From the NCBI RefSeq assembly GCF_963921235.1, contig NC_086108.1, forward strand, positions 50,220,001-50,284,000: DNA of 64,000 bases, written 5' to 3'. Source of the DNA: Mobula hypostoma (taxonomy: Eukaryota). The notes under the pieces were generated by a model. It did not search any database. It saw only the letters and a list, made by a program, of their open reading frames with translations, and was not told the origin of the DNA. Positions within the stretch are counted from its first letter, which is position 1, and every line of letters begins with the position of its first letter. This document shows positions 1 to 64,000 of this stretch, one piece after another. The position numbers and the translations under genes are program-made.

Positions 1-97
1 TCATTTCCCCTTTTCAACAAAGCACTTAAATCTATTACATACATCAACCACGCCCTTCCCCTGAAAGCGCAGACCCCCTAAATTCTTGATAAATTAA

Positions 98-424
98 AAT
101 GACATAGGTAGGAAAAGGGATGAGGTCCTGAAAGAAGAATATAGGGAGCTAGGAAGGGAGTTGAGAAAAAGGACCGCAAAGGTAGTAATCTCGGGATTAC
201 TGCCTGTGCCACGCGACAGTGAGAGTAGGAATGCGATGAGGTGGAGGATAAATGCGTGGCTGAGGGATTGGAGCAGGGGGCAGGGATTCAAGTTTTTGGA
301 TCATTGGGACCTCTTTTGGCGTAGGTGTGACCTGTACAAAAAGGACGGGTTACACTTAAATCCTAGGGGGACCAATATCCTGGCAGGGAGATTAGCGGGG
401 GCTACTGAGGTGACTTTAAACTAG
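98..424 (+). CDS. CR1 ORF1 C-terminal fragment (SGNH/GDSL esterase-like domain), 5'-truncated
   Basis: In frame NDIGRK (tail of the GxND block) ... VVISGLLP ... DGLHLN (DxxH block), ending TAG at 422-424. Confidence 0.85.
   Translation, partial: NDIGRKRDEVLKEEYRELGRELRKRTAKVVISGLLPVPRDSESRNAMRWRINAWLRDWSRGQGFKFLDHWDLFWRRCDLYKKDGLHLNPRGTNILAGRLAGATEVTLN
415..421 (+). promoter_or_regulatory. Candidate -1 programmed ribosomal frameshift slippery site T_TTA_AAC at the CR1 ORF1/ORF2 junction
   Basis: X_XXY_YYZ heptamer phased with ORF1 codons (ACT TTA AAC TAG). A -1 slip gives TTT AAA CTA GAA TGG, which is the ORF2 frame. Confidence 0.6.
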
Positions 425-3400
425 AATGGTTGGGGGGTGGGAATCAAATTAAAGCGGCTAGGTGTGAGGAGGTTAGTTCACAACAGAGGGATGGGAACCA
501 GTGCAGAGAGACAGAGGGGTGTAAAGTGAGCGTAGAAGCAAAAAGTACAAAGGGGAAAAGTAAAAGTGGCAGGCCGACAAATCCAGGGCAAGCATTAAAA
601 AGGGCTAAGAGAGTTGTAAAAGAGCGCCTGAAGGCTTTATGTGTCAATGCAAGGAGCATTCGTAATAAGGTGGATGAATTGAAAGTGAAGATTGTTATTA
701 ATGATTATGATATAGTTGGGATCACAGAGACATGGCTCCAGGGTGACCAGGGATGGGAGCTCAACGTTCAGGGATATTCAATATTCAGGAGGGATAGACA
801 TGAAGGAAGGGGAGGTGGGGTGGCGTTGCTGGTTAAAAAAGAGATTAACGCAATAGAAAGGAAGGACATAAGCCGGGAAGATGTGGAATCGATATGGGTA
901 GAGCTGCGTAACACTAAGGGGCAGAAGACGCTGCTGGGAGTTGTGTACAGGCCACCTAACAGTAGTAGTGAGGTCAGAGATGGTATTAAACAGGAAATTA
1001 GAAATGTGTGCAATAAAGGAACAGCAGTTATAATGGGTGACTTCAATCTACATGTAGACTGGGTGAACCAAATTGGTAAAGGTGCTGAGGAAGAGGATTT
1101 CTTGGAATGTATGCGGGATGGTTTTTTGAACCAACATGTCGAGGAACCGACTAGAGAGCAGGCTATTCTGGACTGGGTTTTGAGCAATGAGGAAGGGTTA
1201 ATTAGCGATCTTGTCGTGAGAGGCCCCTTGGGTAAGAGTGACCATAATATGGTGGAATTCTTCATTAACATGGAGAGTGACGTAGTTAATTCAGAAACAA
1301 AGGTTCTGAACTTAAAGAGGGGTAACTTTGAAGGTATGAGACATGAATTAGCTAAGATAGACTGGCAAATGACACTTCAAGGATTGACGGTGGATATGCA
1401 ATGGCAGGCATTTAAAGGTTGCATGGATGAACTACAACAATTGTTCACCCCAGTTTGGCAAAAGAATAAATCAAGGAAGGTAGTGCACCCGTGGCTGACA
1501 AGAGAAATTAGGGATAGTATCAATTCCAAAGAAGTAGCATACAAATTAGCCAGAGAAAGTGGCTCACCTGAGGACTGGGAGAAATTCAGAGTTCAGCAGA
1601 GGAGGACAAAGGGCTTAATTAGGAAGGGGAAAAAAGATTATGAGAGAAAACTGGCAGAGAACATAAAAACGGACTGTAAAAGCTTTTATAGATATGTAAA
1701 AAGGAAAAGACTGATAAAGACAAATGTAGGTCCCCTGCAAACAGAAACAGGTGAATTGATTATGGGGAGCAAGGACATGGCAGACCAATTGAATAATTAC
1801 TTTGGTTCTGTCTTCACTAAGGAGGACATAAATAATCTTCCAGAAATAGTAAGGGACAGAGGGTCCAGTGAGATGGAGGAACTGAGCGAAATACATGTTA
1901 GTAGGGAAGTGGTGTTAGGTAAATTGAAGGAATTGAAGGCAGATAAATCCCCAGGGCCAGATGGTCTGCATCCCAGAGTGCTTAAGGAAGTGGCCCAAGA
2001 AATAGTGGATGCATTAGTGATAATTTTTCAAAACTCGTTAGATTCTGGACTAGTTCCTGAGGATTGGAGGGTGGCTAATGTAACCCCACTTTTTAAAAAA
2101 GGAGGGAGAGAGAAACCGGGGAATTATAGGCCGGTTAGCCTAACGTCGGTGGTGGGGAAACTGCTGGAGTCAGTTATCAAGGATGTGATAACAGCACATT
2201 TGGAAAGCGGTGAAATGATCGGACAAAGTCAGCATGGATTTGTGAAAGGAAAATCATGTCTGACGAATCTCATAGAATTTTTTGAGGATGTAACTAGTAG
2301 AGTGGATAGGGGAGAACCAGTGGATGTGGTATATTTGGATTTTCAAAAGGCTTTTGACAAGGTCCCACACAGGAGATTAGTGTGCAAACTTAAAGCACAT
2401 GGTATTGGGGGTAAGGTATTGGTGTGGGTGGAGAATTGGTTAGCAGACAGGAAGCAAAGAGTGGGAATAAACGGGACCTTTTCAGAATGGCAGGCGGTGA
2501 CTAGTGGGGTACCGCAAGGCTCAGTGCTGGGACCCCAGTTGTTTACAATATATATTAATGACTTGGATGAGGGAATTAAATGCAGCATCTCCAAGTTTGC
2601 GGATGACACGAAGCTGGGTGGCAGTGTTAGCAGTGAGGAGGATGCTAAGAGGATGCAGGGTGACTTGGATAGGTTGGGTGAGTGGGCAAACTCATGGCAG
2701 ATGCAATTTAATGTGGATAAATGTGAAGTTATCCACTTTGGTGGCAAAAATAGGAAAACAGATTATTATCTGAATGGTGGCCGATTAGGAAAAGGGGAGG
2801 TGCAACGAGACCTGGGTGTCATTATACACCAGTCATTGAAAGTGGGCATGCAGGTACAGCAGGCGGTGAAAAAGGCGAACGGTATGCTGGCATTTATAGC
2901 GAGAGGATTCGAGTACAGGAGCAGGGAGGTACTACTGCAGTTGTACAAGGCCTTGGTGAGACCACACCTGGAGTATTGTGTGCAGTTTTGGTCCCCTAAT
3001 CTGAGGAAAGACATCCTTGCCATAGAGGGAGTACAAAGAAGGTTCACCAGATTGATTCCTGGGATGGCAGGTCTTTCATATGAAGAAAGACTGGATGAAC
3101 TGGGCTTGTACTCGTTGGAATTTAGAAGATTGAGGGGGGATCTGATTGAAACGTATAAGATCCTAAAGGGATTGGACAGGCTAGATGCGGGAAGATTGTT
3201 CCCGATGTTGGGGAGGTCTAGAACGAGGGGTCACAGTTTGAGGATAGAGGGGAAGCCTTTTAGGACCGAGGTTAGGAAAAACTTCTTCACACAGAGAGTG
3301 GTGAATCTGTGGAATTCTCTGCCACAGCAAACTGTTGAGGCCAGTTCATTAGCTATGTTTAAAAGGAAGTTAGATATGGCCCTTGTGGCTACAGGGGTCA

Positions 3401-3429
3401 CGGGGTATGGAGCGAATGCTGGGTTCTGA
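415..3429 (+). CDS. CR1 ORF2: AP-like endonuclease plus reverse transcriptase, intact
   Basis: EN motifs NARS, ITETW, GDFN, SDH. RT motifs KSPGPDG, YRPVSL, LDFQKAFDKV, GVPQGSVLGP, FADD. The frame is open from 409. The track start at 430 is TTG, and the first in-frame ATG is at 1033. Confidence 0.95.
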   Translation, partial: FKLEWLGGGNQIKAARCEEVSSQQRDGNQCRETEGCKVSVEAKSTKGKSKSGRPTNPGQALKRAKRVVKERLKALCVNARSIRNKVDELKVKIVINDYDIVGITETWLQGDQGWELNVQGYSIFRRDRHEGRGGGVALLVKKEINAIERKDISREDVESIWVELRNTKGQKTLLGVVYRPPNSSSEVRDGIKQEIRNVCNKGTAVIMGDFNLHVDWVNQIGKGAEEEDFLECMRDGFLNQHVEEPTREQAILDWVLSNEEGLISDLVVRGPLGKSDHNMVEFFINMESDVVNSETKVLNLKRGNFEGMRHELAKIDWQMTLQGLTVDMQWQAFKGCMDELQQLFTPVWQKNKSRKVVHPWLTREIRDSINSKEVAYKLARESGSPEDWEKFRVQQRRTKGLIRKGKKDYERKLAENIKTDCKSFYRYVKRKRLIKTNVGPLQTETGELIMGSKDMADQLNNYFGSVFTKEDINNLPEIVRDRGSSEMEELSEIHVSREVVLGKLKELKADKSPGPDGLHPRVLKEVAQEIVDALVIIFQNSLDSGLVPEDWRVANVTPLFKKGGREKPGNYRPVSLTSVVGKLLESVIKDVITAHLESGEMIGQSQHGFVKGKSCLTNLIEFFEDVTSRVDRGEPVDVVYLDFQKAFDKVPHRRLVCKLKAHGIGGKVLVWVENWLADRKQRVGINGTFSEWQAVTSGVPQGSVLGPQLFTIYINDLDEGIKCSISKFADDTKLGGSVSSEEDAKRMQGDLDRLGEWANSWQMQFNVDKCEVIHFGGKNRKTDYYLNGGRLGKGEVQRDLGVIIHQSLKVGMQVQQAVKKANGMLAFIARGFEYRSREVLLQLYKALVRPHLEYCVQFWSPNLRKDILAIEGVQRRFTRLIPGMAGLSYEERLDELGLYSLEFRRLRGDLIETYKILKGLDRLDAGRLFPMLGRSRTRGHSLRIEGKPFRTEVRKNFFTQRVVNLWNSLPQQTVEASSLAMFKRKLDMALVATGVTGYGANAGF

Positions 3430-3462
3430 GTTGGATGATCAGCCATGATCATAATAAATGGC

Positions 3463-3528
3463 GGTGCAGGCTCGAAGGGCCGAATGGCCTACTCCTGCAC
3501 CTATTTTCTATGTTTCTATGTTTCTATG
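3463..3528 (+). other. CR1 3'-terminal stem-loop and 8-bp microsatellite tail
   Basis: GGTGCAGG (3463-3470) pairs with CCTGCACC (3494-3501), with an inner GGCC-GAAT-GGCC hairpin, followed by (TTTCTATG)3. Confidence 0.8.
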
Positions 3529-3675
3529 TAAAACTTCTCAGATTCTTTTCCCCCCGTCTTCTACTAAGATTTACAGTGTTGACATAATTATGTAATATTT
3601 TGGCTTATTTTTAACGATTAGATAAAACAGTACAAAATCTCTCTGGTTGGCCCTGCAGAGTGACCACTCACCCAC

Positions 3676-3849
3676 CTTCTCAGCCTCGTTCAACTGGCCC
3701 AGTAAGAGGTGCAGGGAGCCGATGTTGAAGCAGATTTTGGAGCTGGGCTCCCGAATCGCAGCGAGAGTATCCAGCGCCGTTATCCATTCTTGTTGGTCCG
3801 CTGCCGTGATCGCCTCATCCCACAGCCGTATGGTGTCGGTCAAAGACAT
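3676..3849 (-). CDS. NCF2: Neutrophil cytosol factor 2 (p67phox), first coding exon (58 aa, TPR region); gene continues left of the window
   Basis: MSLTDTIRLWDEAITAADQQEW...SKICFNIG...EAEK matches the p67phox N-terminus (human MSLVEAISLWNEG...SRICFNIG...EAEK). Phase-0 donor AAG|GTGGGT at 3675. Neighbouring ARPC5 in the same orientation matches human synteny. Confidence 0.9.
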
Positions 3850-4430
3850 GCTGGTCTCCGGGTCTACGAGCGGGGGCTGCGATGTGTGAAACCGCGTGTC
3901 CTACACCGGTTCCTGACACCGCCGCGTCTGCCCAGTTTCTTCGAACGAAGCGTTGCAAATCAACTTCAAACGCAAGACTGACTTCTGGGCCAATTTCACA
4001 GGAAATCAGAGCACTGACTTTGCCACTTGACTCAGCTGACCAGCATGAATAGGCAAGAGCGCTAAAAGTATCTGCTGGACTTCACCCGCACACCGTTCGA
4101 AACATTTAAACATTGCAATAATGTGGATGAGGGGAAGTGAAAAAGACGTGGGCGATTTAACAGGGCCAATTCCAACCCCTCCCTACGCATTTTCCGTTTG
4201 TTTTGATTTTCCACTTAATAACCAATGCATCCGCTCATTGGATTTCTTCTGCTAATTGTTACCGAGGAGCGAGCCGTGATGCCCTGACGCAGGGCTGTGC
4301 CCCCACCCTGATCGCTCTGCGTTCATGTTTCCCCGGCAACAAAAATACCAACTCTGCCTCCCAGTGCGAGCCGGCTGCAGAAGCCGGAACTACCACAGTT
4401 TGGAACTGGGGCAGACGCTGCTGAGATTTG
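3850..4430. promoter_or_regulatory. Putative bidirectional promoter between NCF2 and the NmrA-like gene
   Basis: CpG-enriched unique DNA. ARE cores TGACTTTGC (4015-4023) and TGACTCAGC (4028-4036, contains AP-1). ETS-IRF composite GGAAGTGAAA (4133-4142). CCAAT boxes near 3990, 4166, 4222 and 4237 (reverse). Confidence 0.55.
4250..4430 (+). other. Putative non-coding first exon of the NmrA-like gene (5' end uncertain)
   Basis: Consensus donor TTG|GTGAGT at 4430/4431 downstream of the CCAAT boxes. The ATG exon at 9035 begins with a splice acceptor, so an upstream exon is required. Confidence 0.45.
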
Positions 4431-4550
4431 GTGAGTTCTTTGAGGGACGTGCCTCATTTCACGTCCACGCCGTGGATTGCGTTGTCCTGCAACACACATC
4501 AAAGTTGCTGGTGAACGCAGCAGGCCAAGCAGCATCTATAGGAAGAAGTG

Positions 4551-4588
4551 CAGTCGACGTTTCAGGCCGAGACCCTTCGTCAGGACTA
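4551..4588 (-). ncRNA. Minimal type I hammerhead ribozyme motif in Penelope pLTR (intact core)
   Basis: UAGUC CUGACGA AGG-gucucgg-CCU GAAA C GUC GACUG: stem I UAGUC/GACUG, 3-bp stem II, loopless palindromic ACGU stem III. Confidence 0.75.
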
Positions 4589-7040
4589 ACTGAAGGAAGA
4601 GTGAGTAAGGGATTTGAAAGTTGGAGGGGGAGGGGGAGATCCAAAATGATAGGAGAAGACAGGAGGGGGAGGGATGGAGCCAAGAGCTGGACAGGTGATT
4701 GGCAAAAGGGATACGAGAGGATCATGGGACAGGAGGTCCGGGAAGAAAAGCGGGGGGGGGGGGGACCCAGAGGATGGGCAAGGGGTATATTCAGAGGGAC
4801 AGAGGGAGAAAAAGGAGAGTGAGAGAAAGAATGTGTGCATAAAAATAAGTAACAGATGGGGTACGAGGGGGAGGTGGGGCATTAGCGGAAGTTAGAGAAG
4901 TTGATGTTCATGCCATCAGGTTGGAGGCTACCCAGACGGAATATAAGGTGTTGTTCCTCCAACCTGAGTGTGGCTTCATCTTTACAGTAGAGGAGGCCGT
5001 GGATAGACATGTCAGAATGGGAATGCGATGTGGAATTAAAATGTGTGGCCACTGGGAGATCCTGCTTTCTCTGGCGGACAGAGCGTAGGTGTTCAGCAAA
5101 GCGGTCTCCCACTCTGTGTCGGGTCTCGCCAATATATAGAAGGCCACATCGGGAGCACCAGACGCAGTATATCGCCCCAGCCGACTCACAGGTGAAGTGT
5201 TGCCTCACCTGGAAGGACTGTTTGGGGCCCTGAATGGTGGTAAGGGAGGAAGTGTAAGGGCATGTGTAGCACTTGTTCCGCTTACACGGATAAGTGCCAG
5301 GAGGGAGATCAGTGGGGAGGGATGGGGGGGACGAATGGACAAGGGAGTCGCGTAGGGAGCGATCCCTGCGGAATGTAGAGGGGGGGAGGGAAAGATGTGC
5401 TTAGTGGTGGGATCCCGTTGGAGGTGGCGGAAGTTACGGAGAATAATATGTTGGACCCGGAGGCTGGTGGGGTGGTAGGTGAGGACCAGAGGAACCCTAT
5501 TCCTAGTGGGGTGGCGGGAGGATGGAGTGAGAGCAGATGTACATGAAATGGGGGAGATGCGTTTAAGAGCAGAGTTGATAGTGGAGGAAGGGAAGCCCCT
5601 TTCTTTAAAAAGGGAAGACATCTCCCTCGTCCTAGAATGAAAAGCCTCATCCTGAGAGCAGATGCGGCGGAGACGGAGGAATTGCGAGAAGGGGATGGCG
5701 TTCTTGGAAGAGACAGGGTGAGGAGAGGAATAGTCCAGATAGCTGTGAGAGTCAGTAGGCTTATAGTAGACATCAGTGGATAAGCTCCAGAGACAGAAAG
5801 ATCTAGAAAGGGGAGGGAGGTGTCGGAAATGGACCAGGTAAACTTGAGGGCAGGGTGAAAGTTGGAGGCAAAGTTAATAAAGTCAATGAGCTCTGCATGC
5901 ATGCAGGAAGCAGCACCAATGCAGTCGTCGATGTAGCAAAGGAAAAGCGGGGGACAGATACCAGAATAGGCACGGAACATAGATTGTTCCACAAAGCCAA
6001 CAAAAAGGCAGACATAGCTAGGACCCATACGGGTGCCCATAGCTACACCTTTAGTTTGGAGGAAGTGGGAGGAGCCAAAGGAGTAAGGACTATTAAGAGT
6101 AAGGACTAATTCCGCTAGACGGAGCAGAGTGGTGGTAGCGGGGAACTGATTAGGTCTGGAATCCAAAAAGAAGCGTAGAGCTTTGAGACCTTCCTGATGG
6201 GGGATGGAAGTATATAGGGACTGGACATCCATGGTGAAAATAAAGTGGTGGGGGCCAGGGAACTTAAAATCATTGAAAAGTTTAAGAGCGTGAGAAGTGT
6301 CACGAACATATGTAGGAAGGGATTGAACAAGGGGGGATAAAACCGTGTCGAGGTATGCAGAAACGAGTTCGGTGGGGCAGGAGCAAGCTGAGACAATAGG
6401 TCGGCCAGGACAAGCAGGTTTGTGGATCTTGGGTAGGAGGTAGAAACGGGAAGTGCGAGGTGTGGGAACTATAAGGTTGGTAGCAGTGGATGGGAGATCC
6501 CCTGAGCGGATAAAGTCGGTGATGGTGTGGGAGACAATGGCCTGGTGCTCCTTAGTGGGGTCACAATCGAGGGGTAAATAAGAGGAGGTATCCGCAAGTT
6601 GTCGCTGTGCCTCGGCAAGGTAGAGGTCAGTACGCCAGTCTACAACAGCACCCCCCTTATCGGCGGGTTTAATAATAAGGTTAGGATTAGTGCGGAGGGA
6701 GTGGAGAGCAGAGCGTTCCGAAGAAGTGAGGTTGGAATGGGGACAAGGTGCAGTGAAGTCGAGACGGTTGATGTCCCATTGGCAGTTAGCAATAAAGAGA
6801 TCCAGAGCAGGCAGAAGACCAGAGCGGGGTGTCCATGAAGAAGAGGAGGGTTGAAGACGGGAGACGGGGTCATTGGTGTCTTTCTTCCCGGTCCTCCTGT
6901 CCCATGATCCTCTCATACCCCTTTTGCCTATCACCTGTCCAGCTCTTGGCTCCATCGCTCCCCCTCCTGTCTTCTCCTATCATTTTGGATCTCCCCCTCC
7001 CCCTCCCACTTTCAAATCCCTTACTCACTCTTCCTTCAGT

Positions 7041-7078
7041 TAGTCCTGACGAAGGGTCTCGGCCTGAAACGTCAACTG
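7041..7078 (+). ncRNA. Minimal hammerhead ribozyme motif in the inverted pLTR (stem I mismatch)
   Basis: TAGTCCTGACGAAGGGTCTCGGCCTGAAACGTCAACTG, with G>A at 7074 relative to the left copy. Confidence 0.65.
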
Positions 7079-9037
7079 CACCTCTTCCTACAGATGCTGC
7101 CTGGCCTGCTGCATTCACCAGCAACTTTGATGTGTGTTGCTTGAATTTCCAGCATCTGCAGAATTCCTGTTGTTTGCGTTGTCCTGCCCCCGTTTGGTCA
7201 CTTGCTTGGTTCAGTGTTTCCAAGTGACAGGTCAAACATTCTGATAGTCCACTTCATTGTACCTCAGGTGGAAAAGGGGCGATGGGTGGGAAGGAAATTG
7301 TTTTCTCCCATAACAGTCAACATATTGTCAATGAAGTTGCTCTTTGGCTCATGGTCTGGGTCCTATGATCTCAAGCTTTCCAGGTTTGATCGAAGAATTC
7401 ATTAATTAATGAGGATCACTAAAGTTCCTAGGTGGACTCCCAATTTACTACAAAAGGGTTTGCTTCCTGGGTCCAGGAACCTGTGGGTGACAACCATCCC
7501 AAGGGCCAAGGTGTGGGCCCAATCCTTATTTTCTCTCTGTCGAAGATGAAGAGGGAAAGGAGAGCAGGAGCAGGTTTTGGGAGGAAAAGGCTGAGATTTG
7601 GAGCTGGCAGAGCTGGGGGCTGAGGAAAGAGCAAGAGAGGCCCCTCCATTGGTTGGGATTGATCATGGCTCTCGCATTCCACCTGTCTTCGTGATACGCA
7701 GACCAGGGCAGTACGAAATGGAGAGCAAGTTACTGCCAATGTAGCAGGTTCCTCCTCACTTTGCATCCGATTAAATCCAAAGGTATGGCAGAGACCAGCA
7801 GCATTTCAGGAGTTGCCAGTCAGCACTGAACTTAACGTAAGACTGCCTTAGGGACTCCATCTCCAGATTCCTCTTCAGGGTTTACTCCTTCCCCAAGGCA
7901 GCGGAGGTTTGAGATCAGACTTTTCCTTGTCTACCACAAAAGTGATTGATTTTAAGGCGCCAGTAACCCGCCTTTGCCCTCTCCTGTCTGTAGAAATGGG
8001 TCCGCTGGGCTTAGTGGTTGAAATGAAAGCCAGGAGCTGGATTTGGTTGTCAGAGGCTATCTGAGAAGCAAACCATTGGGAGCATTTAATAGGTACTGTA
8101 GTGGGAGCTTATCCCACTACCACGCTCACCTGTAACAACCTTAAGGAACCAAAGATGAAGAGAAAGAAGGTGGAAAGAGCCAATGAGCTGCTGCTGAGGA
8201 AAGGAGAGGGAAAATAAGTTCAAAGTGCAGGGGGAAAATGGTGGGAGGAGAGAGACAGACAATAACCTGACAGCAAGAGAATGGGACGGAAGTCCTCCAG
8301 CACAGAACTGGGGAAGGCAAAGAAAAGACAGCATGGTGAAGGTGTGATGGCGAGGGGAGGAAGCTGGTGAGCAGACGGGGGAAGAGGGGGGAATGAAAGA
8401 CAAAGACTGAATAGGAAGAGTTCAAGAGTGGCACAAGACATTCATTAATGCAGGGGTCACAGAGAGACGTCCAAGTCTGGGGTGGGTAAATGAAAGCACG
8501 CAAATTGCAACCAATATACGGCCATGCTTGACGGTTTGCACACCCAGCACCCAGTGTGTCCACTGTGCAGCGTCCATCAGTACAGTCAGTGAAGGAAGCC
8601 AAACTGATCAGCCACTGTCCCTCATGAACATTGCCCCAGCCGTCTCCTTGCTCAGTAAAATGCTCACCCAACTCTCTCTTAAGGACATTTACCATCTGAG
8701 AAGGAAAGAATTTTACTAATTCACAGTTCCACAATCCCCATCTTCATCCTTGGGTCAGGTCTGGTCATTTTAAGCTCCATCTCTGTGCTCAACAGCACAA
8801 ATCCAAAGCCCATTTCCATCTCAGGCAGCCAGCTCCCAGTTACCACACTCCAAGATAGCAGCTGCAGAATTTTATCTGTACTCTGAAACATATATTTGAA
8901 AAAAATTACAACGATAAGTAATTTTGGTGAAAATATTTAAAATGAATTGCAGAACATTTTTGTGATTTTCTCTACAGTTAACAACTGGACGAATTGAAGT
9001 TCCCCAGCTAAACCTTTGAAACCTTCCTTTGCAGAGA

Positions 9038-9301
9038 ATGACAGAGACTGTGACTGTTTTTGGTGCTGACAGGCAGCAGGGGAATGCTGTTGCCACTGCC
9101 TTGCTGGAGGATGGTGGTTTCATTGTGCGTGCAGTAGTGCGAGAGTTAACCTCTCCCACAGCTCAGCTACTCCAGGCAGATGGGGCACACATCACACTGG
9201 CTGACGCTAATGACCCAGCGAGTGTGGACTCTGCTCTGCTTGGTGCACAGAAGTGCTTCGCGGTCACGCACACTGACTTTAACAACAGGGATCCGCTGCA
9301 G
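9038..9301 (+). CDS. NmrA-like family (HSCARG/NMRAL1-like) protein, coding exon 1 (aa 1-88)
   Basis: VTVFGADRQQGNAVATALLEDGGFIVRAVVR resembles NMRAL1 [31 protein letters not shown]. Acceptor ccttcctttgcAG at 9033-9034, Kozak A at -3, donor CAG|GTTGGT. Confidence 0.9.
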
Positions 9302-10188
9302 GTTGGTTAGACTGTCGTTCACTGTGAAACACCCAAACACAGCGCAAGTTCCATTGTTTTAGTCAGGACCACAGCCTAGACAATCTTATTAATGAGATGT
9401 TCTCATTTTCTAATCTAATGAATATACAAAAGGAGGTAAAGGAAGAATTATTAATGAGTACAGTATCCTTTCTGTAGTGAAGAGTCAGGCATGACATCCA
9501 TTACCGGGACATTAGAGGGACATTCACATCTTGGTGTCAGTACAGGGAACAACTATGTGATAATTCCTTGAGTCCTGGGGTAGTGGTGAAGAAGCATGGG
9601 GAAACCCTGGCCTTCAAAACAGACCGGGAATTATTAGTTTTGGAGATCTTAAAGTTAGCAAGTGGAGTTGAAAGAAAGAGGTGAAAGAACAAAACAATCA
9701 AAGTTATCTTTGACTAAAATCCAGAGATGACAGAGTGGGTAGTGAAGGCAGTGCTCCGAACAGCTAGGACAGGAAAGGAATTTGGGAAAGAGTTACTTGT
9801 TCATTGATCCAGCTGCCAATCCCATAACTGAGTCAGTAAATGACCACATATACAAGCACATCAGCTGCCCTATATACACCTCCCCTCTTAAGTGAACTAA
9901 CCATTTTGGAACATAAAGTCCATGTTCTTCATGAGTTTAAGAAAGTTTATAGGTGCCAGATATTGTCACAGAATGTAAAAGCACCGGGGTTACTGGTGAC
10001 TCTAGCAATTTTACCACGTCCCATATCACCTTTCCATTTGGGTAGAATCTGTATCCCAGGTGCTCCCATGCAACTGGGATGATGAGGTAGAATCCTCTGA
10101 AGCAAACAAAAGCAGTCTGTGTCATTGAATGTCTACTATTTGGAAACAGTCATACTTTCTTACCAAAAGCCCTTCCATCTTTCCACAG

Positions 10189-10444
10189 GATGAAATTCAG
10201 CAGGGATACAGGATGGCTGACGCATGCAAAAAGCACAACATCGGGCATATTGTTCTGAGTGGGGCCCATCACGTCCACAGGAAGTACAGCCTCCCGGCCA
10301 GGCACATGGATGCAAAAGCCTGCATTAATGATTACATGAATGAAATAAATTTGCCCAAGACTGAGATAATAGTTCCATTTTACTTTGAACATTTTCTGAC
10401 AAAATTTAAACCAAAGCCAGTTGGAAATAACACTTATAAAATTG
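10189..10444 (+). CDS. NmrA-like protein, coding exon 2
   Basis: ttccacAG|DEIQQGYRMADAC...HIVLSG...ARHMDAK...PFYFEHFL...KI G|GTAAGG (phase 1). Aligns to NMRAL1 EVKQGKLLAD...YVVYSG...AHFDGK...PCYFENLL. Confidence 0.9.
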
Positions 10445-10664
10445 GTAAGGAATGAAATTTAACTTTAGTGAATTGTTATTAGAATAAACTCTTCTATTTA
10501 CTATAATCTTCAAGGAAGGCAATTCCAAAGAGTTCATGATGTATCCCTCAACACATCATTAATAGCCACGCTACAGTGAGTTGTAACCGTATGCAGTGGG
10601 CAACTGATAGCAAGGAGGCGAATTTATTTTTGATCTAGTTGCCTATATTTTGGGACATGCTGTG

Positions 10665-11805
10665 ATACGGGAGATCATGGAGTGAGTTGGAGACAGTTCC
10701 TTGCAGACCTGACACACCATTTGTAAAAAGCGAGCGGAGCCTGTCAGGACTTCTCTATGGAGCAGGAAGTTGCATAGTGAGTGGAGACAGTTCCTGGTGG
10801 AAATAAGGTGCCAGTTTAAAAAGGTGAGCAAAGCCTGTTGGGACTTGTCTGCCAAGCGGGAGATTGTTTGGGTTAATAGTAACTTAGCGAGGGCCAATAA
10901 AAAGAGGAGAAGTTTAAGTGGAGCAGCCGTTACATGAGTGGACAGTGGTAGAGTGAGCAGGCTTTAGCTCAACAGGCTTCAGCGAGAACAGGTGCAGGCT
11001 AGAACTTAAATTTGAGAAGTTAGAGGTATAGCAAGTGTAGTCAGGATAGTAGTTCAGGCAGTAGAATGCTCCTCCTGTAAGTTGTGAGATTTCAGGATAC
11101 CTAACAGTCACCCTGATGACTACATCTGCAGGAAATGCACCCAACTTCAGCTCTGGACTAACGAGGTCAAAAACTGGAGCTGAAGTTGGATGCACTCAGG
11201 ACCATCTGGGAAGCTGAAAACTTCTTAGATAAGACATTTGCTGAGGTGGTCACACCCAGCAAGCAGACTTCAGATGGTGGCTGAGTGACCACCAGGAGAG
11301 GTAAGGGGAGAAGCAGTCACTGTAGGGTACTCCATAGCCATTCATTGAAACCCATTGAATATTGAAAGGCCCAGATAGAGTAGATGTGGAAAAGATGTTT
11401 CTATAGTGGATGAGTCTAGGACAAGAGGGCACAACCTCAAAGTAGAGCAGAGTTTCCCAACCTGGAGTCCATGGACCCCTTGCTTAATGGTATTGGTCCA
11501 TGGCATAAAAAAGGTTGGGAATCTCTGGGAATAGAGGGACATCCATTTAAAACAAAGATGAGAAGAAATATCTTTAGGCAGAGAGTGGAGAATCTAGGGA
11601 ATTCATAGCCACATATGGCTGTGGAAGCCAACTCATTGAACATATTTAAAGCAGAAGCTGATAGATTCTTGGTTAGTCAGGGAGTCAAAGGTTACGGGGA
11701 GAAGGCAGGAGAAAGGTGTTGAGAGGGATAATATATCAGCCACGATGGAATGGCAGAGCAGACTTGATGGGCCAAGTGACCTAATTCTACTCCTCTGTCT
11801 TATAT
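10665..11805 (+). mobile_element. Internally deleted CR1: 5' UTR and ORF1 zinc-finger N-terminus joined to the ORF2 3' end and 3' UTR
   Basis: AVECSSC...DYICRKCTQLQL at ~11058-11153. An abrupt junction near 11343 leads into IET..ILKG.DRVD-type ORF2 end and CR1 3' UTR. Confidence 0.7.
11448..11527. mobile_element. ~80-bp hAT-like MITE; other copies at 12890-12967, ~45781-45858 and 54858-54936
   Basis: TIRs of the type CAGGGGTTCCCAACC...GGTTGGGAACCCCTG, a shared internal sequence, and degenerate 8-bp flanking repeats (ATTTAAAT/ATTGAAAT at 54850 and 54937). Confidence 0.7.
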
Positions 11806-12979
11806 TTCAGCTAGCCACCCATAGGAGCTGCAAGAAAGCTCAAATATGCCCCACTGAAAAGGGGAGAGGTTGGGAAAAAGAATCAGGTGGTAGGGGGAAG
11901 TGACACAACCTTACCATTACAGGGGTCATGTACCAACTTTGAGCACTTCAGACGTGGGAGAAGGTCGTCAGAAATTGCTCTTGGCTTCAGAAGTTCATGA
12001 AAATCACCTTTTAAACCCTTTCAGCTGGACAGGGAAAAGGGTTATTTAAGATTACAGTAGGATCTAGATGAACCTGTATCTCCAATTTCGGTGATTTATA
12101 CGCTTGTTCTCTGAGGTCCTTCTATTATACTGTACAACAGTCTCCACTGCCCTGTCATTTACTGCGCAAGTCCTCTGCACTGTCCAGAATATGTGAATTT
12201 GTAAGTTTTTAAGCTGGTCCAGTAAGTGGCACTTACCATTTGGACTGTTGTGATGATCAGCCAACTGGACATTGAGGCACTAACTGGTGCCAGCCTGTGG
12301 ACAATGGCTCAATGTGATTGGGAAATCAGACTAGACTGTTCACTATTTCAGAATCTGATGGTTTGCTTCATGCACTGAAGGCCCAAACCAAAATTGTTCA
12401 TCTCGGTAACCGGTACAGTCAGTCAGCTGGATTGCCAGGTGCTATAGCTTTCTCCAGCAGTAGATGTTTCAATGATTGGTATTTCTGTCATGGGTTTGAG
12501 GGCAAGGAATAACTTAGCAAGTGTAATTAGGGCAGACGAGTTGCGAAGAACTTGCTGTAGTTTTAAATAGTAGCAGCACCCTGGCCTCTGACGATCACTG
12601 CCAAAAATCATTGAGGGAAGACTCCAGATGTCAGAATGCAATCAATCCAAAGCTGAAGTGAACAGAGCAATGTCCAGTGAGATCAGCACCACCAGGATGT
12701 GATCTTCTGGGTCACGCTCTCCCTGACTGACTAGGCAGATGTAAAAGTCCTGAAGAAATCCATCAGTATCCAGATCAACATTTATCCTGCAGCCATTTGA
12801 TTCCAATAAGTCTATCAGTAGCTAGAAGTGTCTGTCCTTCGGATGTTCCAAACCATTACTTCTGCATTCAGAAACAGAGCCCTCAATAGCAGGATCCCCA
12901 ACCTTTTTTATATCACGGATCATTAGCACTAACAAGAAGTCCAGGGATCCCAAGTTGGGAACCCCTGTTCTACAGTTTC

Positions 12980-13470
12980 CTCTGGTAGCTCATTCAATCT
13001 TCCCACCACCCTCTGTTGGAAAAGTTTGCCCCTCCGGTCCCCTTTGAATTCTTTCCCCTCTCATCTTAAACCCATGCCCTCTAGTTTTAGATTCCCCTAC
13101 CCTAGGAAAAAGACTATGACCAGTCACCTTATCTATGTTCTTCATTTTTAAATATATATAAGGTCACTCCTTAGCTTTCTGTTTTCCATGGGGGAAGAAA
13201 ATCATAGTCTATCTAGCCTCTGCTTATAACTTAATCACTCCTGTCCCAGTAACATCTTTGTGAATCATTTCTGTACCCTTTCCAGCTTAATGACATCCTT
13301 CCTATAGCTGGGCATTCAGACTGCATGCAATACAGCAAATGTGGTCTCACCTGCATCTTGTAATATGACATCCCAAATCTTGTACTCATTGCCCTGACTG
13401 ATGGAAGTAAGGATGCCAAACATGTTCTTCACAATTCTCTCTACCCCTGACATCACTTTCAGAGAACTAT
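12980..13470 (-). mobile_element. Degraded CR1 ORF2 3' fragment
   Basis: YKMQVRPHLLYCMQ remnant of the YKxLVRPHLEYC motif. Confidence 0.65.
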
Positions 13471-13474
13471 ATAA

Positions 13475-14470
13475 CAATGAGTCCTAGTACACAAAGAAGT
13501 TAGAGAGCTTAGTGGCATGGTGTCGACAACAACCTTTCCCTCAATATCAGCAAGACATTGACTATAGGAAGGGGCAGTGCACATGCTCCTGTTTACAATA
13601 CTGGGCTACAGAAGATTAAGAGCTTTGTTCCTAAAAATGAACATCACCTGTAGTCATCTTCTCATCTTTTTATCCAGTCCTGATGAAGGGTCTCGGTCAA
13701 AATGTCGACTCTTTACACTTTTCCACAGATGAGACTGGCCTGCTGAGTTCCTCCAGTAGTTTGTGCGTATTACTTTGATTTCCAGCATCTGCAGATTTTC
13801 TCTTGTTTGTGATCACCGGTAGTTCTGGTCCAACCACGCAGTAGATCAACTCAGCAGTGCCCATGGTTCCTCAGGAGACTAAAGAAATTTGGCACGACCC
13901 CTTTGACTATTACTAATTTTTATCAATGCACCATAGAAAACATTCTGTTTGGATGCTTTACAGCTTATACGGCAACTGCTCTGCCAGAGACCACAAGAAC
14001 CTACGTAGAATTGTGGACACAGCTCAGCACATCACAGAAACTAGCCTTCCCTCCATGGACTCTATCCGCGCTTCTCACTGCCTTGGTAAAGCAGCCCACA
14101 CAATCAAAGACCCCTCCCACCCCAGGCATTCTCTCTTATCCCCCCTTCCATCATGATGTAGAGACTAAAGCTTGAAAGCAATTACCACTATGTTCAAGGA
14201 CAGCTTCTATGCTGCTGGTATAAGGCTATTGAATTGTCCCCAGGTATGGACTCGATCTCACAATCTAACTCATTATGGCCTTGTAACTTACTGTCTGCCT
14301 GTGCTGTATTTTCTCTGAAACTGTACACTTTATTCTGCACTGTGGTCTCGCTTTCCCTTGTACTACCTCAATACACTCTTGTAATGAAATGAACTGTCTG
14401 GATGGCATGCAGAGCAAAGATTATCACTATACCTTGTACATATGACAGCAATGAATCAATTTACCTATTC
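13475..14470 (+). mobile_element. Degraded Rex1/Babar-type LINE 3' fragment, interrupted by a Penelope pLTR at 13655-13811
   Basis: NFYQCTIENIL and YGNCSARDHKNLRRIVDTAQHIT motifs. The pLTR is flanked by ATCACC(T/G)GTAGT at 13643-13654 and 13812-13823. Confidence 0.7.
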
Positions 14471-14477
14471 AAATTGC

Positions 14478-17400
14478 TATTCTTTGACCCACTTCCCAAG
14501 TTGATCTATATCCTGTTGTAATTGTAGATAACTCTCTTCACTGTCCACTATGCCACCAGTTTTGTTATCCACAAACTTACTAACATTGTCATCGACTTTT
14601 TCATTCAAATCATTAATAGATGACAAACAATAGTGGACACAGCACCTATCCCTGCAGGACACCACTGGTCACAGGTCTCCACTCTGAAAAACAACCCTCC
14701 ACTACCACACTCTGCCTGTTACCACTGGTCAGTTCTGAATCCAGTTGATTAGTTCAGTATGGACCTCAAGTGATCTAATCTGCAGGACCTTCTCAAAGGC
14801 CTTGCTAAAGACAACATTGACTGCCCTACTCTTATCATTTCTCTTGATCAGTTTAGTCATAAAGTCATAGAAAAGTACAGTACAAAAATAGGTCCTTCAG
14901 CCCATTTAGTCTTTACCAAGCCTTTTAAACTGCCTACTCCCATCGACTTGCACCAGGACCATAGTCGTCCATACCCCTACCATTCATGTATCTATCCAGA
15001 CTTCTTTTAAGTGTTGAAATTGAGTTCACATGATCCACTTGTGCTGGCAGCACATTACGTACTCTCATGACACGCTGAATGAAGAAGTTTCACCTCATGT
15101 TCCCCTTAAACTTTTCACCTTTCACCCTTAAACCATGACCTCTGGTTGTAATCCCACCCAACCTCAGTGGAAAAAGCCTGCTTGCATTTACCCTGTCTAT
15201 ACTCCTCATAATGTTGTACACCTCTATCAAGTCTCCTCCCAATCTTCTATGTTCCAAGGAATAAAGTCCTAACCTATTCAATTTTTCCGTATAACTCAGG
15301 TCCTCCAGAACCAGCAACACCGTTGTAAGTATTCTCTGTATTCTTTCAAACTTATTTACATCTTTCCCGTAGGTAGGTGACTAAAACTGCACAGAATGCT
15401 CCAAATTAGCCCTCACCAACGTGATATACAATTTCAACGTAACATCCCATCTCCTGTACTCAGTACTTTGGTTTATGAAGGCCAATGTGCCAAAGGTTTT
15501 CTTTATGACCCTATCAACCATTGATGACACTTCCATTGAATTATGGACCTGTATTCCCAGATCTCTTTGTTCTACCACACTCCTGAAGGCCCTACCATTC
15601 ACTGTGTAAGACCAACTCTGGACGGTCCTACGGAATTGCAGCACCTTGCACTTGTCTGCATTAAAAAAAAACTCCGTCAAGTCTGTGAGATTGATTTCCC
15701 ACATTCAAGTTGTGCTTACTGGCAGCCATCAAGTCTACTAATTACTTTACTAATCGCACTTTTTCTCGGAAACGGTCACTGCAATCAGTAGCCAGTAACT
15801 TCCCTTTTGGAGTTGAGCTTTAGAACCACCTGTACGACTTGGCATTTTTGCGTTGCGAACTGAAGTCTTGAAGATACAGGATGGTTGCGGCATGGCGAAT
15901 ACGTACCAAATTGAGGCAGGGCCCTGGCTCAAGAGCGTGGAATGAGCCAATGTTTGGCCATTGCGGGAGCAGACTTTGAATCGATTTTAACCGGTAGAAC
16001 CAAGGTGAGGCGAGAGCAAGAAATGACCCACAGTTTGGCTGATTTAAGCGCCTGGCCAGTTTGAAAAGCTCAGGGTGTTGGGGTTGGAGAAGGGGGATGA
16101 GCTGGTGTTCAGCTGGCTGCTCACAAGCTTTACTGGTCTCTGCATTGAACTGAGGCTGTGGCCTGCAACTAACAGGCTCCTGGATTGACTGTGACTGCGT
16201 GTGGACTCACTTCCGTGAACTTCAGTTCTGAATGTTATTTGCTTACTTTTATTGTTTGTACAATTTGATATTTTTCTCCACATTGGGTGTTTGGCAGTCT
16301 CTTTTAAATAGCTTCTATTCGGTTTCTTTGTATTGTGACTGGCTGTAAGGTGACAAATCTCAGGGTTGTATATAGTATAAATACTTTGATAATAAATGTA
16401 CTTTGAATGTTGCTGACTATCTCTAATCATCCCTTGCCTTTCCAAATGCTGCTAGATCCTATCCTTTAAAATACCCTCCAGTAACATTTCCTCTAATGAT
16501 CTTTGACTCATCAGCCTGTAGTTTCTTGGCTTGTAGCCTTGTAGTCTTTGTAAAATAAAGGCACGACATTCCCCCCTCCAGTCTTCCCCTGCATTACCTA
16601 CGATGCAATGAAAATATGCAAATATTTCTGCTAGAAACCTTGTAATTTCTTCCCTGGTTTCCTATAATATCCTGGGGTGCACTTGGTGAGGTACAGGAGA
16701 TCCATCCAATTTAATATGCTATGAGTGCAAATCAATAAGCATTTCCTCTTTTATAGTATGGCTATGTTCCAAGATATCACTGTTCATTTCCCGTATTTGT
16801 GTAGCTTGCAGGACCTTCTCCATAGTAAACACAGATGAGAAATTGTTTTGAGACCTCACCTATCTTCTGTGGCACCACACATAGATACACACATTGATCT
16901 TTAATAGAACCTATTCTCTCCGTTTTATTCTTCATATATTTGCTAAAGAAAGAAAGTTTAACCTTTTCAGAGTATGAAGCAAAAATAAATGTAAATGAGT
17001 TTTAACATTAAGCTAATGGTTAAATTTAGAATCAGTATTGTTACAAACTTTTTATTGGCTTAACAAGTGTTGAATTCTTTCCAGAGATGGAAATATTCCA
17101 GTGTCTTATTTCTTTGGTTTTAGACCTTGTATGTTCTTTTCAGCCATTCCAATGGGAGAGGTTGCCATGGATGGAATGAGCATCAAACAGATTGGTCCAA
17201 TCGTGACAGTTTTATTTAAAAACCCGGAGCGCTGGATGGGGAAGAGCTGCTTTCTATCTGCAGGCAGGCTGACAGTCCCGGAATATGCACAAATCCTGAC
17301 TCATCACCTGCGTCCCAAACAGTTTAAAGATTCCCGGGTATGCTTTATCAAGAAATCAAGTGCCATGATACTAAAAACAGAAAATGCTGGATACACTTAA

Positions 17401-19650
17401 CAGTTATTTCCTCAGCAAGATCTTAAATGAATATTTCTCATTTGTGTTTACTGTGATAACTATTCATGACAATATCCATGGTGGGAAAAGCAGTTAATGT
17501 TTCAGCTCCAGGCAGGGTTCTAATGCAAAGTCCTGGGCCAGAAACAGTAACTTGTTCTTTCCACAGATTTTCAGAATCTGCAGTTTATTTTCATTTACTA
17601 TGGTTATCATGCAGGATAAAAACAACGTGACATTACTGTGGTTGAGGCGTAGGACACACTGACATTTTACCCAGGAACATTAATGGGAAGAGTAGAGTGA
17701 AGATTTACAAGGGGAAACAAATAGTCGAATATTTTGGTTCAGTCTTCGTGGAAGAGGGTAAAATGCGAGACAATTAAGAGTGTGATGAAAATGAGGAATT
17801 AAGGGAAAATTATATAAATACAATAAATTACTGGAGAAATTAATGGGACTAAAAGCTGTTAAAATCCTGAAAGCTGATCATCTGAATACAGCCTACCAAA
17901 AGAAGTGGCTGTGGAAATAATGGATGCTCCCTTTAGAACATAGATGAGTAGAATACAGCACAGGAACAGGCCATTGCGCCCACAAACTTGTGCCAAATCA
18001 GCTAAAAAAAAACAAATCAAAAACACCCAAACACTAATCCGTCCTACCTACACCATGTCCATATCCCTCCATCTTCCCTATACCCATGTGCCTATCCAAA
18101 TGTCTCTTAAAAGATTCTAATGTATTTGCCTCTACCACCACACCAGACAGCATATACCAGGCATCTACCACTCTCTGAGTAAAAAACTTAGCCCTCACAT
18201 CTCCCTTGAACCCACCTCCCTCACCTTCAATGCATTCCCTCTGGTATTAGACATTCAACCCTGGGAAATAGATACTCTCTGTCCATTCTAAGTATGCCTT
18301 TCATAATCTTGTAAACCTCTATCAGGTCTCCCCTCAGCCCCTGATGCTCCAGAGAAAATACCCTAATTTTACCCAGCCTCTCATGATAGCACATGTTCTC
18401 TAAACCAGGCAGCATCCTGGTGAACCTTTTCTGCATTCTCTCCAAAGCCTCAACATCCTTCCTGTAGTGGGGCGACCAGAATTGTATGCAATACTCAAGA
18501 TGTGGCTTCACCAGAGTTTTATAAAGTTGTAACATAACCTCCTGACTTTGAACTCCATGCCTTTTCTAATAAAAAGCAAGCATTCCATAAGCCTTCTTAA
18601 CCACCTTATCGACCTGTGTAGCCACTTTTAAGGAGTTACGAACTTGGATCCTAAGATTTCTCTGTTAAGGACCTTGCCCTTATCAGTGTACTGACTTCTT
18701 GCATTTGCCCTACTGAGGTGCAACACCTCACATTTATCTGGGTTAAATGCCAGCTACCATGTCTCAGCCCACATCTGCAACTGGTCTATATCATTCTGTA
18801 TTCTTTGCCAGTCTTCTATGCTATCCACAACTCCACCAATCTTGGTATCATCTGCATATTTACTAATCCACCCATCTACATTTTCATTCAGATCATTTAT
18901 ATGCATTACAAACAGCAGAGGTCCCAGCATCGGTCCCCATGTAGCTCCACTAATTGCAGATCTCCAGCTCAAAGAAGTCCCTTCAACCACTACCCTCTGT
19001 CTTCTATTGACAAGCCAGTTCTGAATCCCAACAGCCAATTCGCTGCGGATCCCATGCACCTTAATCTTCTGGATTAGCCTCCCAGGAGCACTTTGTCAAA
19101 CACCTTACTATAATCCACGTAGACAACATCCACTGCCCTAACCTCATCGATCTCTCTTGTCACCTTGTCAAAAAAACTCAATCAAATTGGTAAGGCGTGA
19201 CCTGCCATGCACAAAGCCATGCTGGCTCTCCCTAATTAGGCCGTGGGTTTCTAAATGCTCATATATCCTATCTCTAAGAATTCTCTTCATCAATTTCCCT
19301 ACAGCTGATGTGAGACTCACTGGTCTATAGTTCCCTGGATTTCCCCTTGTTTCCTGTTTAAATAGAGGTACAACATTAGCCACTCACCAGTTTTCCGGGA
19401 CGGGCCCAGCCATCTTGTCTCTAGCCTCCTTCAATAACCTGGGGTCTTAAGTACCTTAGTACTCCTTAGGACACCCAACATTTCCTCCTCCTTGACCTCT
19501 AAATGCCCTGATATATTTATACCCTCAGCACTGATCTCCTGGTCCTCCATATCATTTTCCTTGGTAAATACTGAAGCAAAGTCCACACTAAGTACCTCAC
19601 TCACATTCTCTGCATCCAAGCAAATTTTACCTCCTTTATCCTTGAGTGGT
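14478..19650 (-). mobile_element. Cluster of degraded CR1 fragments in NmrA-like introns (about 14478-15670, 16420-16930 and 17935-19650)
   Basis: ORF remnants SKFVDNKTGG, LGLYSLEHRRLGGDLIEVY, YKTLVKPHLEYC, SKYADDTKIGG, GNYRPVSLTS. The span also contains exon 17144-17337 and an unclassified repeat at ~15730-16410. Confidence 0.75.
17144..17337 (+). CDS. NmrA-like protein, coding exon 3
   Basis: ttttcAG|CC completes Ala (phase 1). IPMGEVAMDGMSIKQIGPIV...EYAQIL...DSR|GTATGC resembles NMRAL1 [20 protein letters not shown]...EYAALL. Confidence 0.9.
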
Positions 19651-20604
19651 TAAGGAACCTAAATAAGGTAAATGAAATTCTCCTCCACAGTGTTTACAAA
19701 GCCTTCACAAAGATATATTTAGAAAAAACTTCACATAATCTCATGCAAGTCACAGGCAGGCAACTATTCACAATATGACCTGATTCAGTGAACAAGATCA
19801 CATTGAACCTGACTGCCAACATTTTGGTTGGTGCTCACTCACTTCCTCATCCAAAATGACCGTCTCTGGAAATAGAGGGCCAAGTAAGGAGGGCATGTCA
19901 TTCACTGAGCTCCACCCTGGAGTATCTGACACCTATGATGGTTCACTATTCTGAGCAATTTTGAATTTTTAAAATCTGTGACATTCAGAGCCATTACAAA
20001 ATGTTCAAGTCAGATAAAAGAATTAAAAATAAGCATTAAACACAAAAATGCGCTGTAAAATACCCATTTCTTCAGGATTGATGGCTGCACTTGTTTGAAG
20101 AGCATCTATCCCTTTATTCTTTGATGCACAATCCTCCTCCAGTCTTCTCCCTCATTAATGATACTGTGAGCATTATTGTCTTGATCTTTATAATTCTAGT
20201 TAGTGCACTTCCTTATTCTTGCCCTCTGTTTAAATGTCATGATTGATCTCATCACCTACATTGAGATTTAAACAGATTTCCCTTCCTTTTGAAACCTGCA
20301 AATTCATGAACCCTGACCATGCAGTGTCATTCCCCTCACTGTGCAGTTTTTCATCCATGCCATTTTAAACCTTGGCCTTTAAACCGATGCTGGGAATATC
20401 CCTATGAAACAAGATATCTCAGATATTATCTAGTTTTCTGATTGAAACATCTCCTGGTACATTAAAGGCCAATAAAGATAAATCCTCCCAGCTCATAATA
20501 CTATTCAATATTCCTGAATTACATTTGTGCTGTTAAGTACTGCCTGAAATCAGGACAACATTATTGTAATGATCAGAATGATGCTTTCACTTTTATTGCG
20601 ACAG

Positions 20605-20787
20605 ATTTCTGTCCGAGAGTTTGTGGAGTCCTATGGAAGACCGGGGGCTCAAGACTTTGGGAACATGTTTGAATTTTGGAAGAGAGGTGGACAGAAAATG
20701 AACAGCACTATGAGTTTTGAACTCTATCCGGAGTTACAAACGTTCCAGCAGTGGGTTTCAGCCAACACCATTTCACTGGACAGTTAA
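20605..20787 (+). CDS. NmrA-like protein, last coding exon (total CDS 897 nt, 298 aa)
   Basis: acAG|ISVREF...PGAQDFGNMFEFW...YPELQTFQQWV...stop resembles NMRAL1 PGARDLANMFRFY...NPKALTLDQWL. Exon phases are consistent (264+256+194+183). Confidence 0.9.
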   Translation: MSVREFVESYGRPGAQDFGNMFEFWKRGGQKMNSTMSFELYPELQTFQQWVSANTISLDS

Positions 20788-20899
20788 CTGGCAGTACCAA
20801 CAACAGCCAGTCCTGTGGCTGGAACAAAATGCATGTTTCTGAAATGTTTCCAAAGACATGATGTGGGTCTTCAGTAAACTTGTATACCAAATACTCAAA

Positions 20900-20905
20900 A
20901 ATAAA
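20900..20905 (+). terminator. Candidate polyadenylation signal of the NmrA-like gene
   Basis: AATAAA 113 nt after the stop, followed by T-rich sequence. An ATTAAA also occurs at 20938. Confidence 0.55.
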
Positions 20906-21149
20906 GTTAATATTTTAGGTTCTTTTAAAATTACTGTATTAAAACTTTGTCTCAATCTAACAACCTTCATGTACAGGGGTAACTTAGATTCCACCTGCAA
21001 GCCATATGCACTTTGCTTGGAGGTGTTGTGCCTATTATAGTCCTCAGTGTAACTATGACCAGAAAATCTATTTATTAGGCACATTAAGAAATTAATGTTG
21101 GCCAGGACACCTGGTCCCTTTCCAAATGGCACCATAGACTATTCCTTCA

Positions 21150-23520
21150 ACATACACAAGATGCTGGAGGAACTCAGCAGGCCAGGCAGCGTCTGTCACA
21201 TCTGCTCTTAGGATGAGGCTTTTCATTCCAGAACTAATGAGATGTCCTCCTTCTTCCAAGAAAGGGGCTTTCCTTCCTCCAACATCAACTCTGCACTCAA
21301 CCATATCTCTTCCATTTTGCGTCCATCTGCCCTCACCCTCATCCTCCCATCACCCCACCAAGGATAGGGTTCCTCTCGTCCTCACCTACCACCTCACTAG
21401 CTTCTGTGTCGAGTACATAATTCTTCATAACTTCTGCCATCTCCAATGGGATCCAACCACCAAGCACACCTTTCACTCCCCCTCCCCCCCATTTACTGCT
21501 TTCCACGGATATCGCTCCCTACTCGACTTCCTTGTCCATTCGTCCTTCCCCACTGATCTCCCTCCTGGTGCTTATTTTGTAAGTGGAACAAGTGCCACAC
21601 CTGCCCCTACACCTCCTCCCTTACTACCATTCAGGGCTCCAAACAGTCATTCCAGATGAGGCGACACTTCACCTGTAAATCTGTTGGGCTATCTATTCTA
21701 TCTGGTCTCCTGTATATCAGTGAGACCTGACGTAGATTTGAGACTGCTTCGCCAAGCACCTATACTCCATCTGCCAGAAAAAGCAGGATTTCCTGGTGGC
21801 AACACACATAAAAGTTGCTGGTGAACGCAGCAGGCCAGGCAGCATCTCTAGGAAGAGGTACGGTCGACGTTTCAGGCCGAGACCCTCCGTCAGGACTGCA
21901 GATTTCCTCGTGTTCAGTGACTGAAACTTATTTCATCTGATGCTCTATCAAATGTACTATTTGAGGGGGAGGGGGAGATCCAAAATGATAGGAGAAGACA
22001 GGAGGGGGAGGGATGGAGCCAAGAGCTGGACAGTTGATTGGCAAAAGAGATATGAGAGGATCATGGGACAGGAGGCCTAGGGAGAAAGAAAAGGGGGTGG
22101 GGAAGCCCAGAGGATGGGCAAGGGGTATAGTGAGAGGGACAGAGGGAGAAAAAGGAGAGAGAGAAAAGGAATGTGTGTATATAAATAAATAAATAATGGA
22201 TGGGGTACGAGGGGGTGGTAGGGCATTAGCAGAAGTTTGAGAAGTCAATGTTCATGCCATCAGGTTGGAGGCTACCCAGACGGAATATAAGGTGTTGTTC
22301 CTCCAACCTGAGTGTGGCTTCATCTTTACAGTAGAGGCGGCCGTGGATAGACATGTCAGAACGGGAATGGGATGTGGAATTAAAATGTGTGGCCACCGGG
22401 AGATCCTGCTTTCTCTGGTGGACAGAGCGTAGGTGTTCAGCGAAACAATCTCCCAGTCTGCGTCGGGTCTCGCCAATATATAGAAGGCCGCATCGGGAGC
22501 ACCGGACGCAGTATATCACCCCAGCCGACTCACAGGTGAAGTGTCGCCTCACCTGGAAGGACTGTCTGGGGCCCCGAATGGTGGTGAGGGAGGAAGTATA
22601 AGGGCATGTGTAGCACTTGTTCTGCTTACAAGGATAAGTGCCAGGAGGGAGATTGGTGGGGATGGATGGGGGGATGAATGGACAAGGGAGTCGCGTAGGG
22701 AGCGATCCCTGCGGAAAGCAGGGGGGGGATAGGGAAAGATGTGCTTAGTGGTGGGATCCCGTTGGAGGTGGCGGAAGTTACGGAGAATTATATGTTGGAC
22801 CCGGAGGCTGGTGGGGTAGTAGGTGAGGACAAGGGGAACCCTATTCCTAGTGGGTTGGCGGAAGGATGGAGTGAGAGCAGATGTGCGTGAAATGGGGGAG
22901 ATGCATTTGAGAGCAGAGTTGATGGTGGATTCCTGGTGGCAAACCATTTCAATTCTACTTCCCATTCCAACATGTCAATCCAAGGCCTCCACTCCTGTCA
23001 TGATGAGGCCACACTCAGGTTGGAGGAGCAGCACCTTATATTCCATCTGGGTGGCCTCCAACCTAATGGCATGAATATCGATTTCTTGAACATCCAGTAA
23101 TTGTCCGCCCCCTCCTTCACCTTCCCCATTTCCACTCTCCTATCTCACCTTATCTCCTTACCTGACCATCATTTCCCTTGGGTGCTTCTCCCCCTTCCAG
23201 TTCTTCCATAGTCTTTTGTCCTCTCCTATCAGATCCCACCTTCTCTAGCCCTTTATCTCTTTTACCAGTCAACTTCCTAGCTCTTTACTTCACCCCTCCT
23301 CCCCGCCCCCCCCCCGGTTTCATCTATCACCTACCACCTTGTACTTCTTCCTCCCCTCCTCCCACCTTCCTACTCATCTTCTTTTCTTCAGTCCTGGTGA
23401 AGGTTCTCGGCCCCAAACATCGTTTACTCTTTTCCACAGATGCTGTCTGGCCTGCTGCGTTCCTCCAGTATTTTGTGTGTGTTGCTTGGTTTTCCAGCAT
23501 CTGCAGATTTTCTCGTGTTT
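21150..23520 (+). mobile_element. Older Penelope-like element (RT end plus GIY-YIG, degenerate), host of a nested insertion
   Basis: KDRVPLVLTYH motif, short inverted pLTR at ~21151-21195 and 3' pLTR to ~23520. The GIY-YIG region resumes at 22930. Confidence 0.8.
21803..22929 (-). mobile_element. Younger 5'-truncated Penelope nested antisense within the older Penelope
   Basis: GIY-YIG ORF 22226-22552 is very similar to 4882-5208. TSD TTCCTGGTGGCAA at 21790-21802 and 22930-22942. Hammerhead variant at 21861-21898. Confidence 0.85.
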
Positions 23521-25439
23521 GATGGACTAGTTAATAGACGTTTGAAGCAAAAAGTGTCAATGGAAATAGTGTACTCACTGAACACTGCACTGAAGTGCCA
23601 GTCTTAATTTTTCCGCTCAGATCTCCTGAGTGGGATTTTACAATGAAATTTTTGGCTTACAGGAAAGAATGCTATCAACTGAATGCATCCCCTCCCTGCT
23701 ACAGTTTAACTGCTGCTCATGTGGTTGTTATTGCTCCTGGCCCTAAGCCAGAATGTTAATTGTAAAATCTCACTCCAAAAATCTGAGCACCAAAATTTTC
23801 AGTGAACTGTTGGATGTGCTACCTTACAGTTGAGCCCTTTTGCTTTCAGTCAAATGACTACTAACATTATGCCATTTTGAAGAGGAGGAGAAGAGTTATC
23901 CCAGTGCCCTGGCCAATGTAATGACCACATTCCTGTTTGGGGGAAACTTGTGTACCGATTTGCTGCTGTTGCCTTTGTTATATTAACTACATCACCTGCA
24001 AAGTGCTTTGTAGTGTTCAGAAGTGCAAAATAATTTGAGCAATCTTACCCAAATCCTTCTGCAGATTTTTGTGCCACCACCATAGCCATAATAATTAAAC
24101 ATCACCAGGTAACATGGTTAGCAGTTTATAAAAACAATCAATATGTTGTGTTCCAATCAGTAATCTGTTTTTAACTTTGTTTTAAGGATATTTATTAATT
24201 GTTTACAAGATGAAATTATCGAACTAGAAAAAGTTAATTCGGAGTTATTTCCCAAAAGGACACTGAAGATTTGTAATACAGTATTGGACTTTAAGTAATT
24301 CTCTTTCAGTGTGGTCGGAGGCAGTTGATATCTTACTGTTTGGAATCAAGGTTCAGTAGATATTTGAGATTTCACCCACGATGATTTACCAGCTTTCACT
24401 GTGAGACAGTGAGCCTTCCCTAGTTTCTGATCAATGCTAGAGATACAGCATTACAAATTAGAATGTATGAAATGCAGATTAAGTTGCGTCAGATTTTCCT
24501 TCAGATGCATTGTTGTACTTCCTAAGCCCCTCTCCCAGCCTCAGAATTCATTATTCACCAAACTCAGACTCATTTCAGAGAAATCCAAGTATTTTTGTTA
24601 CAATTACATCCATCCAATCTTCTCTGTATGGCACAAGGCAGTATGTATAGACTTACAACATTGTTCTACAATTTCAGAACTTTGCTGAAATCAATTAAGA
24701 GGTTGAGCCTGTGTCATTGCTGGAGAAAAAAAAAGTACAGCAGCTGGTCCACGCTTGAAAAGACAGAAAAGACCAGTGTTTCAAGCAAAGGCACTTCCTT
24801 CCTGTATACTGCTATGTAGTAGAAACTTATTTTGGTTTCTTCTGTTTGGTTTTCTTTCATGTTGCCCCATCACTTTTGCATTCTGCAATTTTCTAATAAG
24901 TCAGTTCTTAGATTTCAAAGTATGTTTTCACTCCTTGTGGTGCAACTGGTCATGCTGGAAATGAGTGTGTGGATGGTTGAATGAGGCCATCCACTGTACA
25001 GTTACTGACATTTATATAGGAACAAGAAAAGGGAACTCTCGCCTCTTTCTCAAATAGAAAGAATTGACCTTCCTGTCAAGACACCCTTCCCGGGGGGGAG
25101 TTCCAGTTCACTTCTGCAATCATTTCATTTTAACCTCCGTAAACGTTTTGATTTTCACTCAGTACTTCAAGTTACAGACCTCTCAACACAATTCTGTAAG
25201 AACCAGTGACCTGGAGTTCCATTCTACACGTGCTGCCTGACCCTGGAGAAATACTCCAGCAGCTTATTTCTTTGTTTTCACTTCTAGCATTGAACAATTC
25301 ACCTAGAATACTTCGGAAAAAAATAAATAATTGAATTTAGTATTACAGACCATAAATGGCTGAAGCTGTTCAATACTCAGTGGCTTGAACTGAGCGTGAG
25401 GGTGGTTTACTCACAGGTTCTTAAATAATGTATTAAGAT

Positions 25440-26285
25440 CATAAGACAATGAGACATAGGAGCAAAATTAGGCCATTCAGCCCATCAAGTCTGCTCCAAA
25501 ATTCCATCATGGCTGATTTATTATCCCTCTCAACCCCATTACCTGCCTTCCCCCTGTAACTTTTAACACCTGATTAATCAGGGATCTTTCAACATCTGCC
25601 TTAAATATACCCAATGATTTGGCCTCCACAGCTGTCTGTGGTGATAAATTCTACAGATTCACCATCCTTCGGCTAAAGAATTTTTTTCCTAATCTCTATT
25701 CTAACTGAATCTGTTCTGAGGCTGTACCCTGTGGTCCTAGACTCACCCACAAAAATAAACATCCTCTCCACATCCACTCTATCTAGGCCTTTCAATATTT
25801 GATAGGTTTCAAAGAGGTCCCCACTCAATTTTCTGAACTCTAGCGAGTACAGATCTAGAGCCATCAAACGCTCCCATGTTAACCCTTCCATGCCTGGGAA
25901 AATTCTCATGAACCTCCTCTGGATCCTTTCCAATGCCAGCATATCTTTTTTTTAGATGAGAGACCCAAAACTGCTCACAATATTCAAGTTTGGTCTGACC
26001 AATGCGTTATAAAGCCTCAGCATTAATTTCTTGCTCTTAGTCCTCTTGAAATTTATGCTAACATTGCATTTGTCTTCATTACCTCCAATTCAAACTGCAA
26101 GTTAACCTTTAGGAAATCCTGCACGGGGACCTTTGCACCTTTGATTTTTGAATTTTCCTACCATTTAGAAAATAATCAACGCCTTTAATCCTTCTACCAA
26201 AGTGCACGATCGTACTCTTTCCTACACTGTATTCCATCTGCCACTTCTTTGCCCATTCTCCCAATCTGCAAGTTCTTCTGCATAC
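25440..26285 (-). mobile_element. Degraded CR1 3' fragment
   Basis: LERIQRRF...LYSLEFRKLSGDLFETYQILKG, plus a 3' tail (ATAAGAC on the plus strand). Confidence 0.75.
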
Positions 26286-27838
26286 AAATTTTAAAGTAAA
26301 TTTATATCAAAGTACACATGTCACCATATACAACCCTGAGATTCATTTACTTGCAGGCAAACTCAATAAATCCATAATGGAATAATAACCATAACAGAAT
26401 CAAGAAAAGACTGCACAAACTTGGGCATTCAACTAGTGTGAAAATACAACAACCTGCATACATACAAACAGAAAGAAATAATAATAAATAAATAAGCAAT
26501 AAATATCAGGAACACGTGGGCCATATCCACTACTTTTTGTAGGATTTTCCACTCAAGGGCATTGGTATTTCCATACCAGGCTGTGATGCAGCCAGTCATT
26601 TTTTGTGGCCTTCTGTCTCATTCACCAATCCACTTCCCAGCTCTTTACCTCATCCCTCCCCCTCCAGGTTTCACCTATCACCCCTCTGCCCACTTTTTAA
26701 CTCTACTCCTCAGCTTTTTTTTCTCCAGCCCCACCAAAGGGTTTCGGCCTGAAACGTCGACTGTACGCTTTTCCATAGGTGCTGGCCTGTTGAGTTCCTC
26801 CAGCATTTTGTGTGTCTTGCTTGATTTCCAGCATCTGCAGATTTTCTCTTGTTTGTACTTGAAACATTTGTAGTTTTCAGATACAGTTTTAGCCTTAGCA
26901 TGGTAAATATGACTAAATAAAAAATGGCAAAGAATTGGTTCAATTTATTTTCTTCCCCAGAGTATTGTCATCTAAGCCAGCTGGCATAGGTTTAAAGAAA
27001 GAGCACAGGAAATATTTTCACATACACGATGGCAGGCGTATGGAAGGAGCTGCCGGAGGGAGTGGTAGATGTGGGTACAATTATGACATTTCAAAGGCAT
27101 TTGTAGTTATTTGGATGGGAAAAACAGAAAGATATGGGGCAAGTGTAGGCAGATGGGATAACCTCAGTTAGGTAACTTGTTCAAGTCAGGATGAAGGGTC
27201 TGTTTCTGTGCACTAATGGTATTTTAGTGTCCAGTTAAACGTGCATAAATCTTTTGACCATATTATAGTAAGTACATGACAACACTTGGAGAGCTATACT
27301 AGCACTGCCAGGGAACAGGGACACAAGCTAGGTTGTTTCCTTAGACAAGGCAGGAATAGGGACGATTTGAACTTAAAACACTAGAGTCTAGGACACGGCA
27401 AACAGGAAACACCCATTTCCTTTAGCCAAGATGCCACCTAAGGGCACTGATTTTAGTGACAGGTAGAAAGATTAAAAGGGATTCCAATCCCGCTACTTGC
27501 CCCACCAACAGTGAAGGTGTGAAAGGGTGGTTGAAGGTGATTCATACCCAGAGTGCATTGAGGAAGTGTGACTGCCTAAACCCAGGTGAAGGGATTAGTC
27601 CAAATTTCTTTTAATTACCTAAAGACAGGAGCTGAATGCATTTCATTCCCTTAAGTTTTGTTATATATATTTAAAATCAACAAATCATTCAACAGAAATT
27701 ACATGTTACAAAACAGATGTGTTTTTAAAGGATGGGGGAGCTGAACAGTCTATTGTAAAAAGGGGGAGATCAGTAAGATTCATTATTACAAATTTTGATC
27801 ACATTGTTGAAGTATATCGTTTAACAATGGTATGGAAA

Positions 27839-30800
27839 AGTGAAACAACATAGTGCCACGTGGGTGGCTAAAAGTGGGGAAATGTATAGACCGTAATGGG
27901 GGACCGGAATGATAGAGCGGAGGAAGGGGAAAACAGAAATAAATCTAAGATAGTGAGCAGTAAAGATGTCAGGAAAGACAGGCAGGTGCTGGGGCAAGTG
28001 TGTAGCCATTGGGATGAGTTGCAGTGCAAAAAAGTTGCAGTGAAATCAAAGCCAAAAGTACCAAATACTGGTCTTAAGGTGTTGTACTTAACTGCACGCA
28101 GCATAAGCAATAAGGTGGATGATCTTGTTGTACAGCTACAGGTTGGCAGGTATGATATTATGGCCATCACTGAGATGTGGGTAAAGGATGCATGTCTCTG
28201 GGAGCTGAACGTCCAAGGATACACGGTGTATCTGAAGGATAGGAAGGTAGGCAGACGGGGAGGCGTGGCATTATTAGTAAGAAATGATATTAAATCATTA
28301 GAAAGAGGTGACATAGGATTGGAAGGTGCAGAATCTTTATGGGTTGAGCTAAGAAATAGCAGGGGTAAAAGGACCCTGATGGCAGTTATTTATAGTCCTC
28401 CAAACAGCTGCAGGGATGTGGACTACAAATTACAACTGGAAATGGAAAAGGCTTGTCAGAAGGGCAGTGTTATGATAATTGTAGGGGATTTTAACATGCG
28501 AGTAGATTGGAAAAATCAGGTCGGCACTGGATCTCAAGAGAGAGAATTTGTAGAATGTTTGCGGGATGGCTTTTTAGAACAGCTTGTTGTTGAGCCCACT
28601 AGGGGATCGGCTGTACTGGATTGGGTATTGTGTAATGAACCGGAGGTGATTGGAGAGATTGAGGTGAAGGAACCCTTAGGAGGCAGTGATCATAACATGA
28701 TTGAGTTCACTGTGAAATTAGAAAAAGGGAAGCCGAAATCTGATGTGTCGGTGTTTCAGTGGAGTAAAGGAAACTACAGTGGCATGAGAGAGGAACTGGC
28801 TAAAGTTGACTGGAAAGAGACACTGGCGGGAAAGACGGCAGAGCAGCAGTGGCTGGAGTTTATGCGAGAAATGAGGAATGTGCAAGACAGGTATATTCCA
28901 AAAAAGAAGAAATTTTCGAGTGGAAAAAGGATGCAACCGTGGTTGACAAGAGAAGTCAAAGCCAAAGTTAAAGCTAAGGAGAGGGCATACAAGGAAGCAA
29001 AAATTAGTGGGAAGACAGAGAATTGGGAAGTCTTTAAAACCTTACAAAAGGAAACCAAGAAGGTCATTAAGAGAGAAAAGATTAACTATGAAAGGAAACT
29101 AGCAAATAATATCGAAGAGGATACTAAAAGCTTTTTCAAGTATATAAAGAGTAAAAGACAGATGAGAATAGATATAGGACCGATAGAAAATGATACTGGA
29201 GAAATTGTAATGGGAGATGAGGAGATGGCAGAGGAACTGAACAAGTATTTTGCATCAGTCTTCACTGAGGAAGACATCAGCAGTATTCCAGACACTCAAG
29301 GGTGGCAGGGAAAAGTGTGCGTGGTCACAATTACGATAGAGAAAGTACTCAGGAAGCTGAATAGGCTAAAGGTCGATAAATCTCCTGGACCAGATGGAAT
29401 GCACTCTTGTGTTCTGAAGGAAGTAGCTGTGGAGATTGCGGAGGCATTAACGATGATCTTTCAAAAGTCGATAGATTCTGGCATGGTTCCGGAGGACTGG
29501 AAGATTGAAAATGTCACTCCGCTATTTAAGAAGGGGGCAAGGAAGCAAAAAGGAAATTATAGACCTGTTAGCTTGACGTCGGTGGTTGGGAAGTTGTTGG
29601 AGTCGATTGTCAAGGATGAGGTTACAGAGTACCTGGAGGCATATGACAAGATGGGCAGAATTCAGCATGGATTCCTTAAAGGAAAATCCTGCCTGACAAA
29701 CCTATTACAATTTTTTGAGGAAATTACCAGTAGGCTATACAAGGGAGATGCAGTGGATGTTGTATATTTGGATTTTCAGAAGGCCTTTGACAAGGTGCCA
29801 CACATGAGGCTGCTTAACAAGATAAGAGCCCATGGAATTACAGGAAAGTTACATATGTGGATAGAGCGTTGACTGATTGGCAGGAAACAGAGAGTGGGAA
29901 TAAAGGGATCCTATTCTGGTTGGCTGCCTGTTACCAGTGGTGTTCCACAGGGATCAGTGTTGGGGCCGCTTCTTTTTACATTGTACATCAACGATTTGGA
30001 TTATGGAATAGATGGCTTTGTGGCTAAGTTTGCTGACGATATGAAGATAGGTGGAGGGGCCGGTAGTGCTGAGGAAACGGAGAGTCTGCAGAGAGACTTG
30101 GATAGATTGGAAGAATGGGCAGAGAAGTGGCAAATGAAGTACAATGTTGGAAAGTGTATGGTTATGCACTTTGGCAGAAAAAATAAATGGGCAGACTATT
30201 ATTTAAATGGGGAAAGAATTCAAAGTTCTGAGATGCAACAGGACTTGGGAGTCCTCGTACAGGATTCCCTTAAAGTTAACCTCCAGGTTGAGTCGGTAGT
30301 GAAGAAGGCGAATGCAATGTTGGCATTCATTTCTAGAGGAATAGAGTTTTGGAGCAGGGATGTGATGTTGAGGCTCTATAAGGCGCTGGTGAGACCTCAC
30401 TTGGAGTACTGTGGGCAGTTTTGGTCTCCTTATTTAAGAAAGGATGTGCTGATGTTGGAGAGGGTACAGAGAAGATTCACTAGAATGATTCCGGGAATGA
30501 GAGGGTTAACATATGAGGAACGTTTGTCCGCTCTCGGACTGTATTCCTTAGAGTTTAGAAGAATGAGGGGAGACATAGAAACATTTCAAATGTTAAAAGG
30601 CATGGACAGAGTGGATGTGGCAAAGTTGTTTCCCATGATGGGGGAGTCTAGTATGAGAGGGCATGACTTCAGAATTGAAGGGCGCCCTTTCAGAACAGAA
30701 ATACTAAAGAATTTTTTTTAGTCAGAGGGTGGTGAATCTATAGAATTTGTTGCCACGGGCAGCAGTGGAGGCCAAGTCATTGGATGTCTTTAAGGCAGAG

Positions 30801-30960
30801 ATTGATAGGTATCTGAGTAGCCAGGGCATCAAAGGTTATGGTGAGAAGGCAGGGCAGTGGGACTAAATAGGATAAAATGGATCAGCTCATGATAAAATGG
30901 CGGAGCAGACTCGATGGGCCGAATGGCCTACTTCTGCTCCTTTGTCTTATGGTCTATGGT
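27839..30960 (+). mobile_element. 5'-truncated CR1 LINE (different subfamily), ORF2 disabled
   Basis: EN-RT ORF 27896-29872 ends at a TGA in a conserved Trp position and continues in frame to FADD, with indels near 30570 and 30718. 3' stem-loop and TATGGT tail present. Tentative TSD ATGGAAA at 27832-27838 and 30962-30968. Confidence 0.9.
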
Positions 30961-33900
30961 AATGGAAACATCTGTAAAGGATTGACAGACAATGAGTGGT
31001 TTATTGTACAATTTTATTTTTGAATAAAGTATATTTTGGTGAAATAAAAAAAATTGTTGAACTGTGTTGTAAAATGATTCACAATACAAGGGGTGTCATC
31101 TGTAAAACCTCCAGGTTTAGGGCTAAGATTATTTAACACTTTTTATATCTAACATAAAGTCAATGAACCTGGCATGCCACGCAAGGTACCCAGAGAGCTC
31201 TTTTGCCACAGTATCCCTGCAAGAATACCAAAAACCGCAATACATATCCACTAACAGTGAGCACTGGCTTTCAGAAGTTTGCACTCGCTGTGTTCCTTAA
31301 TGTGCTAGGGCTCCTTCCCTCGCACTGTGGTGAAATAATTTCTCGAACATCATTCAAGTGTTAAGGAAGTAACAAATGTGCCCAGTGGAAAAAGCAATCT
31401 GAATTCTGAGTCATTGAGTGTGTTCAGTTGAAGTTTAAGAAGTATTTTAAGCAACCAAATAATTTAGAGACTACTGGCAACACGACCACTATGTAAAATA
31501 TAATAATTGGTGAAATTATCGATTGGAGATTTGGAAATGTTAAACATTATTAAATATAAACTGCACACAAAAATGCAACTTGGAGCCGTAGTGTAGTACA
31601 TTGGGTGAAATCCAAGCAGTTGTAGAATTGACAAACCTCGATCCCAAAATATTCCCCAACACCTCATTATTTTACCCTTTGCATTAACAGCCCTCTAACG
31701 ACGTTTTCCATCAGCCTACTTAGTTCCTTTTCATTCCTGCACAGAAACACCAAGAGCCTGCAAAACACTCACTGTGATGACTAAGTAAACTAATTTGTAA
31801 ATCCCAACTCACATTAACTGCCTTCATCGCTCAGCTGCCAACAATTTAACTTCAACTCTTATTCAAATGATGCAAGGGAGATCACTGCACTCCCTTCACG
31901 TTTGGGGAGCAGATACAACAGAGCAACTTGATGGCTGTGTTGATTTTTTCCAAATACTGAGAATCACTTAATGCAGCCTCATAGCAAACAAGCTACAGAA
32001 TTGAAGAGACAAATACAAAGCAAAACTGACAAATCTTAAGCAATAGAATGTATTCAGCTTAAGAATACTTCTCCCTACACTGAAAATTTTAAAAGTCAGT
32101 GTTAATTACAATTAAAGCAAACACCTTTCAGAAAATGATTTTTGATCCTGTTGTACACTGGACTGTGATATTAGTTACAAGCTTTAAGTGCAGATTTAGT
32201 GCCCTCACTATTACCTTAGGAATCTGCCCTATGATTAATCAAACACAAGATCCTAAGCAATAGCAACAGTTCCTCTATAATCAAAGTCTCATCCCCAACT
32301 ACCTGGAGGCAGCTGGGTTGAGAGTGAAACAATCATCCATCTATTTGTTTTTGTTTTGTTTGCAGAAAAGATCCAGAAGAGGATGCAAGGATCCTTATGA
32401 GGTTCTTCCCAAGCAGCTGTGTAATACAGCAGTCTCTAATCTATGGGAGGCATACCACAAAAAACATCAAGTGGTGCTGAAAGGTCATCTCTGTGAAAGA
32501 CACACTTCAGTCTGCTTGAAACTTGTTCGTCTTCTGGTCTGCAGGAGAAAATGCTAAAGAACACACCGAAGCTTGGGATGGGGAAGGACTGAAATTTTAG
32601 GTCCAGTCACTGATGGTTACTGGGGAGCTAGGTCCAATATAACAAATATTTAAAGGGTATATTGTTCAAAAAGGCCATGGATGGCATTGGGGCCTAGAAT
32701 GTATCAATTTGACAATATTAGGAACATAATGCATACTGGTTTGATATCAGAAATCCATTAATGAACTCAACAAATGAGCCTCCATAGACTTCCAGAGTAA
32801 AGAGTTCCAAAAATCAACCAGAGCTCAGACCCACATGATGATATTAATGTTGAGAAATTCATTGACACCCATTAACAAAGACATTAACTAGCTCAGGAGG
32901 TTGAAGTAATCTACACCTCTGATGATATTCCTGTGAAAGGAATAATAGTTTGCAGGTTCAAGATTCATTCTGAGGATCTAATCTCAGTCACTGCTCTACA
33001 ATGAGAATTTAGAAATCTGACAAGGCTTTGTGGTCTGCTCAAGAGTGGCACTGACTTAAATCTGCAATCAGGTCATTATTACTTGAAATTTATCTCTGAT
33101 CCAGGCAGTATAAAAGAGCTCTGATGAAAGATTATCCAACTGGATTATTAGCTCTACTTTCATGCTGCACAGATGCTGTCTGACCTGTTGAGCATTTCCA
33201 GCATTATAACGTTTATTTCGGGATTTTGATATTTGGTATCTTGCCTTTCATTCAATGTAAAAGAGAACTGAACTTCAGATTTCAGGTAAACTGTGTGTAT
33301 TGGTAGTTCTTATTTCTTAGCATGTAATAACAAATTACAATCGTAGTTTAGCAACTTTTTATTATCTTAATAAAAGCAATAAAAATCTTGGGGCAATGTG
33401 ATTAAAGTAATACTTACAACTACAACAGCAATTGCTCAAACTTGAAATACTGATCACACTTAATTCATGTTTCAGGCATAGAAAATTGTGGCTGAGTTAT
33501 CAAACATTTTGTTCACAATGATTAGGCTTCATAATCCAATAATTTTGCATATTTTCTTTTTACAAGAGATATGAAGAATACTTAACTCTTGTTCTTTTTT
33601 TTTACAACATTTAAATAGTCAAAGTGAAACAGATTGTCTGCTAGGACTTAGACAACCATCACAGCCATTAATAGGTCTTTGATATTTATAAATGTGCTAA
33701 AATGAAACTTAGCTTACTCTTGAGTAAACGTGCCCTAACAGAATGTATTCAGCACTCCTTTATGTTCAGAAATACGAAGGGGGAGGTAGGAGAACTCAGC
33801 TTCCTTGCTAAAGGCACGAACTTGATCTACAAGTAGGGCAGTTGATCCATTTTCACCGTTTTATTGTGAATTCAAGATTAAGTGATTTGCTATAAAAAGA

Positions 33901-34120
33901 AAAATTAATTTCACCATCAGCTGAAAGCACCACTTTGAAATAACTAATTGGAATTAGAAAACATGGTACAAAGCAAATGGACATTGGCCATGAGGTTTTG
34001 TGCCTTCTGTGAACTTACTGCTCTCTGTTATGAACAACAAATCCAAATACTATTTCTGCTACTTTTAAAACAGTGCAAACATTGTATTTATATTTCATTT
34101 TCAAGGAGTAATTTGAAAGC

Positions 34121-34126
34121 TTTATT
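34121..34126 (-). terminator. Candidate ARPC5 polyadenylation signal (alternatives at 33860 and ~33358)
   Basis: AATAAA on the minus strand ~860 nt past the stop, in repeat-free AT-rich 3' UTR-like DNA. Confidence 0.4.
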
Positions 34127-34988
34127 GAGATCATTCAAAACCAGTATTTAGTCAGTCATGTCTGCAAACCTTTGATAGCTGACACAATGGAAAATTGTGA
34201 CTGACTACATTTTTGTAAATCCTACAGATGCTAAAACTGTCTGAAATGTGTTCAGTTCAGACATCTATTGTACAGTTTTTAGTTTTAAATGATTTTTTTC
34301 CCCAGAAAGGTGAAACATGTTACACTGCACCTACACATTGACAGCAGTCGATCATTGCCAAGGCCTCTTTATAACGGAATCACTCCTCATGCCAGGAATG
34401 ATTATAAACAAATGAATTAATCCCAGAACACCAAAGCCACACAATTTATCATTACCTTTACCAATTGAGGCATGATTTCAAACATAAGTCTTTCTGGTGA
34501 TTCTATATGTTCAGCTTCTATCACTCAGCTAAATACCCAGCTTCAAATTTGAAATGCCCATGATTAGTTGTATGTGTGTCTAACTATTGCTGAATGGATT
34601 AAGTTTGAGTCAACGGATTCACTGTCTGGATAGCACATTCATACTCTGTACCTTTGTTTAATTAAACATTTAAAATAAAAAATCATTTCTGCAAAAAGAA
34701 AAAATCTCCAATTTCTCAAATACCTCTACACTTTGAATAAAACTGGGCTTTTGAAATGTTCCTGCATGGCTACAAAGTTTGGACTAAATACTGAGCTTAT
34801 AAAACCAGTTTGGACTGCACCTAAGATTTTGGTTAACAGACAAACAAATTGAGCTAAGATATACAACCTCCTCATAAAAAGCAAGCCAAAACAAAAAAAA
34901 AATGACTCCAGTGTTGCACAAACTGGTTCTTTTGGTCTCTGCACCAGCAATTCCTCTGTACCAGACAGGTAATCTTGATCCCATGGTT

Positions 34989-35051
34989 TTAAACAGTTTT
35001 TCTTGCTGTTAGAACTCGGACTACAGATCCCACTCCTCCAACTGCTAACAC
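34989..35051 (-). CDS. ARPC5: ARPC5 exon 4 (VLAVGGVGSVVRVLTARKTV-stop)
   Basis: ttttctAG acceptor and the conserved ARPC5 C-terminus RVLTARKTV. Confidence 0.95.
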   Translation of the reverse strand: MLAVGGVGSVVRVLTARKTV

Positions 35052-35869
35052 CTAGAAAACAAGAGAGTCAAAGTAGAAATTCTTGTGTCAACTACAATAC
35101 TACAATTCTTTTGGGTAAGGGAGTGCACAAGGAAAGTGGTCATGGGAAATAATGACAGCATCCTTTTAATACAAATATCAAATCATACTGTACCTGACAT
35201 GCAGGATGCAAGATGATTGTTAATTTACAGTATTGTACACATAATCTCACTGAGCAACTTGCTACATCTTGATAATTATTACTATGTAAATTATGTATTA
35301 GCCTGAATAAATTGATCTATCTTCTAATTAAATGGTAAATTTTATACAATTAAAATCTACCTGTTACTAAGTACTTAGTTGTTCCTTTGTTAGTGATATC
35401 CTGGAGCCAAAAGCTTTTCATCTGAAAGCTCCTGTATCACTAATGAAATAACTTATATGTAGTAGTACAGAAACCTGCAGCCCAAGCAATCTCTGGTACT
35501 ATTTTCTAATGAAGCTTCCTACTCATTCAGCCTTTCATTGTCTTCTTTCATTATGTTGCCTCTCCTTAATCATTTAGATGCACTTCAACCACTTCCTGTG
35601 GTAACAAGTTCCACAAACTCACATTTCTGGTCGAGTAGGAACTTCAGAATTAATTACAGGATTATATGGTGACCATCTTACATTTATGGCTTCTACTTTT
35701 CACAAATGAAGAGAAGTGCAGGTACTACTGCCAAAGCTGGTTACCCAATGCAGTTCAAGTAATAGTGAGCCACCTACTATCATCTGTCCACCCATTCTTA
35801 CAGGAATAACCTTATCATGTTTCTAAACCTTTTTTTACATCCTCACAAATTTATCCATCATCTGTTTTA

Positions 35870-36720
35870 AGATGACAATCAGAACTGTATGCAGTACTCA
35901 ATACGTGGGTCATAGAACAGTACATTAATCAAAATGCCCTTTGGCTCTCAATGTCTGCATGGAACATTATATAAAATTAAACTTTTTTTCTGCCTGTACA
36001 TGATTCATATTCCTCCATTCCCTGCATATTTGTATGACGAAGAGCCGATATGCCACTATTGTATCTGCTTCCAACACTACCTTTGGCAGGCGACTCCAGG
36101 CACCTTCCAGTCTGTTGGAAAAAACTTGCTCCTTACATCTCCTTCTGCATTCCTCCTTAAAACTTCACATCCTTCCTGTAATGGAGTGCCAGAATTCCAA
36201 ACAATATCCCCATGTGCAGCACACCCAATGTTTGATAGAGCAACATGACTTCCTTTTCTTTATACTCAATGCTTCGACCAATGAAAGCAAGCATGTCAAA
36301 GTGCCTTCTTTATCACTAAGTACTTAGGTGGCCACTTTCCGTGAGCTATGAACTTGGATGCCAAAATCCCTTTGTACATCAATGCTGTTAAAGGTCCTGC
36401 TGTTAACTGTATACCTTCACCTTACATCTGACATCCCAAAGCATAACACCTCATACCTCCCTGCATTAAACTTCATCTGCTATTTTTCCATCCATATCTG
36501 TAACTAATCTATATTCTGCCCTATACTTTAACAGGTCCATAACAGTCCAGAATTCCACCAACCTTTGTGTCATCTGCAAATCTACTAATCCACTCATCTA
36601 TATCATCAGTCATCATTCATATTCCAACCTTGTCAAATCCCTTACTAAAATCCATGTAGACAACATCCACTGCTGTACCCGCAATCACCTCCTCAAGAAT
36701 TCAACTTAAGTTTGTAAGAC
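35870..36720 (-). mobile_element. Degraded CR1 fragments in ARPC5 intron 3
   Basis: Reverse-strand RT remnants (TCATCTGCAAA = FADD reversed; GACAACATCCACTGC = AVDVV reversed) and a 3' UTR remnant. Confidence 0.6.
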
Positions 36721-37296
36721 AAAAATCACTTTCATAAGAGCTAACAAATCTTGGATAATTAAGGCTTGATTGGGAATTGACACAATGGTTTTGTATGTTG
36801 GAGATCACATCTGACGAATCTTTTGGATTTTTACCAGAGGTAAATAAGTGAAGCGATTCAGGTTTATCTATTTATTACATGTACGTCAAAACATACAGTA
36901 CAGCGAAATGTGTCTACTGCACTAACAACCAACTCAACCTAAGAATATACTAGGCACAGCCTGCAAATATCACCACACATTATGGCGCCAATATAGCATG
37001 CCCAATATTCAGCAGAACAACAGCAACAAAACAACAGGAAAACCAGTCCCTTTCTTCCCTCCCATCCATCAGTTCACCCATTCACACATAAGGACAGTCC
37101 TCTGTGGAAAATCAAATCGAATCTCAAGTTGCATCACTTCCAAGGTGTAATTGCACCAGACTGTTATGAAACTGCCTTTATATTATTACCAATGTTGTAG
37201 TTTTGCCAGGGCCTACCAAGGTGGCCATGTTGTTATGGTGTGAAGAATACAAAGTAGGTCCATTTCTCATTTTGATAAATACCACACTATACTAAC

Positions 37297-37473
37297 CTTT
37301 TCATGCCATTGTAGTAATATTGCACTACTATTGTCTGATGGTTTTTCAAAACCTTTGTAGATATACTTCATCAGAAGGTCAATACTATTCTTGTCAAGGG
37401 ACTGAACAGCTTTTTCAATATCATTACTCTTAAATGAAGTCAAAACTTTAACAACTGTATTTTCTGCCCGGTC
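37297..37473 (-). CDS. ARPC5: ARPC5 exon 3 (177 nt)
   Basis: [59 protein letters not shown] with AG/GT boundaries. Confidence 0.95.
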
Positions 37474-38044
37474 CTGTTAAAACAAAATAAATTTTGTCAT
37501 TGAGTTTATATGCAATCAATTGAATTATAACAACTTAAAATCAAATGGAATTACTTAAGACATAATCTGGCCAGCGGCAAGTTATTTAACTACCACTGGG
37601 ACACACAGCATTACTGTCTCCCAATTATAAGAACGATCCTTAAATGCTGTAAAGATATGGAGCACCATGTTATAGAATAACATTAGCTCAAACAACACCT
37701 GAGCATCTCATTACATAGTCAGTATATAGTTCAAGCAAAAAAAAGTTTTTATAAAGCAGCACATTTATTGCTACCAAGTTTGACTGAACCAAGTTGAAAG
37801 AGAAATTAATCAGCATCAGTTCACAGAACTGCCTAATGTATCATTAACATGGACACTGAACAATCAAACATTTTCACATATTAAGGGTTTTTTAAAAGCT
37901 TAACTAAATTTGACCTGAAAGCCTGAATTACAAGCAAACAAAATGTGTGCATTAAAATTAGTGCAAAACCCAGAAACTAACAGAAAGCAACCACAGTGTT
38001 TTCAGCTATTAATAACATACAGCATTTTAGCCCTTCAACTTTAC

Positions 38045-38117
38045 CTTAACAGCCTGGTTTTTTGTATTGATTGGAGGATTCTTTAGAGCTGCTTGAAGAG
38101 CTGCATTCAGATTTCCT
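38045..38117 (-). CDS. ARPC5: ARPC5 exon 2 (73 nt)
   Basis: (Q)[24 protein letters not shown]|GTAAAG, preceded by an AC acceptor. Confidence 0.93.
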
Positions 38118-38637
38118 GTGCACAGATATTAAGGAATAGAATATACCAGACTTCACCTAAATAATACCAGCACAAATGGATAAAAGGTAACGCATTTTAA
38201 GTGGATTTTACTTTCAAGAAGAGGGTGACAGAAGGATGTTTTCCAAGTTGTCTTTAATAGCATTAAATTTGAAAATTATTGCGATTTCTTTAATAATAAG
38301 GGCCAGATTTTGAGGAAAACTCCGTTGTTCACAGAATATTATTGATGATTATCCATGTGCTAAGATCTTTGATTCAAGCTAAGGTTTTCCAGCACGCATG
38401 GCAAATGTGAGTCAAACATTTTCTCTACCAACAATTTCCTCTGTTTTAAACTTGGGTATTCTCTGCAATTTCACAGCCAATGATATTCTTTCATTTCGCA
38501 GCCTTTTATTTGACAAAACCTTTACAGTTAATCAACTGCCAATGTATTCTTACTGTAGTGTGCTACAAATCATATGGAAATGAATTTGCATTTGTTGCTG
38601 CACAAGACCAAATATTTTATTTTGCTAAATCCTATCC

Positions 38638-38935
38638 GGCACCACAGTGCCTTAGCAGTTAGTGTAATGCTATTACAGCTCAGGGCGTTCCAGAGTTTGG
38701 AGTTCAATTATGGCGCCGTTCTGTAAGGAGTCTCTGTATGTACTTCCCCGTGGAATGCGTGGGATTTCTCTGGGTGCTCCAGTTTCTCCCCACAGTATAA
38801 AAGTGTACTGAGTAGATCAATTGTTCATTGCAAATTGTCCTGTGATCAGGTAGGTTCAGTCAGGGTTGTGGGGTTGCTGGGGCAGTACAGCTCAAATGGC
38901 CAGAAGGGCATACTCCATGCTGTATTGCTAAGTAA
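38638..38935 (+). mobile_element. tRNA-derived V-SINE (HE1-like); second copy on minus at ~40805-41066
   Basis: tRNA-like head with B box GAGTTCAA, V-domain GCGTGGGATTTCTCTGGGTGCTCCAGTTTC and a CR1-type 3' tail. Confidence 0.7.
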
Positions 38936-39442
38936 GAATACACAATAATTCATCTTTGTGCGACAGGAGAACACACAATAGTCTCTGTTTTATTAGTTCG
39001 TACATTATTATTGCACATTGGTAAATTTATTGTGTATATTATTCTGTACTTTATTAGTTAAAATTATTATATTTATTATTATTGCCAAGTGTGTTTTTAA
39101 ATGCTGCTATAATAAAATAATTTCCCACTTGGGATCACTGAAGTACTTATTATTATTAAATAAAATAAATAAAAACAAATTATTCCTCAAGGTAGAAGTC
39201 TAAATGAAAACAAATAGCTTCTACTCTCAGAATAACAAGGGGAGAGAAAAACATGTGGCATCTTCAACATATCCAAAAATATTCGGAATCCAGAGCGAAG
39301 GTTTTGAAATGCAGCTACTATTACGCAGTTGGTTGAAAAAAAAGACAACTACAAATGCTCAAACAGCAAATAAAATTAATAAACCAATTAATGAGTTCTG
39401 ATACAGAAACAGGTTAGTAATTGAATTCTGGTCACACATATA

Positions 39443-39966
39443 CAGTACTGTGCAAAGGTTTCAGGCACATATATAAAGTTAGAGTGCCCAAGACTTCTTG
39501 CGTAGTACTGTATTTGCCAATGTGGAGTGGACAGTGAGTTTGTAAATCTTGCAGGAGCAAACGATGTTGGGAATGCTGAGGGTGGAACACTACAAAAGGG
39601 GTGTGGGACAGGCGGCAGAGAAGGAATATCAGGGGTAGGATGTGGCACAGGTATAGACACACCCAGCCCTGAGACACCAGGCATGGTCATTTGATTCCAA
39701 ACAATTGGTTTATTGATCATTACAGAATGCCTCTCTAATTCTCACCTCCCTTCCCCTTTTCCCAACCAGGATACCCCTCTCCCTGCCCCCTTCCTACTCT
39801 GTCCACAATAGAGACCCATATCAGAATCAGGTTTATTATCATCACTCACGTCATGAAATCTGTTTTTTTGCAGCAGCAGTACAGTGCAATACATAAAATT
39901 ACTGCAGTACTGTGCAAAAGTCTGAGGCACCCTAGCTATATGTGCCTAAGATTAATGCACAGTACT
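39443..39966. mobile_element. Pair of tiny Tc1-like TIR units (39443-39510 and 39905-39966) bracketing a repeat
   Basis: CAGTACTGTGCAAA...GCAC and the reverse TIR. The first unit is flanked by TA. Confidence 0.55.
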
Positions 39967-40399
39967 CAATATTAATTATTGATTAATAAGTTGATCACAG
40001 TATTATTTTACATCCATCAGAACTTACAATCAAGATTTGATTAAAAAGACATCTAAAGATAACCATGCAGCATTTACACATAATCTTGGGAGGCACTTCA
40101 TCTTATTATGAAAAGCATTTTTCAGTAACAGGAATGATACGAATCAAGCTAAAAGGGTCACACTACAGAGAAGAAAAATGACATTTACATTGCACACCTT
40201 TGTTAATTTTCCTCAATTAAACTCAAAAGCTCACTGAAATTAGCTATTTTTCACTCAACTGGCATTCAGTGCTGATGAGTTATGACTGACATGGAAACTC
40301 CCAGTGAAACTAAACTTATCTAATGCATCAAGAAGAAAAATATATCAAATTTATAAAATAGTAATTATTTTTAAAAATTCTATATTTTATTAAATTAAA

Positions 40400-40705
40400 G
40401 GCATCCGTTAGTCTTGCGAGACCATGGATCTGTGCCTGGAAAGTCTTCACTCTCTAGGGCACAGGCCTGGGCAAGGTTGTATGGAAGACCAGCAGTTGCC
40501 CACGCTGCAAGTCTCCCCTCTCCATGACACTGATGTTGTCCAAGGGAAGGGCATTAGGACCCATACAGCTTGGCATCAGTGTCGTCGCAGAGCAATGTGT
40601 GATTAAGTGCCTTGCTCAAGGACACAACATGCTGCCTCGGCTGGGGCTCGAACTCATTACCTTCAGATCGCTAGTCGAATGCCTTAACCACTTGGCCACG
40701 TGCCC
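40400..40705 (-). mobile_element. tRNA-derived SINE with probable RTE-derived tail
   Basis: A box TGGCCAAGTGG, B box GAGTTCGAGCC, core TGTGTCCTTGAGCAAGGCACTT, 3' CCATGGTCTCGCAAGACTAACGGATGCC. Confidence 0.7.
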
Positions 40706-41529
40706 ACACTTTATTAAATTATAGCCATAATTTGTGCAAGTTAATTATTACTAAAGCTTTCAACACTGTTTGCCAGCATTTTGATGAAAACAGCAAAATG
40801 ACAATTTATTTTATTGAGATACAGAGTGGAATAGGCCCTACTGGCCTTTCAAATGCTGCCCAGCAACCCTCGATTTAACGCTAGCCTAATCAGGACAGTT
40901 TACAATGACCAATTAACCTACTAACTTTTTGGAGGAAATTGGAGCACCCGGAGAATATCCATGCTTTCCACAGGGAGGACTCACAGAATCCCTACAGATG
41001 ATGTTGGAATTGAACTCTGACTCCCTGAGCTGTAATAGCGCTAACCTTTACGCTACTGTGGCACCAATAATATTGCAGCAAGGGCAAGTGGATATCTGAA
41101 ACCTGAGTAAACACAGCGTGCAACCAAATTGATTTAAGGACAATGATATTACCTGTGTACCATTTGAAAATGGACTAACATAGATAAAAGTCAAATTAAG
41201 CATTTGACAGTAATTGATATATCAAAGCATTTAAATGATTTTTGTACTTAAATGATCACATTCTGTGTTGACTTTAGTGCGATTTACCTACTAACAAGAC
41301 AGGTCAACTCCTTAGCCTTATGGTCATCTTCAGAGCATCAGGACACTAAAGACACCATGATATTCTTTATTGCTACAGCTCCCCTGTAGTACTATGTGTG
41401 CAGAGGGGATAGAACCAGTATAAAGTGTTGAAGGACTAGTGTGTGACAGGAACCAGCAGGTGATAAGTGAAACTAAACAAGGACTGGGGTGATCTCCAAG
41501 CTTCTAAACCTGGGACTCAGCACTTCCCT

Positions 41530-42575
41530 TTGCAACTGCATCCTTGACTTTCTGATCAACAGATTGCAATCAGTAAAGATATAAAGCAACACCTCTGCCA
41601 CAATCATTCAAAACACTGATGTCCCACAAGGCTGCATCCTCAGTCTCCTACTCTGCTCCCTATACACCCAGGACTATTTGGGCAGATTCTGTTCTAACTC
41701 CATCTACAAGTTTGCAGGTGATACCATAGTGGCCATATGTCAAATAATGAACAATGAGTACAAGAAGGAGATAGAGAGCATAGTGACAACATGTGGAGAC
41801 ATGACAATAACCTTTTCCTCATTGTCAGTAAAACAAAAGAGGAAGAGGAGGGGATGCACATGCTCCCATTTAAATCAACAGTGCTCAGGTTGAGAGTTTC
41901 AAGCTCCGAGGGGATAACATCGCTAATAATAGCCTGTGCTCGTCCAACCACACAGATGTTATAGCCAAGAAAGCTCACCAGTGCCTCTACTTCCTTAAAA
42001 GGAGAAAGAAATTTAAGTATATTCCCTTTGATCCTCAATTTTTATCAATGCTCACAGAAAGCATCCTATCCAGATATGTCATGACCTGGTAAGGCAATTG
42101 CTCTGCCCGGGACTGCAAGAAACTACAGAATTATGGACACAGCTAATCACATCATGGAAAATGATCACCCCTACACGGCTCCAGTCTACACTTTGCTGTG
42201 CTAGAATAATCAAAGATCTCAGCCATCATGGACATTTTCTCTTCTTTTCCCTCCCATTGTGCATAAGGTACAAAAGCTTGAAAGCATGTATCATCAGGCT
42301 CCAAGACACTTTTTAATCCCACAGTTATAAGACTATAGAACATTCGCTTCATATAATGAGATAGACCTGACCACACAATAAACTTAATTACGACATTGAA
42401 CTTTGTTGCCTACCTGCACTGCACTTGCTTGTAACTATAACACTTTATTCTGCATTATTGTTTTACCTTGTACCATCTTAATGCATTATTGCAATGAAGT
42501 TATCTATATGGATAGAATGCAAGACAAATTTTACATTGTACCTCTGTACTTATGACAATCATAAAAGAATTTACA
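41530..42575 (+). mobile_element. Degraded Rex1/Babar-type LINE fragment
   Basis: PQGCILSxLLCSLYT and KFAGDT remnants. The 3' region resembles 13475-14470. Confidence 0.65.
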
Positions 42576-44144
42576 TTAACTGAGCAAATACATAAATTTC
42601 AGTTTTCAGTCTACTTGGACTATTTCCCAAAGCTAACAGAGGGTCATCCCTTAGAATGTCCGTTGATAATCCATAAAAAAAAATCTGTAGATGCTACAAG
42701 TCTGAAATATTAAAAGAAACGTTCAGCAGGTTAAGTTGTATCTCTGGAAAGAAATGGAATAATTGTTTCAGGTTGTAGATCCTGCATCAAAACTTCTAAG
42801 ACCTAAAACATTTGTCTTATCAAGATGTTACCTGATCAGTTGATTTTTTTCCAGTATTTGCTTTTATATTGGTAACATCCTTTCTCTCATGCATCCAAAT
42901 ATAGAAATCGTGACTCTCTTAAAGGTCAGATAACGTGAATGCTTAAGTAAAGAAGAGGCAGGTTTGTGGCCAGACAGTGATGAAGATAGCTGGAAGCATG
43001 AAAGCATAGACAGAAATGGAGCGCTATAGATGCCACCAACAGAAACTACAGAAATCAAACAGGAAGTGTGAGGAAGAGGATGCTGTCACTCATGAATTCA
43101 CCTGAGCAATGGTGCATTTAAGAGTATATTGAATCAAGTGGATGAAGCCTTTGGTGAGCATGTCAAAATAAAGCATTTGCAGCAATAGCCTGATGACACA
43201 TCTCAGTTTTACTAGAAAATATGTGCCATGGCACATATCTTGAAATTGATCTGGAACTGCAAGCATGGAGAATAAAAGGCATTGCCCTTAGTGAAGCTCT
43301 GAGATACTTGGCAATTAACCAGCAATTATTCCATTTACATTGTGATAGTAAGAAAAGCCTTGTACTGATCAACTTGGAAACAGCTAAAGCATGAAATTCC
43401 TCCTTACTGGGAAATAAGTGGAGTATGGGACCGATAGGCATGCTCTAAGAATCAGCAATTGGCATAGTGCCATGAGAAAACATGAAAATGTGAAAAGGTG
43501 AAGTAATTTTGGTAAATATAAATAAAAACTAAAAACAAACTGAGCCAAAAAGAAATCGAACTATATATGTACACACAACTGTTGAGCAAACAACCCTCAT
43601 TAGAGAATTGCAAAAACCAACACTATGTAAAGAAGTGTTTTCTGTGAATTATTAAAGATATACCCTTTTTCTGAGATCATGCTCAAGTTCTAGGCTTTTT
43701 AGAAGAAAGACCTACTTAACATCTATTCAGTCAATATATCCCAGAATTGTGTACATCTTAATGAGATCATCTGTTATTTTTAAATTCAAGCAATAGGGTA
43801 ATATTTATCATTCACTCATCATAGAACAACCTCTTCATACTCAAACCAACTTGTGTTGTTTGTGTCTTTCTGTTCAACCAATAAAATGAACTTTATTCAT
43901 ATCAAACAATTTAAAATACTGTTTACTTATTCTTTTACACAAATTAAATTTAAAAACCATCTCCAATAATATTACAGAAATTGCACTTACCCAAAAATCT
44001 TCAAACTTTCTCTGGTGGACATTAATGCGGCAATTCAAATTTTAACATAATCTATAAATATTGGTTTCTCACCAGGTTACCCAATTAGGATTATATTTAA
44101 AAGTTATTCATTCTACATAAAGTACTGCAATATTAATATATATA

Positions 44145-44681
44145 CCCAAGTGGCCACTTTATTAGGTACCTCCTGTACCTAAAGTGGCCACTGAGTGTAT
44201 GTTCATGGTCTTCTACTGCTGTCGCCTATCTACTTCAAAGTACCATGTGCTGTGTGTTCGAAGATGTTCTTCTATATGTCACTGGTTACTGTTGTCTTCC
44301 TGTCAGCTTGAACCAAACTGCCCACTCTTCACTGACCTCTCTCATTAACAAGGTGTTTTTTTTTAAGCAGAGAACTGCTGCTCACTGGAATTTTTTTTTG
44401 TTTTTTTTTTGCACCATTCTCTGTAAACTCCTAGAGACTGTTGTGCGTAAAAATTCCAGGAAATCAGTAGTTTCTGAGATAATCAAACTACCCTGTCATC
44501 TGGCACCAGCAATCATTCCACAGTAAAGTCATTTATATCATATTTCTTCCCCATTCTGATATCTGGTCTGAACAACCAAACCTCTTGAGCAAGTCTGCAT
44601 GCTTTTACGCTTGAGTTGCTGCCACAACTGGCAGATTTTTACATTAATAAGCAGGTATACCTAATAAAGTGGGTACTCATG
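44145..44681. mobile_element. Tc1/mariner-type non-autonomous element
   Basis: TIR core CCACTTTATTAGGTA at the left and TACCTAATAAAGTGG at the right, with TA flanks. Confidence 0.7.
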
Positions 44682-45038
44682 TACAAGTCACAAGATGTAT
44701 CCAAATTTCGGTTTCTTTTAACCTCCTACACAAAACAATAGTCAGATTCAGTTGTGGATTCCCAACAAATGTTTTTTTGTTTCAAAGCCTATAGTTATAA
44801 AGTTACTTCATTTGAGCCAACTGGGAAACAACTTTTAACAAAAACGTATTTTACTTTATATATAGATTACTACATTTGCATTGGCTGGATTTCTCCTTGA
44901 TTTTGGGCTGGAGACTTGAATGACAAGCTACTGACGGAAACGCATTTGGAATTTTACATTTAACGTATTATGGTTGATCTTCATCAAGTCATTCACATTT
45001 GAAAGTCAATATTAATCCGCATCCAGCATCCTTTAGAC

Positions 45039-45775
45039 CAGGGGTCCCCAACCTTTTTTGCACCACGGACTAGTTTAATATTAACAATATTCTTGCGGAC
45101 GGGCCGACCAGGGGGAGCGGGTGTTCAAGTAGGGTTAAACTCACCTCAACATGTCTTTTACAGTTACGGTTGCCAACTTTCTCACTCCCAAATAAGGGAC
45201 AAAAGTAGCAGTCAAATCCCGGAACACTTTACCCCAGGAAAGACTACCATGACCATGAAGCCTTGCACGGGCACATGTGTGCGCATGTGATGCGCCCATG
45301 TGCGTACGTGCCAATTTCCCCCCCACAAATCACTTTTGCCTTCATCTTCCCGACTATACTGTACATACATTATTTCTACTTTATATAGGCTGTGTATTTA
45401 TCATATCATTCCTGCTTTTACTATATGTTAGTGTTATTTGAGGTTTTGTGTGTTATTTGGTATGATTTGGTAGGTTATTTTTTGGGGTCTGGGAACGCCG
45501 AAAACATTTTCCCATATAAATTAATGGTAATTGCTTCTTCGCTTCACGCCATTTCGGCACGAAAGGTTTCATAGGAACGCTCTACTTTAGCGGGGGAAAT
45601 ACGGGACAAACCAATTTAGCCCAATATACGGGATGTCCCGGCAAATACGGGACAGTTGGCAACCCGATGTTCAACAGTGGGCGTGACAGGGAATGAGGAA
45701 AGGTGCAGCTGACTCATATCGTTTCCTCGTGGCCCGGTGGCACATGCTTTGCGGCCCGGTTGTTGGGGACTGCTG
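45039..45775. mobile_element. Composite hAT-like element with a nested TIR element (~45167-45665)
   Basis: Outer TIRs CAGGGGTCCCCAAC / GTTGGGGACTGCTG flanked by CTTTAGAC and CTTTAGGA. Inner TIRs GGTTGCCAACT / AGTTGGCAACC. Confidence 0.65.
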
Positions 45776-45902
45776 CTTTAGGATTTCCCAACCTTTTTTA
45801 TGCCATGGACCAATACCATTAAGCAAGGTGCCTGTTTACCCCAGGTTGAGAACCCCTGCCTTAAACAGTACAACTGAATGCAAAATAACAAAAAATACTC
45901 TT

Positions 45903-47205
45903 TCAAGCAACACACACAAAATGCTGAAGGAACTCAGCAGGCCAAGCAGCATCTATGGAAAAGTGTACAGTCAATGTTTCCTGCCGAGACACTTCAGCAG
46001 GACTGGAGAAAAAAAAAAGCTGGAGAGTAGATTTAAAAGGTGGTGGAAAGGGAGAGAGAAACAAAAGGTGATAGGTGAACCTGAAGGGGGAGGGATGAAG
46101 TGAAGAGCTGTGAAGTTGATTGGTGAAAGAGATACAGGGTTGGAGAAGGGGGCGTATGATAGGAGAGGACAGAAGGCCATGGAAGAAAGAAAAGGGGGGA
46201 GGTGCACCAGAAGGAGGCAATGGGCAGGCAAGGACATAAAATGAGAGAGGGAAAAGTGGAATGGTGGGGAGGGGGACATTACTGGAAGTTCGAGAAATCA
46301 ATGTTCAAACCAGTTCCAACGGGATGCCACCACCACCAAGCACATCTTTCCCTCCCCCCAACTTTCTGCAGAATCACTCTCCACTTGACTCCCTTGTCCA
46401 TTTGTCCCTCCTGGCACTTACCCTTGCAAACAGGACAAGGGCTACACCTGCCCCTACACCTCCTCCTTCACTCCTACACTCCTTCCAGGTGAGGCTGCAC
46501 TTCACCCGAGTCTGTTGGAGCCATATACTGTGTCTGGTGCTCACTGTGTAGCCTCCTGTATATCGGTGGGACCCAACATAGATTGGGAGACTGCTTTGCC
46601 GAGCATCTACGCTTCATCTGCCAGAAAAAGCCAAATGTCCCAGTCACCACCTATTTCAATTACACTTCCTATTCTTATGTCAATCCAGGGCCTCCTCCAC
46701 TGTTGTAACAAGGGCACACTTAGGTTGGAGGAACAACACCTAATATTCCGTCTGGGTAGCTTCCAACTTGATGGCATGAACATCAATTTCGCGAACTTCT
46801 GGTAATACCACCCCCCTCCTTCACCATCTCCCACCCCATTTCTTTGCCCGCCTATTGCCTCCTTCTGGTGCTCCTCTCCCCTTCTCTTTCTTCCATGGCC
46901 TTCCATCTTCCTCTATCAGACCCTCCCTTCTCCAGCCTTGTATCCCTTTCACCAATCAACTTCACAGCTCTTTACTTCCCCCTTAAGGTTTCACCTATCA
47001 CCTTGTGCTTCTCACTCCCCTCCCCCCACCTTTTAAATCTGCTCCTCAGCTTTTTTTCTCCAGTCCTACTGAAGGGTCTTGGCCTGAAACGTTGAATGAA
47101 CTACCCCCCCCCCCACCCCACCATAGATGCTGCCTGGCCTGCTGAGTTCCTCCAGCAGTTCGTGTGTGTTGCTTGGATTTCCAGCAACTGCAGTTTATCT
47201 CTGTT
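45903..47205. mobile_element. Degenerate Penelope with long inverted arms
   Basis: Minus pLTR and 3' end at 45903-46310. Plus GIY-YIG remnant (LRLEEQHLIFRLGS) and pLTR to ~47205. Confidence 0.75.
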
Positions 47206-48759
47206 TCAATCACAAACAATTTTTTCATTTTTTTTGCCAGTAACTTCAAAACTTTAAATTATTGATTTCTGGTTATCCACCCTTCTATTAATGTAAGTAA
47301 GTTCTCCTCATTTACTCTCATCTTTATCAAACTTTCTCAATCTGCTTTTATTAGAAAAACCTTGATATCTATGATCACTCCATATAACTGAAGCCCTACA
47401 AATGTGGCAATATTCCAATAATCTTTCTGTACTCCCTCTCAAGCTTTGATATGCTTCTTAAAGAACAGAACCCAGAACTGAATACAAACAGTGAATATAT
47501 TACAAAGCTATAGTTGGACTTGTTATACTCCTATGCCGCTATTAAAAATACACAAAATAACAGCGTTTAAAAGCTCTATGGACATTCTACTCCACTCAAA
47601 TATTTGTTTACACACATCAACATTTACATTTCATATGCATATTCAAAATGAATTGCTTCATATGCCTATGCTAATATTTTTGTTAGCAAGTGCATTATAT
47701 AATGATTCCGGAACACATTCTGAAAGCTCAAGCACACATTCAAATGCACTCCCTTCATCATTCTTCTCTCTTCCTCAACAGTTAGTTTGCACAGAAGCCT
47801 GAAGTATATTTGCTACTATCCAAATTACCTTGATCTAATAAGATATTAAAATAATGCCCCACATAGTAGGCAGGTCTGTGCTTCTTTAATTTTCTTCCAT
47901 GATTTCATATGCATACAATTCACATCATTTTATTCAATACAGAAGTGCAATTTAGAGAAACGTAAACTAGAAGACTATTAAAAGTCATCATTCTAAAACA
48001 TCAAATCTCCACAATGATGCTTGAACTTCAGAGTATTGCTAATATTGTCCTATTTTTTTCCCCAAATTTCCAATATCAGGGACATCTCCTTCATTTTAAA
48101 GTTGTGTGAAAGATTAAACTTTAAAATTAAGCATCTCAGTGGAGCAAATGCTTAGTTATATCAATGTACATATTATTTCATAATACTTTGTCATTTACAT
48201 TTTGCATTAAAGCTTACAGATATCCAGGAAAAATACTAGTTGCAGTTTAAAAAAAAACAATCTGTGTCTTAAAATAAAATCAAAACTATAAAAGTGTTCT
48301 GGATACAGAATAAGCCAATGAACATCAAAATGTCCTATATTTTGGTATACATTTAAGGTGAAGAAAGCAAGTTCGAAAGATATATGTTGGACAGTGTTTT
48401 TTTTCTTTCTTTATGCAGAGTAATGGGCACCTGGAATGAGTACCGGGGATGGTATTGGAGGCAAATATGATAAAAAGGCATTTAACAGGTTCTTAGATAA
48501 GCACATTAATATGCAGTAAATGGAGAGATATGGATGTGTAGGCAGAAGGGGCTAGCTTAGCTGGGCTCTTAATTACTAGTTGAACTATTTCAGTACAATA
48601 TTATGGGCTGAAGGGACTACTCCTGTGCTGTACTATTTTATATTCTACAATTAACACATCCATCTATTAAGTTCATGGTCACGAGTATAATGTATGCCCA
48701 CAAATCATAGCACTTAGCTTCAGATTCAGAATCAGGTTTAATTTCCAGTAATATCATTG

Positions 48760-50245
48760 ACTCTTATCTTGTTAAGCTCAAGTCAGACTAACTGGTCTAT
48801 ATTTTCCTTTCTTCTGTCTCCACCACCTTCTTAAATAGTGGAGTGACATTTGCAATTTTCCCCGGAACCATCCCAGAATCTAGTGATTCTTGAAAATCAT
48901 TACTAATGCCCCACAATATTTTCAGCTATATCTTTCAAAACTCTGGGGTGTAGTCTAGTTGGTCTAAGCGACTTATCTACTTTTTAGCTTCCAAAGTACC
49001 TTCTCCTTAGTAATAGCAACTGCACTCACTTCTGCCACCTTACACTCTTGAATTTCTAGCATGCTGCTAGTGTCTTCCATAGTGAAGACTTATTGAGTTT
49101 GTCCACCATTTCTTTGTTTCACATTGCTACCTTTCCAGCGTTATTTATCAGTAGTCCACCATCCAATTCTCGCCTCACTTTTGCTCTTTATATATCTGGA
49201 AAAAACTTCTGATATCCTCTTTTATACAATTGGCTTCATATTTCAACTTCTCTCTCCTTATGGCTTTTTAAGTTTTGGCCTGAAACGTTGACTGTACTTT
49301 TTCTCCATAGATGCTGCCTGGCCTGCTGAGTTCCTCCAGCAGTTTGTGTGTGTTTCTCGGATTTCCAGCATCTTCAGATTTTCTCTTGTTTGTAAGTTGC
49401 CTTCTGTTGGTCTTTAGAAGCTTCACAATCCTCTAACTTTTAGCTAATTTTTACAATATTACATGCCCTCTCTTTTGCTTTTACTCTATCTTTGACTTCC
49501 CTTGTCAGCCATATTTGCCTCATCCTTCCTTAAGAATACTTCTTCATTTTTGGGACACATCTTTCCTGTGCCTTCCAAATTGTCCCCAGAAACTCCTACC
49601 ATTGCTGTTCTGCCGTCATCCCTTCTAATGTCCTCTTCAGTCACCTTTGGCCAGCTCCCTTTTCAAGCCTATGTAATCCCTTTTATTCCACTGCAACACT
49701 GATACATCTGACTATCTTTTCCCCCTCAAACTGCAGGGTGAATTCTATCATGTTACAATCACTCTCTTCTAAAGGTTCCTTTACCTTAAGCTCCCTAATC
49801 AAATCTGTTTCAAATCAATCCAGAATTGCCATTCCCTTAGTGGGCTGAATCACAGGCTGTTCAAGAGAGCCATTTTGTAGGCATTCCACAAATTCCCTCT
49901 CTGACGATTCAGCACCAACCTGATTTTTCCATTCTACCTGCATATTAAAATCGCCCATCACTATCATAACATTGCCCTTCTCACATATCTTTTCCATCTC
50001 CCGTTATAATCTGTATCCCACATCCTGGCTACTGTTTGGAGGCCTGTATATAACTCGCATCAAGGTCTATTTACCCTTGTAGTTTCTTAACTCTGCCCAC
50101 AAAAATTCTGCATCTTCTGATCCTATGTTACATCTAAGGATTTGATTTCATTTTTTTTAAAAACCAACAGAGCCACCCCCCCTCCTTCGTGTACCTATCT
50201 GTCCTTTCGATACAATGTGCATCCTTGACTGTTAAGGTCCCAAAT
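48760..50245 (-). mobile_element. Degraded CR1 EN/linker fragment with a small pLTR insert (~49272-49392)
   Basis: VMIVMGDFNMQVEWKNQVG...EREFVECL remnant. Confidence 0.75.
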
Positions 50246-53200
50246 GATTTTCTGAAACCTGTAAGGCACGAGTCATAATCACAAATTCAGAACATTGGCT
50301 CCCACATCTCATAAAAGGAGAATGAAGCATAGGAGCTGAATGGTACCCTCAGAAATCTTCCTCCTTGGAATGTCATTATCAGGATCCTCCTCAACCACCA
50401 TCTCCCAACTGCCAAAGCAATGTTCTTTGAATTACATCAACCTTTAGGCACAAAGGAAATTACCACCACATATCAATTCAATTCCAACAGAAATGCAGGA
50501 AATAGTATCAGCCATAAAATATCTGGGTTTATTGATATCAAAGGAAACAGTTCCATCAAAGAAGACTGTGGCAAATCACTCTGAAACTTTGCTGGAAATT
50601 AATCTGCACTTTGAGGTTGCCACATACGCTATGATGCTATCCAAATAGGTCCAGGGCAAAAAGACCTCAGTGCAGCGTGGTGCCAAGAAATGGTGCGTCA
50701 TCATCTCAACAGTTTTTTCAATTTTTCTCGCTAAAATGCTGCACCTCACCTACAATAAGCTTTCCAATGGAGTAAAATTAATCTGCAAAACAAACCAGAA
50801 ATTGTTTAATGTACAGCTCCTCTACCCCAAAGCTTACCTCAACTTGAATTGTCAAGCTGCAGTGTGTAGAAAAAGCTCAAATCTGCAAATAAAAAATGCG
50901 AGGTCAGGGTCAAATTAATCATCAACTCATTTACTGAAGGAGACAGAAGAATGGGGCTGACACAAAGATTTTTGCCCCACTATAAAACACAACACTGAGG
51001 ATAAAAATTCCACAGCAGGACCTTAGACCGTTGTCGTTAGTGTACCTGATCAGCCTTCAACTGTCCAAGGAAAAGTATCCAAAGATTATGACTTCAAATC
51101 CAAGGGCACAAAGTCGATGACCTACAATCCTTAATCTCCTTTAGATTTCTGATACATGACCTGCTAGAGTAGATGTCACACAACACTGCAGAAACACCAT
51201 CAATGCTATTTCTGCAAAATCCATCTGATACACTGGCAGTGTAAGTGAATCAACATTTCTGTCCATTCTCAGGTCACTTTCTTGACCCAGAGGCTTGAAG
51301 GACGCTGAGTCAGCTCAGATGTGTAGTGCCTGCTGCTCACATTTTGACACCATACTCAAAAAAAAACGTACTCTATTCTCATCTCCAGAACGGCAAGAGA
51401 TAACATTGAAGGATATCCTCAAAGCCACGAACAAATATAACACACCCAGTGACTGTTATGAATCCATGGCCCACGACTGCTCAGTTGAGCAGGAGCACCT
51501 GAGGGGCACTGAGAAACCACAGTTCATTTGTTGGGAGTGTACAGAAGGACAACACATCCCAAATTATCACCTGCTCCCTCCAACAAGCACTTCTTGCCCT
51601 ACCTATTGAAGTGTCTGAAGGTATCAATTTCCCCTCACTTGCCTCTTTAGAACCTCATAGAACAGGAAATGAAGCAAGTCATTGCCAGTTCTGAGGAGCT
51701 CCCCAAGAATAAACACAAACCATTGGGACCACCAGTAAATGACGTGAAAAAAATGGCATGAAAATACTTTCCAACTCTAAAGGAGAAACTGGAATGATTC
51801 AAATAAAATGACTGTGCAATCAAAAAGTGAAGACAACAGAGCAATGCAAACATTACAAAAGATTTGTAGAAGTAGGAGGAGTAAAACAGCTATTAGAGAA
51901 AGCATGCATGGAGTATAAAACTTATTGAGTTTAAGTTTGTACATGTGACAGATAGTCTTTATTCAAATCAACAGTAAAACCATCAATATTGCTCACTTTC
52001 AAGTAACTTACTTGTACACTCAACAAAATAACAGAAGAGGTCTGACTATTGCAATGAAGACAGGTGATGTGATGGCAACTGGGAACCTGCAAACAGCAAA
52101 TGAAACACAGAGGAAGCCAAGAACTCAGAGGGTACAGCATCATGTCTACAGAAATGAGTTCAAAAGAAAGTGCCAAACAGAGAAAGACTGAGAAACTGAT
52201 TCTTTATTAAATTACAGTTTTAAGTTTTTTTAAACCTGATTTACTTTCCTAAATACTTGTTAGAGTTGCATATTAGCCTTTTGCATATCACGCCCAGATC
52301 TCTGCATCTCAGAACCATGCAACATCTTGCCTTTTAAATAATATGTTTATTTTATATTTCTCTGGTCCAATTGGACAACTTCAATCTTGCCACATTATAT
52401 TCCATTTGCCAAATCTTTACAATTTATTTATATCCCTTTGCTTCTCATCTTCACAACTTGTTTTTCTACCTAACAATAGTATCTTCCCCATCTTCAAGCA
52501 AGATCAAACATAAATAGTAAAAAGCTGAGGGCCCAGCACTGTTTTATGTGGCACATCATTACTTGTGTCTTGCCAACCAGAAAGAAAACAGTGTCTGGCT
52601 GACTAGTGGGAACCAATCAACCACCAAAGCCCACATGTCACCGCCCACACCAACAACCTTTGATATGGCATTTGATTTAGATTTACAGATTCCCTTCACT
52701 GCACATACCTTCAAAGAATTCCAGCATATTGGTCAAATGTCATTTCCTTTTCACAAAACCACATTAATTCTGACTCATAATTTCAAAATTTTTAAGTTCC
52801 CTAATATAAGAATATAAGAAATAGGAAATGAAGTAGGTCATCTGGCCCATTGAGCCTGCCCTGCCATTCAATAAGATCACAGTTGATCTGGCTGTGGACT
52901 CAGCTTTACCCACCTGCCTTTCCCACTAACCCTCAATTTCCCTGCTATGCAAAAGTCATCTGTGTATTAAAAATACAGTGGATTCCAGTTAATTGGGACA
53001 CATTGGGACCAGAAACTGCATAACAAATTATGTACTTAAATGAAATACAGAACAAATTAGAACACTACTTTATGATACTATAACACTGTAGTTATTGATG
53101 GAGAAATTCAGTGTATGATGCCATGTTCTTTTGATTGACTGTAAGTGAACAAAATCAGTGCACCGGGTGCAGATACTGGACTGCCTTCATGTAATGCTTT

Positions 53201-53390
53201 CGATGATTACATCCCCCAAATCTTCATTTTCATTGTAACACTCAAAATGACTGTCGATACCTTCAAGTTCTTCATTGTTCCCAACTTGCTGAAGTAGTGA
53301 AATTGTTAAATTTTCACTAACAGCCATTTCTCGCAACTCCAATCTTGAATGCCTGAAGCTACATTGAGCAAAACAGTTCAGAATTGTCTT

Positions 53391-53511
53391 CAAAGTTGCT
53401 GGTGAATGCAGCAGGCCAGGCAGCATCTCTAGGAAGAAGTACAGTCGACGTTTCACCCTTCGTCCCGATGTGTGTTGCTTGAATTTCCAGCATCTGCAGA
53501 ATTCCTCATGT
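53391..53511. mobile_element. 121-bp mini-Penelope (two pLTR pieces in opposite orientation)
   Basis: Perfect 14-bp TSD TTCAGAATTGTCTT at 53377-53390 and 53512-53525. Confidence 0.8.
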
Positions 53512-53562
53512 TTCAGAATTGTCTTACTGCTTATTTCTCACCAACTAACAGTGACAAAAATC

Positions 53563-53782
53563 ACAAACAACAGAAAATCTGCAGAAGCTGGAAATCCAAG
53601 TAACACACATTAAATGCTGGAGGAGCTCAACAGGCCAGGCAGCATATACGGAAGAGTACAGTTGGTGTTTTGGGTTGAGACCCTTCAACAGGACTGGAGA
53701 AAAAAGATGTGGAGTAGAGTTAAAATTCTACCTTTAACTCTACTCCTCATATTTTTTTCCTCCAGTCTTGCTCCAGCATTTC
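53563..53782 (-). mobile_element. Penelope pLTR fragment
   Basis: 12-bp TSD GTGACAAAAATC at 53551-53562 and 53783-53794. Confidence 0.75.
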
Positions 53783-54494
53783 GTGACAAAAATCGCTGCT
53801 CTTTGAACACAAATGTACATAACTGATGCTATTTAAAAACTATTTGGTCTAAGCACAGTGTATGTCTAAAACCCACAAAAGTGTACTCAACTGGCGCTAG
53901 TTAGAAACTGCTCGGCAACAGGCCCCTGACCCAATTAAGCAGCACAGCATCCCAAATAAATGAAAAAAATCCCAACAATTTTCTCAATTAGTTTTTGTTC
54001 TTCAAAAATTGTCCTAAACAAGCGGTTGCCCCAATTAACCAGAATTCAGTTTTTAATTAGGTAGCCTCTACTGCTTCGCTGAGTGGAGATTCTCTAATTC
54101 ACGGAAAAGTAGCTTCTCCTCATTTCTATCCTAAATCTTGAGGATATGTCCCCTAGTTCTGGTCTCACTTACCAGGCTCTTCCTCCCTCTATCTTAACTA
54201 TCCCTTTCATAATTTTATGTTTCTATAAGATCCTTCTTATTCTTCTGAATTTCAATGAGTATAGTACCAGACCATTCATTCTCTACTCATGGGTTAAGAC
54301 CCTGATCTCCAGAATCATTCATGTAAACCCCCTCTGCGTGGTGTCCAAAACCAGAATGGATTTCCTCAAGTACAAAGACCAGACTGCTTGCAGTACTCCT
54401 TGTGCAGCCTCACCAGAACCCTATACAGTTGCAGCATAACCCCCCTGCCCTTAACTTCAATCCTTCGAGCAATGAAGGCCAACATTCCATTTGC

Positions 54495-54745
54495 AACATG
54501 TGCAAAATGCTGGAGGAACTCAGCAGGTCAGACAGGAGCTATGGAAAAGAAGATCGAGTCGACATTTTGGGCAGAGACATATTTCAAGACTGAGAAGGAA
54601 TGGTGAAGATGCCAGAATATAAAGGTAGGGAGAGGGGAAAGAGGCTCTCTGGAAGGTGATAGGTGAAACCAGGTGGGTGGGAAAGGTCAAGGGCTGGGGA
54701 AGAATCAGATAAGGGGGAAAGCGTGTCATAGGAGAAAGGGAAAGA
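54495..54745 (-). mobile_element. Penelope pLTR fragment inserted in a CR1 remnant
   Basis: 14-bp TSD AACATTCCATTTGC at 54481-54494 and 54746-54759. Confidence 0.75.
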
Positions 54746-56269
54746 AACATTCCATTTGCCTTCTTGACAACCTGCAAGCCAACTTTTTCTGATTCATGCA
54801 CAAGCACTCCAGTTCCCTCTGCACAACTGGCATGTTACAATATTTAACCATTTAAATCAGGGGTTTCCAACCTGCGTCCTTAAGCTCCTCAGTTAATGGT
54901 AGGGATCCATGGCATAAAAATGGTTGGAAATCCCTGATTGAAATAATAATCAGATCTTCTATTTTTCCTTGTAAGTGGATGACCTTGCAATTACCTTTGT
55001 GGTACTTGAACTACCAGACTCTTGCCCACTCACTTAATCTATCAATATGCCTCTGTAAATTCTCCACAAACTCTGTATATTTTTTGTTTTCCACTCAATT
55101 TAGTGTTATCAGTAACCTTAGATATGTTAAACTTGTCCTCTTTTCCAATTTGCAAATGTATATCGTCAACATTGTGGGCACAGCACCAATCCCTGCGACA
55201 CTCCAATCACCACTGACTGTCAAACAGAGCAACACCCAGTTATCCCAACTCTCTCCCTTCTGTTGTCTAACCACTCCTCTATCCATTCTAATACATTACT
55301 ACCCAATTTTCATGTATCCTTATCTTAAGTGGCTCCTTATCAATAAATCCAAGTATATAGCATCCACTTGTTCCACTAAACATCTTAAAAAAAAGTTTCT
55401 AATATTTCTCTCAATGAAAAATATTAAACAAATTGGCTCATAGTTTCCAATCTCTGAATCCCTTTTTGACTCAAAGGGAAGAAGTAGAATACTGGAGCTA
55501 CACAGAGATAGCTGAACCAAGGCTGTGGCCATGAAAGATGATGCAATCAATGAGAAGTAACACATGCAGTTCATAAAAAAACTGCAGATGCTGAAAATTA
55601 AAGTAAAAATTGCAGACATTGGAAACACTCAGCAGGTTAAGTCACATCTCTGGGAAGATAAACAGTCTTTGATCTGATTTGTTTCTACCGAGATGTAGCT
55701 GAGTTACCGAGTATTTCCTGTTTTTAATCAATTCAGTTCTGATGAGACCTGCAAAAAAGGAATTCAATCATTTAACTGAGCAAGTCTGCAGTTTATCCAA
55801 AATGAAAGCTCCCACGCAATAATGATCATCCAGAAACACAAGAGGAACACTTAATAACTCCTGAGGTTCCCACCATGTCCCGCCAGCTAAACCTACTTCC
55901 TATATTTAAAACCCAGAGGCAGTAGGGAGAACAATCTGGGTGACATCACCATCCACATGGGAAATTGCTTAAAGTTTTGGATCATATCATTGAGATAGAC
56001 AAGAAAGGGAAGAGTACCAAGGATTGACTCAGAAAACAAGGAAAGCAAGTGGAATTCTGGTTAGGATTAGATAGGCAAGAGCCAAATAAACTGAAAGTCA
56101 ATGTTCGAGACAAAAGGGGGTATTCATGTGGCCAAAGGAGATGAGAGATTCAAGAAAATGAACAGGAGAATGAACATGGTCATGCATAGAGGGAACGACA
56201 TTTGTGGTATTGAGTAGGACTGGTGTAGTGCTGAGATAAAGAAAAAATTGGTTTCAAGATATTCTGGCA

Positions 56270-57780
56270 TGAGACCATAAAACATATGAGCTGAACAGGC
56301 CATTTCAGCATGGCTGATTTATTATCCCTTTCAAACCCATTCTTCTGCCTTCTCCCCACAACATTTGACACCTGGCTAAACAAGAACCTCTGCTTTAAAA
56401 ATAGATAATAACACAGCTGTCCGTGGCTATGAATTCTACAGATTCATCACCCTCTGGCTAAAGAAATTCCTACTCATCTCTGTTAAAAAATGGATGTCCC
56501 TTTAGTCTGAGGCTGTGCTCCCGGACCTAAACTCACCCATCGTAGGAAACATCCTCTCCACATTTATTCTATCTCGCCCTTTCAAAATTCAATAGTTTTC
56601 TAAGAGACCCCTTCCCCTCCCCCTCCCTCTCCCCATTCTTCTAAACTCCAGCAAGTACAGGCTCAGAGCCATCAAACACTCCTCATACGTTAACCCTTTC
56701 TGGAAACATTCAGCATTCTCGTGAACTTCCTCTAGACCCTCTCCAATACCAACATTTCTTTTCTTAAATAAGGGGCCTAAAATTGCTCACATACTCCAAG
56801 TGCAGTTTGACCAATGTCTTAAAAACTCTCAGCATTACATTCTTGCTCTTACATTCTAGTCCTCTTGAAATGAATGTTAACATTGCATTTATCTTAATTA
56901 CCGACTCAACCTGCAAGATAACCTTTAGCGAATCTTGCACAAGGATTGCACTTGCAAATCCCTTTACACCTCTGATTTTTGAGTTTTCTCCCCATTTCGA
57001 AAATAGTCCATGCCTTTATTCCATTTACCATTATGCATGACCATAAATTTCCTAACTATATTCCATCTGCCACCTCTTTGCCTATTCTTCCAATCCAAGT
57101 CCTTCTGCAGGCTTCATTATTCCTCACACTTCCTGCCCCTTGACATGTCTTTGTATTGTCTGCGAATCTGGCCACAAAGCCATCATCCCATCGTCAACAT
57201 AAAATGTGAAAAGAAGAGGCCCCAAAACCGACCCCTGTGGAACACTATTTGTCACCGGCAACCAACAAGAATATGCCCTCGTTATTCCACGCTTTACCTC
57301 CTGCCAGTCAGCCAATCTTCTTTCCAAGCTAGTACCTTTACTGTAATAACATGGGCTCTTATCTTGTTAAGCAGCCTCATGTATGGCACCTTGTCAAAGG
57401 CTTTCTGAAAATCCACGTAAACATCTCCTGACTTTCCTGCCTGTTACTTCCTCAAAGAACTCCAACAGATTTGTCAAGCAAGACTTCCCCTTACTGAAAC
57501 CAAGCTGACTTTGGTCCACTTATCATGTGCCTCCAAGTACCCCAAAACTTCATCTTTAATAATTGGATACCAACATCTTCCCAACTACAGAAGTCAGGCT
57601 AACTGGCCTATAATTTCCTTTCTTCTCTCTCCATCCTTTCATAAAGAGTAAAGTGACATTTGCAACTTTACAGCCCTCCACAACCATTCCAGAATCTAGT
57701 GATTCTTGAAATATCATTACTGATGCCGCCACAATCTCTTCAGCTAACTTCTTTCAGAACCCTGGAGTGTAAGCCATCTA
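56270..57780 (-). mobile_element. Degraded CR1 RT and 3' fragment
   Basis: WLPVTNSVPQGSVLGPLLFT remnant and CR1 3' UTR. Confidence 0.75.
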
Positions 57781-59190
57781 GTTCACAGAGATGAAAGGAA
57801 GCAGAATATCTGAAGTTCAAGAGCCATGAGGTTATTTTGCAGTTTCATAAACCTCTGCTTAGGTCACATCTGAAGCATCACATTAAATTTTGGTTGTCCC
57901 ATTGCAGAAAGCTGTGAAGAGGTGCTCTCTGGCTGGGGAGGAGGGTGGAGTTGGATGGATAGAATATAGTTGTCTCCTCTGAGGCCAGAGAGACCGAGGA
58001 GAGACTTGATAGAGGTTTTGAAATGCATGGAGAGATAGCTGGAATCTTTTTCTAATACTACAGGGTATACATTTAATATAGATGGGGAGGTGAGATTTAC
58101 AGGGGATGTGTGAGGCATGTTCTGTTTAATTTTACATTATGCTATACTGTTCTATATTCTAAGCTTTGGAAGCAACATCTTCAAGAGAATTGAAAGACGT
58201 GACAGGTTGCTGGAACACAAGTTGTATGTTCCCACCCACTATCATGACAAAACAAAACTTGCCCACAAGATCATCATGCTGTTGGAGATGAACATGGTGG
58301 TGAGCAATGAAACAAACCCACATTAATACAGCTTTACTTTTGTATGCTATGGGAGTTCAAAGACTAACTGTTTTTCCTTTTGAAATGCAAAGAACTGGTC
58401 ATCAGTTACACTGGAATTTTCCAAAACAAGACATTGAGGGATACAGTTGAAAAAATGCTACTTCCACAATGCTGTCAACTTCCAGCATCACTTTCTTTAC
58501 AAGTAAAATTATAGTGTTTAGATCTTATTTCACTTATCTTCCTTTGAGAGCATAACTACGCAATATTCTACTTTGTCAACAGGTGCAAGTGCTGTTGGAA
58601 CTGCTTCTCCTGAGGCAAAGTTCTGGAGACCATCTTATGCATCAGAAGCACAGCATTGACAGGAACTGCTCTTGATGTATTCAGTGCGCTTCCTACAATC
58701 ATCTCACATTTCTCCCCATTCTCAACCGTTGGCCTATTGTTCCTGTATTCCACAGAAATGTGACATTTTTGAGCCTCAAACATACTTCCTGCCAATTACA
58801 TCTGCTCTGGCTGCAAATTTACTCTTCAAATCCTAATCTCGAGCCACATCTTTTAGTGCATTACTCCAATTCTTACAAACCACGATTAACTATTTGTGCC
58901 TCAGTCATCAATGCTATGCTAATGGTTGTAGCTACTTAAACACAAATGCCTGAAATATTTTTTAATACATCTCCGTTAAGAGTTATTTAGCATATCCTTG
59001 ATCAATTTTACCCAAGACCGTGGCGCTGGAAAGAAAACCACGCCCAGGGTGCTGGAAAAGTGCAGCGAAAGCGAAAAGTCAGAGGATAACTTCCCATCAA
59101 GTGGGTGAAGGAGAAGACAGTAAGGGTGCTGCCTATCGTTGCCCCACGGCCCAGGTGTGGCCCGTTGGGCCCACTTCAGAAAAAGGATAT

Positions 59191-59330
59191 TGCCTGATGG
59201 AGGCGTCCACCTCCGCTTCGTCGGGTCCCAGCTGGTTCTCGCCACCTTCCTCCTCGTCCACGTAGTTATTCTCGTCATAGTCATCCACATTGACCCGACG
59301 GAATTTGTCAACGCTCGTATTCTTGGACAT
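59191..59330 (-). CDS. ARPC5: ARPC5 (Arp2/3 complex subunit 5) exon 1; total 150 aa
   Basis: [51 protein letters not shown] and [15 protein letters not shown] favour ARPC5 over ARPC5L. Confidence 0.95.
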
Positions 59331-59680
59331 GTCGCGGGCCGCCGGTGATCTGATCCGGGTAGGAATTAGGGCCAAGCCACCGCTTCTACCGTCAGTCTTC
59401 GTACAGCACAGCGAGCCCGGTGCTTCCGCAAACTGACAGCGCGAGGGGTAGGGCGGGGCCCGGCGCCCGTCGCGCGCGCACGAGCGCTCCAACAGCCGCG
59501 CCCCCACCCCCAACTTCTCTTGCGCGCACGTATGCCCCCGCGCGCGCGACCCTTGTTTCACGCGACCCCGCCTCCTGCGAAGCAGGGACCGCCTTCTCCC
59601 CGGTCACGTGTGGGTGTTGTTCCGCGCAGTCGCAGTGACTGCTGATCGGTCGAGTTGCCGTAATGTGTCAGATAGTCAAC
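59331..59680 (-). promoter_or_regulatory. ARPC5 CpG-island promoter and 5' UTR
   Basis: Dense CpG, GC box GGGCGGGG at 59451-59458, GCGCGC tracts (NRF1-like) and E-box GTCACGTG near 59603. Confidence 0.75.
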
Positions 59681-59987
59681 AAAACCGTGGTGGCGTTTAC
59701 ATTTCTGGCCCAAGCTCAATAAGTTTGCATGTAAGAACCATGCGCTTTGATTACCGAGTGCAAAACACTGCAAATACTGGAAGTTCTGCGTAGATTGGTG
59801 TATGATTTAGGTCTGGAGGTTTGAACTATTGGTCTGGAGCGCCAAACACCGATGTCACCATTGCAACTAGCCTGGGCAATTTAAATTTAATTAATAAAGT
59901 TAATGTAGCACTGAAAGATTGTAACAGTCAGGTGGAAAAAATGGAAACCGGTACTGTGTAACTGAATTTCCAGAAGATGTTCCATAA

Positions 59988-62900
59988 GAGTTTGACCATG
60001 GTTTTCTTAGCAAATAGCAACGGTGGTTTGCGATTGCCTACCATTGGACGAACTAAAAGAAATCGCCATTTCTCTTCCCAAATGTTCATCCACCTGTACT
60101 ATAGCCAGTGACATTTGAGGTCGTAGCTCATCCGCCTTCTCTGTCATAAGTTCAGTTACTGAACCTGCCGGATCTGCCCTTGGCCTTCGCTCGTATCCTG
60201 AACAGGAACCCTTGCAGGTGCTATCGTTCCAGGTCAGAGCGGCCCTGGGAACAATGAATAACTGAGGGGTAACTCCACTTTCCCCAAAGCTCTGAAAATC
60301 CCCAGTCAGAGCCTCATCACTGGTTGCAGTTTAGAGTCGTACTCAGGACTAGAGTTGTGTATACAGGAAAATAACAACAGCGTCAAGAGGATCTGCAAGA
60401 CAATTCTGAAGATGCTTTGCTCGGTAGGGTTGATTCTGGTCAGCAGGGGATTCCTGACCGTCATCAAGCTACTGCTCATAAAATTCAAGTAACACAAAAG
60501 AAAATTATTGCCACTTGGAATGTAAGAACCCTATATCAAGCAGGAAGATTGGACAATGTGATAAATGAAATGGAAAGGCTAAAGATTAACATCATGGGAA
60601 TTAGCAAAGTTCATTGGATGGGTGCTGGAACATGTCAGATTCGAAATAAAACACTAGTTTATTCTTGTGGAACATACCATACTAATGGAGTAGGAATTCT
60701 TATGGATGAAAACATGGCAAAAAGTGTTTTAGGACATTGGGCAATATCAGAAAGAGTGCTCCTTGTTAGATTCAGAGGACAACCATTTGATTTAGCAATT
60801 ATACAGGTTTATGCACCAACAGATGGAACAAGTGAGGATATAGATAAATTCTATGAAGAGCTTGAACAAGCAAAGAATGGATGCAAATCTCAAGATACTG
60901 TTATTGTCATGGGAGATCTAAATGCTAAAGTAGGACAAGGTGCTGATGGAAATACCATAGGAAAATTTGGACTTGGGGAAAGAAATGAACGAGGTGAGAA
61001 ATGAGTAGAATGGTGCAAGATGAATAATCAGGTCATTATGAATACCTACTTTAAAAACCATCCAAGATGCTTGTGGACCTGGAAAAGTCCAGGTGATAAC
61101 GTTAGAAATCAAATTGACTTTATTACTATAAACCAAAGATTTAGAAACTCAGTGACTCAATGCAAAATATATCCAGGTGCAGACTGTAATAGTGACCATA
61201 ACCCAGTAGTATGTCATGTAAAAGTAAAGCTTAAAAAACTAAAGAAGCAAAAATCTGAACAATCCCTTTACTACTTGCAATAAATTAAAGAAGAAAAATT
61301 TACAATTGAAGTAAGGAATAGATTTCAAAGTCTAGAAATAGGATCTGTTGAAGATGATAGCAATCATGTAGAAATGAAATTTAACTCTCTAAAGGATGCC
61401 TTGATAGAATCAGCAAAGTCAGTGATTCCTAAGAAAGAAAAGAGCACAAAGAATAAATGGATGACAGATGAAATCAAAAATCTAATGGAAGAAAGGAGAC
61501 GGAAGAAAGCAAATCCTATAGAATAAACATCCTTAGATAAAAAAGTTAAAAGCTTATGTCAAAAAGCCAAAGAAGAATGGTTAAACCAGGAATGTGAGCA
61601 AGTAGAAAGAATCCCTATTACTGATCCAAAAAGGTTACATCAATAAATCAAGAATATCACCGGTAAAAAGCACCTCTGTTCTTCAGGTGGATGTTTGAAA
61701 GCAAAGGACGGTACCACTATCATGGAAAAAGATGAGATTATGAACAGATGGACTGAATATATTCAGGAATTGTTTGAAGATGATCGAGGTGAAAAACTAG
61801 AAATTAAGAAAAACATTGAAGGTCCAAGTATTTTAAAATCTGAAGTTCGTAATGCAATAAATAAGATGAAGAAAGGAAAGGCAGCAGGTCCTGATGAATT
61901 ACTAATAGAACAAATTATCGCCCTTGAAGATTATGGAATTGAAAAACTTACTGATTTAATCAATGACATTTATAAGACTGGAATAATACCAGAAGAGATG
62001 AAAAAATCAGTATTTATCACTCTTCCTAAGAAACCTGGAGCAATAGAATGTGAATTACATAGGACCATAAGTTTAATGAGTCATATCACCAAGATACTAA
62101 TAAGAATTTTGATGACAAGAGCTAAAAGTAAGATACAAGTGGAAATAGGCAAAGAACAATGTGGTTTTGTGAAAGACAAAGGTACAAGAAACACAACATT
62201 GATGTTAAGGATACTATCAGAATGAGCTATTCAAGTGCAAAAAGATTTGTTTGTTCTATCGACTACACAAAAGCCTTTGATAAAGTGGAGCACAATATGT
62301 TATTTGAAATATTACAGAAAGCTCTAGATCTAGATTCAAAAGACCTCCGCCTAATCAGAAATCTGTACTGGGAACAAACTGCCACTGTAAGAATAGATGG
62401 AGAAGTGAGTCAGTTCACGAAAATCAAGAGACGTTAGACAAGGGTGTGTTTTCTCCCTTGATTTATTTAAGGTGTACAGTGAAACAATATTACAAAAAAT
62501 AAGAGACACCTTGGGAATCAAAGTTGGCGGTGAAAACATCAATAATTTCAGATATGCAGATGACACTGTGTTAATTGCAAGTACGGAGGAAGAACTACAA
62601 AACTTAATTGATATAATTGTTGAAGGAAGTGTAAAAATGGGTCGGTCTATCTATCAATGGCAAAAAGACAGAATGTATGGTGATATCCAAAAAGAAGGAG
62701 AATCCTATCTACAGGCTGAGAATAAATGGGGAAGACATAAAACAAGTACAGAACTTTTGCTACTTAGGAAGCTGGGTGACATCAGATGGCAGGTGCGACT
62801 TGGACATTAAAAGAAGAATAGGGATGGCAAAAGACACCTTTACGAGAATGAAGAGTATACTGACCAACACTAAACTAGGCATGACAACCCGCCTCAGAGT

Positions 62901-63337
62901 ACTGAAATGTTACGTTTATCCCGTTATGTTATATGGCTCAGAATGTTGGACAGTATCTAGTAACATGAGGAAATAAATTGCAGCAGCAGGGATGTGGTTT
63001 TTGAGGAGGATGCAAAGAATATCATGGATGAAACGAATATCTAACAAAGATGGTATGAACAGAGCAAACACAAAAAGGGAAATAATGTATGAGATCTTGA
63101 AAAGGCAATGTAAATTCATTGGACATGTGATTAGGAAAGAGGAGTTAGAATGCATGGTAATTATGGGAAAGACTGAAGGGAAGAAAGCAAGAGGAAGACA
63201 AAGACAAATGATGATGGAGACAGCAGCCAGAGAACTGGAAATGAATGCCAATGAATTGATCCACTTGACCCGAAACAGGAGTGTGTGGGCCATGGCAGTC
63301 AAAGCTCAAACTGGGCACGGCACCTGATGATGATGAT
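59988..63337 (+). mobile_element. Near full-length RTE-clade LINE (single EN-RT ORF with several stops and frameshifts)
   Basis: IATWNVRTL, VYAPT, MGDLNAKVG, SDHNPV, KAAGPD, RTISLMSH, DYTKAFDKV, RYADD and LYGSECW motifs, and a (TGA)n tail. 12-bp TSD GATGTTCCATAA at 59976-59987 and 63338-63349. Confidence 0.92.
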
Positions 63338-64000
63338 GATGTTCCATAATATGTCACATAAGAAAGGTTCACACACAAGATGCTGGAGGAACTCAGCAGG
63401 CCAGGGAACATCCATGGAAAAGAGTAAACAGTCGACATTTTGGCCCTAGACCCTTCATCAGGACTGGAAAGAGAGAGTTACATTTGACGCTGAAATCAGT
63501 GGATGAGCAGGGTGTGAAGAGACCGATACAAATTGTTAGTGGCAAGAAGTTGATAGATGTGGGAGAATGTGAGGTTATCCACTTCAGAAGAAGAATGATA
63601 AAGCAAATTAGCACTTAAAAGCAGTGAGGTTACAGAATGTTGTGGTATAAAAGAATCCTAGAGATCTAGAAACAAAGATTGCAGACATGGTCAGTAATTA
63701 TGAAGGGTACAAGTTAGCCCTTATTGTAAGGGATGTGGAATACAACATTAGAGAAATTTTGATGCAATTACTGGGCACTGGTAAAACCACTGTGTACAGT
63801 TTTGGTGTCAACATTGGAAGCAGTGGAGAGAAGCTCACTGGATGAAGGAGTTGACGTCTGAAGAAAAGCTAAGAAGGTTGGGCCAGGCTCTTCAAAGTGT
63901 AGAAAATGGATGGCTGATCTTACTGAAGCGGAAGATTTGAAAGGATAGGAAGTGCGCTAAAGAGCCAGATGGGCTGAAGTCTTGGCTCAACTCTAAATCT

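Follow-up and report, generated by a model that had tools for sequence, protein, structure and literature searches.

A slippery heptamer at the ORF1–ORF2 junction of CR1 retrotransposons: a candidate signal for programmed −1 frameshifting

In retroviruses, LTR elements and nidoviruses, an X_XXY_YYZ heptamer ends the upstream ORF (gag-pol, ORF1a/1b), and the polymerase ORF overlaps it in the −1 frame without an AUG (passages of PMC5009743). The CR1 junction described here shares both features and draws on the same set of heptamers. The same passages count U_UUA_AAC, G_GGA_AAC and A_AAA_AAC with the heptamers most prone to shifting on mammalian ribosomes; HIV uses U_UUU_UUA, and G_UU(A) is a known variant. 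Unlike the retroviral and nidoviral systems, CR1 is a non-LTR element, and neither a pseudoknot nor a strong hairpin was found in its U_UUA_AAC families. Since CR1 has no protease, a fusion protein would stay intact.

The translation of ORF2 in non-LTR retrotransposons is called an open question in passages of PMC3894237 and PMC3708506, and the worked cases are reinitiation. L1 and SART1 face the same task as CR1, making a little ORF2 product from a bicistronic LINE RNA. In L1 the ORFs are split by a spacer and ORF2p is free, whereas the ORF frames overlap at 409–424 of the window, the 64,000-nt stretch of Mobula hypostoma DNA analysed here. SART1 requires the AUG of a UAAUG, whereas the window has TAG and its nearest ATG is out of frame. 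For HeT-A a frameshift has been proposed within gag only, not for joining ORF1 to ORF2, and for Paramecium LINE groups 1 and 2 a +1 shift or reinitiation was suggested, with no conserved −1 heptamer. CR1 is common in sharks, amphibians, reptiles and birds. Part of PMC13343379 describes it as dominant among the retrotransposons in most vertebrate species. Neither frameshifting nor ORF2 translation in CR1 is mentioned in passages of PMC13343379 and PMC3905857, and no report of frameshifting at the CR1 junction was found in full-text literature searches; an earlier remark on CR1 ORF overlap in older CR1 descriptions or in Repbase notes is quite possible.

A single CR1-type LINE, 5′-truncated at about 98, was found on the + strand at 98–3529. 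Its features are as follows.

98..424, + strand: 3′ part of ORF1 with an SGNH/GDSL esterase domain (Pfam PF13472, E 7e-11), ending ...VTLN*
406..408, + strand: TGA in the −1 frame, 5′ border of the ORF2 frame
409..3429, + strand: ORF2, 1006 codons from stop to stop, endonuclease and reverse transcriptase (PF03372, PF14529, PF00078)
415..421, + strand: slippery heptamer T_TTA_AAC in ORF1 phase, adjoining the stop
422..424, + strand: ORF1 stop TAG, which the −1 frame decodes as Leu (CTA G..)
422..645, + strand: linker of 224 nt, open in the −1 frame only, no Met
427..446, + strand: G-rich tract, set off from the ORF1 stop side of the heptamer by a 5-nt spacer; candidate 3′ stimulator (G4Hunter)
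646, 721, 1036 and 1237, + strand: APE endonuclease motifs NARS, ITETW, GDFN and SDH of ORF2
2596, + strand: reverse transcriptase motif FADD of ORF2
3430..3529, + strand: 3′ UTR with a terminal (CTATGTTT)x3.8 tandem repeat at 3501–3529, no poly(A)

CR1 3′ ends carry a short tandem repeat and no poly(A), and the catalytic roles of the endonuclease motifs are taken from the L1 endonuclease. Poly(A) is unique to Zenon according to part of PMC13343379. By its ORF2 domains, esterase ORF1 and 3′ repeat, the element is a CR1-group LINE (canonical vertebrate CR1), and it has the esterase ORF1, APE-RT ORF2, 3′ tandem repeat and 5′ truncation in common with the canonical vertebrate CR1 LINEs of PMC13343379 and PMC3905857, as far as their passages describe these. 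A tree of esterases set it apart from the ZfL2-1-like (L2) clade, and its junction resembled CR1-labelled ray consensuses in the searched part of Supplementary Table 2 of PMC13343379. The copy was without the first ~203 codons of ORF1 by comparison with P0001, a 311-aa Mobula hypostoma protein that matched it with 100% identity over 108 aa (residues 204–311); this identity suggests that the CR1 family is young. P0001, the full-length relative, matched PDB 4c1b (E 9e-28). Without promoter and ORF1 start, the window copy preserves passively the signal, which, given the 5′ truncation, belongs to the family and not to the copy's own expression. The truncation itself was absent from the preliminary description of this DNA. 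No convincing target-site duplication was found around the element. The window holds another CR1 copy (27890–30958), which was considered as a further junction and rejected, as it had no ORF1 match.

The ORF1 frame (98–424) ended ACT TTA AAC TAG, which phases the TTTAAAC at 415–421 as T_TTA_AAC. The −1 frame opened at 409 (GDFKLEWLGGG...), and because of the TGA at 406–408 a slipping ribosome could enter ORF2 only within the last five codons of ORF1. The first in-frame ATG of ORF2 was at 1033 (codon 209), inside the endonuclease, downstream of NARS (codon 80) and ITETW (codon 105) and directly 5′ of GDFN (codon 210), so a product begun there would be without the first half of the endonuclease. 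Met was absent from the first 208 codons of ORF2 and occurred 20 times in the other 798. An ATG at 426 lay in the third frame and opened eight codons, and a TTG at 430 lay in the ORF2 frame. The linker had no stop in the −1 frame and 6 and 8 stops in the 0 and +1 frames. The coordinates given in the preliminary description were all confirmed. Among the 997 internal codons of the window ORF2 there was no in-phase canonical heptamer, and across eight related ORF2s there were 30 in 7558 internal codons (0.4%). The + strand of the window held 11 instances of TTTAAAC as a word; because it is that common, the signal lies in position and phase and not in the word. The window thus contained two canonical features of −1 frameshifting: an in-phase X_XXY_YYZ, and a long −1 ORF without a usable start.

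Published vertebrate CR1 consensuses carried a junction word identical to that of the window. In Supplementary Table 2 (PMC13343379) the search covered the opening 400 bases per entry; the consensuses are noisy, and their junctions were judged by eye, not from computed frames. The word TTTAAACTA gave 23 matches in this part of the table, 17 at esterase/linker junctions and 6 elsewhere. Read from the label abbreviations, the 17 junctions came from halosaur, alligator (2), crocodile (3), bowfin, bullfrog, chimaera, stingray, coelacanth, sawfish, catshark (2) and dogfish (3). Similar junctions in other CR1s had been mentioned in the preliminary description; shark, coelacanth, bowfin, frog and crocodilian consensuses carry the site. 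With anchors inside the esterase, which are independent of the motif, TTTAAACTA was present in 9/9 visible junctions among the matches listed; in one further entry the searched part ended short of the junction. Variants at the first (wobble) base were rare in the same part of the table: C gave no matches, A gave three, none at a junction, and G gave seven, with none of the six listed at a junction. In one catshark consensus the −1 frame was, by eye, open into the endonuclease. The supplements of PMC11303007 and PMC2734521 contained no junction word.

Gene models were compared by matching ORF1 and ORF2-frame models of the same region in two frames. For frog (Ranitomeya) the two-frame match extended over 28–29 codons (14 in one model) and fixed G_TTA_AAY TAG together with the −1 offset; the first base of this heptamer is off the canonical pattern, a variation that equine arteritis virus also shows at the first position. 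Runs were of chance length (4–8 codons) for most of the 19 candidates and clearly longer only in four frog models (14–29 codons); a turtle gene model gave T_TTA_AAY over 8 codons.

The same junctions bear on the best-placed alternative, termination followed by reinitiation, in which ribosomes would stop at the end of ORF1 and restart shortly 3′ of it in the ORF2 frame, either at a UAAUG (SART1 type) or independently of AUG (L1 type, for example at TTG430), giving free ORF2p. Reinitiation is established in other LINEs (passages of PMC3708506, PMC3894237 and PMC5009743) and would also account for the open linker. A TAATG with its ATG in the ORF2 frame was seen by eye at three of the six TAA junctions among the 17 in the searched part of the table, in some shark families, and the protein P0026 begins with Met at about the UAAUG place, where an AUG in its frame probably overlaps a UAA stop too. 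In such shark UAAUG families reinitiation could operate beside frameshifting. However, there is no such AUG in the window, where ATG426 is out of frame, or at 14 of the 17 published junctions, and reinitiation leaves unexplained the X_XXY_YYZ constraint, the fixed wobble base and the switching among slippery sites reported below. We consider it unlikely as the general explanation of the junction.

To the frameshift reading we added DNA loci fetched without bias towards the junction. Prokaryotic genome records scanned with ORF2 patterns only gave 78 loci, evidently eukaryotic LINE contaminants, of which four (L001, L007, L013 and L067) had an esterase ORF1. All four carried an in-phase canonical heptamer at the end of that ORF1: T_TTA_AAC TAG in L007 and L013, and T_TTT_TTA followed by one codon and a stop in L001 and L067. 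ORF1 of L067 was broken upstream, and its end was placed by alignment with L001. The four loci represent two families, which with the window makes three independent cases. The endonuclease lay in the −1 frame at three of the four (L013, L001, L067); in L007, which has one base fewer than L013 some 20 nt downstream, it lay in +1. Linker stops in the −1, 0 and +1 frames numbered 0/2/3, 0/10/14 and 0/9/19 at the three loci with a −1 endonuclease, so that these linkers, as that of the window, were stop-free in the −1 frame only. In the window, L007, L013 and L067 the endonuclease began ahead of the first Met; only L001 had Met in the linker. Five loci without an esterase (L003, L009, L047, L057 and L066) had no in-phase heptamer ending the upstream frame, and not every one of these upstream frames is a verified ORF1. 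L047 had an in-phase heptamer about 190 nt earlier than the end of its upstream frame.

Since the heptamer forms the last codons of ORF1, the C-termini of ORF1 proteins report on the site. Among 173 ORF1 proteins, 118 had a normal C-terminus, 46 stopped short and 9 ran on. The terminal tripeptide was encodable as X_XXY_YYZ in 80/118 complete CR1-group esterase ORF1s, and in 90/118 such a tripeptide lay no more than three residues from the end. In the controls, such an encoding was possible at 1232 of 34470 internal positions (3.6%) and at the termini of 7 of 120 ORF2-type proteins. The complete ORF1s ended in LN (69 proteins), GN (10) or KN (2) among others; LN made up 2 of the 310 columns in the search profile, which may have biased these counts slightly. 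LN-ending named members came from rays, sharks, a snake, lizards, turtles, a poison frog and a swallow. In a bird-centred search of 120 proteins (76 unassessable, 2 with other tails), 39 of 42 assessable ORF1s ended in LN. The terminal test was failed by 38 of the 118, 10 of which pass within three residues; the remaining failures include a ZfL2-1-like clade, a second motif-less clade and probably decayed copies. The first of these clades comprised eight ORF1 rows, one of them near the zebrafish L2 esterase of known structure, and the second seven ORF1s, neither with the terminal motif. The signal is therefore not universal among esterase ORF1s.

The residue before the dipeptide carries the X base in its wobble position. 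Before LN, which needs T, residues encoded solely by pyrimidine-ending codons exceeded those encoded solely by purine-ending codons by 24:1, against a background of 456:365. Before GN, which needs G, the ratio was 0:9, all Gln. The contrast between LN and GN gave a Fisher p of 2e-7, a value inflated by kinship of the sequences. As judged from these encoded residues, the X base covaries as slippage would predict. Three of the 118 proteins, under 150 aa, were dropped, and in a tree of the remaining 115, built with the last six residues excluded, LN required 14 changes, GN 7 and FF/FL 6; QFLN (P0200) stood beside YQGN (P0256), and SKN beside SGN. From these changes and neighbours, the heptamer appears to have been exchanged between lineages (xLN, QGN, SKN, xFL) more than once.

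These exchanges weigh against a constraint on the protein, in which the C-terminal Leu-Asn of the esterase would be kept for its own sake, the heptamer would be incidental and ORF2 would be reached by internal initiation or splicing. Esterase ORF1s are structured and N311 was invariant in an alignment of 18 ORF1 proteins, as expected under this explanation. Yet Leu was TTA and the preceding wobble base was T in every U-type DNA junction seen, LN was swapped for GN, KN or FL, all dipeptides encoded by slippery sites, and the tail after the DGLHL block varied from 24 to 39 aa with the motif still terminal. The linker, moreover, was open from the heptamer onward. The solved L2-clade homologue ZfL2-1 ends ...LRTI (part of PMC3905857), so the esterase fold has no need of LN. 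A protein constraint is, on this evidence, very unlikely. Decay of the individual copy, with an ORF2 start lost or an indel gained so that the junction would be unlike that of the active element, is hardly credible: genomic LINE copies do decay, L007 and L067 show indels and the window copy is 5′-truncated, but its ORF2 is stop-free for 1006 codons, its ORF1 portion matches another copy with 100% identity, and many families repeat this junction geometry.

Exchange among canonical heptamers with a covarying wobble base is explained by slippage only. Conservation of the heptamer, its phase and the −1 offset had been named in advance as the check on the frameshift reading; all three were kept from rays to birds and also in ORF1s that were only 27–30% identical to that of the window (compared for L001 and L007), and other lineages carried other canonical slippery heptamers in place of TTTAAAC. 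The −1 reading proposed from the window is thus supported at the level of sequence comparison. The label "coronavirus-type" is too narrow for the junction, at which relatives hold retroviral-type heptamers in the same place. The junction signal is real, family-wide and probably functional, and we consider it very likely that programmed −1 frameshifting at this site yields an ORF1p–ORF2p fusion in CR1.

In the mechanism that we propose, ORF1 of a full-length CR1 would be translated and most ribosomes would halt at the TAG. In a minority, the Leu-tRNA on UUA and the Asn-tRNA on AAC would slip one base back to UUU AAA, at a rate that we infer to be low, and these ribosomes would decode CUA in place of the stop and cross the basic linker into the endonuclease and reverse transcriptase. 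The stop adjoining the heptamer may add a pause. The predicted fusion has about 1,310 aa (the 311-aa ORF1 of P0001 plus 1002 codons) with the junction ...VTL(N/K)-LEWLGGG..., and it would enter the ORF1p particle at low stoichiometry. Such a fusion would tether the reverse transcriptase to ORF1p, giving a new picture of RNP assembly and cis preference, and would explain CR1 ORF2 annotations without a proper start. If the mechanism is true, CR1 retrotransposition assays should not carry an artificial AUG, and the families would offer many natural frameshift cassettes, some without evident RNA structure. The chances are about even that the full combination applies, namely a clade-wide, unreported and uncleaved fusion with a non-canonical stimulator.

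A canonical −1 site has a 3′ stimulator at a distance of 5–9 nt. The stimulator may differ between CR1 families, with a G-rich tract as the candidate in the U_UUA_AAC families and a hairpin in the U_UUU_UUA family. L001 and L067, of the latter, had in common a stem of 7 bp, supported by one compensatory change and lying 12 nt past the heptamer as counted, and the folding z was −2.2 for a short L001 fold and −1.0 for L067; with two sequences and no statistical power, this stem is suggestive only as a stimulator. In the window, the preliminary description had noted a G-rich segment after a 5-nt spacer that could form a weak hairpin. The segment and its spacing stand; the hairpin at 427–446 does not, with −1.2 kcal/mol and 44 of 200 shuffles as good. 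Longer folds 3′ of the window heptamer gave z from −0.28 to 0.59, no stable structure was found 3′ of the site in L007 and L013 (z about 0), and a comparison with Rfam gave no frameshift element after the heptamer. A long-range interaction between the G-tract and the 3′ UTR was considered and rejected. The best partner was located in the 3′ UTR in the window, L007 and L013; pairing was as good in 10–17 of 60 shuffles, and 15–26 of 60 shuffles also picked the UTR. Natural G-quadruplex stimulators were unknown as of PMC5009743, passages of which describe unstructured 3′ stimulators. The tract at 427–446 had a G4Hunter score of 1.85, in the top 0.45% of the 3089 20-nt windows of the element. Similar G-runs followed the heptamer in L007 and L013, where the G-tracts ranked in the top 0.5% of their elements (G4Hunter), and, by eye, in many of the published consensuses in the searched part of PMC13343379.

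The proteins P0027, P0011, P0191, P0424 and P0006 contained chains that passed from the ORF1 frame to the ORF2 frame (FKL...) or past the stop, and that of P0027 (Hypanus) held both esterase and endonuclease. Chains that cross the junction in this way come either from gene models or from copies with mutations. Among the proteins P0054-P0136, numerous ORF2 relatives at greater distance carried a 2A-like D-x-E-x-NPGP motif upstream of the endonuclease, an arrangement already described in PMC3708506; this is a different recoding solution in the same position as the slippery heptamer of CR1. Within the visible first 400 bases of its entry (PMC13343379 Supplementary Table 2), AldAff_Crack-2 showed an esterase-type end and the same heptamer despite its Crack label. 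This consensus may be a mislabelled CR1, or the signal may have spread beyond CR1.

Besides the main CR1, the window contained the following features:

27890-30958, plus strand: second CR1 family copy, ORF2 57% identical
4882-6976, minus strand: overlapping frames
3571-3900, minus strand: 109-aa frame

No ORF1 match was found for the second CR1 copy, and its frame was broken near 29872. By appearance, the overlapping frames would belong to a disrupted Penelope-type RT whose end resembles GIY-YIG. On impression, the 109-aa frame resembles an exon from a host gene that contains TPRs, and the main CR1 may therefore lie antisense within an intron.

Genome records of bacteria and archaea contained, in dozens of cases, near-complete eukaryotic CR1-group LINEs (L001-L078), which are evidently contamination. 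In one of these loci, L007, an SH3 domain (PF14604, E 7e-9) was located inside the CR1 ORF1 (3665-4918, plus strand), after the N-terminal cysteine cluster and before the esterase. The CR1 ORF1 protein P0230 likewise had an SH3 between cysteine cluster and esterase; the term 'SH3' was not found in an ORF1 survey (PMC4120745). P0415 (NCBI 'Klebsiella' SGNH hydrolase) and P0032 ('Carnobacterium' RT) look like the same contamination artefact.

Follow-up and report, generated by a model that had tools for sequence, protein, structure and literature searches.

On balance, we favour the view that the gene beside NCF2 in Mobula hypostoma is a functional member of an old, unnamed lineage with the NmrA/HSCARG fold. 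The lineage would be separate from NMRAL1, transcribed from the CpG-rich region adjacent to NCF2, and probably not an NADPH sensor of the HSCARG type. In many genomes the gene is annotated under NMRAL1's name. This naming masks a separate, older lineage, together with its remodelled cofactor loop and its linkage to NCF2 across the sampled jawed vertebrates (chimaera to turtle). We found no paper on the NmrA-like paralog or on NCF2 as one half of a bidirectional pair in the literature searched.

The NmrA-like gene is intact and under purifying selection

All coordinates are positions in the window, the 64,000-nt stretch of Mobula hypostoma DNA that was analysed (GCF_963921235.1, NC_086108.1, 50,220,001 to 50,284,000). 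The NmrA-like gene lies on the plus strand, between exon 1 of NCF2 (minus strand) and ARPC5 (minus strand, at about 37.3 kb). Its four coding exons fall within 9038-20787, all with GT/AG borders, and encode a product of 298 aa. The genes and exons are as follows.

3676..3849, minus strand: first coding exon of NCF2 (p67phox); ATG at 3849, donor just below 3676; matches human p67phox TPR residues 1-59 (E 4.5e-15)
9035..9301, plus strand: first coding exon of the NmrA-like gene; ATG at 9038, coding 9038-9301; contains the remodelled loop G-A-D-R-Q-Q-G-N
10189..10444, plus strand: second coding exon of the NmrA-like gene
17144..17337, plus strand: third coding exon of the NmrA-like gene
20605..20905, plus strand: last coding exon and 3' UTR of the NmrA-like gene; coding to 20787, stop codon 20785-20787, AATAAA at 20900-20905
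37297..37443, minus strand: ARPC5 exon (PF04699 P16-Arc, E 9e-19); downstream neighbour, convergent with the NmrA-like gene

The first-pass annotation had described an intact 298-aa NmrA-family gene divergent from NCF2. The exact exon model confirms this, and the translation is identical to RefSeq Mobula hypostoma XP_062920125-28. The match to the NmrA profile (PF05368) spans 1-297 of the profile's 298 positions (E 6.8e-36), and human HSCARG matches the protein with an E-value of 1e-50. Between Mobula and skates, dN/dS is 0.15: the gene is under purifying selection. A protein-atlas look-up placed the protein in clusters at the family level only.

The upstream neighbour is annotated by NCBI as NCF2, with a product of 496 aa, TPR/SH3/PB1/SH3 matches and a CDS start that coincides with 3849. 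NOXA1 was considered for this gene and rejected, because SH3 domains flank PB1 on both sides and exon 1 matches p67phox.

Relationship to NMRAL1 and distribution among vertebrates

In the phylogeny, the NmrA-like genes form a clade of their own (support 100/100), apart from the canonical NMRAL1/2 clade (94/99). They group with proteins of amphioxus and some invertebrates (100/99), and a single vertebrate clade uniting the NmrA-like and canonical NMRAL1/2 genes is rejected by the AU test (p 0.0005). Three salamanders (Pleurodeles, Ambystoma and Lissotriton) carry one gene of each lineage apiece. The tree, the AU test and these salamanders bear out the original proposal of a distinct paralog as opposed to a translocated NMRAL1. 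Human NMRAL1 adjoins HMOX2, whereas the NmrA-like gene adjoins NCF2 and falls in the separate clade. A Xenopus query was used to look for canonical NMRAL1 in cartilaginous fishes; the best 120 of its 5,895 matches were nearly all from frogs.

The nearest relatives outside the clade are amphioxus and invertebrate proteins named 'nmrA-like family domain-containing protein 1' (e.g., Branchiostoma XP_035695836), at about 37-41% identity. These relatives keep the canonical loop, G-x-T/S-G-x-Q-G-G, as well as Arg37, whereas the loop of the NmrA-like clade is remodelled.

The arrangement of NCF2 on the minus strand and the NmrA-like gene on the plus strand recurs in Callorhinchus, Lepisosteus, Erpetoichthys, Amblyraja, Carcharodon and Macrochelys, in addition to the Mobula window. 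ARPC5 follows on the minus strand in Callorhinchus, Amblyraja and Macrochelys. The synteny check proposed at the outset for the NCF2-ARPC5 interval thus recovers the divergent pair from chimaera to turtle. Intact orthologs are present in sharks, rays, chimaera, coelacanth, lungfish, caecilians and salamanders. Among ray-finned fishes they occur in bichir, paddlefish, bowfin, gar and an elopomorph, and a partial sequence comes from Megalops. At the caecilian locus no gene is called within 10 kb. The head-to-head placement of the NmrA-like gene beside NCF2, with ARPC5 on its other side, probably dates back to the ancestor that all jawed vertebrates share.

No member of the lineage was found among the mammal, bird and frog matches, and turtles are the only amniotes among the matches. 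In the turtle Macrochelys the copy contains stop codons and still lies between NCF2 and ARPC5. The first-pass annotation had the gene lost or moved in mammals. Loss fits better than relocation because the decaying turtle copy is still in place and turtles are the only amniotes among the matches. The locus offers a clean case of amniote gene loss with the relic still in place in turtles. A 2026 preprint reports the loss of canonical NMRAL1 from turtles too.

The probable 5' exon and the interval next to NCF2

The coding sequence begins shortly after an acceptor at 9034/9035, where a pyrimidine tract is followed by 3 nt and the ATG. An acceptor about 3-4 nt before the ATG is common to ray, skate, chimaera and gar. 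The part of the window from NCF2 to this acceptor contains the following features.

3850..4430 (581 bp), no strand: CpG-rich interval from the NCF2 ATG to the donor of NmrA-like exon 1; presumed shared bidirectional promoter and overlapping 5' UTRs
3985..4430, plus strand: probable non-coding exon 1 of the NmrA-like gene; 5' end approximate, 3' end at the G/GTGAGT donor at 4430, 581 bp from the NCF2 ATG
3997..4036, no strand: conserved 40-nt block in which Mobula and skate differ at one position (39/40 identical); contains an ETS-type GGAA core (4000) and two TGACnnnGC cores (4015, 4028)
4111..4131, no strand: conserved block with core TTGCAAT, C/EBP-like (putative factor); lies in a 20-nt window where ray and skate agree at 17 or more positions
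4220..4228, no strand: CCAAT box kept in skate
4489..7140, minus strand: Penelope-like retroelement that occupies part of intron 1 (4431-9034); RVT_1 (reverse transcriptase) and GIY-YIG ORFs
7409..7510, plus strand: coding 5' exon that RefSeq isoform X1 (333 aa) uses as an alternative and joins to 9035; donor AAG/GTGTGG at 7510

The placement of exon 1 draws on skate transcripts and on conservation between skate and Mobula. Six skate RNA-seq contigs join exon 1 through a GT-AG splice to the acceptor, which in skate lies 4 nt ahead of the ATG. The Mobula donor at 4430 and its flanks align with the skate exon-1 donor (9030/GTGAGC). Two further contigs, from different runs, continue unbroken from the NmrA-like mRNA into spliced NCF2 mRNA, the two lying head-to-head with about 550 nt bridged between them. 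The contigs are unstranded assemblies, and low-level promoter-upstream transcription could bridge the mRNAs without true overlap. Skate RNA contigs span the whole of these ~550 nt, from the NCF2 ATG to the exon-1 donor, and three of them begin at positions equivalent to ~3980-3997 in Mobula. Both mRNAs are present in two skate libraries. The run accessions were not found in any paper searched. In Mobula, 3850-4440 aligns with the bridging interval of the skate, with conserved blocks and the donor retained; the alignment is 56% identical overall (364/655 columns). Taken together, skate transcripts and conservation support the early estimate of a first exon ending ~580 bp from the NCF2 ATG, which measures 581 bp.

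Base composition points to the same place. The ratio of observed to expected CpG is 0.76-0.96 across 3601-4600, whereas the windows from 7201 to 9200, ahead of 9035, give ~0.2-0.3. The CpG-rich stretch is confined to the NCF2 side of intron 1.

We infer from these sequence comparisons that the Mobula gene uses the exon ending at 4430 and shares a promoter region with NCF2. Transcription would most likely start in the CpG-rich 0.6 kb adjoining the NCF2 ATG. The non-coding exon would then be spliced across the transposon-filled intron to 9035. A bidirectional promoter region would thereby serve both NCF2 and the NmrA-like gene, and their 5' ends would overlap or come close to overlapping.

Alternatively, the exon ending at 4430 could be unused in Mobula. 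Transcription would then begin within the intron, e.g. at 7409-7510, and the NCF2 promoter would not be shared. RefSeq isoform X1 does use 7409-7510: it consists of the translation of this ORF followed by the 298-aa protein, with 35 extra N-terminal residues. Furthermore, the 2.65-kb Penelope-like element, which has 260-nt inverted arms of 96% complementarity (4489-4748 and 6881-7140), now lies between 4430 and 9035. However, neither the X1 N-terminal stretch nor its exon has a match in the skate locus when skate is compared with the window, and the surrounding region is low in CpG. The donor at 4430 and the blocks upstream of it, in contrast, are conserved with an RNA-verified skate exon, and RefSeq lists four transcripts for the 298-aa form, which lacks the X1 extension. 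We therefore consider an exclusively intronic start very unlikely. Other start sites do exist, given the RefSeq 5' exon at 7409 and the four transcripts for the 298-aa form.

Within the presumed shared promoter, the best-conserved block is 3997-4036. Its second TGACnnnGC core (4028) reads TGACTCAGC and fits both an AP-1 and an ARE-type site; the ETS-type, AP-1 and ARE-type labels in this block are pattern matches only. Transcription of human NCF2 depends on ETS-type and AP-1-type sites. The remaining CCAAT boxes (3990, 4166 and an inverted one at 4237) occur in Mobula but not in skate. A PU.1/IRF-type composite, GGAAGTGAAA, at 4133 was discounted as a conserved site because it is absent from skate.

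Non-coding conservation is weak beyond batoids. A single exon-1 block, 4322-4343, is also conserved in Callorhinchus (marginal, E 0.066), where a GGTGAG donor lies about 90 nt after it. No alignable sequence was found between gar and the Mobula promoter interval.

The cofactor loop and a possible link to the NADPH oxidase

The AlphaFold model of the 298-aa protein has a pLDDT of 96.1. In Foldseek it superposes on the HSCARG-NADP structure (PDB 2exx_A) with a TM-score of 0.94, an rmsd of 1.7 A and 33% identity. Hence the model predicts a two-domain Rossmann-type fold superposable on that of HSCARG. The protein resembles human HSCARG/NMRAL1 (PDB 2exx, 2wm3) in length and in the atypical short-chain dehydrogenase fold. 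Both have His for the catalytic Tyr and keep the Lys (H-x-D-x-K). Judged by its sequence, this His-x-x-x-Lys arrangement, lacking the Tyr that short-chain dehydrogenases use for catalysis, suggests a non-enzymatic regulator.

The cofactor loop differs. The Mobula protein has G-A-D-R-Q-Q-G-N in place of the canonical GxTGxxGG; the clade pattern is G-A-D-x-x-x-G-N, whereas HSCARG has G-A/G-T-G-A-Q-G-G. We counted residues in HSCARG numbering across 33 members of the NmrA-like clade and 21 canonical vertebrate proteins. Asp or Glu replaces Thr13 in 32/33 clade members; 30/33 lack the central Gly14 and 32/33 lack Gly18. Arg37 is kept in 9/33 (Mobula included) and is thus not conserved in the clade. 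All four residues are kept in 21/21 canonical proteins. The other side of the cleft is retained, with Lys133 in 33/33, His129 in 32/33 and Asp131 in 32-33/33. Tyr81 is Phe in Mobula, as it is in 14 of the 21 canonical proteins. The region HHVHR...RHMDAK...PFYFE is nearly invariant within the clade, and HHVHR stands where HSCARG has LENVK.

In HSCARG, Arg37, Tyr81 and Lys133 are reported to be critical for NADPH binding (PMC4027218). The NmrA-like protein retains the fold of HSCARG and, within the cleft, the side with His-x-Asp-x-Lys. What the stem of the clade gave up is the canonical pyrophosphate loop, together with the 2'-phosphate arginine, so that the protein probably does not sense NADPH as HSCARG does. 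The label 'redox sensor', which the gene had been given at first, fits poorly with a clade that is without the glycine-rich dinucleotide loop and mostly without Arg37. The annotation 'NADPH sensor' should not be transferred to proteins of this clade.

A degenerate loop is no proof of lost binding, because Aspergillus NmrA, also with a non-canonical loop, binds NAD and NADP. Its non-canonical loop is implied by the title of PDB 1xgk (an N12G/A18G mutant), and PDB entries exist with NAD and with NADP bound. Aspergillus nidulans NmrA (PDB 1k6x, 1ti7, 2vut) shares family, fold and the non-canonical glycine motif with the Mobula protein, at about 18% identity. It binds NAD+ and NADP+, is itself non-enzymatic and acts by binding AreA. 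Its role as a nitrogen-metabolite repressor in the fungus is unconnected with any oxidase. The NmrA-like protein would act through its remodelled cleft or through protein contacts.

Could the protein still be an HSCARG-like NADPH sensor, co-expressed with p67phox and feeding NADPH status back on the respiratory burst? The shared fold, the conserved Lys133, His129 and Asp131 and the Arg37 equivalent in Mobula would agree with this, as would the occurrence of both mRNAs in the same skate libraries and a head-to-head pairing kept over the whole sampled jawed-vertebrate range. Human HSCARG, moreover, lowers NADPH oxidase activity, and it does so via p47phox expression only (PMC3602244). However, the human protein neither co-precipitated with p67phox nor altered its level (PMC3602244), and the substitutions at Thr13, Gly14, Gly18 and Arg37 run against a sensor of this kind. 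We give this scenario a low probability.

A passive explanation is somewhat better placed, although we still think it unlikely. On this view NCF2 and the NmrA-like gene stay adjacent only because breaking up a compact divergent promoter is difficult, and the role of the NmrA-like gene would be unrelated to the oxidase. The gene is missing from the matches for several lineages that keep NCF2, namely amniotes (apart from the decaying turtle copy), frogs and most teleosts, which argues that it is not needed for oxidase function. A CpG-rich promoter with CCAAT boxes is also what many broadly expressed divergent pairs have. Yet the arrangement survived in every examined lineage with a compact enough locus, despite kilobase-scale transposon insertions, and ETS-type and AP-1-type cores lie in the best-conserved promoter block.

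The NmrA-like protein may have some link to the oxidase; casting the gene as a built-in modulator of the respiratory burst is pure inference. In its boldest form, such a link would give ancestral jawed vertebrates a protein of HSCARG fold that lacks canonical NADPH binding and is driven by the p67phox promoter. In phagocytes this protein would assist or restrain the NADPH oxidase, or else signalling downstream of the oxidase, and amniotes, frogs and most teleosts would later have given up this tier of regulation. We regard this version as a long shot. The gene is nonetheless a concrete candidate for an oxidase-linked regulator in cartilaginous fishes, non-teleost ray-finned fishes and salamanders, and one laboratory species, the axolotl, has it.

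Gene order around the NmrA-like gene

Databases label the NmrA-like gene as NMRAL1. Its four coding exons have GT/AG borders throughout and consistent phases. Spliced together they yield a 298-aa protein, identical to XP_062920125-28 of Mobula hypostoma (RefSeq name 'nmrA-like family domain-containing protein 1 isoform X2'). The protein covers the whole Pfam NmrA profile and matches human HSCARG (the NMRAL1 protein) with E 1e-50. Its AlphaFold model (pLDDT 96.1) resembles the HSCARG-NADP structure (TM 0.94, rmsd 1.7 A).

Exons in the window
3676-3849, minus strand, NCF2 exon 1, encoding p67phox residues 1-58 (human TPR domain, E 4.5e-15)
9038-9301, plus strand, NmrA-like coding exon
10189-10444, plus strand, NmrA-like coding exon
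17144-17337, plus strand, NmrA-like coding exon
20605-20787, plus strand, NmrA-like coding exon
37297-37443, minus strand, ARPC5 exon

The NCBI gene at the 3676-3849 locus encodes 496 aa with matches to TPR, SH3, PB1 and SH3. Therefore the upstream gene is NCF2, and NOXA1 is ruled out. The strands of these exons confirm the gene order claimed in the first-pass annotation: NmrA-like (+) lies head-to-head with NCF2 (-) and converges on ARPC5 (-). NCF2 intron 1 also holds an intact LINE ORF2 (430-3429, plus strand; 999 aa, endonuclease and reverse transcriptase domains).

In six other species, gene tables likewise place NCF2 (TPR/SH3/PB1/SH3, about 490-525 aa) upstream of the NmrA-like gene and in the opposite orientation. 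ARPC5 (-) follows the NmrA-like gene in Callorhinchus, Amblyraja and Macrochelys. At the caecilian locus, we found no called gene within 10 kb of the ortholog.

ATG-to-ATG distance between NCF2 and the NmrA-like gene
Lepisosteus, 1.5 kb
Callorhinchus, 2.0 kb
Macrochelys (turtle), 3.5 kb
Carcharodon, 3.6 kb
Amblyraja, 6.8 kb
Erpetoichthys, 8.2 kb

At the Lepisosteus locus (L002 17361-22771) the downstream gene is not ARPC5 but a 317-aa gene without a Pfam match; beyond it lies a gene of the LRR/TIR (Toll-like receptor) type.

Origin and probable loss of the lineage

An exon-1 search of 1.84 billion cluster representatives returned Callorhinchus (62% identity) and Latimeria (58%) as the top two by full-length BLAST. 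Next came amphioxus and invertebrate proteins (about 37-41%) and tetrapod NMRAL1 (about 36%). With the coelacanth protein as query, orthologs were found in cartilaginous fishes (sharks, rays, skates, chimaera), in lobe-fins and amphibians (lungfish, coelacanth, caecilians, salamanders) and in ray-fins (bichir, paddlefish, bowfin, gar and the elopomorph teleost Aldrovandia; Megalops partial).

A maximum-likelihood tree built from 56 proteins unites these orthologs and the turtle sequences in a single clade (100/100). The clade joins amphioxus and some mollusc, nemertean and echinoderm proteins (100/99), and canonical vertebrate NMRAL1/2 forms its own group (94/99). A tree constrained to unite both vertebrate groups is worse by 36.9 log-likelihood units (AU p 0.0005, for a grouping named after the tree was seen). 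Among the matches listed, Pleurodeles, Ambystoma and Lissotriton each carry one gene per lineage. The separate clade, the AU test and the three salamanders rule out a relocated NMRAL1. Tree and coexistence together indicate, at the level of protein phylogeny, that the gene is a paralog older than vertebrates, and the distinct paralog proposed from sequence inspection is upheld.

Among the matches listed, frogs have many copies of canonical NMRAL1 arranged in tandem on one chromosome; examples are Eleutherodactylus coqui with at least five, and Dendrobates, Pelobates and Leptodactylus with several apiece.

In the turtle Macrochelys suwanniensis, the copy between NCF2 and ARPC5 (L012 10001-18022) has two in-frame stops in its exon-3 homolog and an annotated product of 186 aa. 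Other turtle predictions have lengths of 186-289 aa and a long branch in the tree. No other amniote was among the orthologs found in word-indexed searches, where absence is not proof. Because a decaying copy persists in situ and other amniotes are missing among the matches, the data favour loss in place over relocation; the earlier suggestion of a loss thus holds for amniotes. Canonical NMRAL1 is reported to have been lost in turtles as well (2026 preprint 10.64898/2026.03.05.709825). Given this report and the stops in the Macrochelys copy, turtles may lack both lineages.

The 5' region probably shared with NCF2

At the Mobula coding exon at 9035, a pyrimidine tract and a CAG lie 3 nt ahead of the ATG, hence a non-coding upstream exon is expected; the acceptor position matches in skate, chimaera and gar. 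The first-pass annotation had proposed an upstream exon ending at 4430 (donor G/GTGAGT), 581 bp from the NCF2 ATG.

Eight Logan contigs, all of them spliced cDNAs, encode the skate ortholog; their proteins are 1-3 residues off Leucoraja erinacea. When the eight are placed on the locus of Amblyraja radiata (L003), each shows a non-coding exon, with its end at 9030 (|GTGAGC), spliced to an acceptor 4 nt 5' of the ATG, and four coding exons follow. In two contigs from different runs (SRR11241671, SRR13269335), the upstream sequence passes unbroken into spliced mRNA of NCF2, encoded on the opposite strand, with about 550 nt from NCF2 ATG to exon-1 donor; the assemblies are unstranded, and contig ends are not start sites.

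Mobula 3850-4440 can be aligned with the skate interval between the two genes.

Mobula-skate conserved stretches (20-nt windows, at least 17 identities)
3990-4039, contains a 40-nt block with 39/40 identical
4107-4133
4314-4343
4370-4389
4409-4430, reaches the exon-1 donor itself

In Callorhinchus, the counterpart of block 4322-4343 is recognisable, with a GGTGAG donor about 90 nt past it. CpG observed/expected is 0.76-0.96 across 3601-4600; windows covering 7201-9200, on the 5' side of 9035, give about 0.2-0.3. On the basis of the skate RNA contigs, this conservation and the CpG pattern, the Mobula exon ending at 4430 is, as judged by alignment, orthologous to the RNA-verified skate exon, and the two genes most likely have in common a promoter region no longer than 0.6 kb. 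The shared 5' region proposed earlier is thereby supported. RefSeq isoform X1 uses an alternative start exon (7409-7510), for which we found no match in the skate locus.

Pattern matches within this region include one GGAA and two TGACnnnGC cores in block 3997-4036 (one of the latter being TGACTCAGC), a TTGCAAT core within 4111-4131 and a CCAAT box (4220-4228) common to Mobula and skate. As candidate sites, they are compatible with a myeloid promoter of the AP-1/ETS/C-EBP type.

Most of intron 1 (4431-9034) consists of a Penelope-like element. The element (4489-7140; reverse transcriptase and GIY-YIG, 260-nt inverted arms 96% complementary) starts 59 nt past the exon-1 donor. A second copy fragment, 90-94% similar, lies downstream of the gene (22159-23116). 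The region between NCF2 and the NmrA-like gene is interrupted in the Amblyraja reference by a 5.27-kb insertion (L003 3214-8505) with a 13-bp direct duplication at its flanks; the skate RNA contigs lack this insertion. Evidently, insertions of kilobase size between NCF2 ATG and exon 1 are tolerated by the divergent pair. In one skate RNA contig (L005 1-28), 28 nt of NCF2 exon 2 are fused straight to NmrA-like exon 1 without a splice signal, probably an assembly or template-switch chimera.

Cofactor loop and possible oxidase link

Arg37, Tyr81 and Lys133 are reported to be critical for NADPH binding by HSCARG (PMC4027218). We aligned 33 members of the NmrA-like clade with 21 canonical vertebrate and 9 invertebrate proteins.

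HSCARG positions in the clade and in canonical vertebrate proteins
Thr13, clade Asp/Glu in 32/33, canonical kept in 21/21
Gly14, clade lost in 30/33, canonical kept in 21/21
Gly18, clade lost in 32/33, canonical kept in 21/21
Arg37, clade kept in 9/33, canonical kept in 21/21

The change arose on the long stem of the jawed-vertebrate clade (0.52 substitutions per site), since 8-9 of the 9 invertebrate proteins retain these four positions (allowing Ser for Thr13). Lys133, His129 and Asp131 are kept in the clade. The stretch equivalent to HSCARG 113-158, with a clade-specific HHVHR motif inside, is near-invariant from rays to salamanders. Between Mobula and skates dN/dS is 0.15, which means purifying selection. 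From this constraint and the altered loop and Arg37, the protein is constrained yet differently specialised.

These losses cast doubt on the redox sensor that had been proposed, and canonical NADPH sensing by the clade seems unlikely. It keeps an appreciable chance because fungal NmrA, with a non-canonical loop, still binds NAD(P)+ (from PDB titles).

The most conserved 50 residues (113-160, exon 10189-10444) carry a clade-specific histidine cluster (HHVHR and the His of RHMDAK), which could bind a metal or a ligand or contact another protein.

HSCARG provides the only published link to the oxidase. It reduces p47phox expression via NF-kB; neither p47phox nor p67phox co-precipitated with it, and p67phox levels were unchanged (PMC3602244). 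Our literature searches found no paper on the NmrA-like lineage or on a head-to-head partner of NCF2. Because the NmrA-like paralog and NCF2 stay divergently arranged across species, and two skate libraries contain the mRNAs of both genes, we hypothesize that the paralog may have a role in the respiratory burst, as the first-pass annotation proposed.
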